Source: Fibrobacteria bacterium
GTDB lineage: Bacteria; Fibrobacterota; Fibrobacteria; UBA11236
DNA: 64,000 nucleotides
Direction: 5' to 3'
NCBI GenBank assembly: GCA_050486505.1
Contig: JBJHDK010000003.1
Span: 8,287 to 72,286 of the forward strand
Shown here: in pieces, positions 1 to 64,000 of the stretch
Layout of the letters: the number at the start of each line of letters is the position of its first letter
Position numbering within the stretch: the stretch's first letter is position 1
Program-made: the position numbers and the translations under genes
Notes under the pieces: generated by a model
The model's input: only the letters and a program-made list of their open reading frames with translations
Told to the model about the DNA's origin: nothing
Databases searched by the model: none

Positions 1-1
1 C

Positions 2-1588
2 GACCTCGGTCTGATTGCGACGATTCGCGACGGCAAGCGCGGGTTCGAGTATTACGTGGGCGGGGGCCTCGGTGCCGTGCCCTACGCGGCGAAGCTGTTC
101 AGTGATTTCGTGCCCGAGGAGGAAATCCTTCCGCTCGCGCAGGCGGTGTGCCGCATCTACGGTCGTTACGGCGAAAAGAAGAAGCGCCATCGTGCCCGCA
201 TCAAGTTTCTCATTGCCGATCTCGGATTCGAGAAGTTCAAGGAACTCGTGCTCGCCGAGCGCGCCATCCTGCCGCACGACGATCGCTGGTCCTCATACAT
301 CAAGGACATCGCGAAGTTCGAGGAGAAGCCCTCGCGTCCCGCGGGAAAGGCGATTGCCCCCACGGGTGACAAGGAATACGATTTCTGGGTGAAGACCAAC
401 GTCAAGCCCCAGCGTCAGGAAGGCTACGCTGCCGTGATCGTGACGCTTCCGCTGGGCGACATTACGTCGAACCAGATGCGCGACCTCGCCGACATCACCC
501 GCAAGTACCTCAAGGACACCGTGCGCACGATGGTCGAGCAGAACCTGCTGCTGCGCTGGGTCAGCATCGACGATCTGCCCGCACTCTACAAGGACCTGAA
601 GGTGATCGGACTGGCCCTGCCCGGTGCGGAGTCGATCCTTGATGTCACAGCTTGCCCCGGAACCGATACCTGCAAGCTGGGGGTTTCTTCGTCGCGCGGC
701 CTTGCGGGCGAACTGCGCAAGCGTCTCTACGCCAAGGGGCCCGAGATTGCCGAGGCGGCGCGCGCGCTGCGCATCAAGGTCTCCGGCTGCTTCAATTCCT
801 GCTCGCATCACCACATCGCCGACATCGGGTTCTACGGAATCTCCCGGAACGTCGGCGGCTACGTGGTGCCGCACTTCCAGATGGTGCTGGGCGGCCAGTT
901 CGAGAACAACGGCGGCGCCTTCGGCATCGGCGTGGGCGGCGTGCCCTCGAAGGCCGTTCCGGTGGTGGTCGAGCGCCTGCTCGAGCAGTTCGTGGCGCAG
1001 CGCAACGAGAACGAGAAGTTCCGCGACTGGGTGGAGCGCACCGGCAAGGCCACCATCATGCAGGGCCTGCAAGATCTCATGGCCGTTCCCGCCTACGACC
1101 AGGACAAGTCCTGGTACGTGGACTGGGGTGACGTGCGCGAGTATTCCGTGAAGGACAAGGGCATGGGCGAGTGCGCGGGCGAAGTGGTGACGCTCACCGA
1201 CTTCGGTCTCAAGGCCGCAGACCGAGAGCTTTTCGACGCGCAGCTCAAGCTGGAACAGGGCGGTGGCTCCGCGGAAGTCGGTGCGATGGCGTACCGCGCC
1301 ATGGTGCTGGCGGCACAGGGCCTTCTTAAGGCGAAGCATCCCTACGTGAACGAGGATCCCGACACGGTCATGGATCTGTTCATCAAGGACTTCCACGAGA
1401 CCGCGATCTTTCACGATCCGTATGCGGGTCCCAAGTTCGCGCAATACTACTTCGCAGCCCACAAGCACCGCGGCGCCGGGCTCGACAAGGAGAAGGCCTC
1501 CCTGTTCCTCCATGAGGCACAGCTATTCGTGGAGGCGGCCCACAGCTGCCACGCGCGCACGAGCCTGGCGGCACCGGCATCGACATGA
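2..1588 (+). CDS. sir: Ferredoxin-dependent sulfite/nitrite reductase hemoprotein, 5'-partial (runs off the window start)
   Basis: The frame is open from nt 2. Translation contains the siroheme/[4Fe-4S] Cys clusters TACPGTDTCK and SGCFNSC and a ferredoxin-type SiR/NiR C-terminal extension. The first in-frame start listed by the ORF track is GTG at 56, but the upstream codons (DLGLIATIRDGKRGFEYY) also read as protein. Confidence 0.8.
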   Translation, partial: DLGLIATIRDGKRGFEYYVGGGLGAVPYAAKLFSDFVPEEEILPLAQAVCRIYGRYGEKKKRHRARIKFLIADLGFEKFKELVLAERAILPHDDRWSSYIKDIAKFEEKPSRPAGKAIAPTGDKEYDFWVKTNVKPQRQEGYAAVIVTLPLGDITSNQMRDLADITRKYLKDTVRTMVEQNLLLRWVSIDDLPALYKDLKVIGLALPGAESILDVTACPGTDTCKLGVSSSRGLAGELRKRLYAKGPEIAEAARALRIKVSGCFNSCSHHHIADIGFYGISRNVGGYVVPHFQMVLGGQFENNGGAFGIGVGGVPSKAVPVVVERLLEQFVAQRNENEKFRDWVERTGKATIMQGLQDLMAVPAYDQDKSWYVDWGDVREYSVKDKGMGECAGEVVTLTDFGLKAADRELFDAQLKLEQGGGSAEVGAMAYRAMVLAAQGLLKAKHPYVNEDPDTVMDLFIKDFHETAIFHDPYAGPKFAQYYFAAHKHRGAGLDKEKASLFLHEAQLFVEAAHSCHARTSLAAPAST

Positions 1589-1594
1589 ACCTTC

Positions 1595-1622
1595 GTAAGG
1601 GCGACCCGCTGGTTGCCCATAC
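1595..1622. repeat. REP-like palindrome copy 1 (GTAAGGGCGACC-cgct-GGTTGCCCATAC)
   Basis: Imperfect 12-bp inverted arms sharing the 11-mer TAAGGGCGACC with copies at 8872, 37430 and 37515. Intergenic, just after the sir stop. Confidence 0.45.
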
Positions 1623-1661
1623 CCAGTGCCGCCTTTGGGCGAGTGCGCAACAAGGAAGACT

Positions 1662-2234
1662 ATGAACCTGCAGAACATCCAATGGAAACTCCACGTCGAC
1701 GAGAACACCGTCGGTGACCACCACAACTGGTTCAAGGCCTTCGCGGCCTGGATCCCCGACAGTCCCGAGGTGTTTGTCGACGTCGCGGATTACAGTCACG
1801 TGCAGGATGGACCGATCGTGTTCCTCTCCGGGCACAACGAGTGCTATACCCTCGACGCGACTTCGCGTCGTCTCGGCCTCCTGTACGAGCGTCGCCAGCC
1901 GGCCGACGGCACGAACGCCGAGAAGCTGCATGCGTCCTTCAAGACGCTGCTGCTGCACGCCGCACGTCTTGAAACGGATCCGGTGTTCGGTGACAAGGCT
2001 CCGAAGTTCCTCGCAGGTGACGTGAAGTTCATCGTCAACAACCGCGCCATCGCTCCGAACACCGATGAGACGCTCGCCACCGTGAAACCCGAGCTCGACG
2101 CCTTGTTGTCCAAGGTTTACGGCGCGGACGGCTATACGCTGGAGCGCGAGCAGGACGCCCGTCAGCGCTTCATGGTGCACGTGAAGGCCAAGGCGTCGGT
2201 GACGGTCGCTGAGGCGCTTAAGACGTTGGGTTAA
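1662..2234 (+). CDS. Hypothetical protein (about 190 aa) immediately downstream of sulfite reductase
   Basis: Open reading frame with ATG at 1662 preceded by AAGGAAG. No recognizable motifs. Confidence 0.55.
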   Translation: MNLQNIQWKLHVDENTVGDHHNWFKAFAAWIPDSPEVFVDVADYSHVQDGPIVFLSGHNECYTLDATSRRLGLLYERRQPADGTNAEKLHASFKTLLLHAARLETDPVFGDKAPKFLAGDVKFIVNNRAIAPNTDETLATVKPELDALLSKVYGADGYTLEREQDARQRFMVHVKAKASVTVAEALKTLG

Positions 2235-2272
2235 GAGGACCGCGCCGGAATCCAGAGGCACGAAATTCATAA

Positions 2273-2305
2273 CCCCTTGGGACCTCGTCCCGAGGGGTTT
2301 TTTGT
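2273..2305 (+). terminator. Rho-independent terminator (CCCCTTGGGAC-ctcg-TCCCGAGGGG followed by T6)
   Basis: GC-rich hairpin followed by TTTTTTGTTG, directly downstream of the hypothetical gene. Confidence 0.6.
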
Positions 2306-2389
2306 TGTGGGGTGCACGGTGATGGCGAGGCTGCGTACGGGAAGAGAGTTCGCTTTGGCGAACTTCGGTTTTTCCCGAACCCCTAGCTT

Positions 2390-2734
2390 TTGCGGCACTT
2401 TCGGGGTGCCCAAAACTTGGAACTACTCAGTCTCATCGGCGAGCGCATCAGGAAGCGCATCTTGGGCAGGGGATACCCGAGCATTGAGTTGTTCGCCCAT
2501 GAAAACGGGATTCCGAAGTCCACCCTGAGCGAGTTGCTGAACGGAAAAAACGACCCCAAGCTCACCACGCTCGCGAAAATCTGCGCGGGACTCGAGATCA
2601 CCCTCTCCGATCTTTTGCGTGATCCGCAGATCGATACCTGGATCCGTGAAGAGGCGCCGTACTATGATCCCCGCACGACCCGGGCCGACGCGAAGAGATC
2701 CCCAACAAGGCCTACCAGGAAAGGCCGAGCATAA
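2390..2734 (+). CDS. XRE-family helix-turn-helix transcriptional regulator (start codon uncertain; TTG at 2390 or 2417)
   Basis: HTH_3-like segment IGERIRKRILGRGYPSIELFAHENGIPKSTLSELLNGKNDPKLTTLAKICAGLEITLSDLL. Confidence 0.55.
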   Translation: MRHFRGAQNLELLSLIGERIRKRILGRGYPSIELFAHENGIPKSTLSELLNGKNDPKLTTLAKICAGLEITLSDLLRDPQIDTWIREEAPYYDPRTTRADAKRSPTRPTRKGRA

Positions 2735-2759
2735 CGGCGCCCAGGGGATGACATGACGA

Positions 2760-3626
2760 TTACCCCGCTTTAGGAAATCGTTTCTCCAGGTACTCCCGGT
2801 AGGGTGACTTCGGCATGTCGGCGAGAGTCTTGTCGAAGCGGGCGCGGTCGATGAACCCGCGCTCGTATGCGATTTCCTCGAGGCAGGCGATCTTCAGACC
2901 CTGCCTGGCTTCCAGTGTGTAGATGAAGTGGCTGGCCTCGAGCAATGAGGCGTGCGTCCCGGTGTCGAGCCACGCGATGCCGCGGCCCAGCGGGGAGACG
3001 GCGAGCTTTCCGTCGCGCATGTAGGAGAGGTTGAGATCGGTGATCTCCAGTTCCCCGCGCGGCGAGGGGCGCAGCGCTTTTGCGCGCGCGACCACGGTGG
3101 AGTCATACACGTAGAGGCCGGGCACGGCATGGTGCGATTTCGGCTTCGCGGGTTTTTCCTCGATGCCGACGGCCTTTCCGGATGCGTCGAACTCCACCAC
3201 TCCGTAACGCTCGGGATCCTTCACCGGATAGCCGAAGATACGCGCGCCTTCGCGGAACGATGCGATGATGCCTTCGAGATCGAGCTCGCCGTAGAAGATG
3301 TTGTCGCCCAGGATCAAGGTTGCCGGGCTTCCGGCCAGGAACTCTTCACCGAGCAGGAAGGCCTGCGCCAGGCCCTCGGGCTTGGGTTGCACCTTGTAGG
3401 AGAGGTGGATTCCCCATTGGGAACCGTCCCCGAGCAAGGCCTCGAAGCGGGGGGTGTCCTCCGGCGTCGAAATGATCAGGATGTCGCGGATGCCCCCCAG
3501 CATGAGCGTGGACAGGGGGTAGTAGATCATCGGCTTGTCGTACACGGGCTGGAGCTGCTTGCTCGCGACCCGTGACAGGGGATACAACCGGGACCCGGCC
3601 CCCCCGGCAAGGATGATGCCCTTCAC
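2760..3626 (-). CDS. rfbA: Glucose-1-phosphate thymidylyltransferase
   Basis: [18 protein letters not shown]... is the canonical RmlA N-terminus and the fold matches throughout. GTG start at 3626. Confidence 0.9.
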
Positions 3627-4327
3627 GCGTGGCGCCCTTTCTTGTTCCCCTTGCCTGGGGTCCGGAAGGTACGGAAGTTCAGGGGTTGCGGGTCAGGAAG
3701 GCCGAGCGCCGTGCGGATGTCATCGTGCACCTTGGGGATTTCCTGCGTGGCGTCGACCTCGGCGAGCACGCCGACGTCGCGAAAGAAGCGCAGCATGGGC
3801 TCGGTCTTGTCGTGGTAATCCGAAAGGCGCTTGTGGATGGCGTCTGCGTGGTCATCGCTGCGCTGCACCAGAGTGCCTCCGCACACGTCGCAGATGCCAT
3901 CGACCTTGGGGCGGTGACCGATCAGGTTGTAGTCGAGCCCGCAGCGGGAACAGGCGCGCCGGGCGAGCATGCGCTCGGTCACGAGGCTGTCGGGCGCATC
4001 GAGATGGATGACCGCATTGATGTTGTAATTCTCGAAGAGAAACTCGGCCTGCGCGAAGTTGCGTGGATAACCGTCGAGCACGAAGCCGTAATTCCAGTCG
4101 TGCATGGCGAGACGCTCCGAGACCACGCCCGCAACGAGTTCGTCGTCGACCATGCGGCCGCGCGAGATGACGCGGTGGACCTTGGCGGCCAGCTTGGTGT
4201 GGTTGGCGATGTTCCAGCGGAACTGGTCGCCGATCGAAATGTGCACGAAATCGTAGGCCTCGCACAGGAGCTTTGCCTGCGTGCCTTTGCCCACCCCTTG
4301 GATGCCCATGATGATGTACTTGTACAT
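3623..4327 (-). CDS. adk: Adenylate kinase with a zinc-binding lid
   Basis: P-loop [10 protein letters not shown] and a CSRCG...CDVCGG lid. Likely start is MYKYIIMG at 4327. The stop overlaps the rfbA start by 4 nt. Confidence 0.9.
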
Positions 4328-4625
4328 GCGCCGTGAAGGTAGGAAAAGGGGCTGCTGCATTGGATGCCATAGCCCTTTTCATGGAGTTTGCGGCGGGCTG
4401 ATGTCTTCGTTTCGCCGGACTGCGGACGCGCCATGCGGCGTCGGCCTCAGTCGCGGTACTCCCGGTACCGCTCCTTCGGTCCTCCTGGCCTGACACGTCC
4501 TCGTTCCGGCGCCCCTGTTCGGCAGAGAAGTTGTCTTCATGACCGTCGCGAGCGTCGCCCTGTTTTGCCTTGTCGTCCGTCCCGCATCTGTGCCTGCTTG
4601 CCCTTACAGGTCTACCTTTGGGCCC

Positions 4626-6125
4626 ATGCACAAGCACATCGAAGCTCTCCGTAAATCCGCCCGCGAGATCGGCGCGCTGCGGTCCGCCGCCGGCTTGCTC
4701 GGCTGGGACCAGGAAACCTTCATGCCCCCGCACGGCGGAGCGGCGCGCGCCGAGAGCCAGGCCGCCCTGGGCGCGCTCATCCACCGCCTGCTCACGTCCG
4801 ATGCGCATTGGCGTCTCATCGAAGACGCGTCCGCAATGGACCTTGCGCCGCGCGAGCGCGCATTGGTGCGGGAGCTGCGCCGCGATGCAGAGGACGCGCG
4901 CAAGGTTCCGGCGGACCTCGCGGAGGACCTCGCGCGCACGGCCTCGCTGGCGCAACAGGCGTGGTCGAAGGCGCGCGCCGCCGACGGAGGCAAGGGCGCG
5001 CCCGCGGAGTTTCTGCCGTGGCTGCGCAAGATGGTTGCGCTCAAGCGTCGCGAGGCCGAGTGCCTGGCACGCGGCGACTCGGCGTACGATGCGTTGCTCG
5101 ACCAGTTCGAGCCGGGCGCGCGCGTCGCGACGGTGAGCCCCGTGCTCCAAAGCTTGCGCGACGGCCTGGTTCCCCTGCTGAATCGCGTGCTTGCAAAGAG
5201 TCCCCCCGGCTCCCTTTCTGCCGAGCCTTGGGAAGGAAAGGCCTTTCCGCTGGATGCGCAGGCGCGCTACAACGAGCGCCTGCTGCGCGACATGGGGTTT
5301 GATCTCGAATCCGGTCGGCTCGATGCGAGCGCGCATCCTTTCACGCAGGGCATGGCGCCCGGCGACGTGCGTTTGACGACGCGGTATCGCGAGGATGATT
5401 GGCTCAACGCCCCGTTCAGTACTCTGCATGAAGGGGGGCACGGGTTGTACGAGCAAGGGCTTCCGCAAGAAGACTGGGGAACGCCGCTGGGCGAGGCGAC
5501 CTCGCTGGCGATCCATGAGTCTCAGTCGCGCTTCTGGGAGAACCGCGTGGGGCGTTCGCGCGCGTACTGGGAGTTTTGCCTGCCGGTGGCGGGCGAATAT
5601 TTCGGGGGGCTGCTCGCGGGCGCAACGGTGGACGGGGTGCTTGCCCGGGTCAATGCGGTGGAGAGGTCCTTCATCCGCGTGGAGGCGGATGAGATGACAT
5701 ACAACCTCCATGTGCTGCTGCGCTTCCAGCTCGAGGAGGCGATTTTCTCCGGTGCTCTCGAAGTCGAGGGACTATCTGCCGCATGGGATGAAGGAATGGA
5801 GAAGCTCCTGGGCATTCGTCCGCCCGATGCCGCGCGCGGATTTTTGCAGGACGTGCATTGGAGCTGCGGGTTGTTCGGGTACTTTCCGACCTACACGTTG
5901 GGGAACCTGTACGCGGCGCAGTTCGCGGCGGCGATGGAGAGTGATCTCGGTGATCTCGACACGAAGATTAGAGTCGGCGACTTCGCGCCGATGCGGGACT
6001 GGTTGCGCGAAAACATCCATCGGCACGGCCGGGAGTTTTCCGCCGCCGAGCTGTGTCTCCGCGCGACGGGCAAGGAACTTGATGCGTCACATTTTCTGCG
6101 TTATCTGGAAGGGAAGTACCTGTGA
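4626..6125 (+). CDS. Carboxypeptidase Taq-type (M32) metallopeptidase
   Basis: M32 signatures HEGGHGLYEQG (HExxH) and IHESQSRFWEN. Start taken at MHKHIEALRKS. Confidence 0.85.
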   Translation: MHKHIEALRKSAREIGALRSAAGLLGWDQETFMPPHGGAARAESQAALGALIHRLLTSDAHWRLIEDASAMDLAPRERALVRELRRDAEDARKVPADLAEDLARTASLAQQAWSKARAADGGKGAPAEFLPWLRKMVALKRREAECLARGDSAYDALLDQFEPGARVATVSPVLQSLRDGLVPLLNRVLAKSPPGSLSAEPWEGKAFPLDAQARYNERLLRDMGFDLESGRLDASAHPFTQGMAPGDVRLTTRYREDDWLNAPFSTLHEGGHGLYEQGLPQEDWGTPLGEATSLAIHESQSRFWENRVGRSRAYWEFCLPVAGEYFGGLLAGATVDGVLARVNAVERSFIRVEADEMTYNLHVLLRFQLEEAIFSGALEVEGLSAAWDEGMEKLLGIRPPDAARGFLQDVHWSCGLFGYFPTYTLGNLYAAQFAAAMESDLGDLDTKIRVGDFAPMRDWLRENIHRHGREFSAAELCLRATGKELDASHFLRYLEGKYL

Positions 6126-6973
6126 ATTCGATCTTGCTTGTGCAGTGCGGGGATCGTGCCGGCATCGTGGCCGGGTTGTCCGGATGGGTTCACGAGAACG
6201 GTGGCAATATTCTCGACGCGGACCAGCACACCGACCCCGACACGGGACAGTTCTTCATGCGCATCGAGTTCGACCGCGGCCGCTTTCGGCTTGATGCAGG
6301 GCAAACGCGCGTCTCCCTGCAGGGGCTCGGCGCCCGTCTTGGGATGTCCTGGTTGTTGCATGATGCCGGAGCCCTGCCGCGCGTGGCGGTGTTCGCGAGC
6401 AAGACTCCGCATTGCCTTTATGACCTCCTGCTCAACCGGCAGCTGGATGAGCTTCCCGGCGAGATCGCGATGGTGATTTCGAACCATCCGGATGTCGGCG
6501 AAGTCGCCCGCCACTTCTCGGTTCCGTTTCACCACATTCCCGTGGAGGAACAGGGAAAGATGGAGGCCGAGAAGCGGCAGCGGCAACTATTGCGCAACGA
6601 GGGCGTGGATCTTGTCGTGCTGGCTCGCTACATGCAGGTGTTGTCGCCCGAATTCGCCGCGGAATGGGAGGGGCGGGCGATCAATATCCACCACTCGTTT
6701 CTCCCGGCCTTCGCGGGGGCGCGCCCCTACCATCAGGCGAAGGAACGCGGGGTGAAGCTCATCGGTGCGACGGCGCACTATGTGACGTCCGATCTAGACG
6801 AGGGGCCGATCATCGCGCAGGCGACGACGGCGGTGACGCACCGCGACGCGGTGTCGGACATGGTGCGGAAAGGCCGCGATCTCGAACGGAGCGTCCTCAC
6901 CCGCGCGGTGCGGTTGCACCTGCAGCACCGCGTGCTGACGTCGGGACGGCGGACGGTTGTGTTTGGGGAGTAG
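6122..6973 (+). CDS. purU: Formyltetrahydrofolate deformylase
   Basis: N-terminal ACT-like domain plus a formyltransferase domain (HHSFLPAFAGARPYHQA). GTG start overlaps the M32 stop. Confidence 0.9.
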   Translation: MNSILLVQCGDRAGIVAGLSGWVHENGGNILDADQHTDPDTGQFFMRIEFDRGRFRLDAGQTRVSLQGLGARLGMSWLLHDAGALPRVAVFASKTPHCLYDLLLNRQLDELPGEIAMVISNHPDVGEVARHFSVPFHHIPVEEQGKMEAEKRQRQLLRNEGVDLVVLARYMQVLSPEFAAEWEGRAINIHHSFLPAFAGARPYHQAKERGVKLIGATAHYVTSDLDEGPIIAQATTAVTHRDAVSDMVRKGRDLERSVLTRAVRLHLQHRVLTSGRRTVVFGE

Positions 6974-6976
6974 TTG

Positions 6977-6998
6977 AGTGACGAGTTACGAGTGAAGA
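6977..6998. repeat. Solo partial copy of the ACGAGTT-type heptamer repeat (shares TGACGAGTTACGA with the element at 10748)
   Basis: A 13-mer identical to the left arm of the 10748..10900 element. Lies between the convergent purU and ABC ATPase genes. Confidence 0.3.
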
Positions 6999-7879
6999 TG
7001 CGTTTCGGGATTTCGTGCAACTTCTCCCCGCTTCTCCATCCTCGGCACCGCATCGAGAAGCGTCCGCGTATACGGATGCTGCGGGTTCGCGAAAAGCTCC
7101 GCCGTCGGGCCTTCCTCGACCACCTTCCCCGCGTTCATCACCAACACCCGGTCCGCGATCGCGCGCACAAGGGACAGGTCGTGCGTGATGAACAACAGCG
7201 CCAGGCCCTCCTCGCGCTTCAGGTCGAGCAACAGGTTCACGATCTGCGCCTGCACCGACACGTCGAGTGCCGAGACCACCTCGTCGCACACGATCAGCTT
7301 CGGCTTGAGCCCCAGCGCGCGGGCGATGCACAGGCGTTGGCGCTGACCTCCCGAGAACGCGTGCGGGAAGCGCCCCAGTGCATCCTCGGGGAGCCCGACG
7401 CGATGCAGCAGTTCCGCCGCGGCGGCCTTCAACCCGGATGCGGGAACCATCTTGTGGGTGCGCAGCGGCTCCGCGAGCAACTCGAAGACAGTCAACCGTG
7501 GGTTGAGCGCCGTGTAGGGATCCTGAAAGATGATCTGGAAGTCGCGGCGGTGCGGCTTCCACGCGGAGGGATTCGTCGTGTCGATGCGCTTCCCCGAAAG
7601 GGTGATGTCTCCGGAGGTGGGCTGGGTCAGTCCCAACAGGGAGAACCCCAAGGTGCTCTTGCCGCAACCTGATTCCCCCACCAATGCCACGATCTCTCCC
7701 GGAAAGATTTCCAGTGACACGCCGTCGACCGCGCGCACGTGATCGACGGTGCGCTGCAGCAACCCGCCCGTGATCGGGAACCAGGTACGGAGGTTCCGTG
7801 CGGACAGCAGAGATCGGGGCGAATGGGTCTTGTTTCCCTCCAAGCTCTTGCCTCCTGTCTCATTGCCGATGTCAGCCAC
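6986..7879 (-). CDS. Peptide/nickel ABC transporter ATP-binding protein (DppF/OppF-like)
   Basis: Walker A GESGCGKST, signature LSGGQRQR, and the C-terminal oligopeptide-transporter domain. Likely GTG start at 7879 behind a GGGGGAA RBS, overlapping the upstream stop (GTGGCTGA). The longest ORF runs to 7912. Confidence 0.8.
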   Translation of the reverse strand: MADIGNETGGKSLEGNKTHSPRSLLSARNLRTWFPITGGLLQRTVDHVRAVDGVSLEIFPGEIVALVGESGCGKSTLGFSLLGLTQPTSGDITLSGKRIDTTNPSAWKPHRRDFQIIFQDPYTALNPRLTVFELLAEPLRTHKMVPASGLKAAAAELLHRVGLPEDALGRFPHAFSGGQRQRLCIARALGLKPKLIVCDEVVSALDVSVQAQIVNLLLDLKREEGLALLFITHDLSLVRAIADRVLVMNAGKVVEEGPTAELFANPQHPYTRTLLDAVPRMEKRGEVARNPETHLHS

Positions 7880-8855
7880 TCGTTCCCCCCTGATACAAAT
7901 GGCACGCCACATGATGCCCGGTGTGCGCCTCCGTCCATGCAGGGTCGGTCGTGCAAGGGTCGAAGACGCGCGGGCAGCGGTCGTGGAAGCGACACCCCGC
8001 GGGATAGCGCCCCGGCGGGGGGACGGATCCGGGAATGGGGCGGGGGATGGCGCCGGTTTCGAGGTTGGGCAGCGCGTCGAGCAGGCCGCGCGCGTACGGA
8101 TGCAGCGGATCCCGCAACAGGTCGAGCGCGGGCCCCGATTCGACGACGCGGCCGGCGTACATCACCGCCGCACGATCTGCGTACTGGGCGACGAGGTTGA
8201 GGTTGTGCGTGATCAGCACGATGCCGGTGCCGGTCTCGCGGCGGAGTTCCGCCAGCAGGTCGAGGATTTGCGCCTGAATGGTCACGTCGAGCGCGGTGGT
8301 CGGCTCGTCGGCGAGGATGAGCTTCGGCTTGAGCAACAGGGCGTGCGCGATGAGCACACGCTGCAGCATGCCGCCCGAGAGCTCGTGGGGGTAGGAGCGC
8401 AGCACGCGGTCGGGGTCGCGGAAGCCCACGCGGTCGAGCAGCTCGCGGATGCGCGTCGCGGGGTCTCCCGCGTGTTTATGGTGCCGGAAGGGGAAGCGCA
8501 GCTGCGTGCGAATGGTCTGCAGGGGGTTCATCGCGGCCGACGGCTCCTGGAAGATCATGGCGATGTCGGCTCCGCGTGTCGCGCGCATCTCGTCGGGCGG
8601 GAGCCGCAGCAGGTCGCGCCCGCGATAGAGCGCGCGGCCCGAGAGCACGACCGTGGAGTTCGCGGGCAGAAGCCGCAGCAGGCCGAGGCAGGTGACGGTT
8701 TTGCCGCATCCCGACTCGCCGACGAGCCCGAAGATCTCGCCTTCCCTGACGTCGAAGGACACGCCGTCGGTCACGGGTGTCACGCGCCCTTCGTCCCGGA
8801 AACCGAGCGAGAGGTTCTCAACACGCAGCAGGGGTTCGTTCGACGCGGCGGGCAT
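7872..8855 (-). CDS. Peptide/nickel ABC transporter ATP-binding protein (DppD/OppD-like)
   Basis: Walker A GESGCGKT, signature LSGGMLQR, and the C-terminal HPYARGLL oligopeptide domain. Confidence 0.8.
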   Translation of the reverse strand: MPAASNEPLLRVENLSLGFRDEGRVTPVTDGVSFDVREGEIFGLVGESGCGKTVTCLGLLRLLPANSTVVLSGRALYRGRDLLRLPPDEMRATRGADIAMIFQEPSAAMNPLQTIRTQLRFPFRHHKHAGDPATRIRELLDRVGFRDPDRVLRSYPHELSGGMLQRVLIAHALLLKPKLILADEPTTALDVTIQAQILDLLAELRRETGTGIVLITHNLNLVAQYADRAAVMYAGRVVESGPALDLLRDPLHPYARGLLDALPNLETGAIPRPIPGSVPPPGRYPAGCRFHDRCPRVFDPCTTDPAWTEAHTGHHVACHLYQGGTSG

Positions 8856-8865
8856 TGTGACCTCG

Positions 8866-8910
8866 AAGGTAGTAAGGGCGACCTGCAGGTCGCCCGTACA
8901 GGGCTACCTT
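8866..8910. repeat. REP-like palindrome copy 2 (GTAAGGGCGACC-TGCA-GGTCGCCCGTAC nested inside AAGGTAG...CTACCTT)
   Basis: Near-perfect 28-nt palindrome with an extended outer inverted repeat. Sits in the divergent promoter region between the ABC ATPase and the IMPase genes. Confidence 0.55.
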
Positions 8911-8916
8911 TACATC

Positions 8917-9759
8917 ATGCCCGCCGCGCCGGTGAACATCTTCCTCGAAACCGCGATCGACGCCGTGCGTGCCGCGGGTGCGGTGGCGCTGCGTCGCCGG
9001 GCCGCGTTGGGTCCCGCACGCTTCAAGGGCGAAAAGGACCTCGTCACCGACGCCGACATCGAATGCGACGGGCTCATCCGCGCGAAGATCCTCGAGCGCT
9101 TCCCCGGCCACGACCTGCTCACCGAAGAAGAAGGCGCGCTCGACCAAGGCAGCGCCTGGCGCTGGCTCGTCGACCCGATCGACGGTACCATCAACTATTC
9201 CCGGGGAATCCCGCTGTGGGGAGTTTCCGTCGGTCTTGCGCACGAGGGGCGCATGCTGTGCGGCGCGATATACCTCCCCGTGTTCGACGAACTCTTCACC
9301 GCCGTCGCGGGCGGCGGAGCCACCCTGAACGGAGAGCCGATCCGGGTGGCCCCCCGGTCCGACCTCTCCACCGCCATCGTGTCGCACGGTGATTTCAACG
9401 TCGGCGCCGACGACAACGCGCGCCGCGACCTCAACGCCGCCAACTTCTGGGGCCGCATGCGCACCGTCTCCGGCGTGCAGCGCGTGAAGTGCCTCGGTTC
9501 CGCAGTGGTCGAGGGCGCTTACGTCGCCTGCGGCCGCATGGACGGCTATTGGATGGGGTATCTCAAGCCCTGGGACGTCGCCGTCACCAGCCTGCTCGTC
9601 ACCGAGGCGGGCGGCCGTGTCACCGACCTTGCCGGCAAGCCGTGGACGCTCGAGTCGCGCACGATCTTGTTCTCCAACGGAACGCTGCACGACGCCTTGC
9701 TCGAAGCGCTGTCGTGGGATCGCAGGAAGTTTCCGGAAACATCGGAAGGGAAGGCATGA
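8917..9759 (+). CDS. suhB: Inositol monophosphatase family protein
   Basis: IMPase motifs DPIDGT and WDVA. ATG at 8917. Confidence 0.8.
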   Translation: MPAAPVNIFLETAIDAVRAAGAVALRRRAALGPARFKGEKDLVTDADIECDGLIRAKILERFPGHDLLTEEEGALDQGSAWRWLVDPIDGTINYSRGIPLWGVSVGLAHEGRMLCGAIYLPVFDELFTAVAGGGATLNGEPIRVAPRSDLSTAIVSHGDFNVGADDNARRDLNAANFWGRMRTVSGVQRVKCLGSAVVEGAYVACGRMDGYWMGYLKPWDVAVTSLLVTEAGGRVTDLAGKPWTLESRTILFSNGTLHDALLEALSWDRRKFPETSEGKA

Positions 9760-10742
9760 TGGGGGCCACCTCCGCAGACGCGGCGTCGTTCGGGTACGTC
9801 GACATCTCGCCCGCCCTGCGCGAGGTGCTCGCGCGCGGCGGCACGCGGGACGCCCCGCTTTCCCTCGCGGGGTCGGCCGGGTCGGGCAGGGCGTACTACC
9901 GCGTGCACGGCACGGGCCTCGTGCTGCTGGTCTCCCCGGACGAGGACGCCGACTTCGGCCGCTTTCTGCGCATCACCCAGTTCTACCGCATGCTGCGCGT
10001 GCCCGTGCCGCGTGTCCACGCCGTGGACGACGCCGCGCGCCAGGTGTTGCTCGAGGACCTGGGAGAACGCCGGCTCTATGACGTCCTCAAGTCCGACCGG
10101 GCCGCGGGCCTCGGGGCCTACCAAAAGGCGCTCGCGATCCTGGCCGACTTGCAGGGGCGCTGCGACCCCTTCCGCGACGAATGTCCCGACATCAAGTCGC
10201 GCGTATTCGACACGTCGCAGTTGCTGTGGGAAACAGGGTATTATCGCGCCCACTATCTTGAAGCTTACCGCGGCTTGCGTCCCGCGCCCGCGATGCAGGA
10301 GGCCTTCGACCGGCTCGCGGCCCGCGTCGATACGCACCCCAAGGTCATCATGCACCGCGACTTCCAGTCGCAAAACCTGATGGTGAAGCCCGATGAATCG
10401 GTGCACGTCATCGATTATCAGGGAAGCCGGCTCGGTTCGATGTTCTACGACGCGGCCTCGCTGTTGCTCGATCCCTACGTGATGCTTGCGGATGATGAAA
10501 TCGAGGGACTTCTGCGCGGCTTTCACGCCGCACGCGGCGGGGGCACGGGGTTTTCGGCGTTCCGCACCGCCTTCCTCGAAGCGGGCCTGCAGCGTGTCAT
10601 GCAGGCGCTCGGCGCGTATTGTTTCCTGTCGCGGGTCAAGGGGCTCGCGGCCTTCGCGGACCACATCCCGGCAGGGGAGGAAAGGCTGCGGTGGCTTGTC
10701 CGGGAAACAGGCGGTGACTGGAAGGCCTTGCTGCCGGATTAA
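9756..10742 (+). CDS. Phosphotransferase (APH/choline-kinase fold), possibly an anomeric sugar kinase
   Basis: Catalytic motif HRDFQSQNLMV and IDYQGS. The ATGATG start overlaps the suhB stop. Confidence 0.7.
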   Translation: MMGATSADAASFGYVDISPALREVLARGGTRDAPLSLAGSAGSGRAYYRVHGTGLVLLVSPDEDADFGRFLRITQFYRMLRVPVPRVHAVDDAARQVLLEDLGERRLYDVLKSDRAAGLGAYQKALAILADLQGRCDPFRDECPDIKSRVFDTSQLLWETGYYRAHYLEAYRGLRPAPAMQEAFDRLAARVDTHPKVIMHRDFQSQNLMVKPDESVHVIDYQGSRLGSMFYDAASLLLDPYVMLADDEIEGLLRGFHAARGGGTGFSAFRTAFLEAGLQRVMQALGAYCFLSRVKGLAAFADHIPAGEERLRWLVRETGGDWKALLPD

Positions 10743-10747
10743 GCCAA

Positions 10748-10900
10748 TGACGAGTTACGAAATACGAATTACGAATTACGAGTTACGAATGACACGAAGG
10801 GCGTTCGAATCTTGGAACCGATGTTCCTGTCCGCCTTATGTCCTGGCGTTTTGATTCGTTCCTTGTTTTCCGTAATTCGTAACTCGTAATTCGTAATTTT
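10748..10900. repeat. MITE-like inverted-repeat element. Arms of 30-45 bp are built from tandem heptamers ACGA(G/A)TT, separated by an AT-rich spacer of about 76 bp
   Basis: Left arm tgacgagttacgaaatacgaattacgaattacgagttacgaatgac. Right arm cgtaattcgtaactcgtaattcgtaatt is its reverse complement. Intergenic, between the kinase and dUTPase genes. Confidence 0.55.
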
Positions 10901-10929
10901 CGCCCCACTCACTTTTCCCCGGATTCCCC

Positions 10930-11388
10930 ATGCCGAACCAAGACAAACTCGACCGCCTTTTTGCACTTCAGTCCGAACTCAATGACCGCATCTTCGCCAA
11001 GAAGGACATCCGCGATGCGGAGGGCAAGGTGCTGACCATGGAAACCCTGATCGCCGAGGCGCGCGCGGGGAGTCCCCTCGGCCCGAACACCAAGGTGAAC
11101 GAATGGCTGGGGAAATACCTGACGGCCCTCGATGACGAGTCGCGCGAGTTGCGCGAAGAGCTGCTGTGGAAGTGGTGGTCGAAGGATCACCTCGACATGC
11201 AGAACATCCGGGTCGAGATCATCGACCAGTTGCATTTCTGGATGTCGATGGCCCTCACCGCCGGGCTCGGGCCCGACGAGGTGTTCGACATCTACATGCA
11301 GAAGAACGCCGTCAATCACGCGCGCCAGGAGAACGACTACGCGCGCGGGAACAAGACCGAGGGCGACAACAAGACGATCCGGACGTGA
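10930..11388 (+). CDS. Dimeric all-alpha dUTP pyrophosphatase (dUTPase_2/MazG-like fold)
   Basis: Pattern LFALQSELNDRI...KWWSKDH...EIIDQLHFWMSMAL resembles dimeric dUTPases. Recognition is from memory, not a search. Confidence 0.55.
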   Translation: MPNQDKLDRLFALQSELNDRIFAKKDIRDAEGKVLTMETLIAEARAGSPLGPNTKVNEWLGKYLTALDDESRELREELLWKWWSKDHLDMQNIRVEIIDQLHFWMSMALTAGLGPDEVFDIYMQKNAVNHARQENDYARGNKTEGDNKTIRT

Positions 11389-11418
11389 CGCTTCGCGTCC
11401 GTCGGCATCAAGGCGCCG

Positions 11419-12456
11419 CTACTCCAGGCAACCCTGTCCGCGCCGGATGTCGTTTACCCGGATTTCCCCGTCCTTGAAGCGGGCACGCATGCGCGTCTCC
11501 GAAGCTCCATCGTGGATGCATGCCGCAGGCAGCGCGACCGGACGGTAGAGGGGGGTCTCGTTGGGAAAGACTTCGTCGTCGGGGCGCACGTATTCGCCCA
11601 GCAGGATTTTGGGAGCGTCATTGACCCCCACCATTTCGACACGGATGAGCATCCCGGGAAGATCAGGGCAGACGTTGCTCACGATTTGCGCGAGACTGTA
11701 TTCATCCTCCACGTGACCGTTGACCTCGAAGGCGAAGGCGGTGCTCGTGAGACTGTCCAGAAGGCATGTGGCCCATGTGGAATCGGCATCGCCCAAGAGG
11801 CCGATGCGTCCTTCTTCCAGCAGGGCGGAGTCTTCCCCGGAGACTTGCACGAAGCGAAGGCCGCGGGGGTGTGCGCGAAAGCGGATTTCCGGCTCCAGGT
11901 GGGCGGCTTCCGGAGGCATCAGACCAAGATCGTACGTTCCGTCGGGAAGGATGGGAGCGAACCTGCTCGTGCCCCGGAGGAAGACGGTGCCCTCGTCGGG
12001 CAGGTATCCCGATTTAAGGCGGACCGATCCATTGAAAGACTCCGGCGCGCGCGCCAGAAAACGGGCCGTGTCGCGCTCAGTCGCCTTGAAGGCACGGACC
12101 GTGTCGAGAATGACCATGATGCCGAGCAGCCTTCCTTCGGCCATGTAAACTCCCGGTTGCCGGACAGTGAAGGACGTAAAGCCATGGGCGTCGGTTCGTG
12201 GGGCGGTGACAGCGGGCGAGGCTCCGGAGTCGGGGCGCGATTGCGCGTGGCGCAGCTCGAGTTCGACTCCCGCCACGGGGACTCCGGAGCTGTCCACCAC
12301 GCGGGCACGCATGTGGACGGGTTGGAGCCCGTTTTCGGTGTCGGTTCCCGTCCCCCCCATGCATGCTGAAAAACCGGACAACACGAGGAGAAACCCGGCA
12401 GCGAGTCGGACCAGTCCCCTGACAGGGAGATGCCGGCGGAGGATACCCCCGCTCAT
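11419..12456 (-). CDS. Lipoprotein, hypothetical (signal peptide plus a LSGFSAC lipobox-like cysteine)
   Basis: N-terminal hydrophobic segment ending in Cys. Overlaps the upstream TIGR02147 gene by 4 nt. Confidence 0.6.
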   Translation of the reverse strand: MSGGILRRHLPVRGLVRLAAGFLLVLSGFSACMGGTGTDTENGLQPVHMRARVVDSSGVPVAGVELELRHAQSRPDSGASPAVTAPRTDAHGFTSFTVRQPGVYMAEGRLLGIMVILDTVRAFKATERDTARFLARAPESFNGSVRLKSGYLPDEGTVFLRGTSRFAPILPDGTYDLGLMPPEAAHLEPEIRFRAHPRGLRFVQVSGEDSALLEEGRIGLLGDADSTWATCLLDSLTSTAFAFEVNGHVEDEYSLAQIVSNVCPDLPGMLIRVEMVGVNDAPKILLGEYVRPDDEVFPNETPLYRPVALPAACIHDGASETRMRARFKDGEIRVNDIRRGQGCLE

Positions 12457-13313
12457 TGCCGTTTCCTCCTTCCGCGTTTGCGCGGGCCTGTCGTCAAGGG
12501 AAAAAGCTGCATGTTCAAGTGGTAGACGCGCTCGGGCGATGGATCCGCCTTGACATGCTCGAGGATTTCACGACGCAGGGCGCGCACTTTTTCCACGATG
12601 ACGGAGTACACCTCCGGCGAAATGCTGACGGTCGTTCCGCTGAAGTAACGCTCATGCTTGCGGAACCGGTCGAGAGCCTCCACGGCGAGCTTCGCCATGG
12701 ACTGATGGAAGCGGGGGAGCAGCAGCGACTCCATGCTAGGGTCGGTTTTGAGCAACGCCGTCGCCGCGCGCAAACCGCCGTCGGCGTCGCGCGTGAGCAG
12801 GTCGAGGGCGTCGAGTAGTTCCACCGCTTTCTTGACACGCTTTGGCTGGATCGGGGGGACGAGCTGCTTCGCAAAATCCGAGGGGTTGTCACGGTAGGGG
12901 AGGAAGGCCAGCATTTCCCGGATCGCGACGTTGTACCAGTCCTGATAGTACTCGTACTGGTGACGCTCCAGGGTCGCGACCGAAGGCGGACACTTGAGTT
13001 CCATGACGAGGGCGAACTGCTTGTCCTTCTCCGCAAGGGTCGCCGCCTGGTTGAAGCGCACGAGAGCCTCGAAAAAAGCCGATTCCGGCGGGGCGAGCTC
13101 GAGTGCCCGCAGAAACTTCGGAATGCTCCCGTCGGTCAGGTCGTTGTGGCCTTCCATGACACGTTTGAGGTAGGTGGGGCCGGACATTCCCGCTTTTTTA
13201 AGGAAGGAGCGGTGCGAAAAGCCGCGTTTGTGGCTTTTTGACCACGCATAGAAATCACGCAGAAAGGCGCGATAATCGGTATACTCAAAAACTGACGGCG
13301 CTGGAGGGTGCAT
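12453..13313 (-). CDS. TIGR02147/DUF4423 family protein (Fibrobacter-type paralogous family, putative HTH regulator), copy 1
   Basis: N-terminus FEYTDYRAFLRDFYAWSK...GFSHRSFLKKAGMSGPTYLKRVMEG matches the family hallmark (YxDYRxFL...FSxRxFxxKAG). Confidence 0.7.
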   Translation of the reverse strand: MHPPAPSVFEYTDYRAFLRDFYAWSKSHKRGFSHRSFLKKAGMSGPTYLKRVMEGHNDLTDGSIPKFLRALELAPPESAFFEALVRFNQAATLAEKDKQFALVMELKCPPSVATLERHQYEYYQDWYNVAIREMLAFLPYRDNPSDFAKQLVPPIQPKRVKKAVELLDALDLLTRDADGGLRAATALLKTDPSMESLLLPRFHQSMAKLAVEALDRFRKHERYFSGTTVSISPEVYSVIVEKVRALRREILEHVKADPSPERVYHLNMQLFPLTTGPRKRGRRKRQ

Positions 13314-13446
13314 GCGGGCCCGATCGGCTGAAAAACAAATTTACGCGGGAACATAGGGTTCTCGTGTAGTCTTAAAATACCCCCATGATCGTCTTCGCGC
13401 CCGCCGAAACACGACTGAATGCGGAAGTGGCTATCTTGCGCGTACC

Positions 13447-14925
13447 ATGCATTTTCGTGCTTTTTTGTTGTTTTTGCTCACCCTTCTTGCGACAGGTGCA
13501 TTTGCCGCTCTCCCGGACGAAGAGGAAGGCGGTTCCGTTGCGCCGCGGGCGGTGGTGATTCCCGTCGAGCGGGAAGTGGATTACGGGCTTTACGCTTTTC
13601 TCAAACGCGCGGTTTCCGAGGCTCTGGAGATGGAGCCGGATTACATCGTCTTCAAGGTCAACACCTGGGGCGGTGAACTGAATTCGGCCTTCGAGATCAC
13701 CGATCTGATCTTGTCGATCCGCCAGTGCAGCACCTACGTCTTCGTTGATCAGAAGGCGATTTCGGCGGGAGCTTTGATTTCACTGGCCTGCAACCGCATG
13801 GCCATGGGCGAGGGCACCACGATCGGGGATTGCGCGCCGATCATGCGTTCTTCCGAGGGGGGGATCGTCGTTCTCGGGGAAAAGATCCAGTCGCCGTTAC
13901 GCGCGAAGTTCAGGAATCTCGCCGAGCGGAACGGCTATCCCAGTTTGCTGAGCGAGTCGATGGTGACGATGGACATCGGGGTGGTGGGGGCCTACTTCGC
14001 CGACACGACGAAGGCCCCGGATTATTTCACCGTCGCGGAGTGGAACGCCCTGTCCGATGAACGGAAAGCGAAGTATGCGAGCCACCGTACGATCGTGCGC
14101 GAGGGAGAGCTTCTCACCCTCACGGACCGGGAGGCGCTGGAGCACGGGTTTTCGCAGGGGTCCTTCGTTGATTTCGAGGCATTCCTCGAGCACAAGGGGT
14201 GGGACGTCGTCAAGACCTTCTCCCCGACATGGTCGGAGAGCATGGTCCGGGTGCTGGGCAAGTTTACGCCCATCCTGATGCTGCTGGGGTTTGGGGCGCT
14301 GTACATGGAATTCAAGTCGCCGGGGTTCGGGCTGTTCGGCACGTTGGGGATCCTCCTGCTCGGGGTGGCCTTCGGGGCAAAGTACGCCGTGGGGCTGGCC
14401 GCGCATACCGAACTCCTCCTGCTCATCGGGGGGTTCGTCCTCTTCGCCATCGAGATTTTCGTCGTACCAGGCACGTTCATCGCCGGTGCGATCGGCATCA
14501 TTCTCATCATTGTCGCGTTGACGTTGTCGATGCAGGGGTTTGTGATTCCGAACCCCGACCTGCCCTGGGAGTTCAACACGCTGGTGGACAACCTTGCCCT
14601 CACTTTCGGCATGGCGGCGCTGGCGCTTTTCCTTCCCCTGCTGGCGATCCGGTACGCGCTTCCGAAGCTTCCGAAACGCGCCGCCGTTGTTGCGGACGTT
14701 ACTTTGGGCGATGCCCGCAGCGCCGCGTTCGACACACCGCCGCTGGCCGTCGGCGCCGTCGGCGAGACGCGCACCGGCTTGCGCCCCGCGGGCAAGGCCG
14801 TGTTCGACGGCACCACATTCGAGGTGGTTTCGCGCGGCGAGTTCGTGGAGCCCGGAAAAACGGTCGAGGTGGTGCGTGTGCACGGACGGAACGTGGTCGT
14901 CCGTGCCCTGGAGAACAAGCCATGA
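13447..14925 (+). CDS. NfeD-family membrane-bound ClpP-class serine protease (long form)
   Basis: Signal peptide, ClpP-like domain, multiple TM helices, and a C-terminal OB-fold (GKAVFDGTTFEVVSRGEFVEPGKTVEVVRV). Confidence 0.85.
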   Translation: MHFRAFLLFLLTLLATGAFAALPDEEEGGSVAPRAVVIPVEREVDYGLYAFLKRAVSEALEMEPDYIVFKVNTWGGELNSAFEITDLILSIRQCSTYVFVDQKAISAGALISLACNRMAMGEGTTIGDCAPIMRSSEGGIVVLGEKIQSPLRAKFRNLAERNGYPSLLSESMVTMDIGVVGAYFADTTKAPDYFTVAEWNALSDERKAKYASHRTIVREGELLTLTDREALEHGFSQGSFVDFEAFLEHKGWDVVKTFSPTWSESMVRVLGKFTPILMLLGFGALYMEFKSPGFGLFGTLGILLLGVAFGAKYAVGLAAHTELLLLIGGFVLFAIEIFVVPGTFIAGAIGIILIIVALTLSMQGFVIPNPDLPWEFNTLVDNLALTFGMAALALFLPLLAIRYALPKLPKRAAVVADVTLGDARSAAFDTPPLAVGAVGETRTGLRPAGKAVFDGTTFEVVSRGEFVEPGKTVEVVRVHGRNVVVRALENKP

Positions 14926-15395
14926 TGAGCTACGCGTGGCCGATCGTGCTGCAACTGCTGGCCTTCGCCGTGGTGTTCGCGGAGGTCCTGATCCCCTCGT
15001 TCGGCCTGTTGGCGCTTATCGCGTTCGCCTTGGGGGCCTGGTCCTGGTACTACATCGTGACGGAACTTCCCCAGGGTGCGATCATCGGGTTCGCCATCGC
15101 CGACATGATCCTGATCCCGGTCGTCATCCGCTACGGTTTCGCTTACCTCGGCAAGTCGCCGGTGTCCCATCAGGCGCGGCTCGAGATCGGCTCCGGACTG
15201 GAAGAAAAAAGCGTCGCCCTGTCGCGCCTTGTGGGATCCACCGGCGTGACGGAGAGTTTCCTTCGCCCTTCGGGCAAGGTCCGGATCGAAGGGGATCTTT
15301 ACGAGGCGCAAACCACGGGAGATTTCGTGGAGAAAGGCGCCGAGGTGCGCGTCGTCGCCGTGCGCGGAAGCGGCTTCATCGTCGAGCGGGCTTGA
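14922..15395 (+). CDS. NfeD short-form membrane protein (two TM helices plus an OB-fold)
   Basis: ATGA overlap with the upstream NfeD gene. C-terminal motif [30 protein letters not shown]. Confidence 0.7.
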
Positions 15396-15423
15396 ACGGA
15401 TTCATTCAAAGGAGAACAAACAC

Positions 15424-16422
15424 ATGGACATCAGTTTCATTCTAGTCATCGTCGCCATCCTCGTCATCGTGGTGATGGCGATCATTCTCTTGAACTTCTT
15501 CAGCCTGTGGTTCCAGGCGCTCATGTCGAAGGCCAATGTCTCGCTGGTCCAACTCATCGGAATGCGCTTCCGGAAAGTGCCGGCCAAGAACGTGGTGGAA
15601 GCCAAGATCATGGGCCTCAAGGCAGGCCTTGAGCTCGGCACGGAGGAACTCGAGGCGCACTACATGGCCGGTGGTCACGTCATGCGCGTCGTGCAGGCCC
15701 TGATCGCCGCCGACAAGGCGAACATTCCCCTGAACTTCAAGCGTGCCGCAGCCATCGACCTGGCGGGCCGCAATGTGCTCGAGGCCGTGCAGATGTCGGT
15801 GAATCCCAAGGTCATCGAGACCCCCGTGGTTGCGGCCATGGCGACCGACGGCATTCAGCTCAAGGCCGTCGCGCGCGTGACCGTGCGGGCGAACCTCGAC
15901 AAGTTGGTCGGCGGTGCGGGTGAAGAGACGATTCTCGCGCGCGTCGGCGAGGGGATCGTGTCGACCATCGGTTCAGCCAAAAACCACAAGTCGGTGCTGG
16001 AGAACCCCGACCAGATTTCGAAGACAGTACTCAGCAAGGGCCTTGATTCCGGGACCGCCTACGACATCCTTTCGATCGACATCGCGGACGTGGACGTCGG
16101 CAAGAACATCGGAGCCGAGCTCGAGACCGATCGCGCCGAGGCCGACAAGAAGATCGCCCAGGCGAAGGCCGAGGAGCGTCGCGCGATGGCCATCGCCCAC
16201 GAGCAGGAGATGATCGCGCGCGTCGCCGAGATGCGCGCCAAGGTCGTCGAGATGGAGGCGCTCGTCCCCCAAGCGATCGCCGATGCCTTCCGCAACGGGA
16301 AGCTCGGGGTCATGGACTACTACAACATGAAGAACGTCATCGCCGACACCACCATGCGCGAGCAGATCGCCGGTGGAGAGGGTGGTTCTTCGGGCAAGGG
16401 CGGCGGCAACCCCAAGTCCTGA
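15424..16422 (+). CDS. floA: Flotillin-like protein FloA (UPF0365/YqfA family)
   Basis: N-terminal TM and an SPFH-like body with a conserved C-terminus ([27 protein letters not shown]). Classic NfeD-FloA synteny. Confidence 0.85.
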
Positions 16423-16457
16423 CCGGACGACGGCAGACGCAAGGCACGGGAACACGC

Positions 16458-17165
16458 ATGCGGTTCGAATACCTCATCCTTCTGATCATTCTCTTCAACA
16501 TCGTCACCGCGATGGCGCAGAAGCGTGCGCGGAAGGCGCGCGAGGAAGATGAGGCCCGTGCTGCCGCCGCGCAGGGCAGGGAACCTTTGCCTCCCGCCGA
16601 CGAGGACGCATTCGATGCCTGGGAGCAGGAGTGGGAGGATCCCGTCGAGGTTCCCGCCTCGTCGCGCGAGACGTCCCGGCGTGGACCCCCTGCCGATCGT
16701 TCGACCCGCTACGAACAGCGCGCTGAGGAACGTCGGCATGCGGTTTCCGACGAGTCGCGCCAGGTTCGCGACCCGGTGCGGAAGGTCGAGGAGATGAGTC
16801 GGCGGGTCGGGGAACCCGGTGAACACGCCTCGAAAGGCGGAGGTTTTCTGGAGAGGATCGCCAGGGATCTCGGCATCGAGATTCCCGGAGCCCGCGACGA
16901 AGAACGCCGGATGCGCCGCGAAGAGTTGCGTCGCCGCCCTCTGCGCGCACCGGAGCTCGGGAAATTCGAGCGCATCAAGGCCGCGCAACCCGTGAAGCCG
17001 GTCGCCGTCGAAACTTCGGAAGCGCGTGCGCGCCCCAAGCCGGTGAGAATCGATCTTTCGAGTCCTCAAAAACTGCGCGAGGCGGTTGTGGTGCGCGAGA
17101 TTCTCGACCCACCGGTGGCCAGGCGAGATCGTCGCCCGGGCCAGGGCCCCCAACTCAGGGGCTGA
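16458..17165 (+). CDS. Hypothetical membrane-anchored, highly charged, low-complexity protein
   Basis: N-terminal TM (LILLIILFNIVTA) followed by an E/R/D-rich region. Last gene of the flotillin operon. Confidence 0.45.
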   Translation: MRFEYLILLIILFNIVTAMAQKRARKAREEDEARAAAAQGREPLPPADEDAFDAWEQEWEDPVEVPASSRETSRRGPPADRSTRYEQRAEERRHAVSDESRQVRDPVRKVEEMSRRVGEPGEHASKGGGFLERIARDLGIEIPGARDEERRMRREELRRRPLRAPELGKFERIKAAQPVKPVAVETSEARARPKPVRIDLSSPQKLREAVVVREILDPPVARRDRRPGQGPQLRG

Positions 17166-18423
17166 CCACGAGGAACACCCCCGTCCTCGCCAATTCTTCT
17201 CCCGCAATCGTGCGCAGGCGAATCTGGCAGGTGGCCGGGAGATTTTGGCCGGGCGGCATCCACATGCGCTTGTTGATGCCGGGGCGCGAAGGATAGCCCG
17301 CGTCGAATATCGTCCAGGTCGCTCCGCCGTTGCGGGTGAATTCCAGAACCAGTGTTTCCTGCGTTCCTGCTTCCCAGGCGATTTCCGTCGGCTGGCCCGC
17401 GCGTAGCGTGTCGCTTTCCGTCGGCACGATGAATGCCGGGAGTTCGATGGCCCCGTGCACGCCGATCGTCACCGTGTCCGAGGATCGGTGCGGTCCCATT
17501 GCCGCGGAGAGCGCGAAGCGGTAAAGGCCCGGCCTTGGAAATTGCACGCGCGTTCCGAGGGAGGTGGGGTTCTCGATGTGGGCCCGTGTGCCTTGGGGGA
17601 TCGGCGGCACCTGCCGCCATAGCAGGGCGAGCCTCGGATCCTGGAGGGATGCGCCCGATACGGTCCCCGCAAGAAAGGTCGGGGAACCGATCCACACCGT
17701 GCGGTCGGGCCCGGCCTGCACGACCGGCGGCACGGGCGGCGCGGGCGGATGCGGCCTGGGCACGGGCGGAGCATCGGGGTCGACCTGGTGGCGTCGCGGT
17801 TGTCCGGGAGTGATGGGCTCGGGCAAGGGCAGTTCGATGCCTTCGGACGTCAGCACGTGCGCCGGAAACTCGCCCTCGGGAATGGCCTCGAACACGAAGG
17901 TGCTGTCCACCATCACGGCCTGGAAGGGTGAACCGGGAACGAAGATCCGGTTGATCCCGGAATCATTGGGGAGATCGAGCTCCGCTTCGTAGCGCACGAG
18001 CCGCGAAACCGTGATGGATGCGGCCGGCTCGCCCGGGATCCCGTCGCGCGCGTAGCGTCCGGCGGCGGGGTCGTAGGAGAGTCGAAGCAACAACCCTCCG
18101 GTGGAGTCGTCGGCGACCAGCAGCACGTTGAAGGGAACGTGGCCGACGATGTCGTGCGCGGAGAGAATGATCCCGGTTCCATCCTCGACCCGCTTGCTGA
18201 CGATGGCCGAAGGGTTCAACGCGGGGTTCTGGTCGGATGCGTAGACGGCGAGGGATCCCGAGACGCGCGCGGCGACGCCCTCCCCATCGACGAAGGTGAT
18301 CTGCAACGGGTTGTCGACCTCGGAACTGCCGCCCGCGAGATGCCCGTCGCTGTTGCATCCCGAAAGTGCGAGCAGGGGAACCACCCACAGCGCCGCGCGC
18401 AGGTGACGTCCGAACGAGGTCAT
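17155..18423 (-). CDS. Lipoprotein, hypothetical (LSGC lipobox), Pro-rich central linker
   Basis: Signal peptide plus LALSGC. The 4-nt overlap with the upstream TIGR02147 gene implies co-transcription. Confidence 0.6.
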   Translation of the reverse strand: MTSFGRHLRAALWVVPLLALSGCNSDGHLAGGSSEVDNPLQITFVDGEGVAARVSGSLAVYASDQNPALNPSAIVSKRVEDGTGIILSAHDIVGHVPFNVLLVADDSTGGLLLRLSYDPAAGRYARDGIPGEPAASITVSRLVRYEAELDLPNDSGINRIFVPGSPFQAVMVDSTFVFEAIPEGEFPAHVLTSEGIELPLPEPITPGQPRRHQVDPDAPPVPRPHPPAPPVPPVVQAGPDRTVWIGSPTFLAGTVSGASLQDPRLALLWRQVPPIPQGTRAHIENPTSLGTRVQFPRPGLYRFALSAAMGPHRSSDTVTIGVHGAIELPAFIVPTESDTLRAGQPTEIAWEAGTQETLVLEFTRNGGATWTIFDAGYPSRPGINKRMWMPPGQNLPATCQIRLRTIAGEELARTGVFLVVSP

Positions 18424-19400
18424 GGAGATTCCGCCTTGCCTTCACCCGCGTCGAGCTCCGGGAGGCGACTGTTGGGAAACAACTGGAGGGTCAGGCTGTA
18501 GATGCGATCCTCCCCGCTGTCGCGGTCGAGGATCTCGCGCAACTCCTCGAGGAAGGAGCGGACGCGTTCCTTCACGGTGGCGAAGCCGCCCGGAGAGACC
18601 GTGAACATGAGCGCATTGTACTGGCGCAGCGCGGGCGGGACCTTGTCAAGAAGCTCTTGCGACATGCGCGTCAGTTCCAGCATGTGTTCGCGCGCGGCCT
18701 TTGCCTGCACGTCCTTCGGGCTGGAAATATGCCTTTCGGTGACCATGTAGCCGTTGGCCGTCCGCTTGATCAGGTCGAGATCGAGAAGAAGGCGGATGGC
18801 TTCGGCGACCTGGGTTTCGCTGACGGACGGGAAAAGCTTCCGGGCAATCGTTTCCGGGTCGCGCACGCCGGTTTCCATGCTGAAAAAGTTGCGTACGGCG
18901 CTGTAATGCCATTTCGAAAAAAACTCGAACTGGGACTCTCCCAGCACCCGGGCGCGTGAAGCCCGGAACTTCGAGAGTTGGTCGAAGAAATGATTCTTTT
19001 CTGCCATGCCCTTGGCTTGGTTGAATTGCACCAGCAGGTCGAAGTATTGCGCCTCCCGTTCCGGCAGGGCGAGTGCCGATGCGAATTTTACCCGCAAGGT
19101 CTGGCTGAGGTTGCGTCGCCCGCGAATGACCGCGGGCAGCAGGCTCGAGCTGGAGGGGGGGAGGCCGGCTTCCCGCGCGAAGGTTCGTTGCGAAAAGCCG
19201 GGGTCGTGGCTCCGTCGCCATGCGCAATGGTCCGCAAGGAATGCCCTGTAATCGAGATATTGCAGGGCCTCGGGGCGCTTGTCCGCGCGCGCGGACGTGT
19301 CGGAAACGGATCGGGGCATACCCCGGAGTATACTCTCAGGCGGGGGGATGCGGCTGTTGTTCCGTGATCCCGGCTGGGGACAAATCGTCCCGGATCGCAT
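18420..19400 (-). CDS. TIGR02147/DUF4423 family protein, copy 2 (start possibly internal, near MPRSVSD)
   Basis: LQYLDYRAFLADHCAWRR...GFSQRTFAREAGL matches the same family hallmark as copy 1. Confidence 0.7.
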   Translation of the reverse strand: MRSGTICPQPGSRNNSRIPPPESILRGMPRSVSDTSARADKRPEALQYLDYRAFLADHCAWRRSHDPGFSQRTFAREAGLPPSSSSLLPAVIRGRRNLSQTLRVKFASALALPEREAQYFDLLVQFNQAKGMAEKNHFFDQLSKFRASRARVLGESQFEFFSKWHYSAVRNFFSMETGVRDPETIARKLFPSVSETQVAEAIRLLLDLDLIKRTANGYMVTERHISSPKDVQAKAAREHMLELTRMSQELLDKVPPALRQYNALMFTVSPGGFATVKERVRSFLEELREILDRDSGEDRIYSLTLQLFPNSRLPELDAGEGKAESP

Positions 19401-19482
19401 GCGAAAAACAGTGGCGCGTCATGGTCGAGCCGGGATAGATTGCCGACGTGTGCCGGTCATGTGCACATCACAGGAGGATCTC

Positions 19483-20391
19483 ATGATTGATGTGAGAATG
19501 AAAACAGGCTTGTTGTTCCCTGCCTTTGCCCTGTTGGTGCTGGCGGGGTGCCAAACCGTTCCCGACCAGGGGGTTGCCGCGGTCTCGGAAGACCCCGCGA
19601 CGGCCGACGCCGGGTTTCGTGTCGCCGTGAAGAACACGGAGGATTGCATCGCGTTGAGGGCCGCGATCAGGGCGGGCGAAGCGGACGCCGAAGCCCGTGC
19701 GGCTTTCGTCGCGGAATGTCTCGAGGAATTGCCTCCCGGAACACCCGTTCCCCCCGGCCTGCATCCCACGCCCGAACTCCGTTGCGAATGGGCGGCCGCT
19801 GAAATCGAGGCGGGCAGAACAGGCTTGATCCCGGGATTCGTGCGTCATTGTGCCGCGACATGCGCGCATTTGGCCCAAACCGACACGGAGGCGCATGAGC
19901 GCTTGTGCGTTCTCCCCCCGCGCCCGCCGCTTCCCGAGCCTCGCCAGGCGCGTTGCGACTCCCTGACTGCGGAGCTCGAGGTGGCTGATACCGCCTCTCC
20001 GGGGTACCATGAACTTGCCAGGCATCGCGCGGCGGTGTGCGGCTTGCCGCCGCCTCCCCGCCCGAATCCCCCGCAATTGCCTCCGGCGCGGCAGGCGCGT
20101 TGCGACTCGCTGCAGACGGTGCTCGCGGGTCTCGACACGAATTCCGCTGATTACCAGCACTTCCTGCGACATGTCGCGGCCGTTTGCGCGTTGCCGCCTC
20201 CGCCCCGCCCGGAGCGTCCGGTGCCTCCCCCACCGCCTCCGGCGCCACCGCATGTCTGCGCGCGCCAGGCCGAGATGCTTGGAACCCTGACCCCGGGTAC
20301 ACCGGAATACGACAGGAAGCGCGCCCACCATGAGTTGGTTTGCCCGCAGCCGGTCGACCCGCCTGGAGACGATCCCGCAGAAGAACAATAA
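19483..20391 (+). CDS. Lipoprotein with three tandem Cys-pair/polyproline repeats of about 45 aa
   Basis: LAGC lipobox. Repeat unit is ARCDSL...YxxxxRHxAAVC-LPPPPRP. Ends with PQPVDPPGDDPAEEQ. Confidence 0.6.
   Translation: MIDVRMKTGLLFPAFALLVLAGCQTVPDQGVAAVSEDPATADAGFRVAVKNTEDCIALRAAIRAGEADAEARAAFVAECLEELPPGTPVPPGLHPTPELRCEWAAAEIEAGRTGLIPGFVRHCAATCAHLAQTDTEAHERLCVLPPRPPLPEPRQARCDSLTAELEVADTASPGYHELARHRAAVCGLPPPPRPNPPQLPPARQARCDSLQTVLAGLDTNSADYQHFLRHVAAVCALPPPPRPERPVPPPPPPAPPHVCARQAEMLGTLTPGTPEYDRKRAHHELVCPQPVDPPGDDPAEEQ
19840..20353 (+). repeat. In-frame tandem coding repeats of about 135 bp (three copies) inside the lipoprotein gene
   Basis: CAGGCGCGTTGCGACTC(C/G)CTG... recurs with a period of about 135 nt. 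Confidence 0.5.
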
Positions 20392-20436
20392 GGGGGAGAG
20401 GGGGAGTGCGGCTGGGGGCAGCCGTATGACCCGGGG

Positions 20437-20471
20437 CCCGGCGTTCCCGCGAACGCCGGGCTTTCTTTTTT
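20437..20471 (+). terminator. Rho-independent terminator (CCCGGCGTTC-ccgc-GAACGCCGGG followed by CTTTCTTTTTT)
   Basis: Hairpin plus T-tract between convergent genes. Confidence 0.55.
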
Positions 20472-20494
20472 CCTGCCCGGGGCCCCTGCGGGGG

Positions 20495-22006
20495 CTACTC
20501 CTGGCTTCCGGAGACGGTTTCGGGGCGCACGATGTTGGAGGTGCCCCCTTCGACGATGCTTTGTTCCGAAACCATCGTGAGCACGGCGTTTTCCGTAAAA
20601 TCCCGGAGATTCAGCGAGCCGAGATTGCACATGGTGGCACGCAGCTTCGACAACGTGACGCTGAGGGCTTCAGACACGGTCCCCACCACCGGGACATAAC
20701 CGTCGACCCCCTCTTCGAACTTGAGCTTGCTTTCGCCCTCATCGGAGTAGCGTTGCCAGTTGCGGGCGCGATTCGAACCCTCGCCCCAGTAGGGCTTGTA
20801 GATGCGGTTTCCAATGGAAACCTTCGGGGTCGGGCTCTCTGCGGTCATCGCGAAGTAGCGTCCCATCATCACGAAGTCCGCGCCCATGGCAAGGGCAAGA
20901 ATGATTTGCGTGTCGTTGGAGAGGCCCCCATCGGAGCAAACCGGCACGTAGCGCCCGGTTCTCGCATGGAGTTCGTCCCGGGCGCGCACGACGTCCATGA
21001 GGGCGGAGGCCTGACCGCGTCCGATCCCCTTCTGTTCGCGCGTGATGCAAATCGAGCCCCCCCCGATCCCCACCTTGATGAAATCGAGCTTGCCCTCTTC
21101 CACGAGGTAATGGAAGCCCTCGGCGGAGACAACATTGCCGCCTCCCACCACGACGGAGTCGCCGTACTTCTCCCTGATCCACAGCGCGGCGTCCTTTTGG
21201 AACTCGGAGTACCCGTCTGAAGAATCGAAGGCGAGAACGTCCGCGCCCGCCTCGACGAGTGCCGGGACGCGTTCGCGGTAGTCGTGGGTGTTGATTCCCG
21301 CCCCCACGCCAAGGCGCTTGTGAGCGTCCAGCACCTCGTCGGGGTTATTCATGTGGTCGACGTAGTCCTTCTTGAAGACCAGGGAGTTGAGCCTGCCGTC
21401 TTCCTCGAGAACGGGGAGGCATTCCTTTTTGTGGCGATGGAGGAGCCTGTTGGCCTCCGCGAGCGTGATGCCGACGCGGCCGTGCACCACTTTTTCCAGC
21501 GGAGTCATGTGTTCGGAGACCTTGCTCTCGAGGTCGTCTTCGAACTCCCAGAAATCCTTGTCGGTGATGATGCCCAGGAACTTGCCCGCGTTGGTGCCGT
21601 CGTCGGTGACCGCGGCCGTGGAGTGTCCGGTGCGCTTTTGCACGGCGAGCAGTTGGCGCAATGTCGATTCGGGGTGCACGGTGGTGTCGCTGCGAACGAA
21701 CCCGGCCTTGTGCGCCTTGACCTTGGCGATCATCGCGGCCTGGTTTTCGATGGACTGGGAGCAGTACACGAATGCCAGCCCGCCCTGCCGGGCCAAGGCG
21801 ATGGCCATTTCCGCGCCGGAAACAGCCTGCATGCTTGCCGACACGACGGGCGCGTTCAGCGAGAAACGGCTCTTTTCTCCGTTGCGGAAGGCCGCGACGG
21901 GTGTGGTCAGGGAAACGTTACGAGGGAGGTGCTCCTTGCGGCTCAAGCCCGGAAGGAGGAGGTATTCGGCGAAAGTACGGGAGACGTCAGGAAGGATTCT
22001 GGCCAT
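20495..22006 (-). CDS. guaB: IMP dehydrogenase family protein with CBS pair
   Basis: Catalytic-loop signature GIGGGSICITRE with a CBS pair inserted. Start taken at MARILPDV. Confidence 0.85.
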   Translation of the reverse strand: MARILPDVSRTFAEYLLLPGLSRKEHLPRNVSLTTPVAAFRNGEKSRFSLNAPVVSASMQAVSGAEMAIALARQGGLAFVYCSQSIENQAAMIAKVKAHKAGFVRSDTTVHPESTLRQLLAVQKRTGHSTAAVTDDGTNAGKFLGIITDKDFWEFEDDLESKVSEHMTPLEKVVHGRVGITLAEANRLLHRHKKECLPVLEEDGRLNSLVFKKDYVDHMNNPDEVLDAHKRLGVGAGINTHDYRERVPALVEAGADVLAFDSSDGYSEFQKDAALWIREKYGDSVVVGGGNVVSAEGFHYLVEEGKLDFIKVGIGGGSICITREQKGIGRGQASALMDVVRARDELHARTGRYVPVCSDGGLSNDTQIILALAMGADFVMMGRYFAMTAESPTPKVSIGNRIYKPYWGEGSNRARNWQRYSDEGESKLKFEEGVDGYVPVVGTVSEALSVTLSKLRATMCNLGSLNLRDFTENAVLTMVSEQSIVEGGTSNIVRPETVSGSQE

Positions 22007-22202
22007 GCCAAATTTTAGCTCGATTTTCCCCGAACGTAAATCCCGGAACGGACTTCGCGCGAAAATTGCTTTCAATGGGACTTTTTTTTCAAAAAGCGAC
22101 TTGTTTACTGATATTTAACCACCTTTCTCGATATGTTAGGCTTTAACAAACGGGCGCAGGGTCGTGCCCGGTGTCTGACTTCCAAAAGAAGGGTTGAGCA
22201 GA

Positions 22203-23537
22203 ATGAACAAAAACACCGCCAAATTCCTCCAAGTGTCTGCTTTGGCCGGAATTTTCGCCGCTGTGACGGCGAATGCCGACCTTGTGCGTAATCCCCCCCA
22301 GGTCTCGGCATACGTTGACGTGGGACAAATTGTCGAGGGCAACATCTACGCGGGTGCCGTTCTCGAAGGTCCGATCGAGAACCAGACCATTACGCGCACG
22401 GGTGTCTATTTGACGGAATCGGGGGTGTACCACGATCGTCTGACCATCCGCATGACCATCGGCGGTCTTTTCTGGTTCGCCATTCCCGAAACCCAGGACT
22501 TCCAGACCCGTCGCGTGCAGTTCGGCCCCGGCGTCGGCCAGGTGCAGGGCATTTACGCCTTTGGGCACGATCCGAAGAACCCGGTCGCCACGCTCCAGTT
22601 CGGACTCTTCCCGCACAAGTACTCCGAATCGGTGAACCTTGGTGAGTATCTGTATCGCAGCGGTACCTACCCGAGCATGCTCACCTCGGGGGGCTGGTCC
22701 TACATCAACGCCGCGAGCTTCCTCGCGCAGGGCATCCGCCTGACCGTGCCGATGCTGAACGGGACCCTCAAGCATGACCTGACCGTGTACATGGAGCGCG
22801 GTCTCGCGCCGGCGCACGACCTGTCGCCCGGCTACATGGTGACATACAAGCCCCTGCCGTTCCTCGAGCTCGGTGCCGGCGTGGTTTGGTCGCACGCGAT
22901 CTCGCTTGACTCCGACCGTCTCGCTCCCGAGGATCCTGCGAACGCCTACGACAAGACCACGGGACGTCCTGTTACGGGAGACACCGCCGCGGTCAACGAG
23001 TGCCGCGACAATCAAACCAACTGCGGCTACTACACCTTCAAGGGGTTCAAGGCCATGGCGCGGGTTTCCGCTGACATCGGCTCCCTGCTCGGGGTCGACG
23101 GCATTCGCCCCGGAGACTTCAAGCTTTACGCCGAAGCCGCCTTGCTGGGCGTCGAGGATCAGCCCTACTACTACGAAGACAAGATGGAGCGCCTGCCCAT
23201 CATGTTCGGCGTGAACCTTCCCACCTTCGGCCTTCTCGATCGCTTGGCAGTGGAAGCGGAATACCTGAACTCCTCTTTCCCGAACTCCAACGTCGAGGTG
23301 CTGCAGGCCCGCTATCCCATCCCCGTTTCGGATCCCTACTCCTACGACATGAACGACGACAGCTGGAAGTGGACGGTGTACGCGCGGCGTCGCGTCGTCG
23401 ACGGCGTGACGCTCTATGCGCAGGCCGCCAGCGACCATTTGCGCCACTTCGACTATGCGGCGGTTCCTGCGGCGCAGACCGCGACCCCCAAGGCCAGCGA
23501 CTGGTACTACGTCATTCGTCTTGAGTTCGGAATGTAA
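22203..23537 (+). CDS. Secreted putative outer-membrane beta-barrel protein, paralog A
   Basis: Signal peptide (AAVTANA). C-terminus YYVIRLEFGM. About 40% identical to the gene immediately downstream. Confidence 0.6.
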   Translation: MNKNTAKFLQVSALAGIFAAVTANADLVRNPPQVSAYVDVGQIVEGNIYAGAVLEGPIENQTITRTGVYLTESGVYHDRLTIRMTIGGLFWFAIPETQDFQTRRVQFGPGVGQVQGIYAFGHDPKNPVATLQFGLFPHKYSESVNLGEYLYRSGTYPSMLTSGGWSYINAASFLAQGIRLTVPMLNGTLKHDLTVYMERGLAPAHDLSPGYMVTYKPLPFLELGAGVVWSHAISLDSDRLAPEDPANAYDKTTGRPVTGDTAAVNECRDNQTNCGYYTFKGFKAMARVSADIGSLLGVDGIRPGDFKLYAEAALLGVEDQPYYYEDKMERLPIMFGVNLPTFGLLDRLAVEAEYLNSSFPNSNVEVLQARYPIPVSDPYSYDMNDDSWKWTVYARRRVVDGVTLYAQAASDHLRHFDYAAVPAAQTATPKASDWYYVIRLEFGM

Positions 23538-23548
23538 GGGGGGAAGGA

Positions 23549-25057
23549 ATGAAAAAAATCAACCTGATGAGCGGATTGACTCCGCTGCTTTGCGCAGCCG
23601 CATTCGCGGCGGCCCCCTTCAGCGCAAGTGCCAGCACGATGCCGGCGCCTTGCATCGGCATGGACTGCCCGGACGACGCGCTGTCCGCGCCGGCAGGCTT
23701 GCAGCAGGGGCTTGTTGTGAATCCCAAGCAGATCGCCGGCTATGTCGACATCGGGCAGGCGTTCAAGGATGACGACAAACAGCCCTTGCAACGCACGGGC
23801 GCGTATCTGACCATTTCGGGCGTGCACAATGAGCGCCTCGAGGTGCGGGCCACCATCGGCGGCTTGTTCTGGTATGCCTTTCCCGAGCTTGCCCAGTCCT
23901 CCCGTGTCTTGCGGTTCGGACCTGGCGTCGGTCAGGCCCAGGCCATCTACCGCCTGGGTGACGAGCCGTCTGCCACCGGTTCGCGCATCCAGTTCGGTCT
24001 GTTCCCTGTCAAGTACAACCGCGATGCAGCCAATCTCGGTGAGTATCTCTACCGGTCGGGAACCTACCCCGCCTATCTCTGGACGGGGGGCTGGTCCTAC
24101 CTCAACTCTGCCAGCTTTCTGATGCAGGGTGTCAGGGTGCACTTGTCGACCATGAACGGTACGCTGCTTCATGACTTCGGCATGCACATGGAGCGCGATA
24201 TCGCACAACCTCTCCACGACTTTTCGCCCAGTTACATGATCACGGCGCGACCGAATTCCTTCTTGGAGCTCGGCGCCGGCCTGGTCTGGTCGAATGCAAT
24301 CACGTTCAACTCCAGCCGGCTCGCTCCCCGTGATGCCGACAATGCTTACAGCAAGACGACGAACATGCCGGTTCAGGGCCTTAACGAGTTCGTTTGCAGC
24401 GAGACGTCGGCCGCACGCCAGTTCTGCGCCGACCAGGACACGATCCGGGCCGCGCAGACCTGGGCGGACTGGGAGCAGTGCCAGAACGGTGATTGCAGCA
24501 ATATCGGCTTTTACACCTTCCGGGGCGTGAAGACGATGGCGCGTGCGTCAGTCGACATGGGCGTGTTGCTGGGATTGCCGTCGTTCAGCCCGCGTCGTGG
24601 CGATTTCCGGATCTACTCGGAAATCGCGTTGCTGGGCGTCGAGAACCAGCCGTTCTTCTACGAAGAGCGGTATGAGCGCATGCCCGTCATGGCCGGCCTG
24701 TCGATTCCGACCTTCGGCTTCATCGACCGGATCGCCGTCGAAGGCGAGTATCGCCGGTCAAGGTTCCCGAACACCTTCGCCTACCCGTTCGATAACCTCG
24801 GCGCGATTCCCCTTCCCATTGCGAGTGGCGACATTTCGTACGACTATGAGGGCAAGGAGCGTCGTTGGCAGGCGCGTGAGAACTGGAAATGGTCTGTGTA
24901 CGCGACCCACGAAATCACGGAAGGCGTCACGATCACGGCCCAAGCGGCCAGTGACCACCTCCGCCCCCCGAGCAACGTGGCGAACCCTCCCAGCGAACCG
25001 TACACCCAGACCCCCAGTCACTGGTACTACGTCCTGCGGGTGAATTTCGGGATCTAG
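23549..25057 (+). CDS. Secreted putative outer-membrane beta-barrel protein, paralog B (carries an extra Cys-rich insertion)
   Basis: Shares long blocks with paralog A (GEYLYRSGTYP...GGWSY, GPGVGQ, FLELGAG, AQAASDHLR, WYYV). C-terminus YYVLRVNFGI. Confidence 0.6.
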   Translation: MKKINLMSGLTPLLCAAAFAAAPFSASASTMPAPCIGMDCPDDALSAPAGLQQGLVVNPKQIAGYVDIGQAFKDDDKQPLQRTGAYLTISGVHNERLEVRATIGGLFWYAFPELAQSSRVLRFGPGVGQAQAIYRLGDEPSATGSRIQFGLFPVKYNRDAANLGEYLYRSGTYPAYLWTGGWSYLNSASFLMQGVRVHLSTMNGTLLHDFGMHMERDIAQPLHDFSPSYMITARPNSFLELGAGLVWSNAITFNSSRLAPRDADNAYSKTTNMPVQGLNEFVCSETSAARQFCADQDTIRAAQTWADWEQCQNGDCSNIGFYTFRGVKTMARASVDMGVLLGLPSFSPRRGDFRIYSEIALLGVENQPFFYEERYERMPVMAGLSIPTFGFIDRIAVEGEYRRSRFPNTFAYPFDNLGAIPLPIASGDISYDYEGKERRWQARENWKWSVYATHEITEGVTITAQAASDHLRPPSNVANPPSEPYTQTPSHWYYVLRVNFGI

Positions 25058-25066
25058 CCGCTAAAT

Positions 25067-25116
25067 CCCGCTGAAAATGGCCCATGTGGCCTTTTCAGCG
25101 GGTCGGCGTGTTTTCT
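25067..25116 (+). terminator. Rho-independent terminator (CCCGCTGAAAA...TTTTCAGCGGG followed by a T-rich tail)
   Basis: Long hairpin then TCGGCGTGTTTTCTG. Confidence 0.5.
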
Positions 25117-25206
25117 GCGAGCGAAAAAAGAACTTTGGCCGTATCTTTAGGGTCTTCATTTCAACCAACCGGTCTCGGGGTATCCCCGGTGCATCAAGGA
25201 GAGAAT

Positions 25207-26730
25207 ATGTCTGTTAGAAACGGGAAGTATGGGGCCGGTTACTGGCGCCTCGCTGGTGCGGCGATTGTTGCCGTGACCTTGGGTGCCGCCGCGACTGTTG
25301 AAGCACAAAACTGCCAGGCCTTCACTTCGGCCGCCGATGTCAACGCCAACGCTGGCGCTTCCCCGAACGTCTGTGCCTTCAATGAGGCCGTCAACGTTCA
25401 GGCCCAGACCAACATCAAGCATGTCCTTCTGTATGACTGGTCCGCAGGCGGCCACAACCGCGGCCATACCCAGCGCAACATGCTCCGCCTCGCTCGCGAC
25501 TATGGCTTCCGCCTTGACCGCAGCCAGGCCCAGACCTACATCACCGCCTCGACCTTGCAGGGCGTCGACATCGTCGTTTTCAACAACGGTGACCAGGACC
25601 CCCTGCAGAACTCGACCTCGCTTCAGGCGATGCGCAACTACATCGAGCTGGAAGGCAAATCGATGTTCGCGACCCACGCGGCACTGGCCTTTATTCCGTG
25701 CCCGAACGAGGACATGACCAATGCCAACTGCCGTTGGTTCCTGCGCGCATACCGCACGCAGTTCTGGCAGCACAACAACCACTCCTCCAACGCGACCGCA
25801 CGAATCTACGTCGACTCGGTGACGATCGGCCAGATCCCGCCCAATGCGATCGGTGTTGACATCCAACCCGCAACCCTGAACCACGGCAAGACCAACGAGG
25901 CGACGCGCAACATCTTCGCCGACATCGAAACCATCGGAATCGCCGATCCACGCCAGCAGCTCCCCATGAATGGCGGGACCGGCGCCACGTCGACCAGCCG
26001 CCACATCTGGGACGCTCTTTGGGACGAGTGGTACAATTATCGTAATCACCCCCGCCGTGAAAACAACGTTGCGGGCACGAACTACGGTGTTGCCGGCGGT
26101 CCGACCTATGGCCCCATCAACATCCTGTTGAGCCTTGACGAAACGTCCCAGCCCAACAACGTCGGCTGCAACCAGTCGTCGCCCTGCAAGACGGGTGACC
26201 GTCCGATCTCGTGGACGCGCACAGTGGGCTTCGGTCTGGCTGCCTACAACAACGCCGGTCACGGCGACGTGTTCATCCGTACGCGCAGCGTCGGTGGTGC
26301 GACGGTCAACGACAGCTTGATGCAGAAGTACAACTGGCGCCTGATGAAGTATCTGGCCCGCGACTACGTGGGATGCATGGATCCCGGATACGAGGAATAC
26401 AACCCGCAGGCCTCCGTCGAATGGCTGACCCTGATCGACAACCAGGCGCCCTGCCAGACACCGGTCTCGGTTCTTCCGGGGACAGGCCGCAACGGGATGC
26501 TTCCCGGGGTTCGGGTTGAGGCCGGCGTGGTTCGCGTTCCGACTCCCGAGCATGGCGCTTATCGCGTGCTCATCACCGACCTGAACGGTCGTACGGTGTT
26601 CTCGCAAGCCGCGCTTGGGGGAGCTTCCACCCAAATGATCGAGGCGACGGGACTGACACGCGGCAACTACGTCCTGCGCGTCACCACTCCTGACCGGGGC
26701 ACTGCGGCCACCCGGATCGCATTGAACTGA
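25207..26730 (+). CDS. Secreted protein (possible ThuA-like/class I glutamine-amidotransferase-like fold) with a T9SS C-terminal sorting domain
   Basis: Signal peptide. C-terminal about 80 aa (AYRVLITDLNGRTVFSQ...GNYVLRVTTPDRGTAATRIALN) matches the Por/T9SS CTD pattern. The ThuA-like assignment is tentative. Confidence 0.7.
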   Translation: MSVRNGKYGAGYWRLAGAAIVAVTLGAAATVEAQNCQAFTSAADVNANAGASPNVCAFNEAVNVQAQTNIKHVLLYDWSAGGHNRGHTQRNMLRLARDYGFRLDRSQAQTYITASTLQGVDIVVFNNGDQDPLQNSTSLQAMRNYIELEGKSMFATHAALAFIPCPNEDMTNANCRWFLRAYRTQFWQHNNHSSNATARIYVDSVTIGQIPPNAIGVDIQPATLNHGKTNEATRNIFADIETIGIADPRQQLPMNGGTGATSTSRHIWDALWDEWYNYRNHPRRENNVAGTNYGVAGGPTYGPINILLSLDETSQPNNVGCNQSSPCKTGDRPISWTRTVGFGLAAYNNAGHGDVFIRTRSVGGATVNDSLMQKYNWRLMKYLARDYVGCMDPGYEEYNPQASVEWLTLIDNQAPCQTPVSVLPGTGRNGMLPGVRVEAGVVRVPTPEHGAYRVLITDLNGRTVFSQAALGGASTQMIEATGLTRGNYVLRVTTPDRGTAATRIALN

Positions 26731-26750
26731 CAAATCTTTCCCGTGAGTTC

Positions 26751-26785
26751 AAAAAAGGCGACCACTGGTCGCCTTTTTTGTTTTT
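26751..26785 (+). terminator. Rho-independent terminator built on the REP core (A6-GGCGACC-act-GGTCGCC-T6)
   Basis: Perfect 7-bp arms flanked by an A-run and a T-run. Potentially bidirectional. Confidence 0.65.
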
Positions 26786-26964
26786 ATCCGTATCCGCCGC
26801 GATCTTATCAAAACGATCTTTTTATGAAAGAGTGGTCAAGGTTACCCTATATTCGTTAGTAACTTGAGGATATTTAGGTCTAATTAAAGTAAAGTCAAAA
26901 AAATAACCGACTTCAGTTGGTATTTTTTATATTAGGTATGCATTCTTGAACAAAGTTGGGGAAA
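26786..26964 (+). promoter_or_regulatory. Strikingly AT-rich island of about 175 bp upstream of ilvB. Putative promoter/UP region, possibly with an attenuator-like hairpin (ACCGAC-ttca-GTTGGT followed by ATTTTTTAT)
   Basis: Base composition far below the flanking DNA. Contains TTG and TA-rich motifs and a small hairpin with a T-tract. Confidence 0.35.
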
Positions 26965-28680
26965 ATGCAGAAAAAAATTTGCACAGGCGCGGAGGCCCTG
27001 ATCCATTGTATGGAGCAGCAAGGTGTCGAATACATGTTTGGGCACCCCGGTGGTGCCGCGATCCCGATTTTTGACGCATTGGTGGACTCTTCCATCAAGT
27101 TTATCCTGACGCGCCACGAACAAGGTGCAACCCACATGGCCGACGGCTACGCGCGCGCGTCCGGAAAGGCCGGAGTTTGCCTGGTGACCTCGGGACCGGG
27201 GGCAACCAATACCGTGACAGGCCTTTTGACGGCGCTCATGGACTCTGTGCCTATCGTCGTGGTTACGGGGCAGACCATCCAGAGCATGTTGGGTCTGGAC
27301 GCTTTCCAGGAAGCGGACGTGTCGGGTTTGACCTATGCGACCGTGAAACACTCGTATCTGGTGCGCGATCCCAAGGATATTCCCAGAATCGTCAAGGAGG
27401 CCTTCTACATCGCTGAAAGCGGCCGCCCGGGCCCCGTGCTCATCGATGTGCCCAAAGACGTTTCCGGTGCCCTCTTTGAGCCGGACTATAACGTCGAAAT
27501 CGACCTTCCGGGATACTCGGTTCCTTCGGGCGGCGATTCCGTCGCGATCGCTCGGTGCGCCGACCTGCTTCAGCAGGCGAAGAAGCCGCTTCTCCTCGTG
27601 GGACACGGTGCAGTCATTGCCGACGCCAGCAAGCCACTCAAGGAGCTCGTGGAGAAACTGCAGATTCCTGTGGTGAATACGCTCCATGGAAAGGGCGCAT
27701 TCCCCGAATCACATGAGCTCAGCCTCGGCATGCTCGGCATGCATGGAACCGCCTATGCCAACAAGGCGGTGGTAGAATGTGATCTCATCATGTCCATCGG
27801 CTCCCGCTGGGACGACCGCATCACAGGCAAACTTTCGCACTTCTGTCCCGATGCCGTTAAAATCCACGTGGACATCGATCCCGCGGAAATCGGCAAGATG
27901 GTCCGTCCGGATTGCGCCATCGTAGGCGATGCGCGCCTCGTGCTCGAAGAACTGCTGCCGCAGACGCGCAAGGGCGATACCGCCGCTTGGGTCTCACATG
28001 TCAAGAAGCTGCGCAAGCGCTTCCCCCTGCAATATCGCAAGCACGGCGGGCTCAAGGCGCAGTACGTTCTCGATGAGTTATACCGCATTACCAAGGGCAA
28101 GGCGATCGTGACGACGGACGTCGGGCAGCACCAGATGTGGGCGGCGCAGTTTTACCGCACCGACCAACGCAACTATTGGATTTCGAGCGGTGGAGCCGGC
28201 ACGATGGGCTTTGGCATGCCCTCTGCCATTGGCGCGCAGCTCGCCAAACCCGACGCCCTGGTCGTCGCAGTCGTAGGTGACGGCGGCTTCCAGATGACGC
28301 AGGCGGAGTTGGCGACTGCAGCAGTCAACAAGCTCCCGATCAAAATCCTGATCCTGAACAACAGGTATCTGGGGATGGTGCGCCAGTGGCAGAGTCTTTT
28401 CTTCGACAATCGCCTCTCCGGCGTGGACCTCGAAGGGAACCCCGATTTCGTGAAACTTGCGGAAGCCTATGGCATGAAAGGCTTCCGCATCAAGCGGAAC
28501 GCCGACGCGGGTCGCGTACTCGAGCGGGCCTTGGACTATAATGAAGGCCCCTGCATCATCGAAGCGGAAGTCGAGAAGGAAGACAACGTCTTTCCGATGA
28601 TCCCCGCGGGCGCGAGTTATGAGGAAATGGTCCTCGAGGCTCCGCGCCACAAAATGGAAAAGCCCACCGGAAGCACTTGA
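26965..28680 (+). CDS. ilvB: Acetolactate synthase large subunit
   Basis: TPP-enzyme motifs ([12 protein letters not shown]). N-terminus [32 protein letters not shown]. Confidence 0.9.
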
Positions 28681-28702
28681 CCGAAACGCAAACGAGGAAA
28701 CC

Positions 28703-29257
28703 ATGATCAACGGCACCGTCCGCGTCCCGGTCAATGAGGGACAGGCACAACTCTCCGCGGCACTGCGGGGCAATCAGCACAGCATCAGCCTGCTTGTCAA
28801 CAACAAGCCCGGCGTGCTCATCCGTATCGCGCTCGTGTTCGCGAGGCGCGGCTACAACATCGATAGCCTCGTGGTGTCTCCGGCACACAACGGGAAGTTC
28901 GCGCGCATGAACATCGTCGCGTCCGGAGAGCCAAAAACCCTGGAGCAAATCCTCAAGCAACTGAACAAGTTGATCGATGTGTTGCACGCCAAGGACCATA
29001 CCGGTGAAGCTTCGGTCGAAAAGGAACTGGCTCTGGTCAAGGTGCGTTGCGTGCCGGAGAAGCGCTCAGAGATTCTTCAGATCGCCGAGCACTTCAAGTC
29101 CCAGACCGTGGATCTTTCCGAGAACACCTTGATGCTCCAGATCACGGGCGGCACCGAGAAGCTTGATGCCGCTGAAGCCATGCTCGACAAATACGGCATC
29201 CTCGAGATGGTGCGCACGGGCAAGGTCATCATGGCGCGTGGTGAGTCCGGAACCTGA
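28703..29257 (+). CDS. ilvN: Acetolactate synthase small (regulatory) subunit
   Basis: ACT domain (ISLLVNNKPGVLIRIALVFARRGYNIDSL) plus a C-terminal domain. Confidence 0.85.
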   Translation: MINGTVRVPVNEGQAQLSAALRGNQHSISLLVNNKPGVLIRIALVFARRGYNIDSLVVSPAHNGKFARMNIVASGEPKTLEQILKQLNKLIDVLHAKDHTGEASVEKELALVKVRCVPEKRSEILQIAEHFKSQTVDLSENTLMLQITGGTEKLDAAEAMLDKYGILEMVRTGKVIMARGESGT

Positions 29258-29286
29258 TTCGGCCCCTTAAAACGTCTTGATCGCGA

Positions 29287-29322
29287 AATGGGGGGCACCT
29301 TGTGGGCCCCATTTCGTTTAGG
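29287..29322 (+). terminator. Weak terminator-like hairpin (AAATGGGG...CCCCATTT followed by CGTTT)
   Basis: Inverted repeat after the ilvN stop. Confidence 0.35.
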
Positions 29323-29381
29323 GGCCGGAATCGGCCAAGAAACAGGACGTCTGGCAGGCGGGATCGGGGTAGATTTTCTCC

Positions 29382-30701
29382 ATGAAATTTTCCTTCCCAA
29401 GAACCTCCGGGGCATTCAAAATCCTCTGTCCCGCACTTGTGCTTGCAGTCGCGTCGCAGGCTCAACCGGGGTATGTCAGCCCCCTGACGGGGTCCCTGAA
29501 CACCCACGATCCCGTGATCATGAAGCAGGACAGCATCTACTACCTGTTCCACACGGGAAACGGGGCGCAGATCAAGCGATCCACGAACCGGGTGCATTGG
29601 GAAACCGGGAGCCCCGACAGGGTGATCCCCCAGGGTGGAAACCCCGAATGGCAGGCGAAGTACTCGACCGCCAACAGCATGTGGGCTCCCGCTATCGCGC
29701 ACTGGGGAGGCAAGTATTGGTTGTACTACTCAATGTCGAACTTCGGATCGCGGCGATCGGCGATCGGCTTGCGAACGAACACGACCTTGCATCAGGACGA
29801 TCCTGCCTATGAGTGGGTGGATCAAGGCATGGTGGTTTGCACCTATGACAACGCTACCACCCATCCCGAGTGTTTTCACGCTCCCACCCAGAGCGTGACC
29901 TCCAATAACGATTCGGCCTTCAATGCGATCGACCCGGACATCTTCATCGATGACGACGGCAGCATATGGCTGTCATTCGGTTCGTTCGGCGCCGGAATCC
30001 AGTTGATCAGGCTCAATCCCGAAACGGGGAAGCCCTATCCTCCCGAGATGCGTCCGTTCATTCCCGGCTCGGAACGGCGCACCATCGCTCACCGCTACCA
30101 CACGCCTGCAGGTTCCGGTTACTTCCATTCCATTGAGGCTCCGGTGATTACCAAGCACGGGCCGTGGTATTATCTCTGGTATTCGCACGATCGTTGCTGC
30201 AACAGCGCGGGGAGCACCTACAAGATCAAGGTGACGCGCGCCGACAATGTCATGGGGCCCTATTTCGACAAGGACAGCAACATGGCCCACCCGCCCTACA
30301 GGGCGGGGGGAGCGACGACCGGAACCTGGCAGGCAGCCAATGCCGGGACGCTGGTGTCGCAGGGCGACTCCATCAACTGGGCTGCCACCGGCCACAATGA
30401 CATCTTCGTGGATAACGACACGGTCTTCCTCGTGAACCACGGCTATACCTGGCCGCAAGGACAGACACGCCTGATGATTCGCCCTTTGTACTGGGATGAG
30501 GACGGCTGGCCGACCCTCGACTCGACGCAGGGCGTTATCACGGCGCCCGTGGACACTTCGGTCGTTTCCGTAAGGGGGGCCCCTGCCCATGGAGTTGCAC
30601 CCACGGGCAGGGGCAAGCCGTTGCACCGTGAAGGCGGCTCCCTGCTGGTTCCCTGGGAGGGCGGGGTGCGCGACTTGCTGGGGCGTGATCCCGTCAGATA
30701 A
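29382..30701 (+). CDS. Glycoside hydrolase family 43 (endo-arabinanase/xylosidase-like), secreted
   Basis: Signal peptide plus a GH43 N-terminus (HDPVIMKQDSIYYLFHTG) and a five-bladed propeller pattern. Confidence 0.8.
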   Translation: MKFSFPRTSGAFKILCPALVLAVASQAQPGYVSPLTGSLNTHDPVIMKQDSIYYLFHTGNGAQIKRSTNRVHWETGSPDRVIPQGGNPEWQAKYSTANSMWAPAIAHWGGKYWLYYSMSNFGSRRSAIGLRTNTTLHQDDPAYEWVDQGMVVCTYDNATTHPECFHAPTQSVTSNNDSAFNAIDPDIFIDDDGSIWLSFGSFGAGIQLIRLNPETGKPYPPEMRPFIPGSERRTIAHRYHTPAGSGYFHSIEAPVITKHGPWYYLWYSHDRCCNSAGSTYKIKVTRADNVMGPYFDKDSNMAHPPYRAGGATTGTWQAANAGTLVSQGDSINWAATGHNDIFVDNDTVFLVNHGYTWPQGQTRLMIRPLYWDEDGWPTLDSTQGVITAPVDTSVVSVRGAPAHGVAPTGRGKPLHREGGSLLVPWEGGVRDLLGRDPVR

Positions 30702-30751
30702 CCCCGGGCAGGCGCCCCTTCAGGATCCCCCCGCATCAGCTCCCCTGTGCC

Positions 30752-30805
30752 CTGGTCCTTGCATCGAAAAAGCCTCCGTGGGGAGGCTTTTTTGATGCAA
30801 GGACC
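30752..30805. terminator. Bidirectional terminator: extended palindrome GGTCCTTGCATC-G-AAAAAGCCTCC-gtgg-GGAGGCTTTTTT-GATGCAAGGACC
   Basis: Hairpin with A and T tracts on both sides, between convergent genes. Confidence 0.6.
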
Positions 30806-30815
30806 AGGTTTCGCT

Positions 30816-31313
30816 TCAGCCCCGGAACTCGGCTACGGCCGAGGTGAGCAGAATCCATCGGGGAGGGCGTTCGCCACGGTCGGCGGGGAAGTCCACCTGA
30901 ACCGAGAGACCGAGGCCGTACTTCAGTGCAACGGGCCGGTCGAGGCGGAAGGTGTTCGATTTGTCGGGCTTGGCGGCGTGATCTCCGAACAGTTCAACAT
31001 CATCCCAAGCCTGCAACAGATTCGCGCCGTCATAGAGATGCACAGCCGTGATCGGAGAGCGTGAAGTGTTGTGGTAGTAAAGGAAAACCCGGGTCAGCCG
31101 GGGCGTGCCGCCGTCGATCTGGTGGGGGATGGCGAAGGGAAGGTGGAACCAGTTGCTGGTGGATTCGCGTCCCCAGTAGGTGGAGCCCCAACCCTTGCGG
31201 GAGACCTCTTCGATGCGGGAGGGGTACTCGGGACGACTGGCGTTGCCGTGGACGGAGACGAGGGCCTTGACGGGCCCGCTTTCGACAGGGATCCGGGTTC
31301 GTGTGATGCGCAT
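30816..31313 (-). CDS. Hypothetical protein (165 aa), co-transcribed downstream of the cytochrome c gene
   Basis: ORF only, with no recognizable motifs. A 19-nt gap separates it from the upstream gene. Confidence 0.5.
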   Translation of the reverse strand: MRITRTRIPVESGPVKALVSVHGNASRPEYPSRIEEVSRKGWGSTYWGRESTSNWFHLPFAIPHQIDGGTPRLTRVFLYYHNTSRSPITAVHLYDGANLLQAWDDVELFGDHAAKPDKSNTFRLDRPVALKYGLGLSVQVDFPADRGERPPRWILLTSAVAEFRG

Positions 31314-31332
31314 GCGGTTAGTCTAACATTTT

Positions 31333-32343
31333 TCAGGGGTTCGCGCGTCCCGAGAACTCCGTTTCGGGTTGCAGCATGGGACCATTGTCGCGATAAACGG
31401 GATCCAGGCCTTGCAGGTAGCGGTACAGGGCGCGCAGGTCGGTTTCCGTCATGCGACGGTAATTACCCCATGGCATGGGGGAGTCTTCGTGCATCGATCC
31501 GGCCTGCATGCGCGCGACGAAGAAGTCCTCGTCCCAAAATGCGATGTGCCCGGTGGCTGAGTCCGGCGTCAGGTTGGGGCTGACGTACACCATGCCAGGT
31601 TGACCGCGCGCCCGGAACGGCATCCCTCCCGAGAGGGGGGCTCCCAGGAAGGCCCCCGTCTTGAGATTGCGCGGGGTGTGGCAAGATTCGCAGCGTCCCA
31701 CGACATGCGCGAGGTACTTCCCGTACTCCGCCGTGGCCTCAGGCGGAAAATTGCCGCGGATTTCCGCGGTGGGCCCGTAAGGCTCGAGGAAATAAGCGAG
31801 CGTGATTTTCCCCAGGATGTTGATGTCTTTCCGCGGCCCCACCCCCGGCTCGGGAGGGAGCGTTCGCAGGTAGGAGATGATGGCGACCAGGTCCGACTCG
31901 GCCATGTCGGCGTAGGCGTCCTTGAACGGCAGGGCGATGCGGCCCTCGCGGTTAACGCCCGTACGGATCAGGCGGGCGATCTCTCCGTCGCTCATGGTGC
32001 CGATGCCCGTCACCGTGTCGGGGGTGAGGTTGGGTGCCGTCCAGTCCCCGAGGAAGGTGATCTCGCCCGTGCCCCCGGTCAGCGGCACGATCTCGCCGCG
32101 GAACATGCGCTCCTTGGCGTGATCGGGCGCATGGCAGTCGGCGCAGTGCGCGGGGCCGTGCACGAGGTACTGTCCGCGCGCGATCACGTCGGGCTCGTAC
32201 ACCGCGCGCGTGTCGGGCAAGGGAACGTCCCAGGTGCGTTCGTAGGTGCGCAGGGCGTTCAGCACCAGGCCGGTGACGAGCACGAGCAGCACCGCTGCCG
32301 TCGCGGCAAGCGTAATTCCGGTGCGCTTGATCCAAAGTCTCAT
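31333..32343 (-). CDS. Membrane-anchored diheme cytochrome c
   Basis: Two CxxCH motifs (CADCHA, CESCHT) after an N-terminal TM helix. Start taken at MRLWIKRTG. Confidence 0.75.
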   Translation of the reverse strand: MRLWIKRTGITLAATAAVLLVLVTGLVLNALRTYERTWDVPLPDTRAVYEPDVIARGQYLVHGPAHCADCHAPDHAKERMFRGEIVPLTGGTGEITFLGDWTAPNLTPDTVTGIGTMSDGEIARLIRTGVNREGRIALPFKDAYADMAESDLVAIISYLRTLPPEPGVGPRKDINILGKITLAYFLEPYGPTAEIRGNFPPEATAEYGKYLAHVVGRCESCHTPRNLKTGAFLGAPLSGGMPFRARGQPGMVYVSPNLTPDSATGHIAFWDEDFFVARMQAGSMHEDSPMPWGNYRRMTETDLRALYRYLQGLDPVYRDNGPMLQPETEFSGRANP

Positions 32344-32709
32344 GCCGGGGTTCCGGGGATTGGGAGTGGGAAATCGGGAACAGGGAAGATACTGAAAATC
32401 CGCGCGTGTCCGAACCCCGAAAACCGCTCGGGCGCGGGGCGGGGCCCCGAAGTCCGGAAATTTTTTTTCGGGAGCTTTTCTGTTTGAACTCAAGGAGTTA
32501 CGGGGGTACCCTCCCTCGGCCCTGAATTTTTTCGGGGACGGGGAAATCCCTCAAAATCCCTTTGAAATCAAGGTTTTATGGCCTTTGCGGGACCTCTTCG
32601 AAGGCATTTCGGGCCTTGCAGGACCGGCAAATCAACAGATTAAATTGTCCAATGGAATGTCGCCGGATTCACCCCCGCCGGCGCCACGACATTCCCCGCA
32701 GGAGGCCAC

Positions 32710-35700
32710 ATGCGTTTTCAACGACTCTTCACCCGTGAAGGCAAGAACCCCTTCGACTCCGTGCAATATGCGTGGCGCAAGTCACAGGTGCGATCCCTCG
32801 ATGCATCCTCCTCTTCGGTGATGGACGTCGAAGTGCCTGAGTTCTGGTCGCAGACGGCCACCGACATTCTCGCGCAGAAGTACCTGCGCCGTCGCGACGT
32901 TCCCGCCGCCGCGGCGGGCAAGGACGGCAAGCCTTCCGCGACCGGCGGCGAGAACAGCGTGCGCCAGGTGGTCGACCGCCTCGCGGGTTGCTGGCGCCAC
33001 TGGGGTGAGCAACTGGGGTACTTCGACACACCTGCCGACGCGCAGGTGTTCTACGATGAGACCGTGCACATGCTCCTGCAGCAGATGGCGGCCCCCAACT
33101 CTCCTCAGTGGTTCAACACCGGCCTTCACTGGAAGTACGGCATCACCGGTTCCGCCCAAGGGCACTTCTACGTCGACCCCGCCGATGACCAGGTGAAGGC
33201 CTCCGGGGACGCCTACACGCGCCCGCAGCCGCACGCCTGCTTCATCCAGTCGGTGGACGACGACCTGCTCGGCGAGAACGGAGTGTTCTCGCTCCTGCAG
33301 CGCGAGGGGCGCATCTTCAAGTACGGCTCCGGCACGGGGACCAACTTCAGCGCCATCCGCGCGGCGGGCGAGCCGCTCGCGGGCGGCGGGGTTTCCTCGG
33401 GGCTGATGTCGTTCCTCAAGGTGTTCGACCGCGCCGCGGGCGCGATCAAGTCGGGCGGCACCACGCGCCGCGCCGCCAAGATGGTCTGCCTCGACCTCGA
33501 TCACCCCGAGATCGAGGAGTTCATCGACTGGAAGAGCCGCGAAGAGCAGAAGGTGGCGGCGCTGATGGCGGGATCCGCCCTGCTGCGTGCCGGTGATCAG
33601 GCCATGGCCCGCCAGGGCAAGGATGCGGCGGATCCCGCCATCGCGGGCGCGGAATTCGTGCCCGAGGGCGTCTGGGATCGTGACCGCGCGCTGTTGGCAC
33701 AGGGCCAGTCCCTCGGTGAACGGGAAGTCTACGACTCCCATTTCGAGGGGGAAGCCTACGTCACGGTGAGCGGGCAGAACTCCAACAATTCCGTGCGCGT
33801 GCCCAACGGGTTCCTTGATGCCGTGGACTCGGACGGAGACTGGAACCTGATCGGCCGCGTCGACGGGTCAGTCCGCAAGACGGTGAAGGCACGCAAGCTG
33901 TGGGACAGCATCGGGCGCGCGGCATGGAACTGTGCCGATCCCGGCGTGCAGTACGACGACCTTATCAACGAGTGGCACACCTGTCCCGCGGACGGACCCA
34001 TCCGCGCCTCGAACCCGTGCAGCGAGTACATGTTCCTCGACGACACGGCCTGCAACCTCGCCTCGCTCAACCTCGTGCGCTTTCAGAAGGAAGACGGCAC
34101 GCTCGACACGGAGCGCTTCGCGCACGCCGCACGCCTGTGGACGGTAGTGCTCGACGTATCCGTCGGCATGGCCCAGTTCCCCTCGCCGCAGATCGCGCGC
34201 AAGTCGTACGACTACCGCACCCTCGGTCTCGGTTACGCGAATCTGGGCGCGTTCCTGATGCGCGCCGGCATTCCCTACGATTCCCCCGAGGCGGCCGATT
34301 GGGCCGCGGCCATCACCGCGCAGCTGGGGGGCGAGTCGTACGCGACCTCGGCGGAGATCGCCGCCAACCTTGGCGCCTTCCCTCGCTTCGCTCCCAACCG
34401 CGACTCGATGCTGCGCGTCATGCGCAACCATGAGCGCGCGGCCCGCGCGGTGTCGGCCTCTGAGTACGAGGGTCTCTCGGTGATTCCGCGCGCCCTCTCC
34501 GGAGAGTTCTGTCCCGCGCCCATGGTGAAGGCCGCCCGCGAGTCGTGGGCGCGCGCCCTGAAGCTCGGCGAGAAGCACGGCTACCGCAATGCGCAGGTGA
34601 CTGTACTGGCGCCCACCGGCACCATCGGATTGCTGATGGATTGCGACACGACAGGCATCGAGCCCGACTTCGCCATGGTGAAATTCAAGAAGCTGGCGGG
34701 CGGCGGTTACTTCAAGATCGTGAACCGCTCCTTGCCCGTGGCCTTGCGTCATCTGGGGTATTCCCCCGAGGAGGCCGAGGCCGTGGAACGCTACTGCCTC
34801 GGCAGCGGGTCTCTCGAAGGGGCCCCCCACGTCAACAAGGCCACGCTCTCGGAACGCGGCTTCACGACCGACGTTCTGCTCAAGCTGGAGAAGGCCCTGC
34901 CGCTTTCGCTTTCGCTGGAGGATGCCTTCCACCCCCGCCTGTTGGGCACGGATTTCCTTGCTGGCCTCGGCGTCAGCCCGGTCGCCCTCGCGGGCGACGG
35001 CTACGACGTGCTCGAGTCGCTGGGATTCACCGACGAGCAGATCACCGCCGCAGATCTTCACATCTGCGGCGCGCAGACGGTGGAAGGCGCGCCCTCGCTC
35101 AAGCCCGAGCACTACCCGGTGTTCGACTGCGCGAGCAAGTGCGGCAAGGGCACGCGCATGATCGCGCCCATGGGGCACGTGCGCATCATGTCGGCTGCGC
35201 AGCCCTTTATTTCGGGCGCGATCTCCAAGACCGTTAACCTGTCCAACGAGGCGACGGTCGCCGACATCCAGGGAATTTATCGCGAGGGACACCGCGGCCT
35301 GCTCAAGGCCATTTCGATCTACCGCGACGGGTGCAAGCTTTCGCAACCGCTCAACGTGCGCAAGGAGCGCAAGAAGACGGTATCCTCCGGTGCTCCCGCT
35401 CCGGCGACGGCCCATGCGGTGGCGCGGCCCGGTGCCGCGACCGGCCCCATGCGGCGGCGGCTTCCGGCCCGTCGCGGCGGGTTCGTGCAGGAGATGACCG
35501 TGGGCGGTCACAAGTTGTTCCTGCGCACGGGGGAGTACCCTGACGGAGCGCTCGGGGAGATTTTCATCGACATGTACAAGGAGGGAGCGGGATACCGCGC
35601 CATCCTCAACTGTTTCGCCGTGCTGGCCTCGAAGGCCCTGCAATACGGGGTGCCGCTCGAGGAACTGGTCGACACGTTCACCTTCACGCGCTTCGAGCCG

Positions 35701-36045
35701 GCGGGGCCCGTCGAGGGGCACGACAACATCAAGAACTGCACGTCGCTGCTCGACCTGGTGTTCCGCACGCTGGGATTGTCGTACCTCGGCCAGACCGACT
35801 TCGTGCACCTGAAACCGGTCGAGGCGCCGGGTTCGCTGGCACCGACGCGCGCGCCGGAGCCGAAACCCGCTCCCGTGGCGGCGCCGACGCCGTCCGGGAC
35901 GCAGACGCGCGCCGAGGCGGCCGAGATGTCGCGCCGCGCGGGCTACACCGGCGACGGCTGCGGTTCGTGCGGGTCGATGCGCGTGCGCCGCAACGGCACC
36001 TGCGTGGTGTGCGAAGATTGCGGCACCACGAGCGGGTGTTCGTAG
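32710..36045 (+). CDS. nrdJ: Class II (adenosylcobalamin-dependent) ribonucleotide reductase
   Basis: Conserved blocks (NPCSEYMFLDDTACNLASLNL, SGAISKTVN, GCKLSQPLN) and a C-terminal Cys4 zinc ribbon (CGSCGS...CVVCEDCG). Confidence 0.9.
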   Translation: MRFQRLFTREGKNPFDSVQYAWRKSQVRSLDASSSSVMDVEVPEFWSQTATDILAQKYLRRRDVPAAAAGKDGKPSATGGENSVRQVVDRLAGCWRHWGEQLGYFDTPADAQVFYDETVHMLLQQMAAPNSPQWFNTGLHWKYGITGSAQGHFYVDPADDQVKASGDAYTRPQPHACFIQSVDDDLLGENGVFSLLQREGRIFKYGSGTGTNFSAIRAAGEPLAGGGVSSGLMSFLKVFDRAAGAIKSGGTTRRAAKMVCLDLDHPEIEEFIDWKSREEQKVAALMAGSALLRAGDQAMARQGKDAADPAIAGAEFVPEGVWDRDRALLAQGQSLGEREVYDSHFEGEAYVTVSGQNSNNSVRVPNGFLDAVDSDGDWNLIGRVDGSVRKTVKARKLWDSIGRAAWNCADPGVQYDDLINEWHTCPADGPIRASNPCSEYMFLDDTACNLASLNLVRFQKEDGTLDTERFAHAARLWTVVLDVSVGMAQFPSPQIARKSYDYRTLGLGYANLGAFLMRAGIPYDSPEAADWAAAITAQLGGESYATSAEIAANLGAFPRFAPNRDSMLRVMRNHERAARAVSASEYEGLSVIPRALSGEFCPAPMVKAARESWARALKLGEKHGYRNAQVTVLAPTGTIGLLMDCDTTGIEPDFAMVKFKKLAGGGYFKIVNRSLPVALRHLGYSPEEAEAVERYCLGSGSLEGAPHVNKATLSERGFTTDVLLKLEKALPLSLSLEDAFHPRLLGTDFLAGLGVSPVALAGDGYDVLESLGFTDEQITAADLHICGAQTVEGAPSLKPEHYPVFDCASKCGKGTRMIAPMGHVRIMSAAQPFISGAISKTVNLSNEATVADIQGIYREGHRGLLKAISIYRDGCKLSQPLNVRKERKKTVSSGAPAPATAHAVARPGAATGPMRRRLPARRGGFVQEMTVGGHKLFLRTGEYPDGALGEIFIDMYKEGAGYRAILNCFAVLASKALQYGVPLEELVDTFTFTRFEPAGPVEGHDNIKNCTSLLDLVFRTLGLSYLGQTDFVHLKPVEAPGSLAPTRAPEPKPAPVAAPTPSGTQTRAEAAEMSRRAGYTGDGCGSCGSMRVRRNGTCVVCEDCGTTSGCS

Positions 36046-36073
36046 GAACATGAGCGGCGATCAAGTTGAGGTG

Positions 36074-36112
36074 AAGCGGGGGGCCGGAGTGCCGCCCGCT
36101 TCCTTTTGGGGA
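36074..36112 (+). terminator. Terminator hairpin (GAAGCGGG-gggccggagtgccg-CCCGCTTC followed by CTTTTGGGG)
   Basis: Between the convergent nrdJ and dsbD-like genes. Confidence 0.5.
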
Positions 36113-36139
36113 CGCTTTGCGGGATGGCCCGCGGCCCGT

Positions 36140-37402
36140 TCAGTTCGCCGCGTTTAATGTGCCGAGCACGATCCCGGGCGTGAGGATCTGCGGCAGCATC
36201 TTGTACTCCCGGCTGCCTTCCGGGTAATACACGTAGACCGGAATGCTGTTGCGACCGTAGCCGGCCAGCGTCTCCGTGATCACGGGATCAGAGTTGGTCC
36301 AGTCGGCCTTCAGCGCCACGATCTCCGCCTCCGCGAATGCCCGCACCACCTCGGGGCGGTTCAGCGCCACGCGCTCGTTCACCTTGCAGGTCAGGCACCA
36401 GTCGGCCGTGAAGTCGATGAACACGGCTTTGCCGTCGCCGAGCGCAGCCTCAAGCACTTCGGGGCTGAACGGTGCCCAGGCGATGGCATTCGCCCGCGTC
36501 GCATCGCCCGTTGTTCCTGCGGCGGGAGCGGCGGCGGCCGAGACGAACGTCTCGCGCTTCTGCACGCCGTCGAGGACCCACAACAAAGTCGGCGTGAAGA
36601 TCACCACGGCGACGAGGGCGGCGGTGAGGCGCACGCGGCCGGGATGATGCAGGGCCATCCATGTGCCCACGACCCAGGCGCTCAGGCCCACGGCGAGGAA
36701 CAGTCCAAGCAACATGGCCATGGTGTCGATGTCGGTCTGGCGGCCGAAGATCCACGCCAGCCAGATCACGGTGGCCAGCAGCGGGAAGCCCATGAACTGT
36801 TTGAGGTGCTCCATCCACGGGCCGGGCTTGGGGAGGAAGCGCGCCAGACCCGGTGCGGCGGAGAGCAGCAGGTAGGGGAACGACACCCCGAGCGCCAGGA
36901 AGGTGAAGACCAGCAGGGAGACGGCGTTGCTCTGCGTGAACCCGTAGGCCAGCGCGGTGCCCATGAAGGGGCCCGTGCAGGGAGTCGCGACGATGGTGGC
37001 CGTCACGCCCGCGAGGAAGGATCCCCCCAATCCCTTGTTCTCGTCTCCGCGCCGCAGGCGGGTGAAGAGGTATCCCATCTCGAACACGCCGAAGAGATGC
37101 AGGCTGAAGAACAGGAAGAAGGCGCTGAGGACGACCAGGAATGCGGGGGATTGCAGCTGGAAGCCCCATCCCAGGCTCTGTCCGGCGCCGCGCAGGGCGA
37201 TGAGCAGGCCCGCCAATACCCAGAACGAGGTGACGGTGCCTGCCGTGAAGGCCAGGCCGTGCGCCAGCAGGTGGGATCGCTTGCGGTGGGCCCGCTGCAC
37301 GAAGTCGAAGATCTTCAGCGAGAGCACCGGCAAAACGCAGGGCATCAGGTTCAGGATGACACCGCCCGCGAAGGCCAGGGACAGGATGACGAGGAGTTCC
37401 AT
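36140..37402 (-). CDS. DsbD-like thiol:disulfide interchange protein (CcdA-type TM domain plus a C-terminal thioredoxin domain)
   Basis: TM Cys pair (PCVLP / TPCTGP) and thioredoxin motif WCLTCK. Confidence 0.8.
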   Translation of the reverse strand: MELLVILSLAFAGGVILNLMPCVLPVLSLKIFDFVQRAHRKRSHLLAHGLAFTAGTVTSFWVLAGLLIALRGAGQSLGWGFQLQSPAFLVVLSAFFLFFSLHLFGVFEMGYLFTRLRRGDENKGLGGSFLAGVTATIVATPCTGPFMGTALAYGFTQSNAVSLLVFTFLALGVSFPYLLLSAAPGLARFLPKPGPWMEHLKQFMGFPLLATVIWLAWIFGRQTDIDTMAMLLGLFLAVGLSAWVVGTWMALHHPGRVRLTAALVAVVIFTPTLLWVLDGVQKRETFVSAAAAPAAGTTGDATRANAIAWAPFSPEVLEAALGDGKAVFIDFTADWCLTCKVNERVALNRPEVVRAFAEAEIVALKADWTNSDPVITETLAGYGRNSIPVYVYYPEGSREYKMLPQILTPGIVLGTLNAAN

Positions 37403-37422
37403 GAGGTCTAAAGGTACTAGGA

Positions 37423-37483
37423 CCCCTTGTTAAGGGCGACCTCGTCACCCCGGCGAAGGCCGGGGAGGTCGCCCTTGCAGGGG
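37423..37483. repeat. REP-like palindrome copy 3 (CCCCTTG-TTAAGGGCGACCTC-gtcaCCCCGGCgaagGCCGGGGa-GGTCGCCCTT-GCAGGGG), with a half-site GTCGCCCTTAAC at 37515
   Basis: Nested perfect inverted repeats about 60 nt long, between the dsbD-like start and the rhodanese stop. Confidence 0.55.
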
Positions 37484-37521
37484 TTATCCGGTGATCGCAT
37501 GCAGGTGCGTTTGCGTCGCCC

Positions 37522-37836
37522 TTAACGTCCGTTCGGGTTGATTTCGTTCAACCAGGCGAGGATGCCGCCGGTGACGTTGTATCCGTTGGTGTAGCCCTGC
37601 TTTTTCAGGGCTTCGAGCGCGGTGCGGGAACGGCGCCCCGAGCGGCAGTAGATGTAGACCGGCTTGTCGCGGGGGACTTCCTGCCAGCGGGCTTCGAATT
37701 CGCTGAGGGGGATGAGCGTGCCACCCAGGTTGACTTCTTCGAACTCTTCCTGTTCGCGCACGTCGACCAGCACGGTGTCAGGGTTTCTTTCAAGCAACTC
37801 GCTCAATTCCAGCACCGAAATTTCATCTTCCACCAT
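37522..37836 (-). CDS. Rhodanese-domain protein (single domain)
   Basis: Active-site loop YCRSGRRS. Start taken at MVEDEIS. Confidence 0.75.
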   Translation of the reverse strand: MVEDEISVLELSELLERNPDTVLVDVREQEEFEEVNLGGTLIPLSEFEARWQEVPRDKPVYIYCRSGRRSRTALEALKKQGYTNGYNVTGGILAWLNEINPNGR

Positions 37837-38081
37837 GTTGCCTCCGAATGGCCGGGAGCCGGCCTGTTTTTGCAAAATTTCCCGGTTTTCCCTGAAATAT
37901 AGGCAGAACGGGAGGAAACGCAGGGGGAAGAGTCGGGGGGAGCCCCCGTGAAACGCTTCCCGGCGGGGGAATCGCGCGTTGAAATCCCGTCGTCGGGGAG
38001 TTAGGTTTTACTGCCTTAAAAATCGCATGATTTTGCGGAGTTTACAGGTTATTCGAGGACGCTAGGAAGCAAGGAAGCAAT

Positions 38082-38687
38082 ATGGCAGCAGGACCGAAGG
38101 TCAAAATTTCCCGTGCCTTGGGCATCGCCCTGACCCCCAAGGCCGCCCGCGTGATGGAGCGTCGCTCCTTCCCTCCCGGACAACACGGTCTGGCGCGCAA
38201 GAAGAGCCCGTCCACCTACAAGCTTCAGTTGCTTGAGAAGCAGCGCCTCAAGGCCACGTACGACGTGCCCGAGATGCAGCTCCGCAAGTACTACGAGCGA
38301 GCCACGCACAGCCACGAGTCGACCGGCACGGCCATGCTTGCCTTGCTCGAGACCCGTGCCGACGCGGCCATCTACCGCATGGGCTTCGCCCGCACCATCT
38401 ACGCCGCGCGCCAGTACATCGCGCACGGTCACTTCAGCATCAATGGCCGTCGCATCTTCACGGCCAGCCACCCGCTCAAGGTCGGCGACGTGATCGCGGT
38501 CGTGGAGAAGTCGAAGAACCATCCCCAGATCGTCGAGGCGCTCTCGCACTCCGGCAGCGTCGTGGTTCCCGACTACTACGAGGTCAACAAGGTCAAGATG
38601 GAAGGTCGCCTGGTGGCAAAGCCCCTGCGCGACCAGATCCCCGTGAAGCTCGCCGAGCAGCACGTGGTCGAATACTACTCGCGCTGA
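38082..38687 (+). CDS. rpsD: 30S ribosomal protein S4
   Basis: Canonical S4 N-terminus (PKVKISRALG...) and S4 domain. Confidence 0.9.
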   Translation: MAAGPKVKISRALGIALTPKAARVMERRSFPPGQHGLARKKSPSTYKLQLLEKQRLKATYDVPEMQLRKYYERATHSHESTGTAMLALLETRADAAIYRMGFARTIYAARQYIAHGHFSINGRRIFTASHPLKVGDVIAVVEKSKNHPQIVEALSHSGSVVVPDYYEVNKVKMEGRLVAKPLRDQIPVKLAEQHVVEYYSR

Positions 38688-38705
38688 TCCTGCATCCGCA
38701 ACCAA

Positions 38706-38739
38706 CAAAAAACCCTCCGCCTCAGGCGGAGGGTTTTTT
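38706..38739 (+). terminator. Rho-independent terminator (A6-CCCTCCGCC-tca-GGCGGAGGG-T6)
   Basis: Perfect hairpin flanked by A and T tracts after rpsD. Confidence 0.7.
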
Positions 38740-38818
38740 GTTGGGCGATTTCCGGGATCCCCTGCGAAGGCGTGGCGGCGCAGGGTTCCCCCGCGCTTTT
38801 GTCTTCCGGTCGATTCGT

Positions 38819-39274
38819 TCAGGACTTTTTCTTGCCCTCGAAGGAGCCGAAGATCTGGAGATTGTAGCGCTTGACGGTGAAATTCTCCTTGCGCAACAAT
38901 TCGGTGAGCGCGGCATCGAGCTTTGCGCTGGTGACTTCGCGCACGTCGTCGCTGTCGAGCGAAACCAGGTGCGCGTGGGGCTTGTCGTCCAGGTCGATTT
39001 CGTAGTGCGTGTGCCCGTGTCCGAAGTCGGATTCGGAGAGAACTCCCGCTTCCACGAGTTGGCTCAGGGTCCGGTAGAGGGTGGCGCGTGAGGCCTTGAG
39101 ACCGGTTCGCTGCATTTCGAACAGAAGTTCGTCGGCGCTGAAGTGGCCGTTCTGCGCGAGGATGAACTCGAGCAGCGCCATGCGCTCCTTGGTCAGGAAC
39201 ATCCTGTTCCGCTTGAGGAACTCGGTGTAGCGCGCCTGCGCGGTCGCGATCTGGGTTTTATTCATGCCGGTCAC
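38819..39274 (-). CDS. Fur-family metalloregulator (Fur/Zur/PerR-like, His-rich, no CxxC)
   Basis: Fur fold with a His cluster (HGHTHYEIDLDDKPHAH) and an HTH in the N-terminal half. The ATGA overlap with the upstream PBP4 gene points to co-transcription. Confidence 0.65.
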   Translation of the reverse strand: MTGMNKTQIATAQARYTEFLKRNRMFLTKERMALLEFILAQNGHFSADELLFEMQRTGLKASRATLYRTLSQLVEAGVLSESDFGHGHTHYEIDLDDKPHAHLVSLDSDDVREVTSAKLDAALTELLRKENFTVKRYNLQIFGSFEGKKKS

Positions 39275-41514
39275 CGTGACAAGTTACGTTCGCGTTCGGA
39301 AACGGGGGGGAGGAATTCGAACAAAACAATTCCCGAACAGCGTCCGCGCCGCGATTCGAGGTAATCCGCGAGGCTTTCGGAGGCGACGCGACCGCGCAGC
39401 TGGCTGGCGTGACGAAGCATCGGGACGCCGCCGCGCGCATCGACGAAACCGGTATGTGTGGCATCGAGACCTTCGCGGTCGGTCAGGAAGGCGATGCCGA
39501 GAAAGCGGTCGCCGAGGGTCCAGTTCCGTGCCAGGCGAAGCGCTTCCTCGTAGGGAAGCTGCCTGATCTCGGCGGTGAGGTCGGGGCCCGTGACGCCCTT
39601 GCCCGCGAGCAGTTGCCTGCGATGGAGCGTCTTGCGGAACACCGTGTCGCCGGGGAGTTCGAGCACGCGGAAGTCGTCGGGGTTGTTGGCGAGCCATTCA
39701 CCGACGAAGTAGTGGTTGCGGTTCTCGTAGCTGACGGTGTCACCACGGTAGCGAAAGGGAATGATCGCGGGTACCAGATCGGCAGCGCGGCGCACCCGCG
39801 CCAGGCCGAGAACGGCTTCCATGTAGGTGACGCAGTCCATGCGCTCCATGTCGACGATCGGCAGCGGATCGACATCGGCGTGGCGCCCCTCGCCGGTGGG
39901 GCCGAGGAAGTAAGGGGTTCCTTCGAGCTCCTTCGAGAAGTGGCGCAGGCGCTCGGCGTACCCGCGCGGGACATCGGGCCGGTTCAGCAACGTATGGGCG
40001 CGCGCGGCTGCAGGGCGTTCCTTGTTGTACCACAGGGCGGTGCGCATCAACAGCGTGTCGAGCAGGTCCGCTGCGGGTGCAGAGGGGCCGGCGAAGTTGT
40101 TCAGAAGCAGGGTGGCCGCCAGGGTGTCGCCATCGAGGGCGAAAACGTATCCGCTGAGGCCGGAGACGCCGTTGAGCGACCCGGTCTTGTAGCGTGCCAT
40201 GCCGCTGCCGGTGAAGCCGCGCAGCCGTGCCCCGGTGGCTCCGTCGAGGCCGGGCTGGGCGAGCGAGGCGATGTAGTCCCCGCCGTCGGGGTGACGGGCC
40301 ATGCGGGCGAGCAGCCCGGTGAGGGCGCCGGCCTGCAGGCGGTTGCGATCCGAAAGGCCGCTGCCGTCGTGAAGTTCGAACGCTCGGGGATCGACGCCCT
40401 GCCGCGCGACGAAGTCCATGGCAGCCGTGATGCCCGCCTTTGCCGTGCCCTCGCCCTTGATCCTCTTGCCGAGATGGCGCACGAGACGCTCCGCATGGAG
40501 GTTCTGGCTGCGTTGGTTCACCTCGTCGATCAGGGAGATCATGGGGGCCGTGGTGAACCGGTACTCTCGCAGGAGGGGAGCCGTGGCCGCGCCGTCCTCC
40601 GCGATGAAGCGGATGCCCGAAGAGTCCAGCGCGGCGAGTAGCGCGCGGCGGAAGTATTCCGGAGGGTTGCGCACGGGAAAGACCCAGGTGCGCGGCGCGG
40701 CTCCCGCACCCACAGTCCCGGTGAGGATGACATCGGACACATCGTCGCGCAGGGTGAGCGTCACGCCGTGGCGCGCGCCCTGCACCGTGCGGGCCTGGTT
40801 CACCACGCGGACGTGGCCCACGTCGGGATCCAGCGCAAAGGCGGCGGGAACACCCGGGCGCTCTCCGGGGCCCACGGTGATTTCGTAGGCGTTGTCGTTG
40901 TACGACAGGGCCGATACCTCGGCACCGTACCACGCATTGAAATGCCGCTCCGGCCAGGCGGCGGGGCGATGCGGTCCTGTGAAGAAGGTGTCGAGCGCGA
41001 CCACGCTCCCCCGTACGGTGTCGATGCCGAGCGCCCGCAGCGAGTCGGCCCAGACGCGCAAGGGTGCGAGAGCGTCCGGGTAAAAGCGTTTCGAAACGTT
41101 GGGGTCGCCGCCGCCGACGGCGCGCAGGGTTCCGTGGAGCGTGCGCCCGCGCAGGGTTCCAGCGACTTCCAGCGTGGTGTATGGGGCCGCGTCCACGGGA
41201 AAGGCCTCGATCGCCGCGGCGGTGATGACGAGCTTGGCCGTGGACGCGGGCACGAAGGGAACGGTGTCGTTCTGCCGCGCCTCGAAACGACCGTGCCGCA
41301 GGGAATACACTGAGACGGCAAGATCTCCGCCGATGCCGGAACGCGCGTGCACTTCGCGAAGTTCCTTCAGCAGCAGGGGGGACGCTTCGCCGTGCCAGCT
41401 GCGCGAGGGGGTGTACTCCGCGTCGCGCGCGCCTTCGGCCCCCCCGGCGGAGGCGCAGGAGGCGAGGACGAGGAGGGAGAGCAGGGGGAGGAGACGGGTG
41501 ACGGGCGCGACCAC
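39271..41514 (-). CDS. dacB: Lipoprotein fusing a D-Ala-D-Ala carboxypeptidase/endopeptidase (PBP4/S13) with a C-terminal DUF1460 (amidase-like) domain
   Basis: S13 motifs (PASTAKL, SGLSDRN, KTGSL) in the N-terminal half. C-terminal about 250 aa resemble DUF1460 (VDMERMDCVTYMEAVLGLA...NHYFVGEW). Proposed GTG start at 41514 with a GGAG RBS gives the lipoprotein signal MVAPVTRLLPLLSLLVLASC. The longest ORF extends to 41709. Confidence 0.7.
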   Translation of the reverse strand: MVAPVTRLLPLLSLLVLASCASAGGAEGARDAEYTPSRSWHGEASPLLLKELREVHARSGIGGDLAVSVYSLRHGRFEARQNDTVPFVPASTAKLVITAAAIEAFPVDAAPYTTLEVAGTLRGRTLHGTLRAVGGGDPNVSKRFYPDALAPLRVWADSLRALGIDTVRGSVVALDTFFTGPHRPAAWPERHFNAWYGAEVSALSYNDNAYEITVGPGERPGVPAAFALDPDVGHVRVVNQARTVQGARHGVTLTLRDDVSDVILTGTVGAGAAPRTWVFPVRNPPEYFRRALLAALDSSGIRFIAEDGAATAPLLREYRFTTAPMISLIDEVNQRSQNLHAERLVRHLGKRIKGEGTAKAGITAAMDFVARQGVDPRAFELHDGSGLSDRNRLQAGALTGLLARMARHPDGGDYIASLAQPGLDGATGARLRGFTGSGMARYKTGSLNGVSGLSGYVFALDGDTLAATLLLNNFAGPSAPAADLLDTLLMRTALWYNKERPAAARAHTLLNRPDVPRGYAERLRHFSKELEGTPYFLGPTGEGRHADVDPLPIVDMERMDCVTYMEAVLGLARVRRAADLVPAIIPFRYRGDTVSYENRNHYFVGEWLANNPDDFRVLELPGDTVFRKTLHRRQLLAGKGVTGPDLTAEIRQLPYEEALRLARNWTLGDRFLGIAFLTDREGLDATHTGFVDARGGVPMLRHASQLRGRVASESLADYLESRRGRCSGIVLFEFLPPVSERERNLSR

Positions 41515-41525
41515 CAGTCTCCGCA

Positions 41526-41547
41526 GGGGCGACCCATGGGTCGCCCC
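41526..41547. repeat. REP-like palindrome copy 4 (GGGGCGACCCATGGGTCGCCCC, a perfect 22-mer)
   Basis: Shares the GGCGACC/GGTCGCC core. Lies in the aroA-dacB intergenic region under the proposed dacB start. Confidence 0.5.
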
Positions 41548-41591
41548 TACAGGACGCCCGTCACCCGTCTGCCACCCACAGCCTCTGCCTT

Positions 41592-42890
41592 TCATGTCGT
41601 CATCCTCGCGAACTCGTTCCAGTAACCCGGATAGGTCTTGCGCACGCAGTCGGGATCGTTGATCGTCACCGGAACGCCCTTGGGTCCGAGACTGACGAGG
41701 GAGAAGCACATGGCCATGCGGTGGTCGTCGTAGGTGTCGATGGCGACGTCCGGAATCAGTCGTTCCGGCGGATCGATGGAGATCCAGTCGTCGCCTTCTT
41801 CCACCGTCGCGCCGAGCTTGCGCAGCTCCGTCGCCATGGCCTTGAGGCGGTCGGTTTCCTTGAGACGCCAGTTGCCCACGTTGCGGATGGTGGTCTTGCC
41901 TTCGGCGAACAACGCCGTCACGGCGAGCGTCATGCCCGTGTCCGACATGAGATCCATGTCGATATCGATGCCGCGAAGGTCGCCGCCGCCGCGAACTGCC
42001 AGACGATCCGCACTCTGCTCGACGTGAGCACCCATGCGACCGAGAGCGTTGATGAATCCGGCCTCGCCCTGCGGTGAAGACCTGCCGATGTCCGTGACGA
42101 CGATCTTGCTCGATGCGATCGCTCCCGCCGCCAGAAAGTACGATGCGGATGACGCGTCCGGTTCAACGGCGTAACGCCCGGGGCTTTGGTATCCGCAGGG
42201 TTCTTCGATCCGGAAATTCCGATAATCGTCGCGTTCGATGCTCGCGCCGAAATCCCGCATGACCTTGAGCGTCAGGTCCACATAGGGCGCGGATACAAGC
42301 GTTCCCTCGATCTCCACTTCGACCGGGCCACGGCACAACGGCATTGCCATGAGCAGACCCGTCACGAACTGACTCGACAGGTTGCCCCTGATTTTGGTCT
42401 TGCCTCCGGCGAGCCCCCTGGCCTTGAGGGTCAGCGGAGGAAACCCCACCTTGCCGTCATAGATGATTTCCGTATCTCTGCACAGCGGTTGCAATGCGTC
42501 CACGAGATCGCCAATGGGGCGTTCGTACATGCGAGGGATGCCGGTGATACGGAAGGTTCCTTCTCCGGCCGCGAGCAGCGCGGTGAGGATGCGGGTGGCG
42601 GTGCCGGAGTTCCCCAGGAAGAGTTCGAGGGTTCCGTCCTGCGCGCGGAAGAGTCCGGTGCCCTCCAGCGTTTCGGAGGTTCCGGAACCGGTGGCAGCAT
42701 TCCCGAGCGATGCGAGCGCCTTCCGCATGAGCGTGACGTCCTCGCCGTCGGGGAGGTTCTCCAGCGAGGTGGTTCCGCGCGCCAGGGCGGCCAGCGGCAA
42801 CACGCGATTGGCGATGCTTTTGGAGCCGGGGGGCCTGACGGAGAATGGCCGGGGGAGGCGCGCGACGTGCGGGATCTGCAAAGTTTCCAT
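41592..42890 (-). CDS. aroA: 3-phosphoshikimate 1-carboxyvinyltransferase (EPSP synthase)
   Basis: EPSPS motifs (LPGSKSIANR, DxxxDHRMAM). Confidence 0.9.
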   Translation of the reverse strand: METLQIPHVARLPRPFSVRPPGSKSIANRVLPLAALARGTTSLENLPDGEDVTLMRKALASLGNAATGSGTSETLEGTGLFRAQDGTLELFLGNSGTATRILTALLAAGEGTFRITGIPRMYERPIGDLVDALQPLCRDTEIIYDGKVGFPPLTLKARGLAGGKTKIRGNLSSQFVTGLLMAMPLCRGPVEVEIEGTLVSAPYVDLTLKVMRDFGASIERDDYRNFRIEEPCGYQSPGRYAVEPDASSASYFLAAGAIASSKIVVTDIGRSSPQGEAGFINALGRMGAHVEQSADRLAVRGGGDLRGIDIDMDLMSDTGMTLAVTALFAEGKTTIRNVGNWRLKETDRLKAMATELRKLGATVEEGDDWISIDPPERLIPDVAIDTYDDHRMAMCFSLVSLGPKGVPVTINDPDCVRKTYPGYWNEFARMTT

Positions 42891-43004
42891 TGGGGGAACA
42901 ACTTAGAAATCACGGGTTTTCGGGGAAATCCGCGCGGTCGCGGCGGTGGAGGGGCGGATCTCCGTGGTGTTGGTGCCGCGTGTCGATCGTATTACCTTCC
43001 CTGC

Positions 43005-43508
43005 ATGCGTTTCCCGATCCGCTTCGCTTTTTCCGTGCTGCTCCTCGGCGCCATTGTCGCGCCGGCCCAGGACGCCTCCCGCATCCCCCCGCAGAAGCTC
43101 GATATGATCAAGGATGCCATGGCTTCGATGCGCCTTGATGACCGCATCCAGTCGATGGTCGACCAGCAAATCGACATCAAGGCGCGTCGAATCGCCAACG
43201 ACAATCCCGACCTCACCGAAGACGAGGTCCGAGTCGTCAGGCGCACGATCGCCGGCGTGTACGCGGCCAACATGCGTGGTCGCGGGGGGCTTATGGATCG
43301 CGTGCATGTCATCTTCGATCGCTATTTCACCGAAGAGGACCTGCGCTTTGCGGTGCGGTTCCGTGATTCGGACGGCGGTCGCCGCTATCGGGACCTGGCG
43401 CCGCGCGCAGTGCACGACGCGATGGACGCGGGCATGCGCTGGAGCGAGGAACTCGAGCCCGAGATCAGGCGGCGCTTGTTGATCGCCAACCGTGATTTAA
43501 GGCTCTAG
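43005..43508 (+). CDS. Secreted DUF2059-like protein
   Basis: Signal peptide plus YFTEEDL...FRDSDGGRRY, resembling DUF2059. Confidence 0.55.
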   Translation: MRFPIRFAFSVLLLGAIVAPAQDASRIPPQKLDMIKDAMASMRLDDRIQSMVDQQIDIKARRIANDNPDLTEDEVRVVRRTIAGVYAANMRGRGGLMDRVHVIFDRYFTEEDLRFAVRFRDSDGGRRYRDLAPRAVHDAMDAGMRWSEELEPEIRRRLLIANRDLRL

Positions 43509-43515
43509 GGCACCT

Positions 43516-43929
43516 CTACGCGCGCGGCGTGATCGGCGCCTTCTTGTGGCGGCCCCACGCCACGAAGGCAGCGATCAACCCAAGGACGATCGGCATCAGC
43601 AGGGATCCCCCCTCGCCGCGGGCGATATGGAAGAACACGGCCAGAATCATGACGATCGCAAGAAGCGCGCCTGACAGCGGCGTCAACGACGGCTTGATGC
43701 GCGTGAGCGCGGGGAGCACCAGCCCTGCCGCACCTGCGAGCTCGGCGGAGCCGATGAAACGCACCAGCCACAGCGGGACATCCGGAGACCAGGGGACGTA
43801 CATCGCCAGATCGAGAGGGGCCATGGTGACCTTCATCCACCCCGCCATGCCGAAAACCAACGCGAGCACGAGTTGAGCGACCCAAAGGGTCAGGCGAAGC
43901 GATCTCGAGTCGGATGTGCGTGATTCCAT
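43516..43929 (-). CDS. DoxX-family membrane protein
   Basis: Four TM helices with a DoxX-like pattern. Confidence 0.65.
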   Translation of the reverse strand: MESRTSDSRSLRLTLWVAQLVLALVFGMAGWMKVTMAPLDLAMYVPWSPDVPLWLVRFIGSAELAGAAGLVLPALTRIKPSLTPLSGALLAIVMILAVFFHIARGEGGSLLMPIVLGLIAAFVAWGRHKKAPITPRA

Positions 43930-43986
43930 GCGGACCTCCTGCGTTTCAGGTGAACGTAACGCGGCAGGGCATCCCGCGCACGCGAT

Positions 43987-45228
43987 TTATCCCAGGGCGC
44001 GGCTGAAGTCCGCGACCAGGTCTTCCACGTCCTCGATTCCGACCGACACGCGCACCAAGGATTCCGCGATCCCCATTTCGTGGCGCTTCTCCGCGCCCAT
44101 CTCCCAGAAAATGGTCTGGGCGACCGGGATCACCAGGGTGCGCGAGTCACCGAGGTTGCTCGAGAGAATGGCGACCTGCAACCGGTCGAGGACGGCGAAG
44201 GTTTCCGAGGCATCGTCGAGTTCAAAGCTCAGCAAGGTTCCCGCACGGGAAAAAAGTTCTTTTGTTCGCGCGTACTGCGGATGGGAGGCTAGCCCGGGGT
44301 AATTGACCTTGCGAACACGTGGATGCTTCGACAGGGCCTCGGCCAGGATCTGCGCGCTGTCGCAGGCACGGGCGATGCGCAGCGGCAGCGTCTCCGATCC
44401 GATCGACAAGGTGTGCGCGGCCTCGGGCGAAAGCGTGCCTCCGAAGTCGCGCAGGCCTTTCTTGCGCAGCTGCAGCAGCGCCCACTGCTTCGTGTCGGGG
44501 ACCTTGTAGAGATCGAGGATGCCCGAATATTTCGTCCAGTCGAAGCGGCCGAGATCGGTCACGCTGCCACCCAGGGCGTCGCCGTGTCCGCCGAAGTGCT
44601 TCGACAGGGAGTTCACCGAGAACGTCGCATCGACGCTCTTCGGGAGGAAGAGGCAGGCCGAGGTCAGGGTGTTGTCGACCACGTACATGATGCCTCGGTC
44701 GTGGCACAGAGCGCCGATGCCGGCCAGATCCGCGATCTGGGTCACGGGGTTGGCGATGGTTTCCACCAGCACGGCGCGGGTTTCAGGTCGAAGCGCCGAC
44801 TCCACGGTGCGAACGTCCGTGGCATCCACGAAGGTGACTGAAATGCCGACACGCGCCAGTGTGTTCAACTGGCTGGCAGTGTTTCCGAACAGGTAGCGGC
44901 TCGATACGATGTGATCCCCCTGGCGCAGCAGCGACAGCAGGAGTCCCCCCAATGCCGCCATGCCCGTACCGAAGCACACGGTGCCCACGCCCTGTTCCAG
45001 CGCGGTGACCTTGGCTTCCACCGCGGCGACGGTGGGGTTCGATTGGCGGGCGTAGGCGTAACCCTTTTGTTTTCCCTGGAACACGGCGGCCAGATCGGCG
45101 GCCTTCTCGTAACCGTAGGCAATGGACGTGTGGATCGGCTTGTGGAGTGAGCCGTGTTCGGGTTTGCCGAGGCGGTCGGAGTGCAGCAGGGTCGTGGTCA
45201 GACCGTGTTTAGGGGGCTCGGATTTCAT
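43987..45228 (-). CDS. PLP-dependent O-acetylhomoserine/O-succinylhomoserine sulfhydrylase family (Cys/Met metabolism)
   Basis: PLP-lysine region SVNSLSKHFGGHGDALGG and the overall CGS/MetY fold. Confidence 0.8.
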   Translation of the reverse strand: MKSEPPKHGLTTTLLHSDRLGKPEHGSLHKPIHTSIAYGYEKAADLAAVFQGKQKGYAYARQSNPTVAAVEAKVTALEQGVGTVCFGTGMAALGGLLLSLLRQGDHIVSSRYLFGNTASQLNTLARVGISVTFVDATDVRTVESALRPETRAVLVETIANPVTQIADLAGIGALCHDRGIMYVVDNTLTSACLFLPKSVDATFSVNSLSKHFGGHGDALGGSVTDLGRFDWTKYSGILDLYKVPDTKQWALLQLRKKGLRDFGGTLSPEAAHTLSIGSETLPLRIARACDSAQILAEALSKHPRVRKVNYPGLASHPQYARTKELFSRAGTLLSFELDDASETFAVLDRLQVAILSSNLGDSRTLVIPVAQTIFWEMGAEKRHEMGIAESLVRVSVGIEDVEDLVADFSRALG

Positions 45229-45253
45229 TTCAGGGGTAAAAATGCATTGAAAA

Positions 45254-48200
45254 TCAGAACCCGCCGAGCGTGAACCCCACGAAGAAGCGCGCCTGGCGCA
45301 CGTTTTCGAGGTAATCCCCGGGAGTGGCGTAACCGCGCCCCGCCCATTCCTGGAGGTAGACGTTTTCCTCACGGAGTTGGTTCCAGGGCTTGAAAACCAT
45401 CGCATACAGATCCATGGGGATACGGTGGTAGAACATGAAGGTTGCCGACACGCGCGCCCCGTAATCCATCAACAAGTAGTGTTCGCCGCGTGACAGCGCT
45501 CCCGGAAGGTTGTCTGGCGTTCGGTTGAGCACTGTGCCCGCGTTTCCGATCAGGCTCAGTTGGAGCTTGTTCAGCGAACTGAAGGGCGACGGTGGCTCCA
45601 GATAACTCCGGACCTTCAGGGGGAAGTCGGCCTGCACCCGGGTCCAGGTCATCGCCGTTCCCTGCAGGATGTCGCGCCCCCGGTACTGGAAGCTGTAGGG
45701 ATAGCCCGGCATGAAAAAGGCCAGACGATAGGGCATCACCCACAGGTTGGGGTGCAGTGAGGCGGCCTCGGTGCGGCTTGCCTGTGAGACGGCGATGCTG
45801 TCGCGCACCACGGGAAACTTGTGGGTGAAGAATCCGGTCTGGTGCTGCAGCGAGAGGGTCACGCGTTCTCCGTGCGACCAGGCTCCGAACCCTCCGAAGT
45901 CCATCTGCCACGGCGCGAAATCGGCCTTGGTGTATTGGAATGCGGGAACCGGTCGATCTTGCCAGAGAGCTTGCGCGAAGCCTCCGGGAATCGAGTCGGT
46001 GGGAATGGGCTCGTCCGCGTAGCGCGTCCACCATTGCGCCAGCGAGGCCTGGAACCCGAAGTATTGCGGCAGGGCGGTGCCGAAGGCGGGGCGGTACCAC
46101 TGCAATGTCGCGCGCTGGAAGAGGTGGCGGTGCAGGGAGGTTTCCAGCACCCTGTAGGAGTAGGGGAAGACCAGCTCCTGGCCAGTGGACTGGTTGCGGT
46201 AGCGTTCGGTCACCGACTCGTCGAAGACCACATTCTGGTTCCAGTAGCGTGCCTGCCACCACGTCCCGAGGAATCCGCCGCCCAGGCGCAGCCCGTTGAG
46301 TGGAAGCATCGTCTCGCCCTGCAGCACGTCGTAGGTGTACTTGATGCGGTCATCCACGCGAATGCTCGCGTCGTACAGGTCGACGCCGTCGGTGACCGTG
46401 TCGCGCAGGGTGAAACCGAACGCCTGGTGCCGCACGTCGCGCGACGCCACATAGAAGAGGTTGGGCGTCCAGCCATAGCGGTGGTGCCATGCGGTCACGC
46501 CGGACCATTGCCCTCCGTACGAAAGGCCGTAGTCGAGCTGCGTGCTCGCATCAACCTTCTTCGACATGTACCCGCCGAAGAATTGCGAAAGTCCTCCCGA
46601 GACGGGGCCGAGCGCGACCTGCAACCCGATGTCCACATTGAGGTCGGCGAAGGTGGTGTCGTCGAGGAACTGCGGCGAGACGCTCAGGTAGGGCGCGAGG
46701 TTCCATGCCACTTTCTTCACGCGCGGCTCGCGCGATTGCGCTGCCTTCGAATATTCCAGCCGTTTGGGGTGGAGGGGGGCCAGCGTGTCGGCCGTTCCCT
46801 GCCAGGGGGCTTCCGGAGTCAACTCCGCCGGGCCTCGGAAGATGCCGAAGCGCTGGTTTCGGTAGCCTTGGTAGTAGAGCTGCCCGGCGTGCAATTGCGG
46901 TTCCAGCGCCTGGGTGCGGTTGCGTGTCATGCGGTACAGGGTGTCGCCGGGCGGGAGCGCGAACGCGTTGTAGACCCCGTCGCGTCCATCGGTGGAGAAC
47001 AGCAGCGTATCCCCCGTGAAGCGCAGGTCGCGATACGACGCTTCCTCCAGCGGGGTGACCAGCCGCACGGAGTGCCCCGCGGCGACGTGTAGCGAGTCCG
47101 GGAAGGTCGCCGAGTCCTCGAGCGCGGCGAAGGGGTCCCACGCGGGGACGTCGGCCGCCACGGCGGCGATGGCCTCGCGGCCGTGGCGGCCGAGCACGAA
47201 GTAGATGCTGTCGGCCGCAGGGTTGTAGCGCGGGGTGTAAACCTGTTCGCCGTTCGTGAAGCGCGTAAGTTGGCGGATGCGTCCCGAGGCGTCCATCACG
47301 GCGACATTCGAGCTGCCGCGCTCGAAGCGGGCATATACGATGGTGCCCGACTCGGTCGGGTGGTAGGCGGCATCGGAAGCCCGCTCATGCCAGGTGAGTC
47401 GCCGCCATTTTTCCCGCTCCGGTACGCGGGCACGGAAGGCGTACTCCCAGATGTCGCTGTAGGGCGAACCCCAGGCGTTGCGCGTGGTGAGCAGGCGCGT
47501 GCCGTCATGGTTGAATTCGAGCCCGGCCGACCCGAACTCGCGGCTGCGCCCCCCGGGAAGGTGCAGGGGATCGTGGGCCACCGCCGGCTCGGGCAGGGAG
47601 AATCGCGGGCGCAGGGCGGGGTGGGCGCCTGCAGGGAACCGGAAGTCCGGTGCCGGGGACGCGAGTCCCGGAGCGCTGCGCGGCGGGGAGTCCCCTCCCT
47701 CGGCGGGATAGTCCGTCACGGGTTCCGCCGAGCGGCCTTCCTCCGGCCCCCCCACTTCCTTCCAATGGATCCAGTTGAGCGGGAAGCGGCGGTCGTCGTT
47801 GCCCAGCCAGGCCATGTACCGGCCGTCGCGCGAGAAGGCGAGCGATTGCACGTAGCTTCCCTTCATGTCGGCGTCGGCGGGGACATCTTCGGGAAGTTGT
47901 TCGAAGTCGCCGTAGGTTTCGGCCAGATAGTGCGTCCATTCGGCGTAAAGGGCGGAGAGAGGCCTGCCGAACGCTTCCTCGACGGCCCGCCCGAAGTGGA
48001 ACAGGGGCTTGGGGAAGGCGAGCTCGCGGACGGCGTCGATGCCGTCGCGGTCGCGCAGCCAGCGGAGGAAGGCGTAGCCGGTGTTGTAGACGCGCTCGGC
48101 CTGGACCCAGTCGCCGTCGAAGGTTTCGATCTCGCCGAGCGTGGGCAAGGTGCCCGTGAGCCAGGCGTCGCGCACGATCATGTCGCGCTGCGAGTCCCAC

Positions 48201-48757
48201 GTGTCGAAGCCTGCCTCCTCGGCCTCGAGCTGGGCGATGCCCTCGATCCACCAGTTGGGAGCGGCGACGGGGATCCACGGCAACGTCAGCCCGTAGTTGA
48301 TGCGGCGGTTGAAGGTGTAGCCGCCGAGCATGGCGTGGCTGAAGGGAGTGAGACGGGCCTTCTGGCGCAGACTGAAGACGTGCGCGAGCTCGTGGACGAC
48401 GACGTTGCCCAGCCAGTTGCGCCGCCCGCGCATCACCCAGTTCATGTGGGGCAGGTAGATCTCCACGCGGGAGAAGGGGTAAATGGCGCTTCCGTTCGCC
48501 ACGTCGCCGCGGTCGGAGAGAAAGATGTCGATGATCTGGTAGTCGCCGTAAGCGTCGTAGGCGCGGGCGAGGGTCGGCCAGACCGCCTCCGAAATGCGAA
48601 GGATTTCACCGGCGACCTGTTCGTGCTCCTTGGCGAAATAAATGCGGTAGTGCTGGCTTTGCAGCATCTGGGCATTTTGCGCGAAGGCTCCCGTGGAGAG
48701 CAGGATGAGCAGTGCGATCCACGGGGTTCCGGGGCGAAAGAAAGGACGGAAAGTCAT
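45254..48757 (-). CDS. Large secreted protein (1167 aa): N-terminal zincin-like HExxH domain, then a TolB-like beta-propeller, then a C-terminal putative outer-membrane beta-barrel
   Basis: Signal peptide. VVVHELAHVF. Propeller-like repeats (WLGNDDRRF, YSDIWEY, SIYFVLG). Barrel-like C-terminus ending ...FFVGFTLGGF. Confidence 0.7.
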   Translation of the reverse strand: MTFRPFFRPGTPWIALLILLSTGAFAQNAQMLQSQHYRIYFAKEHEQVAGEILRISEAVWPTLARAYDAYGDYQIIDIFLSDRGDVANGSAIYPFSRVEIYLPHMNWVMRGRRNWLGNVVVHELAHVFSLRQKARLTPFSHAMLGGYTFNRRINYGLTLPWIPVAAPNWWIEGIAQLEAEEAGFDTWDSQRDMIVRDAWLTGTLPTLGEIETFDGDWVQAERVYNTGYAFLRWLRDRDGIDAVRELAFPKPLFHFGRAVEEAFGRPLSALYAEWTHYLAETYGDFEQLPEDVPADADMKGSYVQSLAFSRDGRYMAWLGNDDRRFPLNWIHWKEVGGPEEGRSAEPVTDYPAEGGDSPPRSAPGLASPAPDFRFPAGAHPALRPRFSLPEPAVAHDPLHLPGGRSREFGSAGLEFNHDGTRLLTTRNAWGSPYSDIWEYAFRARVPEREKWRRLTWHERASDAAYHPTESGTIVYARFERGSSNVAVMDASGRIRQLTRFTNGEQVYTPRYNPAADSIYFVLGRHGREAIAAVAADVPAWDPFAALEDSATFPDSLHVAAGHSVRLVTPLEEASYRDLRFTGDTLLFSTDGRDGVYNAFALPPGDTLYRMTRNRTQALEPQLHAGQLYYQGYRNQRFGIFRGPAELTPEAPWQGTADTLAPLHPKRLEYSKAAQSREPRVKKVAWNLAPYLSVSPQFLDDTTFADLNVDIGLQVALGPVSGGLSQFFGGYMSKKVDASTQLDYGLSYGGQWSGVTAWHHRYGWTPNLFYVASRDVRHQAFGFTLRDTVTDGVDLYDASIRVDDRIKYTYDVLQGETMLPLNGLRLGGGFLGTWWQARYWNQNVVFDESVTERYRNQSTGQELVFPYSYRVLETSLHRHLFQRATLQWYRPAFGTALPQYFGFQASLAQWWTRYADEPIPTDSIPGGFAQALWQDRPVPAFQYTKADFAPWQMDFGGFGAWSHGERVTLSLQHQTGFFTHKFPVVRDSIAVSQASRTEAASLHPNLWVMPYRLAFFMPGYPYSFQYRGRDILQGTAMTWTRVQADFPLKVRSYLEPPSPFSSLNKLQLSLIGNAGTVLNRTPDNLPGALSRGEHYLLMDYGARVSATFMFYHRIPMDLYAMVFKPWNQLREENVYLQEWAGRGYATPGDYLENVRQARFFVGFTLGGF

Positions 48758-48888
48758 ATGGCCGCCAATTTAGCGCAAAATCGTCGAGAGGCCGGCGAAA
48801 ATAAACGTGACGGACATTATCCTTTGTGAATCCCACGCTGGCCGGACAGGGTAAATTTTCCCCGATCACCTTCGTCCGGGAGCCCGAC

Positions 48889-50277
48889 ATGCATCAGATT
48901 CTCCGCCTCAGCGTGCTGCTTTCCCTGTGCCTGGCCGTTGCCGTCGAGGCGCGCTTGCGGGGCCAGCTCGAACTGTTTTTCGACTTCGCTCCCCAGGACT
49001 CGGTCGTGCGCCTTGAACAGCCCGCCGCGGGGCAATTGCGCGTCGAGGTCGTCGACACCGAATCCGGAGAGCGCCGCGTGCTCACGGAGCGGGTCGCGGC
49101 GGGCGCGGCGGAGCGGCTGCGGGAGCAGGCGCTCGAGCAGGGCGTCTCCGTGGGAACATGGGTTGCAGGACGCGTCGACGCGACGACGGTGGATGGGGAC
49201 GGGCGCAGGGAGGATTACCTGTCGGGCCCGCGCGAGCTCAGGCGCAACCGCCTCAACTATGTCATCACCCAGACGGTCTACAGCATGTACGTCTACTCGA
49301 TCGCCGTTCCCGTGGCATTTGATGCTCCCGACAAGGCTGCGGCCGCCCAGCTTCTCAGCATTCCGGTGGGTTTCGGCACCCACTTTTATCTCTCCCGCGA
49401 CAAGGAATTCCACGACGCCCACGTGTGGTCCACCGCGTACTTCGCCGGCAGCGGGATCGCCCTCTCCTACGCGATTCCGTTCGCGCTTCTGGGCTTCAAC
49501 GAAACCGCCTTCAGGACGGGAAGCTTAGCCGCCATGGCCGGGTATCCCGTCGGCCTGTGGATGGGGTACACCCACGGAGACCAACTCGTGGATAACCCGG
49601 GTCGCGTGAGATTGCAGTCGACGATGGCCGTGACCGCCGCCGCGATGGGGTTCCTGACGGGGATGACCTGGACTCCCGAAAACGGCGGTGACATCTACGG
49701 ACGGGTAATGGTCGCCCAGGCCGCCGCCGCAGGTGTGGCGGGCCATTACCTCTCCTACTCCTACAGGGCGCACGAGGCGGTTCCCGCGGGGGTGGGCACC
49801 GGTGTCGGCACGCACGCGATTCTGGGGTTCCTGGGGGGTGCCACGCTGGCGGTTTGGGCCGATCTTGATGATGTCCGCCCCGCCGCGGCCCTCATGCTGG
49901 CCGGCACGGGCGCGGGTCTCGCAGAGGGCTTGTATTTCTTCCGGAACCGGTACGATTCCTTCGAGAAGGCGCGTTATGACCGCTGGGGTGCGATCGGTGG
50001 CGCTGTCATCCCCCTGGGATTGGCCGCGCTGTTCGGAGGGGAACCTGATCCGAAGCTGTTGATGGGGCTCACCACCGCGGGAGCCGTGGGCGGTTACGCC
50101 ATCACCTACAGCCTGACGAGCCATTTGCAGGAGTCCCCCCGCGATGTGCGGCACAAGGGGCACCCCGGTTTTTCGTTCGATCTGATGCCGGTCCCCGAGA
50201 TGTATGCCTACGAAACACCCGAGGGTCGCGAGGTTGCCATGCGATTGCGCGTCCCCGGCGCGACCTTGCGGTTTTGA
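48889..50277 (+). CDS. Hypothetical polytopic membrane protein (Gly/Ala-rich TM bundle)
   Basis: Signal/TM at the N-terminus and many hydrophobic helices. No motifs recognized. Confidence 0.55.
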   Translation: MHQILRLSVLLSLCLAVAVEARLRGQLELFFDFAPQDSVVRLEQPAAGQLRVEVVDTESGERRVLTERVAAGAAERLREQALEQGVSVGTWVAGRVDATTVDGDGRREDYLSGPRELRRNRLNYVITQTVYSMYVYSIAVPVAFDAPDKAAAAQLLSIPVGFGTHFYLSRDKEFHDAHVWSTAYFAGSGIALSYAIPFALLGFNETAFRTGSLAAMAGYPVGLWMGYTHGDQLVDNPGRVRLQSTMAVTAAAMGFLTGMTWTPENGGDIYGRVMVAQAAAAGVAGHYLSYSYRAHEAVPAGVGTGVGTHAILGFLGGATLAVWADLDDVRPAAALMLAGTGAGLAEGLYFFRNRYDSFEKARYDRWGAIGGAVIPLGLAALFGGEPDPKLLMGLTTAGAVGGYAITYSLTSHLQESPRDVRHKGHPGFSFDLMPVPEMYAYETPEGREVAMRLRVPGATLRF

Positions 50278-50289
50278 TTCCGCAACGAA

Positions 50290-51195
50290 TCAGTCGCCGG
50301 GGTTGAGTCCCAGCAAGGCGATTCCCGCGACTGCGGCGGCGGCCCCGATCAGGGTGCGTGGCTCGAAGCGTGTGCCGTAGTGCCAGGCGCCCAAGGGCAT
50401 CACGATCAGTGGCGTCATGAACGTGATCGTCGCGACCACGCCGGCGGGCTGGTATTTCATCGCGGCGACATAAAGACTCATGCCGCCGACGGGACCGACG
50501 AGGGTTCCCAGCAGCATGCGCTTGCGTATCCACGGGTCGCGCAAGGTCGCGAAGCTTCGGGGAACGAGCCCGCGTGCGCCGGCGATGGCGAAGATGAGCG
50601 CGGCGGCAGCTCCCACCCGGACAACGGTTGCATCGAGCGGAGAGAGGTCGGGCGCGCGCAGGAAAGCCTCGCGCGCCAGTACGGTGCCCAGCCCGAGGCA
50701 CATCGCCGCGATGACGCCGTTCGACGCGCCGCTCCATGCGCTCGTGTTACCGCCCGCCGGCCGCCATGTCGCGGCTACCAGTCCCGACAGGATGAGGGCC
50801 ATGCCGCCGATCTGCACGAGCGAGAGGATCTCACGCAACCAGAACCATGCGATGACGGCGGTGGCCGCAGGTGCCAGCGAGATCAGCAGGGAGGTACGTT
50901 CGGGTCCGATGTGGTAGAACGAGCGGTACAGATAGTAGTCGCCCAGTCCGAGGCCGACCCAACCCGACAAGGCGAGAAGCAGGACGGCGTCCGCGCCGGG
51001 GAGGCCGCTGTATCCCGAGGCGAGCCGCTGCGCGACACAGAGCGCCAGCAGGAGGGGCATCGCCAGCTGCAGGCGCAGGAGGTTCGTGGCGAACGGGCCG
51101 ATGCGCCGTCCGGTGGCCGTGAAGAAAAACGGCGACAGCGACCACAGGCTGAGGGCGCCGAGAGCGAGGAAAAGGCCGAAGGTGCTGTTCGACAT
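50290..51195 (-). CDS. DMT-superfamily (EamA-like) transporter
   Basis: Ten TM segments in two EamA-like halves. Confidence 0.75.
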   Translation of the reverse strand: MSNSTFGLFLALGALSLWSLSPFFFTATGRRIGPFATNLLRLQLAMPLLLALCVAQRLASGYSGLPGADAVLLLALSGWVGLGLGDYYLYRSFYHIGPERTSLLISLAPAATAVIAWFWLREILSLVQIGGMALILSGLVAATWRPAGGNTSAWSGASNGVIAAMCLGLGTVLAREAFLRAPDLSPLDATVVRVGAAAALIFAIAGARGLVPRSFATLRDPWIRKRMLLGTLVGPVGGMSLYVAAMKYQPAGVVATITFMTPLIVMPLGAWHYGTRFEPRTLIGAAAAVAGIALLGLNPGD

Positions 51196-51218
51196 CAGGG
51201 GTTACCGCGGCGGCGGTC

Positions 51219-51306
51219 AATGGACCCGGTGGACCCGATGGACAGCATGGACTTTATGGACAGAAAATGGATGACCGCCTTGTCCATAAAGTCCATGCTG
51301 TCCATC
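51219..51306. repeat. Perfect 26-bp inverted repeat (GATGGACAGCATGGACTTTATGGACA / TGTCCATAAAGTCCATGCTGTCCATC) embedded in a run of 9-bp ATGGAC-type direct repeats
   Basis: Arms at 51237..51262 and 51281..51306 with an 18-nt spacer. The right arm abuts or overlaps the htpG stop codon. The ATGGAC motif recurs about 7 times with a 9-10 nt period. Confidence 0.6.
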
Positions 51307-53191
51307 AATTTTCGCCGCCGCCCAGCGCTTCCTTCAACAGCCCGTTCACCTTGGCGACGTAGCCTGCCGGGTCGCGGGGTTCCGAGCCCTCGGCGAGCAG
51401 GGCCTGGTCGACGAGCACCGCGTACCAGTCCGTCAGCTTCGCATCCTGCGGGTCGGCTTCGAAGCGGGCTTTCAGACGGGCGATGATGGGATGCTCCGGG
51501 TTGATTTCGAGGATGCGCTTGCTTTCGGGAACCTTCTGGTTCGACATCTTCAGGATGCGCTCCAGGTTCGCCCCGAGCTCGTCCTCGCCCGACACCAGGC
51601 AACAGGGGCTCTCGTCGAGCCGCGAGGTGACCCGTACTTCCTTGAGCGTTTCGCCCATCTTCGCCGCGAAGTCTTCCGTAAACGTCGCGTAGTCGCCCTT
51701 GGCCTTCTCTTCGCGTTCCTTCTCCTCCTTCGTCAGTTCGCCGAGATCAAGCGCGCCCTTGGCCGCGTGCACGAGTTTTTTACCGTCGAAGTCGGGCAGG
51801 GCCTGCACCACCCATTCGTCGATCGGGTCGACGAGGTACAGCACCTCCACGCCCTTCTTGCGGAACACTTCGAGGTGCGGGCTGCCCTCGGCCGCTTTGC
51901 GGCTCTCGGCGGTGAGGTAATAGATGTCCTTCTGCCCGTCCTTCATGTTCACCACATAATCCTGCAGGCCGGTCAGCTCGCCCGCCGCGAGTCGGCCCGA
52001 CTCGAAGCGCAGCAGGCGCGTCAACGCATCGAGGTGTTCCCAGTTCATGTGGAACCCCTCCTTCAGCACCGAGCCGAACTCCTTCCAGAACGCCTTGTAT
52101 TTCTCCGGTTCGTCCTTCGCCAATGTCTCGAGAAGGTTCAGCGACTTGGTCACCGCCGATTCCTGGATCTTGCGCACCACGGCATTCTTTTGCAGGATCT
52201 CGCGCGACACATTGAGCGGCAGATCCTCGGAGTCCACCACGCCGCGCATGAAGCGCAGCCACGACGGCAGCAGTTCCTTGCAGTCATTCATGATGAACAC
52301 CCGCTTCACGTAGAGCGAAAGCCCGTGCGGGCGGTCGGGGTAGAAAAGGTCATGGGGGGCCTTGGAGGGCACGTACAGCAGCGTGGTGAACTCGAGCGTG
52401 CCCTCGACCTTGTTGTGGGACCAAGCCAGGGGAGCTTCCGTGTCGTGGGACAGGTGCTTGTAGAATTCCGCGTGCTGCTCCGCAGACACCTCGCCCTTGG
52501 GGCGGCGCCACAACGGGGCGCGGTCGTTGAGGATCTCTTCCTCGCCCTTGTCGTTCACAAGGGCGATGGGGTGGGTGACATACTCGCTGTACTTCTTCAC
52601 GATCGACCGCACGCGCCAGTCCTCGAGGAACTCCTTCGCGTCGTCCTTGAGGTGCAGCTCGATCACCGTGCCGCGCTTCTCCTTCTCGGTCTCTCCCAGC
52701 GTGAACGTCCCGTCGCCGGTGGATTCCCAGCGCAGGGCCGGGCCGTCTTCCCCGAGGCGTCGCGTCTCCAGGGAGACCCGGTCGGCCACCATGAACGCGG
52801 AATAGAACCCCACGCCGAATTGGCCGATGAGATTGGCGTCTTTCTTCTGGTCTCCGGTGAGCGATTCCAGGAACTTCTTCGTTCCCGAGTTGGCGATGGT
52901 GCCGATGTTGCGGATCACTTCCTCGCGGTTCATGCCGATGCCGTTGTCGATGATGCGCAGGACGCCTTGATCCTTGTCCGCCTCGAGGCGGATCTTGAAG
53001 GCGGAGTCGGCCCCCAACAGTTCCGTGTTCGTCAGCGACTCGAAGCGGGCCTTGTCGATGGCGTCCGAGGCGTTGGACACGAGCTCGCGCAGAAAGATTT
53101 CGCGGTTCGAGTAGAGGGAATGGATCATGAGGTGCAGCAGCTGCCGGACCTCGGTCTGGAACTCCATTTTTTCGGGTGCTTGCGTTGTCAT
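51305..53191 (-). CDS. htpG: Molecular chaperone HtpG (Hsp90)
   Basis: GHKL ATPase N-terminus (LVSNASDAIDKAR, GQFGVGFYS). Length 628 aa. Confidence 0.9.
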   Translation of the reverse strand: MTTQAPEKMEFQTEVRQLLHLMIHSLYSNREIFLRELVSNASDAIDKARFESLTNTELLGADSAFKIRLEADKDQGVLRIIDNGIGMNREEVIRNIGTIANSGTKKFLESLTGDQKKDANLIGQFGVGFYSAFMVADRVSLETRRLGEDGPALRWESTGDGTFTLGETEKEKRGTVIELHLKDDAKEFLEDWRVRSIVKKYSEYVTHPIALVNDKGEEEILNDRAPLWRRPKGEVSAEQHAEFYKHLSHDTEAPLAWSHNKVEGTLEFTTLLYVPSKAPHDLFYPDRPHGLSLYVKRVFIMNDCKELLPSWLRFMRGVVDSEDLPLNVSREILQKNAVVRKIQESAVTKSLNLLETLAKDEPEKYKAFWKEFGSVLKEGFHMNWEHLDALTRLLRFESGRLAAGELTGLQDYVVNMKDGQKDIYYLTAESRKAAEGSPHLEVFRKKGVEVLYLVDPIDEWVVQALPDFDGKKLVHAAKGALDLGELTKEEKEREEKAKGDYATFTEDFAAKMGETLKEVRVTSRLDESPCCLVSGEDELGANLERILKMSNQKVPESKRILEINPEHPIIARLKARFEADPQDAKLTDWYAVLVDQALLAEGSEPRDPAGYVAKVNGLLKEALGGGEN

Positions 53192-53288
53192 GCGTTCTCT
53201 CCAACGTTGAAAATCAGGGAATTCGGGACGTGGAAATTTAGCAGTTTCCCCGCCGTTTCCTAAGTTTCATCCACACAAGGAGGGTCGT

Positions 53289-53975
53289 GTGGACGCCAAG
53301 GAACGCGCAGGAATCTGGGCCGCCTCGCAGGTCGAGAACGGGATGGCGGTGGGGCTGGGAACCGGGTCCACCGCGGACTTTTTCATCAGGGAGCTGGCCC
53401 GCCGCGTCCGCGAGGAGGGGCTCAAGCCCCGGACGGTCGCTTCCAGCTCGAATGCGTCCACCGACCTTGCCGCGGGCCTCGGTCTCCCCGTGATTCCCCT
53501 CGGCGCGGCGGCCGACCTGGATCTCTACGCCGACGGGGCCGATGAATGGGATCCTGCGAAGCGCCTGCTCAAGGGGCGGGGCGGGGCCATGGTGCGGGAA
53601 AAGCACCTCGCGCACATGTCGGCGCGCTTCCTCGTGCTCGTTGACCCCTCGAAGCGCGTGGAGCGTCTCGGAAGCCGGTTCGCGATTCCGGTCGAAGTGC
53701 TGCCCTTCGCCGCGGAGCTGGTGCGCCGGGAGCTCGAGTCTCTGGGCGCCCACGAGGTGGTTTTGCGCCCGGCCCTCAACGGAGGAGTCCCCTGGATCAC
53801 CGATCAGGAGAACCACATCCTCGACGCCCGCTTCGATCCGACCGGCGATGTCGCCGGGCTCGACGGCCCGTTGGCGGCGATTCCCGGAGTGGTCGGCCAC
53901 GGACTTTTCACCCGCTACGCGGCCCGTTCGACCATTGTGGTGGGACACCCCGATCGTGTGGAGGTGATTCCATGA
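53289..53975 (+). CDS. rpiA: Ribose-5-phosphate isomerase A
   Basis: GLGTGSTA and DGADE motifs. GTG start. Confidence 0.85.
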   Translation: MDAKERAGIWAASQVENGMAVGLGTGSTADFFIRELARRVREEGLKPRTVASSSNASTDLAAGLGLPVIPLGAAADLDLYADGADEWDPAKRLLKGRGGAMVREKHLAHMSARFLVLVDPSKRVERLGSRFAIPVEVLPFAAELVRRELESLGAHEVVLRPALNGGVPWITDQENHILDARFDPTGDVAGLDGPLAAIPGVVGHGLFTRYAARSTIVVGHPDRVEVIP

Positions 53976-54598
53976 GAGGTCTTCCCGTCGATCGTCGCGA
54001 ACTTCCGCAGTGGCTTCTGAAGACCTTCCTCAAGGGGCTGCTTCTCGTTGTCCCGCTGACGGTGACGCTGGCCGTGTTCTGGTTCGTCTTCGTCAAGATC
54101 GATGGACTCCTGGGGTTCTCCATCCCGGGCCTGGGGTTCATCCTCACCATCCTTATCATCATCGGCGTCGGCGCGCTGGGTTCGACGCTGCTCGTCAACC
54201 GCATCGTAATCGACATCGAGAAGGCCGTGGGGCGCGTGCCCATGGCGAAGCTCATTTACTTCTCCCTCAAGGATTTCGTCGGCGCCTTCGTCGGCGAAAA
54301 GAAGCGCTTCAATCGGCCTGCCATGGTGTCGATCGCGGGCACGGGTGGCGAGGTCAAGATCCTCGGTTTCGTGACCGCCGACGGACTCGACATTCCCGGC
54401 ATGGAAAACTCGGTGGCGGTCTACCTGCCGCAGTCCTACAACTTCGCGGGCAACCTCATCCTCGTTCCTCGCGAGCGGGTGACCTTGCTACCGCAGGGAG
54501 AGAGCTCGCGCTGGCTGACCTTCATCGTCTCGGGCGGCGTGTCGGGAGGCTCGGATCTGACGGGGAATCCGGTGGAGACGCAAGTGCCCCCGAAGTGA
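53972..54598 (+). CDS. DUF502-family membrane protein
   Basis: Two N-terminal TM helices plus a conserved cytoplasmic domain. ATGA overlap with rpiA. Confidence 0.65.
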   Translation: MRGLPVDRRELPQWLLKTFLKGLLLVVPLTVTLAVFWFVFVKIDGLLGFSIPGLGFILTILIIIGVGALGSTLLVNRIVIDIEKAVGRVPMAKLIYFSLKDFVGAFVGEKKRFNRPAMVSIAGTGGEVKILGFVTADGLDIPGMENSVAVYLPQSYNFAGNLILVPRERVTLLPQGESSRWLTFIVSGGVSGGSDLTGNPVETQVPPK

Positions 54599-54606
54599 AG
54601 AGAGGA

Positions 54607-54783
54607 CAATGGGGCAATAGAACAATAGAGCAATGCAACAATAGTACGCAGCTCTACATGGTCACTCCTGTGCGCGGTCTGTGGTACCCGTCTTCGGCTG
54701 CGACTTTGTTGTTTCGCTCTTCCGCCTTTCCGTAGCCTTGTCGCTCTATTGTTCTATTGCCTCATTGTTGCATTGTTCTATTG
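54607..54783. repeat. MITE-like inverted-repeat element. Arms of about 40 bp are built from tandem 8-mers CAATAGAA/CAATGCAA, separated by a 97-bp spacer
   Basis: Left caatggggcaatagaacaatagagcaatgcaacaatag. Right ctctattgttctattgcctcattgttgcattgttctattg. Same architecture as the element at 10748. Lies between convergent genes. Confidence 0.55.
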
Positions 54784-54797
54784 AAAAACTCCTCCTC

Positions 54798-55718
54798 CTA
54801 CCTCAACCCTTCCTCCAGCTTCCGGTCCATGTGCGAATCGTCCACGGGATCGAGGTGGATGTTGATCGACCAACGACCTTTCTCGAGGCCGCGGATGCGC
54901 ATCTCGATCTCGTCGGCTACGCGGTGGGCTTTGCCCAGGGGCATGTGTTCGTTGAAGACAAGATGGAATTCCACGAAATTCACTTCGCCGGAACGACGGG
55001 TCTTGAGCTCGTGCATGCCGTTCACCAAAGGTGAATGTGTCATGGCGATTTCCTCGATTTTTTCCACCAAGCCATCGTGGAGGGCACGATCCATGAGCAT
55101 GTCGTAAGCCTTGCGTAGCAGGGGAATCGCCTCGCGCATGATGTAGAGGCCCACGAAGATCGCGAGAAGTGGGTCGGCCAGTTCCCACCCACTGGCCAGG
55201 ATAATCAGCATTCCGAGGAGTACGCCGGCGTTCGCCCAAACGTCCATCCGGTAATGGAGAGCGTCGGCCTCGAGCACCAGGCTGCGCGACTTTCGCGAGG
55301 CGGCGCGCAGGTAGAGCACCAGAGCGGCTGAAACGAGCATCGAGACGACCATCGCCCCCACGGCGAGATTGAGACCCGAGGAATCGAGCGGGACCGGCTC
55401 CACGATCTTGCCGATCGCCTTGTACAGGATGAAACCCGCCGAACCGAGGATCAGAACGCTTTCGAACAGGGCGGCGATCCCTTCGAGTTTGCCGTGACCG
55501 TAGTTGTGCTCCGCGTCTCTGGGCTTGTCGGCGACCCGCACCGTGATCGCGTTGAACAGGGAAATGATGAAGTCCAGGAATGAGTCCACCGCCGAAGCCA
55601 GAACCGCAATCGACCCCGAGAGGATTCCTACGATGGTCTTGAGGACAGCAAGTGAAAACGAGGTGGCGGTGGTAACCAGCGTCGCGCGACGGGGGACGGA
55701 AGATTTCGGCGGGGTCAT
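54798..55718 (-). CDS. czcD: Cation diffusion facilitator family transporter
   Basis: CDF TM domain with HxxxD motifs and a C-terminal cytoplasmic domain. Confidence 0.85.
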   Translation of the reverse strand: MTPPKSSVPRRATLVTTATSFSLAVLKTIVGILSGSIAVLASAVDSFLDFIISLFNAITVRVADKPRDAEHNYGHGKLEGIAALFESVLILGSAGFILYKAIGKIVEPVPLDSSGLNLAVGAMVVSMLVSAALVLYLRAASRKSRSLVLEADALHYRMDVWANAGVLLGMLIILASGWELADPLLAIFVGLYIMREAIPLLRKAYDMLMDRALHDGLVEKIEEIAMTHSPLVNGMHELKTRRSGEVNFVEFHLVFNEHMPLGKAHRVADEIEMRIRGLEKGRWSINIHLDPVDDSHMDRKLEEGLR

Positions 55719-55933
55719 GACGGCGCAAAATTAGTTCCGGCATCGACACGTGTTTCGTTATCGAAAATGCCGTTTTTTCAGGGCTGGTGCTACGAACCAC
55801 CCCTTCTTTAAGGAGATTCTGTTATGAATTGGGCGATATTGTCAGACAAACGGCTTGCGTTTTTATGCAAAACGAAATAGGTTGGCAGTACCCCGCGGTT
55901 TGCGGGAACCATTTCAAATAGAGGGAGTTAAGC

Positions 55934-56794
55934 ATGAAGACAAAGGTCACCCTGGCATGTCTTGCTTTGGTTGGTGCGGGTTTCGCAGCGGATATGCGCA
56001 TGCCTGTTGCGCCCGGTGTCGTGGAGTTGAGCGCCGGAATTTCGCTGGATCGGGTTACGGGAGCTTATGATGCCTCGGGCTCGTTGAACGAGGACGCTGT
56101 CGGCGCGGGCTCGCCGATCGTCTACGGTCTTCCCTTGCGTGCCGAGTACGGGGTCATGCCCGGGCTCAGCATCGCCCTGACCTTGCCGGTCATCATTGAG
56201 GAATCCTCGGTGACCCCCACCGTGTCGGGAGGTCGCACGGGCATCGAGCGCCCCGAACTCATGGTCAAGTACGCGGTGCCCGATCTTGGTGTCGCCGGTT
56301 TTCTGAACATTTACGTTCCGTTCGGTCTGGGTGACAATGCCGAATTGCCGGCGACCATGCGCCTGGACAGGCGGACGACCGAGGCGGGTGACCCGGGTGC
56401 GGCGATTGCCATCGGTGCGGTCTACAGCAACACATTCGCCGGAAACTATAGGGTTTCGGGGTTGGCGGCTTACCAGTACAGCGTCCCCTATACCGACGGT
56501 GATGCCAAGAACAGCGACGTGATCACCGTTGCCGTGAAGCCGGAATATCGCTGGGATGCGCAGGTCGGCACCTATCTCGGCATCCGCTACAACCATGTCC
56601 TGGAATCCAAGGACAGTGATGGCAACGCCATTCCGAACATCGAGGGCTATCGCCTTACGATCGCTCCCGGCTTCAACCTGGTCCAGAACGAGCGAATTGC
56701 CTACGATGTGGCAATCCCCGTTACGGTTGCCGGTGAGAACCAGTATGCTTCATGGGGGTTGCATGGAACCGTGCGGGTAACCTTGCCGCTTTGA
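55934..56794 (+). CDS. Secreted putative outer-membrane beta-barrel protein, hypothetical
   Basis: Signal peptide with alternating amphipathic beta-strand pattern. C-terminus VRVTLPL. Confidence 0.55.
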   Translation: MKTKVTLACLALVGAGFAADMRMPVAPGVVELSAGISLDRVTGAYDASGSLNEDAVGAGSPIVYGLPLRAEYGVMPGLSIALTLPVIIEESSVTPTVSGGRTGIERPELMVKYAVPDLGVAGFLNIYVPFGLGDNAELPATMRLDRRTTEAGDPGAAIAIGAVYSNTFAGNYRVSGLAAYQYSVPYTDGDAKNSDVITVAVKPEYRWDAQVGTYLGIRYNHVLESKDSDGNAIPNIEGYRLTIAPGFNLVQNERIAYDVAIPVTVAGENQYASWGLHGTVRVTLPL

Positions 56795-56817
56795 ATCGAG
56801 AGACACCCAAAAGGAAA

Positions 56818-56845
56818 AGCCCGGGAAACTCCCGGGCTTTTTTTG
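56818..56845 (+). terminator. Rho-independent terminator (AGCCCGGGA-aac-TCCCGGGCT followed by T7)
   Basis: Perfect hairpin plus T-tract. Confidence 0.65.
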
Positions 56846-56860
56846 TCGTGCGATTCTCCC

Positions 56861-58495
56861 TTATTCGACATCGCGGCACAGGATACGGTGGGTCTCCCCG
56901 TTCGCCCGGCAGAAGGACTTGAGTCCTTCAGTGCAGGCCGGGAGTTCGCCGGTGTCCCAATAACCGAGTTCGCATCTCTTCCAGAGGATGCGCTGGCACT
57001 CGTTGCGCAGGGGGCCGGCTTCGCACTCCGCGCGCACGGGGGCGCATTCCGCGACGCTCGCGGGATAATCGTTCTCGATGCACCATCGGCGTTCGCTCTC
57101 CTGTTTCCTCACGGGGTTCTGAGCCGCCCAGATCGCTGCCGAGTCGCATAGCCCGGGCGGGGCGGCCGGGCCCTCCACGGGGTCGAGACAGGTGGACATG
57201 GCATCAAGGCGGCAATCGGAACGCTCCCACCCCGTGGCAATGCAATACTCGCGGTAGTAGCCAAGGCAGTCGCGCGAATCGAACCAGCCGTTCTCGCGGC
57301 ACGCGGCGGCCCGCGCCAAAGGGTAGGGAACCGCAGGGGTTGCCCCGTCGAGGCGAATGTGGATGTCGAACGAGTCGACGCCCATGCCCGCGAAGAAACC
57401 CCTCCCTCCCGAAACATTCGTGGGAATGCGGATCTTCGCGTTTCCTCCTGCCTCCTGGATGGCGAGAACATAGTCGGTGTAGTTCTGATCGACCCCGTAG
57501 AAATACAGCCGGTTCAGGCCCGTCCAGAAGAATGCGTTCGAGGTCCCCAGCGAGTCCAGGATCGATCCTCCCGTGGTGTTCGGAAAGTCAGGGAAGAACA
57601 GAAGGCGACGGATGTCTCCGGGGTAATAGAAACCCGACGTATCGGGCCGCAGGCCGAAGAGTTCGTCGAAAAGGGTGAAGGGGCGGGCCTCTGTGGTGTC
57701 ATAACGGTGCGTCATGAGAACGCCGCGCACGTCGTTGCTCCGGAGGGTGCGAAAGAAGTGGGACAGGTTGGAGAAACGGCCTCCCAGATAGAACAACGTG
57801 TCTTCCTTGCCGTATCGTAGCATGTCGTTCTGCAGCCATCCGAGCAGGCGCGCATTCATGCGGTCGCCGTTGCGACGCAGCCATGTCCCAAGCGCGGCGG
57901 AATCCCCGTCCATGGCGGTCAGGGTGTCGCCGAACTCCGCGATGAACAGCGCCCGCGGCCCCGGAGGTAGCTGCATGAATACGGAAGGCTTGAAGATGCT
58001 GTCGAGGCTCGCCCCCACGCCCGCGATGCTGGGCGCGACCGCGGAATCCGCGACTGCGAAGGAGGCGGGGACGTGCGCGACCGCCGAGAGCTCGGTGACG
58101 GTACGCGCGCCGGCGCTGTCCCACACGACGCGGGCGTTCAGGGTATAGCTCTGCCCGTGCATGAAGTGTGCCGCCGTGTCGCCCGCGAAGCAGTTTCCCG
58201 AGCGTACCCTGCGTTGCAGCGCCAAGGTCTGGCCCCCGTTCGAGAAGGTTCCCGAAATCCCGATGGAGATACTGTCGTAAAACGGCTTCGCATCGGTGAA
58301 GGCCTCGTCCAGTGCGAGCAGTCGCTCGATGCACACGTTTTCGACCGGCCGATCCGCCACTGCATACGCCGTCAGGGTCAGACCCTTGAAACCCGGAGTC
58401 CTCTCCGGTTTATAGTCCCACGGCCCGGGCAGGCACCCCGACAGGAACAGCGCGTATCCGGCGAGGATCGGCAGGATTCTAGAAGTAAAACTCAT
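56861..58495 (-). CDS. Lipoprotein with a C-terminal Cys-rich domain (about 20 Cys), hypothetical
   Basis: LSGC lipobox. Last about 150 aa carry many paired cysteines. Overlaps the upstream TonB-dependent receptor gene by 17 nt. Confidence 0.55.
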   Translation of the reverse strand: MSFTSRILPILAGYALFLSGCLPGPWDYKPERTPGFKGLTLTAYAVADRPVENVCIERLLALDEAFTDAKPFYDSISIGISGTFSNGGQTLALQRRVRSGNCFAGDTAAHFMHGQSYTLNARVVWDSAGARTVTELSAVAHVPASFAVADSAVAPSIAGVGASLDSIFKPSVFMQLPPGPRALFIAEFGDTLTAMDGDSAALGTWLRRNGDRMNARLLGWLQNDMLRYGKEDTLFYLGGRFSNLSHFFRTLRSNDVRGVLMTHRYDTTEARPFTLFDELFGLRPDTSGFYYPGDIRRLLFFPDFPNTTGGSILDSLGTSNAFFWTGLNRLYFYGVDQNYTDYVLAIQEAGGNAKIRIPTNVSGGRGFFAGMGVDSFDIHIRLDGATPAVPYPLARAAACRENGWFDSRDCLGYYREYCIATGWERSDCRLDAMSTCLDPVEGPAAPPGLCDSAAIWAAQNPVRKQESERRWCIENDYPASVAECAPVRAECEAGPLRNECQRILWKRCELGYWDTGELPACTEGLKSFCRANGETHRILCRDVE

Positions 58496-60920
58496 AGCTC
58501 AGCAGAAAGGGAAAGAAAGGAAACTGCGGAATCGTAAGCCGTTCCGGAGGGTTGGTCGAGCGGTCATAGCTGTAAAGCAGGACATTCTCGTGATCGGTGA
58601 TGTTCAGCATCGTGAATGAGAAATTCCAGCGGCCCTCGCGCCCCCAGTCCACGGGCTTTACGTCCCAGCGAAAGTAAGAGGGAACGAAGGACATGTTGTA
58701 GCTGCCGTTTTCGGTCTGGATGTTCCCCTGAAATTCCGGCCCGGGCCCTCCCGACGGACGCCCTTGGTTCTGGTCGATCAGGTGGGAGGGTTGGTACCCG
58801 GTCACGCGCGTGTAGGGAAGGCCCGTGGCGTACTTCGCCTGGGTCGAGGACCTGAAATACCGGCCCTGTTTTCGTGACGGCCAGATCCCGTCGCGGCCGA
58901 TCCAGTTCACGGCGAGGTCGGCCTTGGCGCTGTGCGGCTGGTGCCAGCTCGGGAAATACGCCTTCTCGAAGGTTTCCTCGCGAATGACGGCCACGCCGTG
59001 GGCGTAACTGAGGCCGCCTGAAACGACGCCGCCCGGCTTGCGCAACTCCGCTTCGAAGCCGTAGGAATATCCTTCCGCTCCCCGGAAAAAGTCCGCGAAC
59101 TCCGCCTCGGGATCATTCCGGATCGAGTCGGGGACCTCCGCGTCCGGTGCGCTCACGACGAGATCGTAGAGCGCCTTGTAATAGCCTTCGAGCGTGAAGT
59201 CGAAGATTCCGGAGATGTCGCGGCGCGAGTATCCCAACGCGAGAAGAAGCGAGGACGACGGGGGGACGCTTCGATATTTTCCCCTTGTCGCGGGGTAGTA
59301 GAACTCATTGAGATTTTCCTGGTCGCTGAAGAGGATGGAATTCACGTGCTGCACGTAGTAGCCTGCGTGCGCCTCCACCGACTGGTTGGCGGGAAGCTGC
59401 CTGCGCACCGTGAACCGCGGCTCCGCCGTGAAAGCGTTCAGGCCGGTCAGAAAGTTCAGGCGTGCGCCCGACACGAGTTCCCACTCCCGCGCTCCCGCGG
59501 GAATCCACGAGTCCTGCGCGAAGGCGCTCGCCAGCAGGAAATCGGGCGCGTCGCGGAAGGTCACCCCCGCGATGTCCTGGGTGTTGCGAAAAACCACGGA
59601 CGTGTGCTCCAGGCTTCCCCCGAAGAGCAGGCGATGGTCGTCGAGGCCGGTGTACTCCACCGAGTGGCGCAGCTTCCATGTCACGATGTTGTTGTAAAAC
59701 TCGAAGAGGTCCTCCAGCCCGAAGGACTGGCTCATCAGGCTGTACGACAGCGTGGTGGAGGTGGCGAGATCGTTCGAGAAGCGCCAGCGCAGGTTGAGGG
59801 GGATCACGGTGTTGCCCCACTCGATGAGGAAGGGGTCGAACTTCAGCCGGTCCCTGCCTTGGTACACGGAAAGGCCGATCTCGCGGTCCGGGCCGAGGGC
59901 GTAGGCGAAATGCCCCTGCAGGTCGTAGAAGTAATAGTCGAGGATCAGGTCGGTGAGGCCTTGGTCGCGCAGGTAGTCCACCAACTGCCTGATGTAGGTG
60001 GTGCGCCCCGCGAACAGCCAGCTGAAGTCTCCTTGCCGCCCTTCGGTATGCGCCTGCGAGGCGATGGTGCTGATCTTCACGGAGGATCCCCGGAACCACG
60101 TGTCCACCGTGTCGTTCCCCCCCTTCCTCGACTGGATATCGAGCACCGACGACAGACGGTTGCCGTACTCGGGAGGGAAACCGCCCTTGTAGAAGGTCAC
60201 TTCGTCGATGCCTTCGACAAGGAAGGTCGAGAACAGGCCGAAGAAGTGTACCGGGGAGTACACCACGGCATTGTCGAAGAGGATGAGGTTCTGGTCGCTC
60301 GCGCCGCCGCGCACGTAGATCTTCGTGGAGAAGTCGGAGCTGGCGACCACGCCCGGGAGCCCCTGGATCGCGCGGATGACGTCGGCTTCGGCCAGGCCGG
60401 GCAGGCGGCGGATGCGGTCGGCGTCGAGGGTCTCGCGGCCGCCTGGTGCGGAGGCGCGGCGTCCGCGCGCAACGGCGTCGCCCAGGTCCAGAATCTCCGA
60501 GGCGTCATCGGGAGGCTGTATAACGACCGGGGTGACGTCCTCGCTCGCCACTTCGGCGAGGGTGTCCGCGTCCCAGCGGTGGGGATCCGGGTCGACCAGA
60601 AGCACCTGGTCGGGAGTCAGTGCGCCGCCTTCGAGCAGCACGGTGAAGAGCGTGTCGGTTCCGGGCCTTGCGATGCGGAAACAGCCTTCGCCGTCGCGGC
60701 CCCGCGCACAGAGCGTCCAGGAGTCGCGCGCGGGGAGGCGCAGCGAGAAGGGCTGATCGGGAATGATCGACAACGTGTCTCCCGTCTCGAGCACCTCGAA
60801 ACGATACGGGCCGGGCGGCGGAAACGCAACGTCGCCGAGGATCCCGTCGACGCGCACTGTTCCGGTCGCGGCTGCGACGGAGGAGGCAATGAGCAGGGCC
60901 GTGACGAGTCTGGAAATCAT
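58479..60920 (-). CDS. TonB-dependent receptor-like outer membrane protein with an N-terminal extension
   Basis: Plug motifs (DADRIRRLPGLAEADVIRAIQGLPGV, IYVRGG) and a 22-strand barrel-like body ending ...SYEFYF. Start taken at MISRLVTALL. Confidence 0.75.
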   Translation of the reverse strand: MISRLVTALLIASSVAAATGTVRVDGILGDVAFPPPGPYRFEVLETGDTLSIIPDQPFSLRLPARDSWTLCARGRDGEGCFRIARPGTDTLFTVLLEGGALTPDQVLLVDPDPHRWDADTLAEVASEDVTPVVIQPPDDASEILDLGDAVARGRRASAPGGRETLDADRIRRLPGLAEADVIRAIQGLPGVVASSDFSTKIYVRGGASDQNLILFDNAVVYSPVHFFGLFSTFLVEGIDEVTFYKGGFPPEYGNRLSSVLDIQSRKGGNDTVDTWFRGSSVKISTIASQAHTEGRQGDFSWLFAGRTTYIRQLVDYLRDQGLTDLILDYYFYDLQGHFAYALGPDREIGLSVYQGRDRLKFDPFLIEWGNTVIPLNLRWRFSNDLATSTTLSYSLMSQSFGLEDLFEFYNNIVTWKLRHSVEYTGLDDHRLLFGGSLEHTSVVFRNTQDIAGVTFRDAPDFLLASAFAQDSWIPAGAREWELVSGARLNFLTGLNAFTAEPRFTVRRQLPANQSVEAHAGYYVQHVNSILFSDQENLNEFYYPATRGKYRSVPPSSSLLLALGYSRRDISGIFDFTLEGYYKALYDLVVSAPDAEVPDSIRNDPEAEFADFFRGAEGYSYGFEAELRKPGGVVSGGLSYAHGVAVIREETFEKAYFPSWHQPHSAKADLAVNWIGRDGIWPSRKQGRYFRSSTQAKYATGLPYTRVTGYQPSHLIDQNQGRPSGGPGPEFQGNIQTENGSYNMSFVPSYFRWDVKPVDWGREGRWNFSFTMLNITDHENVLLYSYDRSTNPPERLTIPQFPFFPFLLSYEFYF

Positions 60921-61023
60921 GCGAGGGAGGGCCGGGAAGCGGGCAAAGTTAGAACCGCACCGCGTTCTTCGCACCTGAAAAACGCGACGGGAGGGAAAAG
61001 GGACGTTTCATGTCGATGACGGG

Positions 61024-63537
61024 TCACTTGCCGATGCGGATGCCGGCGAATGCCCCGGGCCAGAGGCTTACGTTGTCGTTGATGGTGCGGAGGTAGGGGA
61101 GGTCGGTCCCGGTGAGGGGGACGTCGGTATTGATGTGCGTCGCAACGTTGTACGAAATGCCGCCGAAGACGGAGAAGATCGGAGCCGCCTTCCAGCCCAG
61201 CGCGACGCGCAGGCGGGTCCATTCGGTGGTCACGTCCCCGTCGTCGAACGAGAACCCCTTGGGTTCGAACAGTGTGCTGTAGAGGAGATCCGGTTCGACG
61301 AAGAGGGGCGTGCCCGGGATCCCGAAATGGATTCCGGTCCCGAACGTGGGAGCGATCAGGGTTTGGTCCGCGAGAGGACGGGTGCCGACCGCCAGGATCG
61401 AATAGACGGAGCGAACCCCCGTCCTCAGGCCCGCGTACGCCGTTCCGGTTTCATCCGCCCAGGATTGACCGTGAAAGGAACCCTTGCGGCTGATGTTGAC
61501 GAGCCCGATCGGGAAACCCGACTCATAGTCGCTCGAGAGATTGATGAGCCCGATCTGGTGCCCTTGCACGGTGCCGGCAAGGTTCAGCACCCCGGCTCCC
61601 TGTACCCCCTGGAGCGATCCGAAGGCCATGTTGAAAACCCCCGAGGCCTGGACACCCTCGACGCCACCCGCGGCATTGAAAACGCCCGCTCCCTGTCCGC
61701 CCTGGACGCTGCCGGCGGCTGCGTTGAAGATTCCCGCTCCCTGTCCGCCCTGGACGCTGCCCGCGGCCAGGTTGAAGATGCCTGCGCCCTGCCCGCCCTG
61801 TACATTTCCGGCCGCCATATTGAAGATTCCTGAACCCTGTCCGCCGTACACATTCCCTGCGGCCATGCTGAAGATCCCCGCGCCCTGCCCGCCGTGGACG
61901 CCTCCCGCAGCCATGTTGAAAATGCCTGCGCCCTGCCCGCCGTGAACCCCCCCGGCCGACATGTTGAAGATTCCCGCGCCTTGGAGACCGCGAAGGCTGT
62001 CGGCGGAGATGTTGAAGATTCCCGAGAGTTGGCCTCCCCTCACGGTGTCGGCGGAGATGTTGAAAACTCCGGAGCCTTGCCATCCCTCGACACCGCCGCC
62101 GGCGATGTTGAAGATTCCCGCGCCCTGGACCCCGCGGACGGATCCGCCTGCGATCCCGAAGACGCCCGAGATTTGCGCCCCTGAAAGTTCCTCGCCCACG
62201 ATGCTGCCGACCTGGTTGAGTTGGAACCCCCGCAGCCCGCCCTCGACGGCATTGATGCCGACGGCGGCCTGGTATCCCTCCAGGTCACCCCGTGTCCGGT
62301 TGAAGAGGAAGGAAAGCTGTCCTCCCCGCCTGTTGGCGTGCGCGTCGGTCGCCAGCAACGCGATCTGGGTGCCGTGCCAGTCGTGCCTTTGCACGTCGTA
62401 AAAAATCGAGGAAGAAAACCCCGGCTCCCCGTCGTCGGGAACGCGCTGAAACTCTCGCCGCGCCGAAGCCGTGCCGCCGCGTGTCACGGTCGGTTCCCCC
62501 GACACGGGACGGAAGGAGGCGGGGGTGAGCTGCGTGGCCTGCCCTTCCGTCAGGGTGACGCGGGCCATGCTCCAGTCGGCGCCGCGCAGCAGGCGCACGC
62601 TGTAGGTTCCCGGCGCGAGACCGATGCGCATTTCGCGGCCTGCGGGTTTGTTCAGCTCGGCCGCGAGCTGGTCGAGGCTGTCGCGCAGGAAGAGACGGCC
62701 GTGCAGCGCCTCCGGACGCTCGAGGAAGGCCGATGCCTGGCGCAGGTCGGTGAGCACGATGTCGCCGCTGCCGCTGAGCTGGATGTCGTAGGCGGCATGC
62801 TGCGGGCCTCCCCGCGTTCTCTCGGTGCGCGCCAGTGTCTCGTGGTAGGCGAACTGGTAGGCCTCGTGCAGGGTCACGCGCCCGTCGCGCGAGGCGTCGG
62901 CGGCGCCGCGCAATCCCGTGTTCAGCGCATGGGTGAAGAACGATCCGCCCACGCGGTCGCTTTCCTGCGCCACCTCGCTCTCCGAGGAGGAGGTGAGGAT
63001 CGCGTAGCCTTCAGAGCGTGTGGACTGGTCCACGAGAAACGCGGGAACGTGCTGGCCGCCCTTGATGCGCGTCAGCGCGCCCGAGGCGCAGGCATCCACC
63101 ACGGCGATGCGCACGTCGGCATCGAGCCCGTTCATGCCGTCGCGGAAGGACCGGTACGAAAACCCTTCCCTGCCCAGCAGCAGGCCGCGCTCGTCGGCGT
63201 GCCCGGAGTAATACACGATGGCCTCCACGCGTTCTCCCGCGCGCCTCAGCGACGCGGATTGCCTGCGCAGGTCGGAGAAGGCGCGGGCGATGCCTGCGCT
63301 GTCGGGGTCGAGCAGCACCACCGCATCGGCCGGATCGAGCCCGCCGAGCTCCACCAAGGTGCGTTTGAACGCGGCGGCATCGGATCCGGCGTAGAGCAAA
63401 CGCTCACGTCCCTGACCCCCATCGTGGTGCCCGATCAACAGGGCGACGCGCCGGGTGTTGCCGTCACCGGTGAACGCCGGGGAGGGGGTGGCGCTCCAGG
63501 CCAGCGCGCATGCGAGAAACAGGGCGAGGTGTTTCAT
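61024..63537 (-). CDS. Caspase-like (peptidase C14) domain protein with about 15 tandem 16-aa Gly-rich repeats and a C-terminal putative membrane/beta-barrel domain
   Basis: Signal peptide. Caspase His/Cys dyad context (IVYYSGHADE, AVVDACASG). Repeat GAGIFNMAAGxVxGGQ about 15 times. Confidence 0.7.
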   Translation of the reverse strand: MKHLALFLACALAWSATPSPAFTGDGNTRRVALLIGHHDGGQGRERLLYAGSDAAAFKRTLVELGGLDPADAVVLLDPDSAGIARAFSDLRRQSASLRRAGERVEAIVYYSGHADERGLLLGREGFSYRSFRDGMNGLDADVRIAVVDACASGALTRIKGGQHVPAFLVDQSTRSEGYAILTSSSESEVAQESDRVGGSFFTHALNTGLRGAADASRDGRVTLHEAYQFAYHETLARTERTRGGPQHAAYDIQLSGSGDIVLTDLRQASAFLERPEALHGRLFLRDSLDQLAAELNKPAGREMRIGLAPGTYSVRLLRGADWSMARVTLTEGQATQLTPASFRPVSGEPTVTRGGTASARREFQRVPDDGEPGFSSSIFYDVQRHDWHGTQIALLATDAHANRRGGQLSFLFNRTRGDLEGYQAAVGINAVEGGLRGFQLNQVGSIVGEELSGAQISGVFGIAGGSVRGVQGAGIFNIAGGGVEGWQGSGVFNISADTVRGGQLSGIFNISADSLRGLQGAGIFNMSAGGVHGGQGAGIFNMAAGGVHGGQGAGIFSMAAGNVYGGQGSGIFNMAAGNVQGGQGAGIFNLAAGSVQGGQGAGIFNAAAGSVQGGQGAGVFNAAGGVEGVQASGVFNMAFGSLQGVQGAGVLNLAGTVQGHQIGLINLSSDYESGFPIGLVNISRKGSFHGQSWADETGTAYAGLRTGVRSVYSILAVGTRPLADQTLIAPTFGTGIHFGIPGTPLFVEPDLLYSTLFEPKGFSFDDGDVTTEWTRLRVALGWKAAPIFSVFGGISYNVATHINTDVPLTGTDLPYLRTINDNVSLWPGAFAGIRIGK
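61534..62265 (-). repeat. In-frame 48-bp tandem coding repeats (about 15 copies) encoding the GxGIFN 16-aa repeat
   Basis: CTGGACGCTGCCGGCGGCTGCGTTGAAGATTCCCGCTCCCTGTCCGCC-type units recur with 48-nt periodicity. Spurious ORFs appear on other frames here. Confidence 0.6.
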
Positions 63538-64000
63538 ATTCCGTTTTCCTTGGTGACGTCGAAGCGAACGACGCGGGTGTTTCGGGGCTGCCTGCCCGAC
63601 GGGATGTCGCGGTGGGCATGGAGTACTTCAAGCAAGGGATTCAGCGCGAACGTTCCGTCCGAGACGACCAGGAAGAAACGCTCGTACCCCGGCGCGGCGT
63701 CCAGTTTGAACGCCGACGGCAGCAGGACTTCGCCTCCGCGGAGCGAACCGGCCTCGTCCCCTTGCGCGGGCCAGTGCCGGGTCACGTTTCCGTTTCCGTC
63801 CACCGAGAAAATCGCCCCGTACCGGAAGCCTCCGGACTGATACCCCAGGCGCAGGATGTCGCCGGGACGGGCTTTTCCACCGGGATGCAGTGCCTCCGCG
63901 CCCTCGGTTGTCCTGCGGAACACGGCCAGTTGCGGCTCCAGTCCCTTGATGCGCGTCTCTTCGATCAGGGTTCCTGCGTCGCTGCCGACGGTTCCGGAGG
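63534..64000 (-). CDS. DUF4384-like domain protein, 5'-partial (runs off the window end). The frame stays open beyond the listed start at 63923
   Basis: Motif GDILRLGYQSGGFRYGAIFSVDGNGNVTRHWP resembles DUF4384, a domain that often accompanies caspase domains. ATGA-type overlap with the downstream caspase gene. No stop codon between 63924 and 64000 in frame. Confidence 0.5.
   Translation of the reverse strand, partial: SGTVGSDAGTLIEETRIKGLEPQLAVFRRTTEGAEALHPGGKARPGDILRLGYQSGGFRYGAIFSVDGNGNVTRHWPAQGDEAGSLRGGEVLLPSAFKLDAAPGYERFFLVVSDGTFALNPLLEVLHAHRDIPSGRQPRNTRVVRFDVTKENGI

Follow-up and report, generated by a model that had tools for sequence, protein, structure and literature searches.

The 187-nt gap between two co-oriented Fibrobacterota genes, a kinase gene and a dUTPase gene, is filled by an inverted pair of heptanucleotide simple sequence repeat (SSR) arrays placed around a unique spacer. 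The layout recurs at three orthologous positions in relatives, at 61-82% protein identity of the flanking kinase or HtpG, with the repeat unit replaced each time, which argues that it is the architecture and not the sequence that matters or persists. The whole stretch of DNA analysed, 64 kb in length, is termed the window; its elements, arms and spacers carry no strand assignment unless one is given.

The upstream gene (9756-10742, plus strand) encodes an APH-family (aminoglycoside/choline kinase, AmgK-like) phosphotransferase of 328 residues, identical to P0001, and the downstream gene (10930-11388, plus strand) encodes a dimeric dUTPase (dUTPase_2) of 152 residues. A preliminary description had presented the element as non-coding and intergenic, with inverted arms made of tandem heptamers. 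Both statements agree with the present data: the element is flanked by the kinase stop (10742) and the dUTPase ATG (10930), and its arms are recovered by direct reading, by Tandem Repeats Finder and by an inverted-repeat search. The left (5') arm begins 3 nt past the kinase stop codon. Tandem Repeats Finder places it at 10746-10790, with period 7 (AATTACG/ACGARTT, 6.4 copies) or period 14 (3.2 copies), and by direct reading it is tgacgagttacgaaatacgaattacgaattacgagttacgaatgac at 10748-10793; it has a GC content of 33% and a purine fraction of 0.62. The right (3') arm, at 10871-10898, comprises 4.0 copies of CGTAATT (period 7, 90% matches, Tandem Repeats Finder) and reads cgtaattcgtaactcgtaattcgtaatt, with 32% GC and a purine fraction of 0.43. 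Its unit is the reverse complement of the left-arm unit, and the single G variant (ACGAGTT/AACTCGT) is likewise present in it. The best inverted-repeat register covers 27 nt at 96% complementarity (10767-10793 with 10872-10898), other registers are as long as 45 nt at 78%, and the arms are almost wholly Watson-Crick paired. Permuting the order of the units, as a measure of mirroring between the arms beyond their consensus, gave p values of 0.27-0.5 in a test without power. With at most one mismatch, TTACGARTTACGA is matched nine times in the window against 0.03 expected, and eight of these matches fall within the element, whose heptamer unit occurs at one locus only within the 64 kb.

The unique spacer (10791-10870) is 80 nt long and holds a small inner hairpin, GGAAC-CGAT-GTTCC, at 10814-10827. 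Its GC content is 50%, so that the AT-rich part of the element is the arms and not, as had been supposed, the spacer; TTACGAA and TTCGTAA, formerly called palindromic, are mutual reverse complements, neither of which is itself a palindrome. The whole intergenic region has 46% GC against 63.5% for the window, which puts it, though not uniquely, towards the low-GC end of the window's intergenic regions. A pyrimidine-rich leader of 31 nt (10899-10929, plus strand) extends from the right arm to the dUTPase ATG and contains the motif ttttccccgga, which is common to two relatives that carry no array at this position (L171 and L228).

Three further hairpins with tandem-repeat arms are present in the window, each built on its own unit. 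The second element (54606-54783) sits between the convergent DUF502 and cation-efflux genes and comprises five octamers CAATAGAA, a spacer of ~100 nt and five octamers TTCTATTG, folding at -72.5 kcal/mol (z -5.8). The third (51220-51306) is made of 9-mers ATGGACNNN that form a perfect stem of 26 bp whose arms are 18 nt apart (-71 kcal/mol, z -9.0); it starts at the htpG stop codon (minus strand), and its array runs on for five units, to 25 nt ahead of the EamA start codon. The fourth element (41485-41577) is shorter and consists of 7-mers, its arms GACGGGTGACGGGCG and CGCCCGTCACCCGTC (two heptamers) enclosing the inner palindrome GGGGCGACCCATGGGTCGCCCC; the minus-strand 3' arm probably extends into the start of a lipoprotein gene. 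The kinase-dUTPase element is one member of a class, common in this lineage, of intergenic hairpins whose arms are short tandem repeats of period 6-9.

Comparison with Fibrobacterota relatives was made at the orthologous intergenic regions. Between the kinase and dUTPase genes, heptamer arrays were found in relatives at 61-70% protein identity, and no relative carrying this locus at closer than ~70% (kinase) was found. In locus L133 the region reads CAGCTTA CAGCTGA CAGC, followed after 63 nt by (GCTGTCA)4.4, and in L134 ACGTTAG ACGTTGG, a spacer and (CCAACTT)4, while L135 and L129 display only (CCAGTAC)3.9 and (CTACCGT)5, respectively. The same region in L171, L218, L220 and L228 contains no array; half of the syntenic relatives thus lack arrays at this locus, which indicates that the element is dispensable. 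Between htpG and EamA, L214 contains (AAATCAG)4.4 ... (ATTTCTG)4.7, the 3' arm of which abuts the EamA ATG, and after the cation-efflux gene L215 contains (AAAGATG)4.6 ... (TTTCATC)4.4. Further orthologous-site arrays are (GGTAGTG)7 and (GTGACGTT)4.8 in L214 and GGTTTGGGTTTGG ... CCCAAACCCAAACC in L216. Overall, arrays occupy 7-8 of the 14 orthologous regions, compared with 12 of 94 (~13%) for intergenic regions in general, these being raw counts corrected neither for phylogenetic relatedness nor for intergenic length. A relative with 93% identity (JGI sample 3300073325) was left out of the comparison because its contigs break off within the dUTPase gene and it is non-syntenic downstream of htpG.

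In nearly all cases, as read by eye, the 5' arm begins 0-11 nt past a stop codon, and over 13 pairs the purine fraction is at least 0.50 in every 5' arm and below 0.5 in 12 of the 13 3' arms. The unit is common to neighbouring elements 0.5-4 kb apart and not to distant ones. Thus, L129 carries at least five CTACCGT arrays within 3.3 kb, among them one ahead of each gene of a divergent pair, in the same sense and 14-19 nt before the ATG, and L215 carries two AGACTTC pairs. A common regulon, with arrays of one unit around the ABC transporter, inositol-phosphatase, kinase and dUTPase cluster as L129 might suggest, was considered and rejected, since the corresponding divergent region of the window (8856-8917) holds no arrays. 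Between distant relatives both array length and unit differ. Copy-number polymorphism was not seen in the arrays of two relatives sampled 4 and 6 times in metagenomic samples, and slippage is therefore not fast.

Arrays of (TTACGAA)n are also found well outside Fibrobacterota. Among the matches listed, the layout (TTACGAA)n...(TTCGTAA)n occurs in Acidobacteriota, Chloroflexota, Bacteroidota and Akkermansia, and only 9 of 157 arrays in other genomes lie inside long open reading frames. Orientation relative to genes is biased among these same matches: in non-cyanobacterial arrays the sense strand reads TTACGAA after a stop codon (28:11) and TTCGTAA before a start codon (21:6), and each of the 16 inverted pairs outside Nostoc reads 5'-(TTACGAA)n..(TTCGTAA)n-3'. 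This is the orientation of the kinase-dUTPase element. The spacers of the cross-phylum look-alikes are unrelated. Chitinophaga solisilvae contains two paralogous copies that differ by compensatory changes (L062, L100). No paper containing TTACGAATTACGAA or one of its rotations as a literal string was recovered from the literature.

Folding in both orientations gave a stem of about -60 kcal/mol with a z-score near -6 on either strand (-59.8 kcal/mol, z -5.96 for plus; -60.7 kcal/mol, z -6.48 for minus), and none of 200 shuffles was as stable in either case. The earlier suggestion of a structured RNA therefore stands as far as a generic long stem-loop is concerned. It finds no further support in the sequence, which is not conserved, or in RNA families: Rfam 15 at gathering thresholds gave zero matches over the whole window, and E-value mode over 10650-11000 gave only chance-level matches to eukaryotic families. 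Selection acting on one strand was assessed from G-U pairs and from sense and antisense energies in 14 elements. Nine of these lie between tandem genes, and folding was favoured on the sense strand in three, on the antisense strand in five and on neither in one; this lack of asymmetry provides no direct sign of RNA-level selection.

Signals for transcription were scanned over 10500-11100, where no sigma-70 promoter consensus was detected, no terminator consensus was detected at the element, and a single chance-level terminator call fell inside the dUTPase gene. The element resembles a bidirectional intrinsic terminator in its site at a gene end (between convergent genes as well, for other elements), in an A-rich 5' and a T-rich 3' side, and in a Watson-Crick stem on both strands. 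It differs in that its stem is far longer and AT-rich, loops or spacers of these elements measure 18-100 nt (80 nt here), and the tail, TTTTCGCC, offers only TTTT after the stem rather than a proper T-run. Canonical terminators with a GC stem and a T-run are present elsewhere in the window (30751-30808, 38702-38744 and 56798-56858), so the organism does not depend on such hairpins for termination.

Among known systems, the element belongs to the heptanucleotide "long SSR" (LSSR) class, its units being arranged head to tail above chance (6.4 + 4.0 copies) in an intergenic location. As summarised in PMC4679880 and PMC4692102, LSSRs are tandem arrays of 5-11-nt units, mostly intergenic and of scattered phylogenetic distribution, the heptanucleotide class being the most abundant in many prokaryotes, with polymerase slippage proposed as its cause (Mrazek 2007). 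LSSRs (Mrazek, Guo and Shah 2007) and the cyanobacterial STRR heptamers thus share tandem units with the kinase-dUTPase element; in those summaries they appear as single arrays, and neither hairpin pairing nor unit turnover at conserved positions is part of the account. Heptanucleotide long SSRs in inverted pairs are the closest described class, a simple-sequence-repeat reading that the preliminary description had not considered. Such pairs are known from Xanthomonas, where 70-75 convergent inverted GGGAATC array pairs per genome are able to form stem-loops (Rehm et al. 2015, PMC4692102). The arrays are intergenic, contain 2 to ~26 heptamers, and mostly keep their type (pair or single) between two related species while their lengths vary (PMC4692102). 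The Fibrobacterota element is likewise an intergenic inverted array pair capable of forming a stem-loop. In contrast, Xanthomonas uses a single G-rich, quadruplex-prone unit genome-wide, whereas the present element is AT-rich with no quadruplex possible, the window holds four units (periods 7, 8 and 9), and the orthologous sites of relatives carry unrelated units. TAACTGA direct repeats offer a parallel, since the same heptamer array is found in widely separated phyla (Beggiatoaceae, Cyanobacteria and Bacteroidetes; MacGregor 2015, PMC4679880). They show a preferred orientation and precede start codons by anything from a few nt to tens of nt; at such positions they have been proposed as sites of post-transcriptional regulation, and indels between strains occur in 7-nt steps (PMC4679880). 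These sets are direct in 169 cases and indirect in one, with one unit per genome (PMC4679880), unlike the inverted pair described here.

The preliminary description had assigned the element to a dispersed repeat family, which the data do not support, and had taken it for a MITE-like mobile element, which is very unlikely. In this last reading the heptamer arrays would be the terminal inverted repeats of a non-autonomous MITE or of a foldback- or REPIN-like element. The element is indeed small and non-coding with terminal inverted repeats, fills its gap from 3 nt past a stop codon and has arms far poorer in GC (32-33%) than the host (63.5%). Inverted arms built of short tandem repeats are also a property of the Drosophila FB elements, foldback arms being internally repetitive. 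The occurrence of the inverted layout in several phyla, among the matches listed, and the paralogous Chitinophaga solisilvae copies point the same way. REPINs provide a comparable layout, namely two short repeats in inverted orientation (here 27-45 nt long) that enclose a spacer of tens of nt (here ~80), extragenic and predicted to form a hairpin in single-stranded DNA or mRNA (Bertels and Rainey 2011, PMC3116915). However, REPINs form genome-wide families in which 16- to 25-mers are near-identical and linked to a RAYT transposase (PMC3116915), whereas the arms here are tandem arrays whose units differ between loci, four elements in 64 kb using four different units, and neither a family nor a RAYT gene was seen in the sequences analysed. 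Of the roughly 52 genes of the window, the nine that adjoin its elements encode no transposase, and in the sequences analysed no multi-copy family or cognate transposase of MITE or foldback type was seen. Target-site duplication is not convincing: with flanks taaGCC/AATGACG ... CGTAATTTTC/GCCCC, only a 3-nt GCC match is observed, which belongs to the palindrome and lies within the ambiguity of the boundary. A search for the 80-nt spacer (blastn-short, window and ~230 fetched loci) gave no second copy, and the interiors of the cross-phylum look-alikes are not shared. The MITE reading is not supported by these results, and even in distant relatives the orthologous sites already carry arrays of other units.

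Dispersal had been claimed from a solo arm copy, a 13-mer put at 6977-6989. The 13-mer common to the left arm, TGACGAGTTACGA, is in fact located at 6979-6991. The surrounding sequence (6976-6995, plus strand) comprises 2.9 weak heptamers (GAGTGAC GAGTTAC GAGTGAA) and runs into the 3' end of a minus-strand ABC-ATPase gene (6986-7912). In 21% of 200 second-order Markov randomisations, the element shared an exact match of at least 13 nt with sequence elsewhere in the window, which rules out the solo copy as evidence of dispersal; the site cannot be told apart from chance, though nearby elements in relatives do share units.

An array of operators for a protein reading direct and inverted heptads, as had been proposed for a TTACGAA/TTCGTAA regulator, is highly improbable. 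Ribbon-helix-helix proteins, such as the omega repressor of pSM19035, are the model for heptad operator arrays, and direct and inverted heptads do flank a possible promoter region here. Moreover, nearby arrays share units in relatives (CTACCGT in L129, AGACTTC in L215). Against this, the model presupposes one shared heptad and a cognate regulator, whereas no regulator gene is adjacent, and the 64 kb of this one genome contain at least four unit types of three periods. The three further elements of the same layout, on unrelated units of periods 8, 9 and 7, make a single regulator unlikely. The unit also differs in every relative at the kinase-dUTPase locus, and the sites between convergent genes, at which some elements are found, contain no promoter. 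More generally, replacement of the unit at kept positions counts against sequence-specific binders in this lineage.

A cis-regulatory leader is only a little less doubtful, and still distinctly improbable. The right array would be an unstructured, pyrimidine-rich landing pad for ribosome or S1 in the dUTPase 5' leader, sequestered by the left inverted copy only in transcripts that read through from the kinase gene; the stem could also be melted by a ribosome that terminates 3 nt ahead of it, which would couple translation of both genes. The right array is the more persistent one, L135 and L129 having only this array, 14-30 nt upstream of the ATG. The same-sense arrays before both divergent genes of L129, the L214 arm abutting the EamA ATG and the regulatory role proposed for TAACTGA before start codons (PMC4679880) agree with it. 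It is at odds with the elements between convergent genes (54606-54783, L215 and L216), which have no start codon to serve, with the lack of a sigma-70 promoter prediction over 10500-11100 and with folding that shows no sense-strand bias.

The remaining alternative, a neutral or selfish mutational by-product, deserves more weight, although we consider it rather unlikely. Slippage and template-switch inverted duplication would generate arrays of no benefit to the cell, which persist or regrow in tolerant intergenic regions. Absence of arrays from half of the syntenic relatives, a unit free of sequence constraint, the lack of a sense-strand folding preference and near-pure Watson-Crick arms, as expected from templated copying, are all consistent with such an origin, and polymerase slippage has been proposed as the cause of the heptamer excess in the literature as summarised in PMC4679880. 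Strand-symmetric slippage does not, however, predict the purine/pyrimidine polarity of the arms (13/13), or the gene-relative orientation bias of (TTACGAA)n across phyla among the matches listed. The tight placement of 5' arms against stop codons and the 7-8 of 14 orthologous regions with arrays, against a background of ~13%, also speak against it.

The explanation that best accommodates these observations, and to which we give about even chances, is that slippage together with copying between the arms maintains a sequence-independent hairpin that serves as a transcript-end or insulator structure at the gene boundary. Slipped-strand mispairing would add and remove 7-nt units, and tandem-array arms could pair in more than one register. 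Changes may then be carried from arm to arm by out-of-register hairpins and intrastrand template switching, so that the arms would stay Watson-Crick complementary while the unit drifts. Such copying would explain why the orthologous regions of relatives display the same layout with unrelated units, and we infer that the element arose and persists by slippage and arm-to-arm copying. The proposed function is the least certain part. Acting through structure and not through sequence, a stem of 27-45 bp, extending from 3 nt past the kinase stop to 31 nt before the dUTPase start, would be met by transcripts entering from the kinase gene. The A/purine-rich 5' arm and U/pyrimidine-rich 3' arm have the polarity of bidirectional terminators, and the hairpin might serve as a transcript end or insulator by termination, as a barrier to 3' exonucleases, or through processing by a double-strand RNase that would part the two messages.

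A stronger version, which we regard as unlikely, is that intergenic repeat-armed hairpins are actively maintained as a system in Fibrobacterota, and probably in further phyla as well. A dedicated process would write or re-copy short repeats symmetrically into gene-boundary palindromes, candidates being local templated copying and a foldback-type element that targets gene ends. This possibility derives from the retention of position over deep divergence with the unit wholly replaced, from units shared at 0.5-4 kb but not farther, and from the strict polarity of the arms, purine-rich 5' and pyrimidine-rich 3'. If true, the prokaryotic heptamer excess would be the footprint of a dedicated process and not of generic polymerase slippage.

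The locus and its relatives provide a comparative handle on heptanucleotide repeats. Repeat-armed hairpins can be mistaken for MITEs, and they also break short-read assemblies. The whole element was recovered in an independent Logan assembly of run SRR31311414 (L122), in which unitigs begin or stop in the right arm, the behaviour expected of an inverted repeat in a de Bruijn graph.

The element at 10746-10898 is real. Its sequence, read directly, agrees with the preliminary description, and it separates an APH-family, AmgK-like kinase gene (9756-10742) from a dimeric dUTPase gene (10930-11388); homologues are, by source naming, from Fibrobacteria or Fibrobacterota. The left arm (10746-10790), which begins 3 nt downstream of the kinase stop codon, comprises 6.4 heptamer copies of consensus AATTACG or, alternatively, 3.2 copies of the 14-mer AATTACGAGTTACG, while the right arm (10871-10898), ending 31 nt before the dUTPase ATG, comprises 4.0 copies of CGTAATT (Tandem Repeats Finder). 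Nine copies of TTACGARTTACGA with no more than one mismatch are present in the window, where 0.03 would be expected, and eight of these fall inside the element. As proposed, the arms are reverse complements, with a best register of 27 nt at 96% complementarity; because they are tandem arrays, further registers also pair, up to 45 nt at 78%. Folding gave ~-60 kcal/mol on each strand (z -6.0 and -6.5). The AT-rich part, previously placed in the spacer, is the arms (32-33% GC, compared with 50% for the 80-nt spacer and 63.5% for the window). No Rfam family matched the element, and promoter and terminator scans called neither a sigma-70 promoter nor an intrinsic terminator there. The complete element was also recovered from run SRR31311414 in the independent Logan assembly, and its sequence is therefore not one assembler's artefact; the right arm is where the unitigs of that run end.

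The window contains three further intergenic hairpins with short tandem-repeat arms, the unit being different in each. The hairpin at 54606-54783, flanked by the DUF502 and cation-efflux genes in convergent orientation, displays five tandem octamers per arm (CAATAGAA / TTCTATTG) around a spacer of ~100 nt (-72.5 kcal/mol, z -5.8), and two alternative registers are each ~95% complementary. On the minus strand, the hairpin at 51220-51306 begins at the stop codon of htpG. Its arms, of the 9-mer ATGGACNNN, form a 26-bp perfect stem (z -9.0); the stem stays perfect even at the variable NNN positions, and the array runs on for five units, to 25 nt before the EamA ATG. In a shorter hairpin at 41485-41577, an inner palindrome is enclosed by arms of two heptamers each (GACGGGTGACGGGCG / CGCCCGTCACCCGTC), and the 3' arm (minus strand) seems to overlap the GTG start and signal peptide of a lipoprotein gene. 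Ordinary terminators with a GC stem and T-run are found at 30751-30808, 38702-38744 and 56798-56858.

The layout recurs at orthologous sites with complete turnover of the unit, which goes beyond the literature consulted. Eight syntenic kinase-dUTPase intergenic regions were compared in Fibrobacterota loci fetched from other genomes or assemblies (L-handles), where the kinases of the nearest relatives with this locus are only 61-71% identical. L133 carries the inverted pair CAGCTTA CAGCTGA CAGC ... (GCTGTCA)4.4 and L134 a degenerate pair, ACGTTAG ACGTTGG ... (CCAACTT)4; L135 and L129 carry single arrays only, (CCAGTAC)3.9 and (CTACCGT)5, respectively, and arrays are absent from this region of L171, L218, L220 and L228. 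A ninth relative, L123, has another downstream gene and keeps a short version of the unit, ATTACGAATT ... CGTGATTCGTGATT..AATTCGCAATC. The pattern is repeated at the orthologous sites of two other window elements. Between htpG and EamA, L214 contains (AAATCAG)4.4 ... (ATTTCTG)4.7, ending at the ATG; after the cation-efflux gene, L215 contains (AAAGATG)4.6 ... (TTTCATC)4.4, L214 (GGTAGTG)7 plus (GTGACGTT)4.8, and L216 GGTTTGGGTTTGG ... CCCAAACCCAAACC. Downstream of htpG, L215 (10992-11115) displays a long hairpin that pairs imperfectly and lacks tandem repeats (-62 kcal/mol), with arms of ~45-55 nt by our reading. This site thus keeps a hairpin, with tandem arms in the window and L214 and non-tandem ones in L215. 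In total, arrays occupy 7-8 of 14 orthologous intergenic regions, where the background for intergenic regions of these loci is 12 of 94; this gives a nominal binomial probability of ~1e-3 by our estimate, which ignores shared ancestry and intergenic length.

Two further features, local unit sharing and arm polarity, also go beyond the literature consulted. Sharing of a unit between arrays is confined to neighbouring ones: in L129 at least five CTACCGT / ACGGTAG arrays lie within 3.3 kb (1932-2040, 3024-3160, 5190-5224), each gene of a divergent pair having its own CTACCGT array 14-19 nt before its ATG, and in L215 two AGACTTC pairs lie one on each side of a gene. In L129, a TATTTTTTGYGTTC-like sequence, which from its sequence might be a Bacteroidetes-type -7 promoter box, lies 5-12 nt upstream of three CTACCGT arrays, and two arrays are followed by CTATCTTTCC..ATG. 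By our reading, nearly every 5' arm lies close behind a stop codon, starting 0-11 nt downstream of it. Across 13 array pairs from the window, L129, L133, L134 and L214-L216, the purine fraction of the 5' arm is at least 0.50 in all 13 and the 3' arm is pyrimidine-rich in 12. This polarity (5' purine- or A-rich, 3' pyrimidine- or T-rich), identical when read from either strand, corresponds to the A-tract/T-tract arrangement of bidirectional terminators. No systematic difference was seen between sense and antisense folding energies, and repeatedly sampled relatives showed no copy-number polymorphism.

Scanning one genome per species for (TTACGAR)3 revealed arrays at 120 or more loci in at least 10 phyla, the matches listed including Nostocales, Bacteroidota, Acidobacteriota, Chloroflexota, Planctomycetota, Akkermansia, Ignavibacteria, Firmicutes and a CPR bacterium (Candidatus Shapirobacteria), among others. 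Since ~2,300 heptamer necklaces are possible and array-rich genomes are numerous, such a number of matches to one unit, by our estimate, needs no special explanation. Among the matches listed, many arrays adjoin arrays of other heptamers, and 20 inverted pairs lie within 400 nt, with unrelated spacers. Non-cyanobacterial arrays in this set read, on the sense strand, TTACGAA after a stop codon (28:11) and TTCGTAA before a start codon (21:6), the orientation of the window element, and all 16 non-Nostoc inverted pairs listed are 5'-(TTACGAA)n..(TTCGTAA)n-3'; the cyanobacterial arrays listed display the opposite bias (12:30 and 11:5). Chitinophaga solisilvae stands out, having two paralogous nested hairpins (L062:1591-1732; L100:2901-3041 and 3956-4083) with outer (TTACGAA)n / (TTCGTAA)n arms, inner arms of other ~12-nt repeats, and compensatory differences in both arms of the inner stems.

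The element fits best among heptanucleotide simple-sequence repeat (SSR) arrays, as an inverted pair of these and a Fibrobacterota member of a described class. As cited in PMC4679880 and PMC4692102, Mrazek et al. 2007 found that in many prokaryotes heptanucleotide repeats outnumber all other long SSRs and proposed polymerase slippage as their cause. Xanthomonas genomes contain ~185 GGGAATC arrays (PMC4692102); TAACTGA arrays occur in Beggiatoaceae, Cyanobacteria and Bacteroidetes, in most cases a short distance before a start codon (PMC4679880); and in a Nostoc study heptamer arrays had modest effects on promoter reporters, with no mechanism found. REPINs share the doublet-hairpin layout but, unlike the element, form genome-wide families linked to RAYT transposases (PMC3116915). 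The non-autonomous mobile element (MITE) suggested earlier is not supported, as the flanks have no convincing target-site duplication and neither the window nor any of ~230 fetched loci contains another copy of the spacer. The 13-mer previously taken as a solo arm copy of a dispersed family lies at 6979-6991, two bases from its reported position, overlapping an ABC-ATPase gene at its end; in 21% of second-order Markov randomisations the element shares an exact match of at least 13 nt with the remainder of the window, and the 13-mer therefore carries no weight. An array of regulator sites fails on the diversity of repeat units, since the occurrence of four units and three periods within 64 kb argues against a single sequence-specific binding protein.

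Most likely, slippage and templated copying from arm to arm would keep up a hairpin independent of its sequence at the gene boundary. An origin by these two processes is a reasonable inference; that the hairpin might serve as a transcript-end or insulator structure is a guess made from position and polarity. That the element is a neutral by-product is a serious rival reading.

In the window, the palindrome GGCGACC-N3-4-GGTCGCC has three intergenic copies (8877-8894, 26757-26773, 41528-41545; also 37434-37474) against 0.05 expected and resembles a family of short REP-like hairpins; at two sites L133 has a counterpart, GGGCGAAT..ATTCGCCC. Of the window's intergenic regions, 26731-26955 (225 nt, 35% GC) has the lowest GC; it contains no repeats and has a canonical terminator, after which AT-rich sequence leads up to the next gene. 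A long minus-strand ORF (61024-63537) contains, at 61655-62127, a tandem repeat with a period of 48 (9.2 copies, 74% matches; periods of 96 and 144 are also reported), which presumably encodes a repetitive protein domain.

Follow-up and report, generated by a model that had tools for sequence, protein, structure and literature searches.

Xre-type repressors lie beside small lipoprotein genes in temperate phages, and Xre-type controller (C) proteins such as C.BclI are known from restriction-modification systems. In the Bacteroidota, which belong to the FCB group, surface export of lipoproteins makes use of a short signal that directly follows the +1 Cys (PMC5080379). A pairing of TIGR02147 proteins with lipoproteins is not described in the literature, where DUF4423 is mentioned by a single paper, with Bd3700 as an entry in a table of proteomics data. 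Here we report that this pairing is the rule in the sampled members of the TIGR02147 family, and that the paired lipoproteins have a short motif in common.

Two regulator-lipoprotein cassettes in a Fibrobacteria contig

We analyzed a stretch of 64,000 nucleotides of contig JBJHDK010000003.1 from a Fibrobacteria bacterium (hereafter, the window). It holds two cassettes, each consisting of a gene for a probable DNA-binding protein (R1, R2) and, overlapping its 3' end, a gene for an exported lipoprotein (L1, L2). All four open reading frames are present on the minus strand (Table 1), and a search of the window revealed no TIGR02147 copies beyond R1 and R2. A sequence-only reading of this DNA had placed both proteins in the family, and profile searches bear this out: R1 and R2 scored 258.1 and 223.8 bits against NCBIfam TIGR02147 (cutoff 50), and 106 and 113 bits against Pfam DUF4423 (cutoff 30). 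They are also paralogs, as had been proposed, with 31% identity over 275 aa (E 8e-38). R1 orthologs of 50-82% identity were found in Fibrobacteria MAGs. The 4-nt overlap with a downstream lipoprotein gene was likewise borne out at both cassettes, and that of R1 and L1 is also seen in three orthologous loci (L002, L004 and L005). The open reading frame reported for R2 exists, but its start is probably not at 19400. We place it at Met28 (ATG at 19319), because the orthologs are 300-313 aa long and because a conserved palindrome and a -10-like TATACT hexamer fall inside the claimed N-terminal extension (19320..19400).

Table 1. Features of the two cassettes and the operon between them
Feature	Position	Strand	Remarks
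L1, partner lipoprotein, 345 aa	11419..12456	-	AF2 predicts two beta-sandwiches plus a C-terminal alpha/beta domain
L1 signal peptide and lipobox, aa 1-32	12361..12456	-	FLLVLSGFSAC, Cys32; PROSITE PS51257-type rule passed
L1 post-Cys motif, aa 35-43	12328..12354	-	GTGTDTENG; regex scan of window; PSSM 21.1
ATGA overlap R1/L1	12453..12456	-	R1 stop TGA within L1 start ATG; sequence read, cggcaATGAgc
R1, TIGR02147/DUF4423, 286 aa	12453..13313	-	predicted N-terminal Xre-type HTH, central winged helix, helical C-terminus
Candidate R1 operator (tentative)	13346..13364	-	CGAGAAC-CCTAT-GTTCCCG, 1 mismatch; centred 42 nt 5' of R1 ATG
nfeD1b-nfeD-floA operon (outside module)	13447..16422	+	between cassettes, divergent from R1
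L2, partner lipoprotein, 422 aa	17155..18423	-	Pro-rich linker near aa 200-240, then weak PKD-like segment
L2 signal peptide and lipobox, aa 1-23	18355..18423	-	WVVPLLALSGC, Cys23; PROSITE PS51257-type rule passed
L2 post-Cys motif, aa 31-39	18307..18333	-	GGSSEVDNP; regex scan; PSSM 24.6, top score
ATGA overlap R2/L2	18420..18423	-	R2 stop and L2 start; sequence read, ctccATGAcc
R2, TIGR02147/DUF4423, 299 aa from probable Met28	18420..19319	-	ORF open up to 19400
-10-like TATACT	19327..19332	-	begins 13 nt before R2 Met28 ATG
Candidate R2 operator	19375..19393	-	CCGGGAC-GATTT-GTCCCCA; core GGGAC-N5-GTCCC; centred 65 nt 5' of Met28 ATG

The helix-turn-helix (HTH) that had been thought probable in these proteins is supported, weakly by sequence: a PDB search with the family profile gave C.BclI as its sole match (profile positions 27-83), at an E-value of 0.5 that is not significant alone. 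In the AF2 model of R1 (pLDDT 77), residues 1-100 are above 90 and a winged helix is predicted at 125-185. Foldseek matched R to the controller protein C.Esp1396I with a probability of 0.91 and found no whole-protein structural match at E below 0.1. About 180 residues lie beyond the HTH, and they include the best conserved segment of the family, VYQLNxQLFPLS, which is unplaced in the AF2 monomer (pLDDT below 50 at residues 260-272).

Both lipoproteins carry an n-region Arg. The AF2 model of L1 (pLDDT 72) predicts a low-confidence tether (residues 1-42) ahead of sandwiches at 47-122 and 130-206, and Foldseek matched it to pilin and adhesin domains of the CnaB/transthyretin-like type (E 2e-5). 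L1 orthologs diverge much faster than those of R1 (54% vs 82%, and 32% vs 68%). For L2, the only domain match was a sub-threshold one to a K319L-like PKD domain (E 0.02). We identified 24 L2 orthologs among the fetched loci, and its four database homologs (42-44% identity) all follow a DUF4423 gene, which they overlap by 4 nt. The suggestion that L1 and L2 are distant paralogs sharing Ig-like and P/E-rich segments was not supported: BLAST found no similarity between them (E 17), and hhalign gave a weak co-linear profile match (probability 28%). We rejected the P/E-rich stretches as evidence of homology, as they are low-complexity linkers; what the two proteins share is the motif described below.

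The operon between the cassettes encodes a protein with NfeD1b_N, NfeD_membrane and NfeD domains in Pfam, then a short NfeD and then FloA (516 bits). It had been observed that the two modules flank this flotillin operon, which is correct for the window; as a wider trait, the arrangement is a lineage-specific synteny. The operon lies next to a cassette in L002, L004 and L005, being flanked by both cassettes in L002 and L005 and by one only in L004, and TIGR02147 members elsewhere have unrelated gene contexts. Among the fetched loci, no third gene recurs near the cassettes.

Given the phage adjacency mentioned above and the large paralog expansions of the family, the cassettes could be relics of mobile elements, either a prophage immunity-type module (a cI/Xre repressor with a superinfection-exclusion lipoprotein) or an anti-phage pair. 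However, neither search pattern found relatives in 2.9 million IMG/VR contigs, and R1, R2, L1 and L2 had no PHROG or PADLOC match. The neighbours are housekeeping genes (IMPDH, dUTPase, NfeD/FloA), with synteny that is stable down to 56% R1 identity. This reading is highly improbable and largely refuted.

Pairing with lipoproteins across the TIGR02147 family

We surveyed two independent samples, picked via two conserved peptide patterns and covering just a part of a family of about 17,000 clusters (50% identity), with start codons and gene calls from simple ORF logic. A same-strand downstream gene encoding a signal peptide and a Cys was present for 156 of the 166 evaluable TIGR02147 genes (about 95%). 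The partner was directly adjacent for 89 of 91 genes in the genome sample, where a 90th partner (locus L087) was displaced by 565 bp, and for 67 of 75 genes in a held-out metagenome sample. The overlap was exactly 4 nt in 99 of the 156 pairs (51/88 genome and 48/67 metagenome partners), and some overlap was seen in 71/88 and 59/67, respectively. The cassettes occur in the Fibrobacterota and in some Bdellovibrionota.

Lipoprotein-like N-termini are common, and it might be argued that the adjacency in the window is a coincidence. Under the same loose rule, 161 of 759 other ORFs (about 21%) would count as signal-peptide proteins with a Cys. The difference from this background corresponds to a Fisher p of about 1e-73, a value inflated by orthologs, and when R proteins were clustered at 50% identity, 66 of 71 clusters had a partner. 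This survey, with its held-out replication, the mostly 4-nt overlaps and the partner-specific motif, refutes coincidental adjacency, to which we assign a negligible probability. The earlier idea that TIGR02147 genes are systematically coupled to lipoprotein genes is supported by both samples.

A motif behind the lipobox cysteine of the partners

Across the family, the bodies of the partners are otherwise unrelated, being lectin, CBM, LRR, PKD or β-sandwich types or having no known domain (Pfam: DUF2341 with Laminin_G_3, CBM_4_9, LRR, PKD and CarboxypepD_reg). Their common feature, which the sequence-only reading did not see, is a motif of nine residues close behind the lipobox Cys, G-[GT]-[SGT]-[ST]-[EGD]-[TVI]-[GED]-N-[PA]. 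It is Gly/Ser/Thr-rich, lies 0-20 residues after the Cys and ends in N-P. In L1 orthologs (n = 15) GGTGTDT.NG is invariant, and in L2 orthologs (n = 17) G31, N38 and P39 are. The genome set served to derive the motif, by EM, and to train a PSSM on the partners, which was then validated on the held-out set. A 6-mer score of at least 9 was reached by 80/88 training partners and 49/67 held-out partners (73%), compared with 5/161 controls (3%), which were the other signal-peptide and Cys ORFs from the same 0.9 Mb of DNA. Two of these five control matches are real partners, namely L163, behind an edge-cut R gene, and the displaced partner in L087. Synonymous sites in the motif codons vary freely, and therefore selection acts on the protein. 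The motif is also kept in two partners that lack the lipobox Cys, and in L1 it falls within the residues that AF2 predicts to be disordered (1-42).

Since the Fibrobacterota belong to the FCB group and the motif is found in much the same part of the protein as the Bacteroidota signal, it could be a general surface-export signal of lipoproteins in these phyla that is unrelated to TIGR02147, in which case R would be an ordinary local regulator. However, the scarcity of the motif among the control ORFs and its absence from two other good lipoproteins in the window (19483..20391 and 56861..58495) argue against this. The Bacteroidota signal, K-(D/E)2 fixed at +3..+5 (PMC5080379), also differs from the 9-aa motif in length, composition and position. 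We thus regard this explanation as very improbable.

Palindromes and promoter-like elements upstream of the regulators

Palindromes of the form YG-N4-C N5 G-N4-CR, with sequences that differ between paralog groups, occur about 60-80 nt before the R start. Inverted repeats (7+7, at most one mismatch) at -60 to -80 were found in 30 of 86 loci, compared with 9.3 in shuffles, and this was replicated in the held-out set (19/52 vs 7.6). Perfect 7+7 palindromes numbered 17, against about 2 expected. A clear palindrome stands at the expected place in only about a third of loci. The core of the R2 candidate is single-copy in the window, and a palindrome of the TGGGGAC-N5-GTCCCCA type lies at the equivalent place in eight R2 orthologs (L028, L030, L013, L037, L031, L036, L022 and L024). 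The R1 candidate fits the family pattern, although most loci have theirs farther from the start. R1 and nfeD diverge from a common intergenic region of 133 bp, in which this candidate lies and which is not alignable among the four R1 orthologs. TATAAT-like hexamers peak sharply at -12/-13 (23/86 loci), which was replicated at -13 in the held-out set; R1 is atypical, with a -10-like TAAATT at -30. A -10-like box at this position implies a leaderless or near-leaderless mRNA, and R operons may therefore be transcribed in this manner.

Paralog groups with the same palindrome mostly have the same predicted recognition helix, with one exception (L077 and L045 have the same helix and different best palindromes). 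L087, the one locus in which a gap parts the two genes, has another copy of the R-type palindrome in this gap, 5' of L. From these patterns, we infer that R binds the palindromes. Rather than being a transcription factor, R might serve pre-L in the cytoplasm as a dedicated escort or chaperone, holding it in an export-competent state or handing it to the translocon, much as signal-peptide-binding chaperones do for substrates whose genes lie beside their own. One-to-one stoichiometric coupling through the ATGA overlap would suit such a role, as would the joint duplication of R and L. However, the two HTH-type domains of R, the group-specific palindromes at a fixed upstream position and the duplicated palindrome before the uncoupled L gene all speak against it, and we consider it quite improbable.

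A proposed autoregulated operon

We lean, with modest confidence, towards an autoregulated operon in which the lipoprotein, a variable envelope protein, is under the control of R, a protein with Xre-HTH and winged-helix domains. Each cassette would be a self-contained two-gene operon that has been duplicated as a unit many times in the Fibrobacterota and some Bdellovibrionota. R would be a cytoplasmic protein of about 280 aa in which the Xre-type HTH is followed by a winged helix, as a second domain corresponding to the DUF4423 region, and by a helical tail. As a dimer, it would most likely bind the 17-19-bp palindrome that lies 5' of its own gene, in which the outer bases YG...CR are common to the family and the inner four bases of each half-site differ by paralog group. 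The -10 box would end some 7 nt short of the ATG and give a leaderless R message, and L would be translated by coupling through the overlap. R may thus work like the restriction-modification C proteins, determining how much of its own cognate lipoprotein is made and, probably, whether it is switched on or off, with a sign of regulation that we infer. L would be exported by the lipoprotein pathway, its disordered N-terminal tether bearing the motif ahead of a variable ligand-binding or adhesin-like body, and the motif may be read as a linear signal by envelope machinery that the partners share for sorting, anchoring or processing. A plain regulator-target relation leaves unexplained the near-obligatory link to a lipoprotein across lineages and the motif common to the partners.

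We also considered whether the pair might be more than a regulator and its target, with R sensing its own partner in a signalling or feedback unit. R could bind the N-terminal motif of unexported pre-L in cis at the coupled ribosome, giving secretion-coupled autoregulation, or it could sense a peptide or lipopeptide that is released by processing of the N-terminus of L and re-imported, by analogy with RRNPP systems. The near-obligatory, translationally coupled pairing is consistent with this, as are the retention of the partner-specific motif even without the lipobox Cys, its predicted place in a disordered tether, where a linear recognition motif would be expected to lie, and the conserved region of R beyond the HTH. 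However, the motif is nearly identical across paralogs and by itself would give no paralog-specific signalling. Neither the domain search nor the AF2 model shows a TPR or other known peptide-binding domain in R, and the fetched loci have no transporter or protease gene as a recurrent neighbour of the cassettes. We therefore consider a feedback unit unlikely.

The description of these cassettes as an envelope-linked regulatory module is a fair one; the results point to an autoregulated operon more than to a signalling link from envelope to cytoplasm. The pairing of R with a lipoprotein provides a first testable lead on the function of the very large, unstudied TIGR02147 family.

Two regulator-lipoprotein cassettes beside the nfeD-floA operon

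Here, R1 and R2 are the two TIGR02147/DUF4423 regulator genes of the window, L1 and L2 the lipoprotein genes downstream of them, and a cassette is any regulator gene of this family (R) with its overlapping downstream lipoprotein gene (L, or partner). The sequence-only reading had placed two such pairs in 11419..19400, and all four minus-strand ORFs were found there (see table). Membership of both regulators in TIGR02147 was confirmed by the family HMM, with scores of 258.1 bits for R1 (profile positions 3-271 of 272) and 223.8 bits for R2 (4-271) at a cutoff of 50. Pfam DUF4423 (PF14394; gathering threshold, 30) matched residues 114-273 of R1 with 106.3 bits and residues 148-309 of R2 with 113 bits. 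The two regulators, which had been taken for paralogs, are 31% identical over 275 residues (E 8e-38); the hallmark segments YxDYRxFL, LVxFNQA and QLFP were seen in both, and they are the sole TIGR02147 copies within the 64 kb. The 4-nt overlap was likewise borne out: it reads ATGA in both cassettes, so that the stop codon of R falls inside the ATGA with which the next gene starts.

Both lipoproteins passed a PROSITE PS51257-type rule (signal peptide, lipobox, Cys at 15-35, basic n-region, uncharged h-region). Their lipoboxes are FLLVLSGFSAC (L1, Cys32) and WVVPLLALSGC (L2, Cys23), an Arg lies within the first 7 residues and the h-region is uncharged; the lipidation and localisation of L1 and L2 are inferred. 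The R2 gene is real, but its start at 19400 is doubtful. A candidate palindrome and a TATACT box lie inside the claimed extension, and therefore the true start is probably Met28, at 19319. The R2 orthologs are 300-313 aa long.

The genes between the cassettes are nfeD1b, a short nfeD and floA, with a dUTPase_2 gene and IMPDH outside them, and the G+C content of the window is ~63%. No known RNA element was found in 10500..20600, and a generic promoter/terminator scan of the cassette region gave nothing above chance. A third lipoprotein gene (19483..20391, plus strand; 302 aa, lipobox LVLAGC), divergent from R2 and without a Pfam match, encodes two ~45-aa Cys-containing modules (...RQARCDSL...VCxLPPPPRP) with Pro-rich linkers between them; short divergent ORFs occupy its position in the orthologous loci L002 (3106..3498) and L005 (8179..8742). 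Another plus-strand ORF (16458..17165), 36 nt past floA and convergent with L2, encodes a hydrophobic N-terminal helix and a charged Arg/Glu-rich body, also without a Pfam match. Because its homologs hold the same position in four loci (L002, L005, L007 and L010), it is probably the fourth gene of the nfeD-floA operon.

Features of the two cassettes, paralog-group palindromes and variants of the partner motif
Feature	Position	Strand	Remark
R1	12453..13313	-	286 aa
R2	18420..19400	-	326 aa as longest ORF; ~299 aa from Met28
L1	11419..12456	-	345 aa
L2	17155..18423	-	422 aa
Candidate R2 site CCGGGAC-GATTT-GTCCCCA	19375..19393	-	palindrome
TATACT	19327..19332	-	13 nt before R2 Met28 (19319)
Candidate R1 site CGAGAAC-CCTAT-GTTCCCG	13346..13364	-	imperfect; centre -42; intergenic region shared with nfeD
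Palindrome TGTACAC/GTGTACA			one paralog group
Palindrome TGGGGAC/GTCCCCA			R2 group
Palindrome TGCTCTC/GAGAGCA			one paralog group
Palindrome CGCTCTC/GGGAGCG			one paralog group
Palindrome GGCAACA/TGTTGCC			one paralog group
Palindrome CGTTTAC/GTAAACG			one paralog group
Palindrome CGTATTC/GAATACG			one paralog group
Palindrome CGTTGAC/GTCAACG			one paralog group
Motif GGSSEVDNP			L2 and orthologs
Motif GTGTDTENG			L1 and orthologs
Motif GTSSGVDNP			further partner example
Motif GIEIGNP			Fibrobacter
Motif GGTTDTGNA			Chitinispirillaceae
Motif GGGSDTETL			subgroup with short partners (~210 aa)
Motif C-GTETGNP			Bacteriovoracaceae

Orthologs of R1 are 50-82% identical to it. In three long contigs (L002, L004 and L005), the R1-L1 cassette keeps its 4-nt overlap and has dUTPase_2 as one neighbour and the divergent nfeD-nfeD-floA operon as the other; beyond that operon, the R2-L2 cassette is present in L002 and L005 and absent in L004. 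Where R1 is 82% identical, L1 is 54% identical, and where R1 is 68% identical, L1 is 32% identical. In other words, the lipoproteins evolve much faster than the regulators. L2 has four database homologs, at 42-44% identity, and the two with fetched contigs (P0137 and P0139) also follow a DUF4423 gene and overlap it by 4 nt. Five contigs labelled 'uncultured Bifidobacterium', 'Senegalimassilia', 'Alistipes onderdonkii' or 'Oscillospiraceae' (L010, L012, L049, L074 and L084) bear cassettes of the Fibrobacter/Fibrobacteria type, and in two of these contigs there are R2 orthologs with 74-81% identity; the contigs are most likely mis-binned.

TIGR02147 genes are systematically followed by a lipoprotein gene

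A TIGR02147/DUF4423 profile search returned 17,334 clusters at 50% identity (E up to 1e-3), or 11,764 at E up to 1e-10. We surveyed the pairing in two samples: a genome set of 80 loci from GTDB species genomes, found via the peptide LVxFNQAK and spanning Fibrobacteria, Fibrobacter, Chitinispirillaceae, Bacteriovoracaceae and some evidently mis-binned MAGs, and a held-out set of 80 loci from JGI metagenomes, found via a different peptide, YQ[LI]N[FIT]QLF. In both, R genes were called with an HMM built from 41 diverse members, and gene calls and start codons came from simple ORF logic. A direct partner was defined as a same-strand ORF with a signal peptide and Cys starting -45 to +200 nt from the R stop. 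The loose signal-peptide-plus-Cys rule was identical for partners and controls; a strict PROSITE-style rule missed many partners, and many have atypical pre-Cys residues (e.g. LFRC, LIQC and INC).

In the part of the family that these two conserved peptides reach, the suggestion of a systematic lipoprotein linkage proved correct: a direct partner was found for 89 of the 91 R genes with downstream room (genome set, window and look-up loci). The genome-set exceptions were L087, where the partner is 565 bp away, and L081, where the signal peptide has no Cys. The linkage was replicated in the held-out set (67/75), in which two more R genes were followed by a signal peptide without Cys and about six had no partner. 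Over both samples, the downstream gene encodes a lipoprotein in 156 of 166 TIGR02147 cases, whereas the same loose rule picked out 161 of 759 further gene-like ORFs of this DNA as background. An overlap of exactly -4 was counted in 51/88 genome-set and 48/67 held-out partners. When R was clustered by single linkage at 50% identity, a partner was present in 66 of the 71 clusters. The pairing effect is not in doubt, though p-values and counts are inflated by the shared ancestry of orthologs.

We found no recurrent third gene (transporter, protease or sigma factor) across the paralog groups. The subgroup with short GGGSDTETL partners has a conserved same-strand third gene directly after the lipoprotein gene (L045, 7457..8383; same position in L047, L052, L054 and L077). 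Cassettes cluster (L024, L033, L034, L035, L064, L079 and L082), and in several loci two lie within a few kb of each other, often back-to-back and divergent, as in L033, with R at 4130..4969 (-) and 5950..6819 (+). Although the peptide patterns restrict the sample, individual MAGs account for four to five cassettes or more.

Partner lipoproteins share a motif behind the lipobox

The partners lack full-length homology to one another. The Pfam domains found in them are DUF2341 with Laminin_G_3 (ConA-like lectin), CBM_4_9, LRR, PKD and CarboxypepD_reg, and many short partners (150-270 aa) gave nothing in Pfam. No NCBIfam model covers the partners, and neither Pfam nor NCBIfam has a model for their N-terminus. 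They do have in common a motif, G-[GT]-[SGT]-[ST]-[EGD]-[TVI]-[GED]-N-[PA], which begins 0-20 residues past the lipobox Cys. We built a PSSM from its six C-terminal positions with the genome set only for training. At a threshold of 9, it recovered 80/88 training partners, 49/67 held-out partners and 5/161 control ORFs with a signal peptide and Cys; two of these five control matches are true partners, one behind an R gene cut by the locus edge (97 bits) and the other the displaced L087 partner. In the window, the motif occurs in L1 and L2 only, and the lipoproteins at 19483..20391 and 56861..58495 are without it.

The motif could be a nucleic-acid element rather than a protein one, but this was ruled out: synonymous positions vary freely, with Ser encoded by both AGY and TCN codons, and therefore the constraint acts on the protein. 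In two held-out loci (L139 and L150), the ORF directly after R has no lipobox Cys, yet GGVDVGN is kept right after the hydrophobic region; therefore, the motif is tied to the cassette and not to lipidation. We favour a role in recognition by shared envelope machinery, for sorting, anchoring or processing.

The argument for distant paralogy of L1 and L2 from Ig-like and P/E-rich segments did not hold, in that BLASTP gave no similarity (E 17). An hhalign comparison aligned residues 91-171 of L1 co-linearly with 93-173 of L2 at a probability of 28%; what L1 and L2 share is the motif and, beyond it, no more than this weak co-linear match of profiles. AF2 modelled L1 with a pLDDT of 72; in this model, residues 1-42, comprising the signal peptide, Cys32 and the motif, are disordered, and beta-sandwiches at 47-122 and 130-206 are followed by an alpha/beta domain. 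For the sandwiches, the matches are pilin and adhesin domains of the CnaB/transthyretin-like kind (SpaA, E 2e-5; Bacteroides putative adhesin, E 5e-4). A short Bacteriovoracaceae partner (L080, 6816..7271) gave a sub-threshold match to NCBIfam NF047485 (E 0.007, 16.5 bits), and in Leptospira this paralogous 'LA_2478/LA_2722/LA_4182 family' might be the partner family.

A known counterpart is the lipoprotein export signal (LES) of Bacteroidota, K-(D/E)2 or S-D-D-D-D, which is fixed at +2..+6 and general to surface lipoproteins (PMC5080379). Like the cassette motif, it is a short linear sequence directly behind the lipidated Cys, occurs in a related phylum group and is found on lipoproteins with glycan-binding or adhesin-like domains. 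However, the cassette motif, GG[ST][ST][ED][TV][GED]N[PA], is a 9-mer at a variable distance (0-20 aa) and is restricted to TIGR02147 partners. L1 and L2 are not LES lipoproteins, since their +2..+6 residues are MGGTG and NSDGH, respectively, with neither K-(D/E)2 nor a polar residue followed by an acidic run.

Predicted structure of R

In the AF2 model of R1 (10-sequence alignment, pLDDT 77), residues 1-100 form a helical N-terminal domain (pLDDT >90) and residues 125-185 a winged helix of the order helix-helix-helix-strand-strand, its beta-strands lying at 173-183. The C-terminal part consists of two long helices and leaves the conserved VYxLNxQLFPL segment unplaced. This segment belongs to the best conserved stretch of the family, RVYQLNxQLFPL(S/T), at the extreme C-terminus (alignment A2; residues 262-273 of R1). 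Its pLDDT in the monomer is <50, and it may form a dimer or partner interface.

A Foldseek search of the model against PDB gave no whole-protein match at E <0.1. At the domain level, it matched the winged helices of MarR, GntR and WYL regulators and the Xre-type proteins C.Esp1396I (probability 0.91, E 0.58), GraA and a phage repressor. The family profile matched only C.BclI among PDB sequences (E 0.5; profile positions 27-83, with the classic Xre pattern), and a single-sequence search gave 3kxa at E 0.56. No Pfam HTH model matches R1 or R2, and R has no signal peptide or membrane segment. Given the AF2 domains, the winged-helix and Xre matches and the absence of export features, the predicted DNA-binding role of R is well supported.

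Upstream palindromes, and a -10-like box that suggests leaderless operons

We scanned the 200 nt upstream of 86 R genes for palindromes (7+7 repeats, at most one mismatch, spacer 3-7). Inverted repeats centred -60..-80 from the start codon were found at 30 of the 86 loci, compared with 9.3 in shuffles, and in the held-out replicate at 19 of 52 (7.6 in shuffles). Perfect 7+7 repeats occurred at 17 loci in the upstream span examined, with ~2 expected. The repeats take the form YG-N4-C, ~5 nt, G-N4-CR, with inner bases characteristic of each paralog group. The predicted recognition helix is common to groups with the same repeat, with one exception (L077 vs L045). Predicted helix INSPSFLK pairs with GTACAC, and INSAPFFKF pairs with CGTTTAC in two loci, one from Fibrobacteria and one from Chitinispirillaceae.

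At 23 of the 86 loci, a TATAAT-like hexamer has its start precisely at -12 or -13, and almost none start at neighbouring positions; the signal was replicated at -13 in the held-out set. Given that a box there would put the start of transcription on the ATG or beside it, the R mRNA is probably leaderless. For R1, the candidate palindrome is a tentative operator; an alignment of the R1-nfeD intergenic region from four orthologs was too diverged for a conserved site.

L087 is the sole genome-set locus in which a motif-bearing lipoprotein gene (7390..9027) is separated from R (5980..6825). The palindrome TGTACAC-N5-GTGTACA occurs there three times, at 5485, 5907 and 6989; of its two recurrences, that in the R-L gap (6989) has one mismatch and the other lies 420 bp upstream, and the palindrome is unique in other loci. 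L087 seems to be a natural case of uncoupling, in which L has its own operator copy.

Comparison with known regulatory systems

R1 and R2 are full-length, ordinary members of TIGR02147 ('Fsuc_second')/DUF4423, and as proteins they show no difference from it. The family definition is silent on their context, namely, the obligatory downstream lipoprotein partner, the post-Cys motif and the upstream palindromes.

In how it would work, R comes closest to a protein class of type II restriction-modification systems, the controller (C) proteins, which include C.PvuII, C.AhdI, C.Esp1396I and C.BclI. In these circuits, the gene for an Xre-type dimer precedes and overlaps the gene under its control in one operon, with palindromic sites upstream of its own gene and a leaderless mRNA, and control is by autogenous activation-repression (PMC2632904; PMC2175313). 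The cassettes are alike in having a putative Xre-type R gene that overlaps the downstream gene, candidate palindromic sites upstream, a putative leaderless mRNA and a probable autoregulatory circuit. However, the solved C.BclI and C.Esp1396I chains are single-domain proteins of 77 and 79 residues, whereas R, at ~280 aa, is more than three times as large and has an extra winged helix and tail, and the controlled gene encodes an exported lipoprotein instead of a nuclease. The distance from C-box to ATG is 17-18 nt, and the promoter that the C-boxes overlap has no clear -10 (PMC2632904), whereas in the cassettes the palindrome centre is ~60-80 nt (edge ~52-66 nt) upstream of R and a TATAAT-like box is visible at -12/-13. 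The similarity of R to C proteins is also below significance (E 0.5), and no restriction-modification genes were found in the neighbourhoods examined. By size, extra domains, controlled gene and site spacing, R is not a C protein, and the resemblance is one of working, not of family membership.

We also considered the RRNPP pairs and the enterococcal pheromones that are cut from lipoprotein signal peptides. In these systems, a cytoplasmic Xre-HTH regulator of ~280 aa is encoded beside the gene of an exported product, whose N-terminal region has a conserved short sequence; the same layout is predicted for the cassettes. RRNPP regulators, however, combine the HTH with TPR-like peptide-binding repeats, and R is not one of them: Pfam found no TPR or repeat sensor domain in R, and the AF2 model shows a winged helix and two long helices with no repeat solenoid. 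In addition, the cassette partner is a full-size lipoprotein and not a propeptide, the motif is not paralog-specific, and the gene-neighbour search found no oligopeptide permease or processing protease linked to the cassettes. A phage or defence origin is unlikely, as R1, R2, L1 and L2 matched no PADLOC or PHROG model and no cassette relatives were found on IMG/VR viral contigs.

A proposed mechanism and its implications

In the best-supported reading of these sequence patterns, the two genes of a cassette would form a bicistronic operon that regulates itself and probably has a leaderless mRNA. R, as a dimer with Xre and winged-helix domains, would recognise a palindrome specific to its paralog group, and its binding would set the expression of R and of the translationally coupled exported lipoprotein with its variable binding body. 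Activation is more likely than repression because the palindrome lies upstream of where the -35 would be. Less probably, the motif might link the export of L back to R.

We also entertain a bolder reading, rather unlikely as a whole, in which the pair is a secretion-linked genetic switch with the motif as its key and the lipoproteins are displayed combinatorially on the surface. The motif would be read by dedicated class-specific envelope machinery, or by R on the un-exported precursor, and each cell would commit, via leaderless self-activating operons, to a subset of dozens of variable binding lipoproteins. If this speculation is true, the display would serve substrate adhesion or prey recognition in Fibrobacterota and Bdellovibrionota.

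A full-text literature search over 8 million papers gave no mention of TIGR02147 and, for DUF4423, a single passing table entry; the pairing rule, the partner motif and the operator with its leaderless architecture appear to be new. TIGR02147/DUF4423 is a very large family with no function known and essentially absent from the literature. Through expansion, genomes of Fibrobacter, the chief cellulose degrader of the rumen, have many copies of it, and it also occurs in the predatory Bacteriovoracaceae. The analysis offers testable hypotheses: that every family member has its own exported lipoprotein, that behind a shared 9-residue tag the partners have domains of glycan-binding or adhesin type, and that the cassette operons have paralog-specific palindromes and probably leaderless transcripts. 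It also provides a simple annotation rule for thousands of 'hypothetical lipoproteins', and the new linear motif could mark an unknown envelope sorting or processing route. Finally, it suggests that dedicated autoregulators control the surface repertoire protein by protein, a point of relevance to the attachment of Fibrobacter to plant fibre.

Follow-up and report, generated by a model that had tools for sequence, protein, structure and literature searches.

The htpG-eamA gap and its repeat element

The window analysed here is a 64,000-nt stretch of DNA from an uncultured, GC-rich Fibrobacterota bacterium. On its minus strand lies htpG (51305..53191; 628 aa; Pfam HSP90 match, 4e-138), which ends in the stop codon TGA at 51305-51307 and is followed on the same strand by a gene for an EamA-family (DMT) transporter (50290..51195; eamA hereafter) with its ATG start codon at 51193-51195. 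The gap between the two genes is 109 nt long and is filled by a repeat element. A preliminary description, made from the window alone, had reported a perfect 26-bp inverted repeat with an 18-nt separation, built from 9-bp ATGGAC units and abutting the htpG stop codon, and all of this was borne out, as was its judgement that the repeat is unusual. The arms (51237-51262 and 51281-51306) are 26 nt each and 100% complementary, and the left arm reads GATGGACAGCATGGACTTTATGGACA on the plus strand. On the transcribed minus strand the hairpin begins with a purine-rich 5' arm (51281..51306; GAUGGACAGCAUGGACUUUAUGGACA) that carries three ATGGAC units and starts within the htpG stop codon, overlapping its last two bases. 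The 18-nt centre or loop (51263..51280; AGGCGGUCAUCCAUUUUC) includes a single degenerate unit (AUCCAU) as well as a run of four U immediately 5' of the 3' arm. The 3' arm (51237..51262; UGUCCAUAAAGUCCAUGCUGUCCAUC) is pyrimidine-rich and the perfect complement of the 5' arm; its array is prolonged toward the eamA start by two unpartnered units, GUCCAC and GUCCAU (51220..51236). Between the end of this pyrimidine-rich array and the eamA ATG there are 24 nt; the ATG lies 41 nt beyond the 3' arm of the hairpin.

Each unit consists of an ATGGAC core followed by 3 variable nt, and mapping of both strands gave six units on one side and three on the other. Plus-strand ATGGAC units start at 51220, 51238, 51247 and 51256, with variants at 51229 (GTGGAC) and 51267 (ATGGAT); those of the minus strand start at 51282, 51291 and 51300. 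Core mismatches amount to 2/36 positions, and the spacers are CCG, CCG, AGC and TTT. The spacing of the hexamers, given earlier as 9-10 nt, is 9 nt with a single step of 11 nt. A 9-bp period rotates each unit by ~51 degrees relative to the previous one, which disposes of the idea that the motifs lie on one face of the helix. A k-mer search of the kind that had been proposed, covering the window, found seven matches to ATGGACNNNATGGAC with at most one mismatch, against 0.25 expected, and six of the seven were in this element. The bare hexamer occurs 34 times in the window (27.6 expected), including seven times here; outside the element the 64 kb shows no enrichment of it, and the element is the only ATGGAC array in the window.

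The same element sequence was recovered in the independently built Logan assembly, which is identical over 5 kb, so that an assembler-specific error is unlikely, although both assemblies may share the same reads. A scan of the whole window against Rfam 15 gave no matches at the gathering threshold, and all that a sigma-70-type promoter scan returned was a weak TGGACA/GAAAAT match lying on the antisense strand. Read along the minus strand, the stem runs into CGGGUCCACC with no U-tract, and a terminator scan scored no site there, in agreement with the earlier statement that this is not a canonical intrinsic terminator.

An ORF of 36 codons spans the entire gap (51195..51305, minus strand), forms TGATG overlaps at both ends and is called by the gene caller in the Logan contig L001. 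These features would suit a small coding gene lying between htpG and eamA and coupled to them in translation. However, an array with a 9-nt period necessarily leaves a frame open; in the corresponding gaps of the relatives L003, L004 and L005 each of the three frames is closed; the product has no Pfam match; and the 7- and 8-nt periods of the sister elements described below cannot code. We judge the ORF spurious, and such a gene almost certainly does not exist.

Predicted folding of the gap RNA

The sense RNA of the region (51185-51325, minus strand) has a minimum free energy (MFE) of -76.3 kcal/mol, with z = -7.2. Besides the hairpin, the MFE structure contains a predicted outer stem, in which the last htpG codons (GGCGGCGGCG) pair with CGCCGCCGC, 9-20 nt before the eamA AUG. 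Its 5' half (51313..51323, minus strand; GGGCGGCGGCG) falls within those codons, and its 3' half (51205..51216, minus strand; CCGCCGCCGCGG) ends 9 nt upstream of the AUG. For the htpG-eamA gap RNA of the relative L003 the predicted fold has -55.6 kcal/mol (z = -7.6), the base of its hairpin pairing the stop region with the AUG region. When sense and antisense folding were compared for eight elements, the sense strand was favoured in four and the antisense strand in one, with three ties; because these strand energies are mixed, they do not demonstrate selection at the RNA level over selection at the DNA level or none. RNase III sites call for ~20 bp or more of uninterrupted double-stranded RNA in a transcript, and RNase III processing would be compatible with the predicted 26-bp perfect stem.

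Elements of the same build in the window

The strongest non-coding tandem repeats of the window are inverted array pairs. On the plus strand, inverted arrays of the 7-mer TTACGAR, with a centre of ~75 nt, separate an APH-like kinase gene from a dUTPase gene (10746..10898), and inverted arrays of a CAAT+N4 8-mer, with a centre of ~100 nt, follow a DUF502 gene (54606..54783); in the latter the CAAT core is invariant in all five units of each arm. A possible further member, on the minus strand between aroA and an S13 peptidase gene (41485..41577), has arms of two GACGGGT units around a perfect inner hairpin and probably reaches into the 5' end of the peptidase gene. The window also holds bidirectional terminators at 30751, 38702 and 56798, whose polarity matches that of the htpG-eamA element.

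The same gaps in relatives

We fetched htpG loci from relatives and compared the downstream gap in ten of them (L003-L005, L007, L009-L012, L014 and L019). The source genome is not among the GTDB representatives, of which the best HtpG match has about 80% identity. The closest HtpG relative, P0030 (93% identity), gives no orthologous gap, its contig being truncated or rearranged past residue 494. In L003 and L004 (HtpG identity 82% and 81%) the htpG-eamA gap contains inverted arrays of a different unit, the 7-mer AATCAGA, with a centre of 55-65 nt. L005 (80%) carries ACAGCA/ACAACA arrays, and L007 (79%), from whose locus eamA is absent, has an AAATATG array. Further out, L009, L011 and L012 (68-75%) have plain hairpins between the two genes, and in L010, L014 and L019 (66-72%) the genes are adjacent, with no spacer. 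The picture across relatives is therefore one of a conserved tight gene pair that tolerates a self-folding spacer.

Similar comparisons were made for the other elements. Where the window has TTACGAR arrays between the APH-like kinase and dUTPase genes, L210 and L211 have TGACAGC arrays, and L206 and L208 have none. Downstream of the DUF502 gene, the window and L003 have both kept 8-mers with a CAAT core, and the aroA-S13 gap is empty in L003. As judged from these sequences, architecture and position persist at orthologous gaps while the unit sequence turns over.

This combination of persisting architecture with changing units argues against a locus-specific operator and against a simple MITE insertion, both of which the preliminary description had entertained. 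An operator array controlling the DMT/EamA gene would sit poorly with the unrelated units in the relatives' gaps, from which the unit found here is absent, with the lack of hexamer enrichment elsewhere in the window and with the failure of the helical-face argument. Its proposal of a third MITE-like family was half right: the element does belong with the other repeat hairpins of the window, as the third member of one architectural class, but it does not behave as a simple MITE, having no second copy in the window and no obvious target-site duplication, and keeping its position while its sequence changes.

Some dispersal of related elements occurs too. L005 (11903-12011) and L210 (1413-1521) have elements with common units and a common 15-nt centre at loci that are not orthologous, and L167 contains at least three copies, within 3 kb, of a ~300-bp repeat that includes such arrays.

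These dispersed copies are what one would expect of a small MITE-like or foldback transposable element with inverted ends made of subterminal repeats, and the arms can be seen as terminal inverted arrays in a fixed inward orientation. Yet the window has no second ATGGAC copy and no visible target-site duplication, the outer units lack a pairing partner since htpG coding sequence adjoins the array, different families occupy the orthologous gaps, and no transposase is enriched near such elements. We regard a mobile origin as improbable.

Occurrence and polarity beyond the htpG locus

In a census, inverted repeats whose arms are periodic were counted across 1.22 Mb of Fibrobacterota loci, which gave 25, and across a comparison set of 253 kb of loci of other phyla from the same query, which gave none. 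In all of the ~20 convincing intergenic census elements the purine-rich arm comes first. Species of Fibrobacter have many heptamer arrays (TCTCTCG, TAGTGGT, AGTAGAC, TTAGAAC and others), and in front of a uppP-like gene the units of a single orthologous gap differ between species. Fibrobacter succinogenes, a cultured species, has analogous arrays too, among other places ahead of uppP and htpG. Among arrays at most 80 nt upstream of a start codon, the sense strand is pyrimidine-rich in 17 cases against 6, the cases not being phylogenetically independent. In Fibrobacter an array of similar kind lies in a divergent promoter region. In the literature library searched there was no report of such repeat arrays in Fibrobacter or Fibrobacterota.

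Scanning metagenomes with a pattern of three ATGGAC+N3 units also recovered non-coding arrays, in contigs of 40-73% GC. Many matches to this pattern are coding three-codon repeats, and raw match counts were rejected as evidence of enrichment: a control of the same composition, CAGGTANNN x3, likewise gave at least 120 matches in the viral scan, mostly three-codon coding repeats. The evidence is accordingly limited to non-coding inverted pairs and their polarity. Here the asymmetry is strong, with 26 pairs in convergent order ([ATGGACNNN]n ... [NNNGTCCAT]n) and one in the reverse order. Spacers on the ATGGAC strand are C-poor. Between the spacers of the two arms, complementarity reaches 60% of positions where composition predicts 49% (P about 0.001), so the arms are related yet usually imperfect. 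Members of this wider family retain the hexamer but differ in their spacers, and copy number is often unequal between arms; by sequence, the window copy is unusual among ATGGAC pairs in having perfect arms. In L173 the hexamer is invariant over 18 units, and L105 and L162 have arrays of perfectly identical units.

The genes beside the 26 paired ATGGAC elements are ordinary housekeeping genes, with no family or transposase enriched, and a search of the ATGGAC metagenome loci for HtpG and EamA found no orthologous gaps among them. Greedy ORF calling on short, GC-rich metagenome contigs is too noisy for gene context, since 9-nt arrays stay open; a stricter test left 11 usable cases, in five of which a stop codon lies at most 10 nt before the array.

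Two further observations concern the inner part of the elements. In ~10 of 13 clade elements, judged by eye, the 3' arm is immediately preceded by a T-run on the sense strand of the upstream gene; in the htpG-eamA element this run is CCAUUUUC. Moreover, the centres of some elements are canonical terminator hairpins with T-tracts (L009 at 14232 and at 20816). Such centres, the match in polarity to the bidirectional terminators at 30751, 38702 and 56798, and the very stable hairpin predicted right at the htpG stop could all be taken to mean that the element itself is a terminator or attenuator of htpG that dispenses with a U-tract, working through the hairpin alone or with the aid of a factor. 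We consider this very improbable, given that no U-tract follows the stem, that no site was scored, that canonical terminators are used elsewhere in the genome and that htpG and eamA form a conserved tight gene pair.

Interpretation and origin

It is well supported that the htpG-eamA element consists of two short-tandem-repeat arrays in convergent orientation and is one instance of an intergenic class that recurs in Fibrobacterota and elsewhere. For the element as a whole, our best reading, to which we give a probability of about 0.45, is a slippage-grown and recently homogenised intercistronic stem-loop that would act at the RNA level. The arrays would lengthen and shorten by slippage, and the complementarity of the arms would be kept or created through inverted duplication or template switching. 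Slippage combined with such re-copying of arms would result in fast turnover of units while architecture and position persist, and the perfect 26 bp seen here would reflect recent homogenisation of this copy.

In a presumed htpG-eamA co-transcript the stem-loop would act as a nucleic-acid structure, starting from the htpG stop codon, with the predicted outer stem closing the spacer. It may protect the htpG 3' end and may serve as an RNase III-type processing site. It could also bring the htpG stop beside the eamA start, the region upstream of eamA being unmasked by ribosomes on the last htpG codons. As a conjecture, the purine-first polarity might keep pyrimidine-rich RNA from being unpaired after the stop codon.

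As to origin, we infer that such elements derive from terminator-like hairpins whose stems grew outward through slippage of the outermost stem segment, template switching presumably keeping the arms of the grown hairpins alike. The T-runs and the terminator centres of sister elements fit growth from hairpins of this kind.

The RNA-stem reading has a weak side in the kept hexamer and varying spacers, which look more like selection on a motif than on pairing. Nor can an intercistronic role apply to the array in the Fibrobacter divergent promoter region, because of its position.

Motif selection is what is expected if the arrays are binding sites for a sequence-specific factor, acting on DNA or single-stranded RNA, that reads the core once per 7-9 nt and for which the facing orientation sets the geometry; by type, ribbon-helix-helix repressors or RNA binders of the OB-fold or cold-shock kind would be candidates. 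The core is indeed conserved while the spacer varies (the 2/36 core mismatches here, the invariant hexamer of L173 and the CAAT core at 54606-54783), polarity is strict at 26 to 1, and spacer complementarity in the ATGGAC family is only partial. Periods of 7, 8 and 9 bp also match those of ribbon-helix-helix operator arrays. In heptamer arrays of Xanthomonas, positions 1-4 and 6 of the unit are likewise conserved (PMC4692102). Against this, with at least four or five different cores in a single genome and at orthologous gaps, many factors would be required; the 26 paired ATGGAC elements show no enriched gene family beside them; the 64 kb contain a single ATGGAC array; and the period is out of helical phase. 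We hold a binding factor of either type to be unlikely.

The elements could instead be a neutral or selfish by-product of mutation, harmless and functionless, in which repeats expand by slippage beside a hairpin and palindrome-templated repair copies the arm. Fast unit turnover between species at ~80% HtpG identity, the unequal copy numbers of the two arms and the arrays of identical units in L105 and L162, as recent slippage predicts, all agree with this, as do the empty sites (htpG-eamA in L010, L014 and L019; APH-dUTPase in L206 and L208; aroA-S13 in L003). Rehm et al. (2015), working on comparable arrays, found no regulatory role, the function in their words 'still remains to be elucidated' (PMC4692102). 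A by-product does not, however, predict strict purine-first polarity, conservation of core over spacer, or tight placement 0-8 nt after stop codons. Nor, given the deletion bias of bacterial genomes, would it be expected to leave spacers of 100-190 nt in place at the same gap in several lineages. We think a neutral origin unlikely.

Because core conservation and the purine-first rule are unexplained by the RNA-stem reading, a sequence-reading factor or polar repair stays in play, and a broader proposal takes in both. Facing core-repeat arrays (ATGGAC+N3, CAAT+N4, GGGAATC and others), with their near-absolute purine-first polarity, would then belong to one widespread and so far unrecognised system across bacterial phyla, either a loading or recognition platform for a conserved factor that reads periodic cores of 7-9 nt or the footprint of polar DNA synthesis or repair, which would have generated the htpG-eamA hairpin recently. 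In the repair variant, repeats would be added to both 3' ends of a break at a hairpin or terminator site, and rejoining would yield head-to-head arrays. We consider this unification unlikely.

If the class reading is true, a common intergenic feature of bacteria follows simple rules that no current model explains: position just after a stop codon, the purine-rich arm first, a conserved core with a variable spacer, and turnover of the unit at a fixed position. Orthologous hairpins of the same structure and different sequence would then be material on which to test selection for structure, selection for motif and no selection against one another. Such arrays also give rise to spurious small ORF calls, as with the 36-aa ORF here, and can be mistaken for operators or MITEs.

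Comparison with known systems

Several known kinds of element share part of this design. REP/BIME palindromes are intergenic, often intercistronic, like the element described here, and they can stabilise upstream mRNA, as in E. coli malE-malF. REPs are hundreds of copies of a single conserved sequence that has a GTAG/CGTC head, and RAYT transposases mobilise them. In contrast, the htpG-eamA arm ends without GTAG/CGTC, occurs as a single copy in the window and is built of tandem units. Bidirectional intrinsic terminators have the same polarity, A- or purine-rich on the 5' side and T- or pyrimidine-rich on the 3' side, and likewise stand right after genes; the htpG-eamA element differs from them in its much longer stem, its tandem-unit arms and the missing U-tract.

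The operators of ribbon-helix-helix proteins (omega of pSM19035; the metboxes of MetJ) consist of 7-8 bp units, each bound by one protein dimer, and resemble the element in combining direct and inverted short units. They are found at regulated promoters with one motif per regulator, whereas the arrays described here use numerous motifs, lie at stop codons and have no linked regulator gene. DnaA boxes, PhoB boxes, polar motifs of the Chi/KOPS type, CsrA GGA sponges and restriction-site arrays were also considered and dropped because many different cores coexist in one genome.

Among short tandem repeats in intergenic DNA, a feature shared with our element, are the TAACTGA repeats and the cyanobacterial STRR heptamers. 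TAACTGA repeats occur near start codons in Beggiatoaceae, Cyanobacteria and Bacteroidetes with a sporadic phylogenetic spread, by a mechanism that is not known (PMC4679880). Unlike the htpG-eamA element, arrays of this kind are nearly all direct (one inverted case in 170 sets) and use a single unit per genome, on the forward strand just before start codons (PMC4679880).

The closest parallel is with the G-rich heptamer arrays, GGGAATC/GGGGAYT, that Rehm et al. (2015) described in Xanthomonas and Nostoc (PMC4692102). These are mostly intergenic, between co-directional genes, and transcribed; Xanthomonas has 183-186 arrays per genome, of which 70-75 pairs are always convergent, and arrays recur at the same gaps in related species while differing in length and sequence (PMC4692102). 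[quoted passage not shown] The htpG-eamA element follows the same rule, its 5' arm sitting on the htpG stop and its pyrimidine-rich array preceding the eamA start, and it shares with the Rehm-type arrays the tandem short units with a conserved core and variable positions, and with their pairs the convergent placement on opposite strands. It departs from them in its perfectly complementary arms and in its 9-mer unit with GG only, which makes the G-tracts of at least three G and the G-quadruplexes of the Rehm type impossible; and where one unit dominates the Xanthomonas genome, each locus in the 64 kb seen here has its own. The element belongs to a class that is poorly understood and without known function, and if the class reading is true it extends that class to a new phylum and a new family of units.

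Facing repeat arrays elsewhere in the window

Further elements built from two facing intergenic arrays of short repeats are found in the window. Inverted TTACGAR 7-mer arrays occupy positions 10746-10898, with about six copies in one array, about four in the other and a centre of about 75 nt between them. This element begins 4 nt past the stop codon of an APH-like kinase gene, and its far end lies 32 nt ahead of a gene for a dimeric dUTPase. TGACAGC arrays fill the orthologous gap in L210 and L211, and arrays are absent from it in L206 and L208. A second element (54606-54783), lying 3' of the DUF502 gene, consists of inverted 8-mer arrays in which a CAAT core is invariant and the other four positions vary. 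A related CAAT-core element is present in the comparison locus L003 (8340-8510), likewise 3' of DUF502.

A hairpin with arms of GACGGGT x2 and a perfect inner hairpin (GGGGCGACCCATGGGTCGCCCC) is located between aroA and an S13 peptidase/AmiA gene (41485-41577) and probably extends over the peptidase's start and signal peptide. The two genes overlap (ATGA) in L003, and the spacer is absent there. The organism uses ordinary terminators elsewhere, since intrinsic terminators of the canonical kind, bidirectional and with paired A- and T-tracts, are present at 30751-30808, 38702-38744 and 56798-56858. The window also contains a tandem repeat at 61655-62127 (about nine copies with a 48-nt period, plus periodicity of higher order at 96 and 144 nt), which is presumably coding, with a 16-residue unit.

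The htpG-eamA gap and HtpG relatives

The gap that holds the ATGGAC repeat is bridged exactly by a 36-codon ORF (MDSMDFMDKAVIHFLSIKSMLSIGSTGSIDRRRGNP; 51195-51305, minus strand), which joins htpG to eamA through TGATG overlaps. A public assembly lists this ORF among its genes; it is probably artefactual, a product of the 9-nt period.

At 93% identity, the closest HtpG relative is encoded in L002 (1-2748). It stops at residue 494, beyond which the sequence is unrelated, and this contig may be chimeric or rearranged. Other homologues were about 79% (L007), 67% (L020), 50% (L077) and 50% (L081) identical to the window protein, in MAG records labelled Bifidobacterium, Bifidobacteriales, Klebsiella pneumoniae and Enterobacteriaceae, respectively. 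The first two labels probably reflect a labelling or binning error; the two homologues at 50% are too distant for placement.

Repeated and shared modules

Two non-orthologous loci from different genomes, L005 (11903-12011) and L210 (1413-1521), have common array units (AGCATCACAACATCAC) and a common 15-nt centre (TTCTGCGTTCTATTG). This match suggests spread or copying of some elements of the facing-array class. In the metagenome contig L167 (52% GC), intergenic regions (4430-4810, 7390-7620, 8490-8790 and 9650-9940) are crowded with nested 9-mer arrays of TATGGGGCT, ATGGACAWT, TCCCATANT and CCCATAAGA, together with GAACTTTA 8-mers and with 7-mers. These arrays lie within a module of about 300 bp that repeats at least three times in 3 kb.

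Among the genes adjoining ATGGAC pairs in metagenome contigs, two belong to the '23S rRNA-intervening sequence protein' (four-helix-bundle) family, one in L178 (about 6925-7540) and one in another flank (alignment A2).

Arrays in Fibrobacter

An orthologous divergent intergenic region of Fibrobacter (L050 7980-8180, L055 90-300, L067 8720-8880 and L068 476-672), 5' of a uppP-like gene, carries inverted heptamer arrays beside a conserved GCTACATTTACCCTACTATG. The units vary by species, and some array centres contain small UUCG-loop hairpins. Separately, in Fibrobacter species the htpG start is preceded, at a distance of 17-19 nt, by a (GTCTTTC)4 array (L050 and L064, both 9951-9981; L041, 4011-4034). 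As a lead only, this heptamer resembles the one reported to be preferred for binding by B. subtilis CspB.
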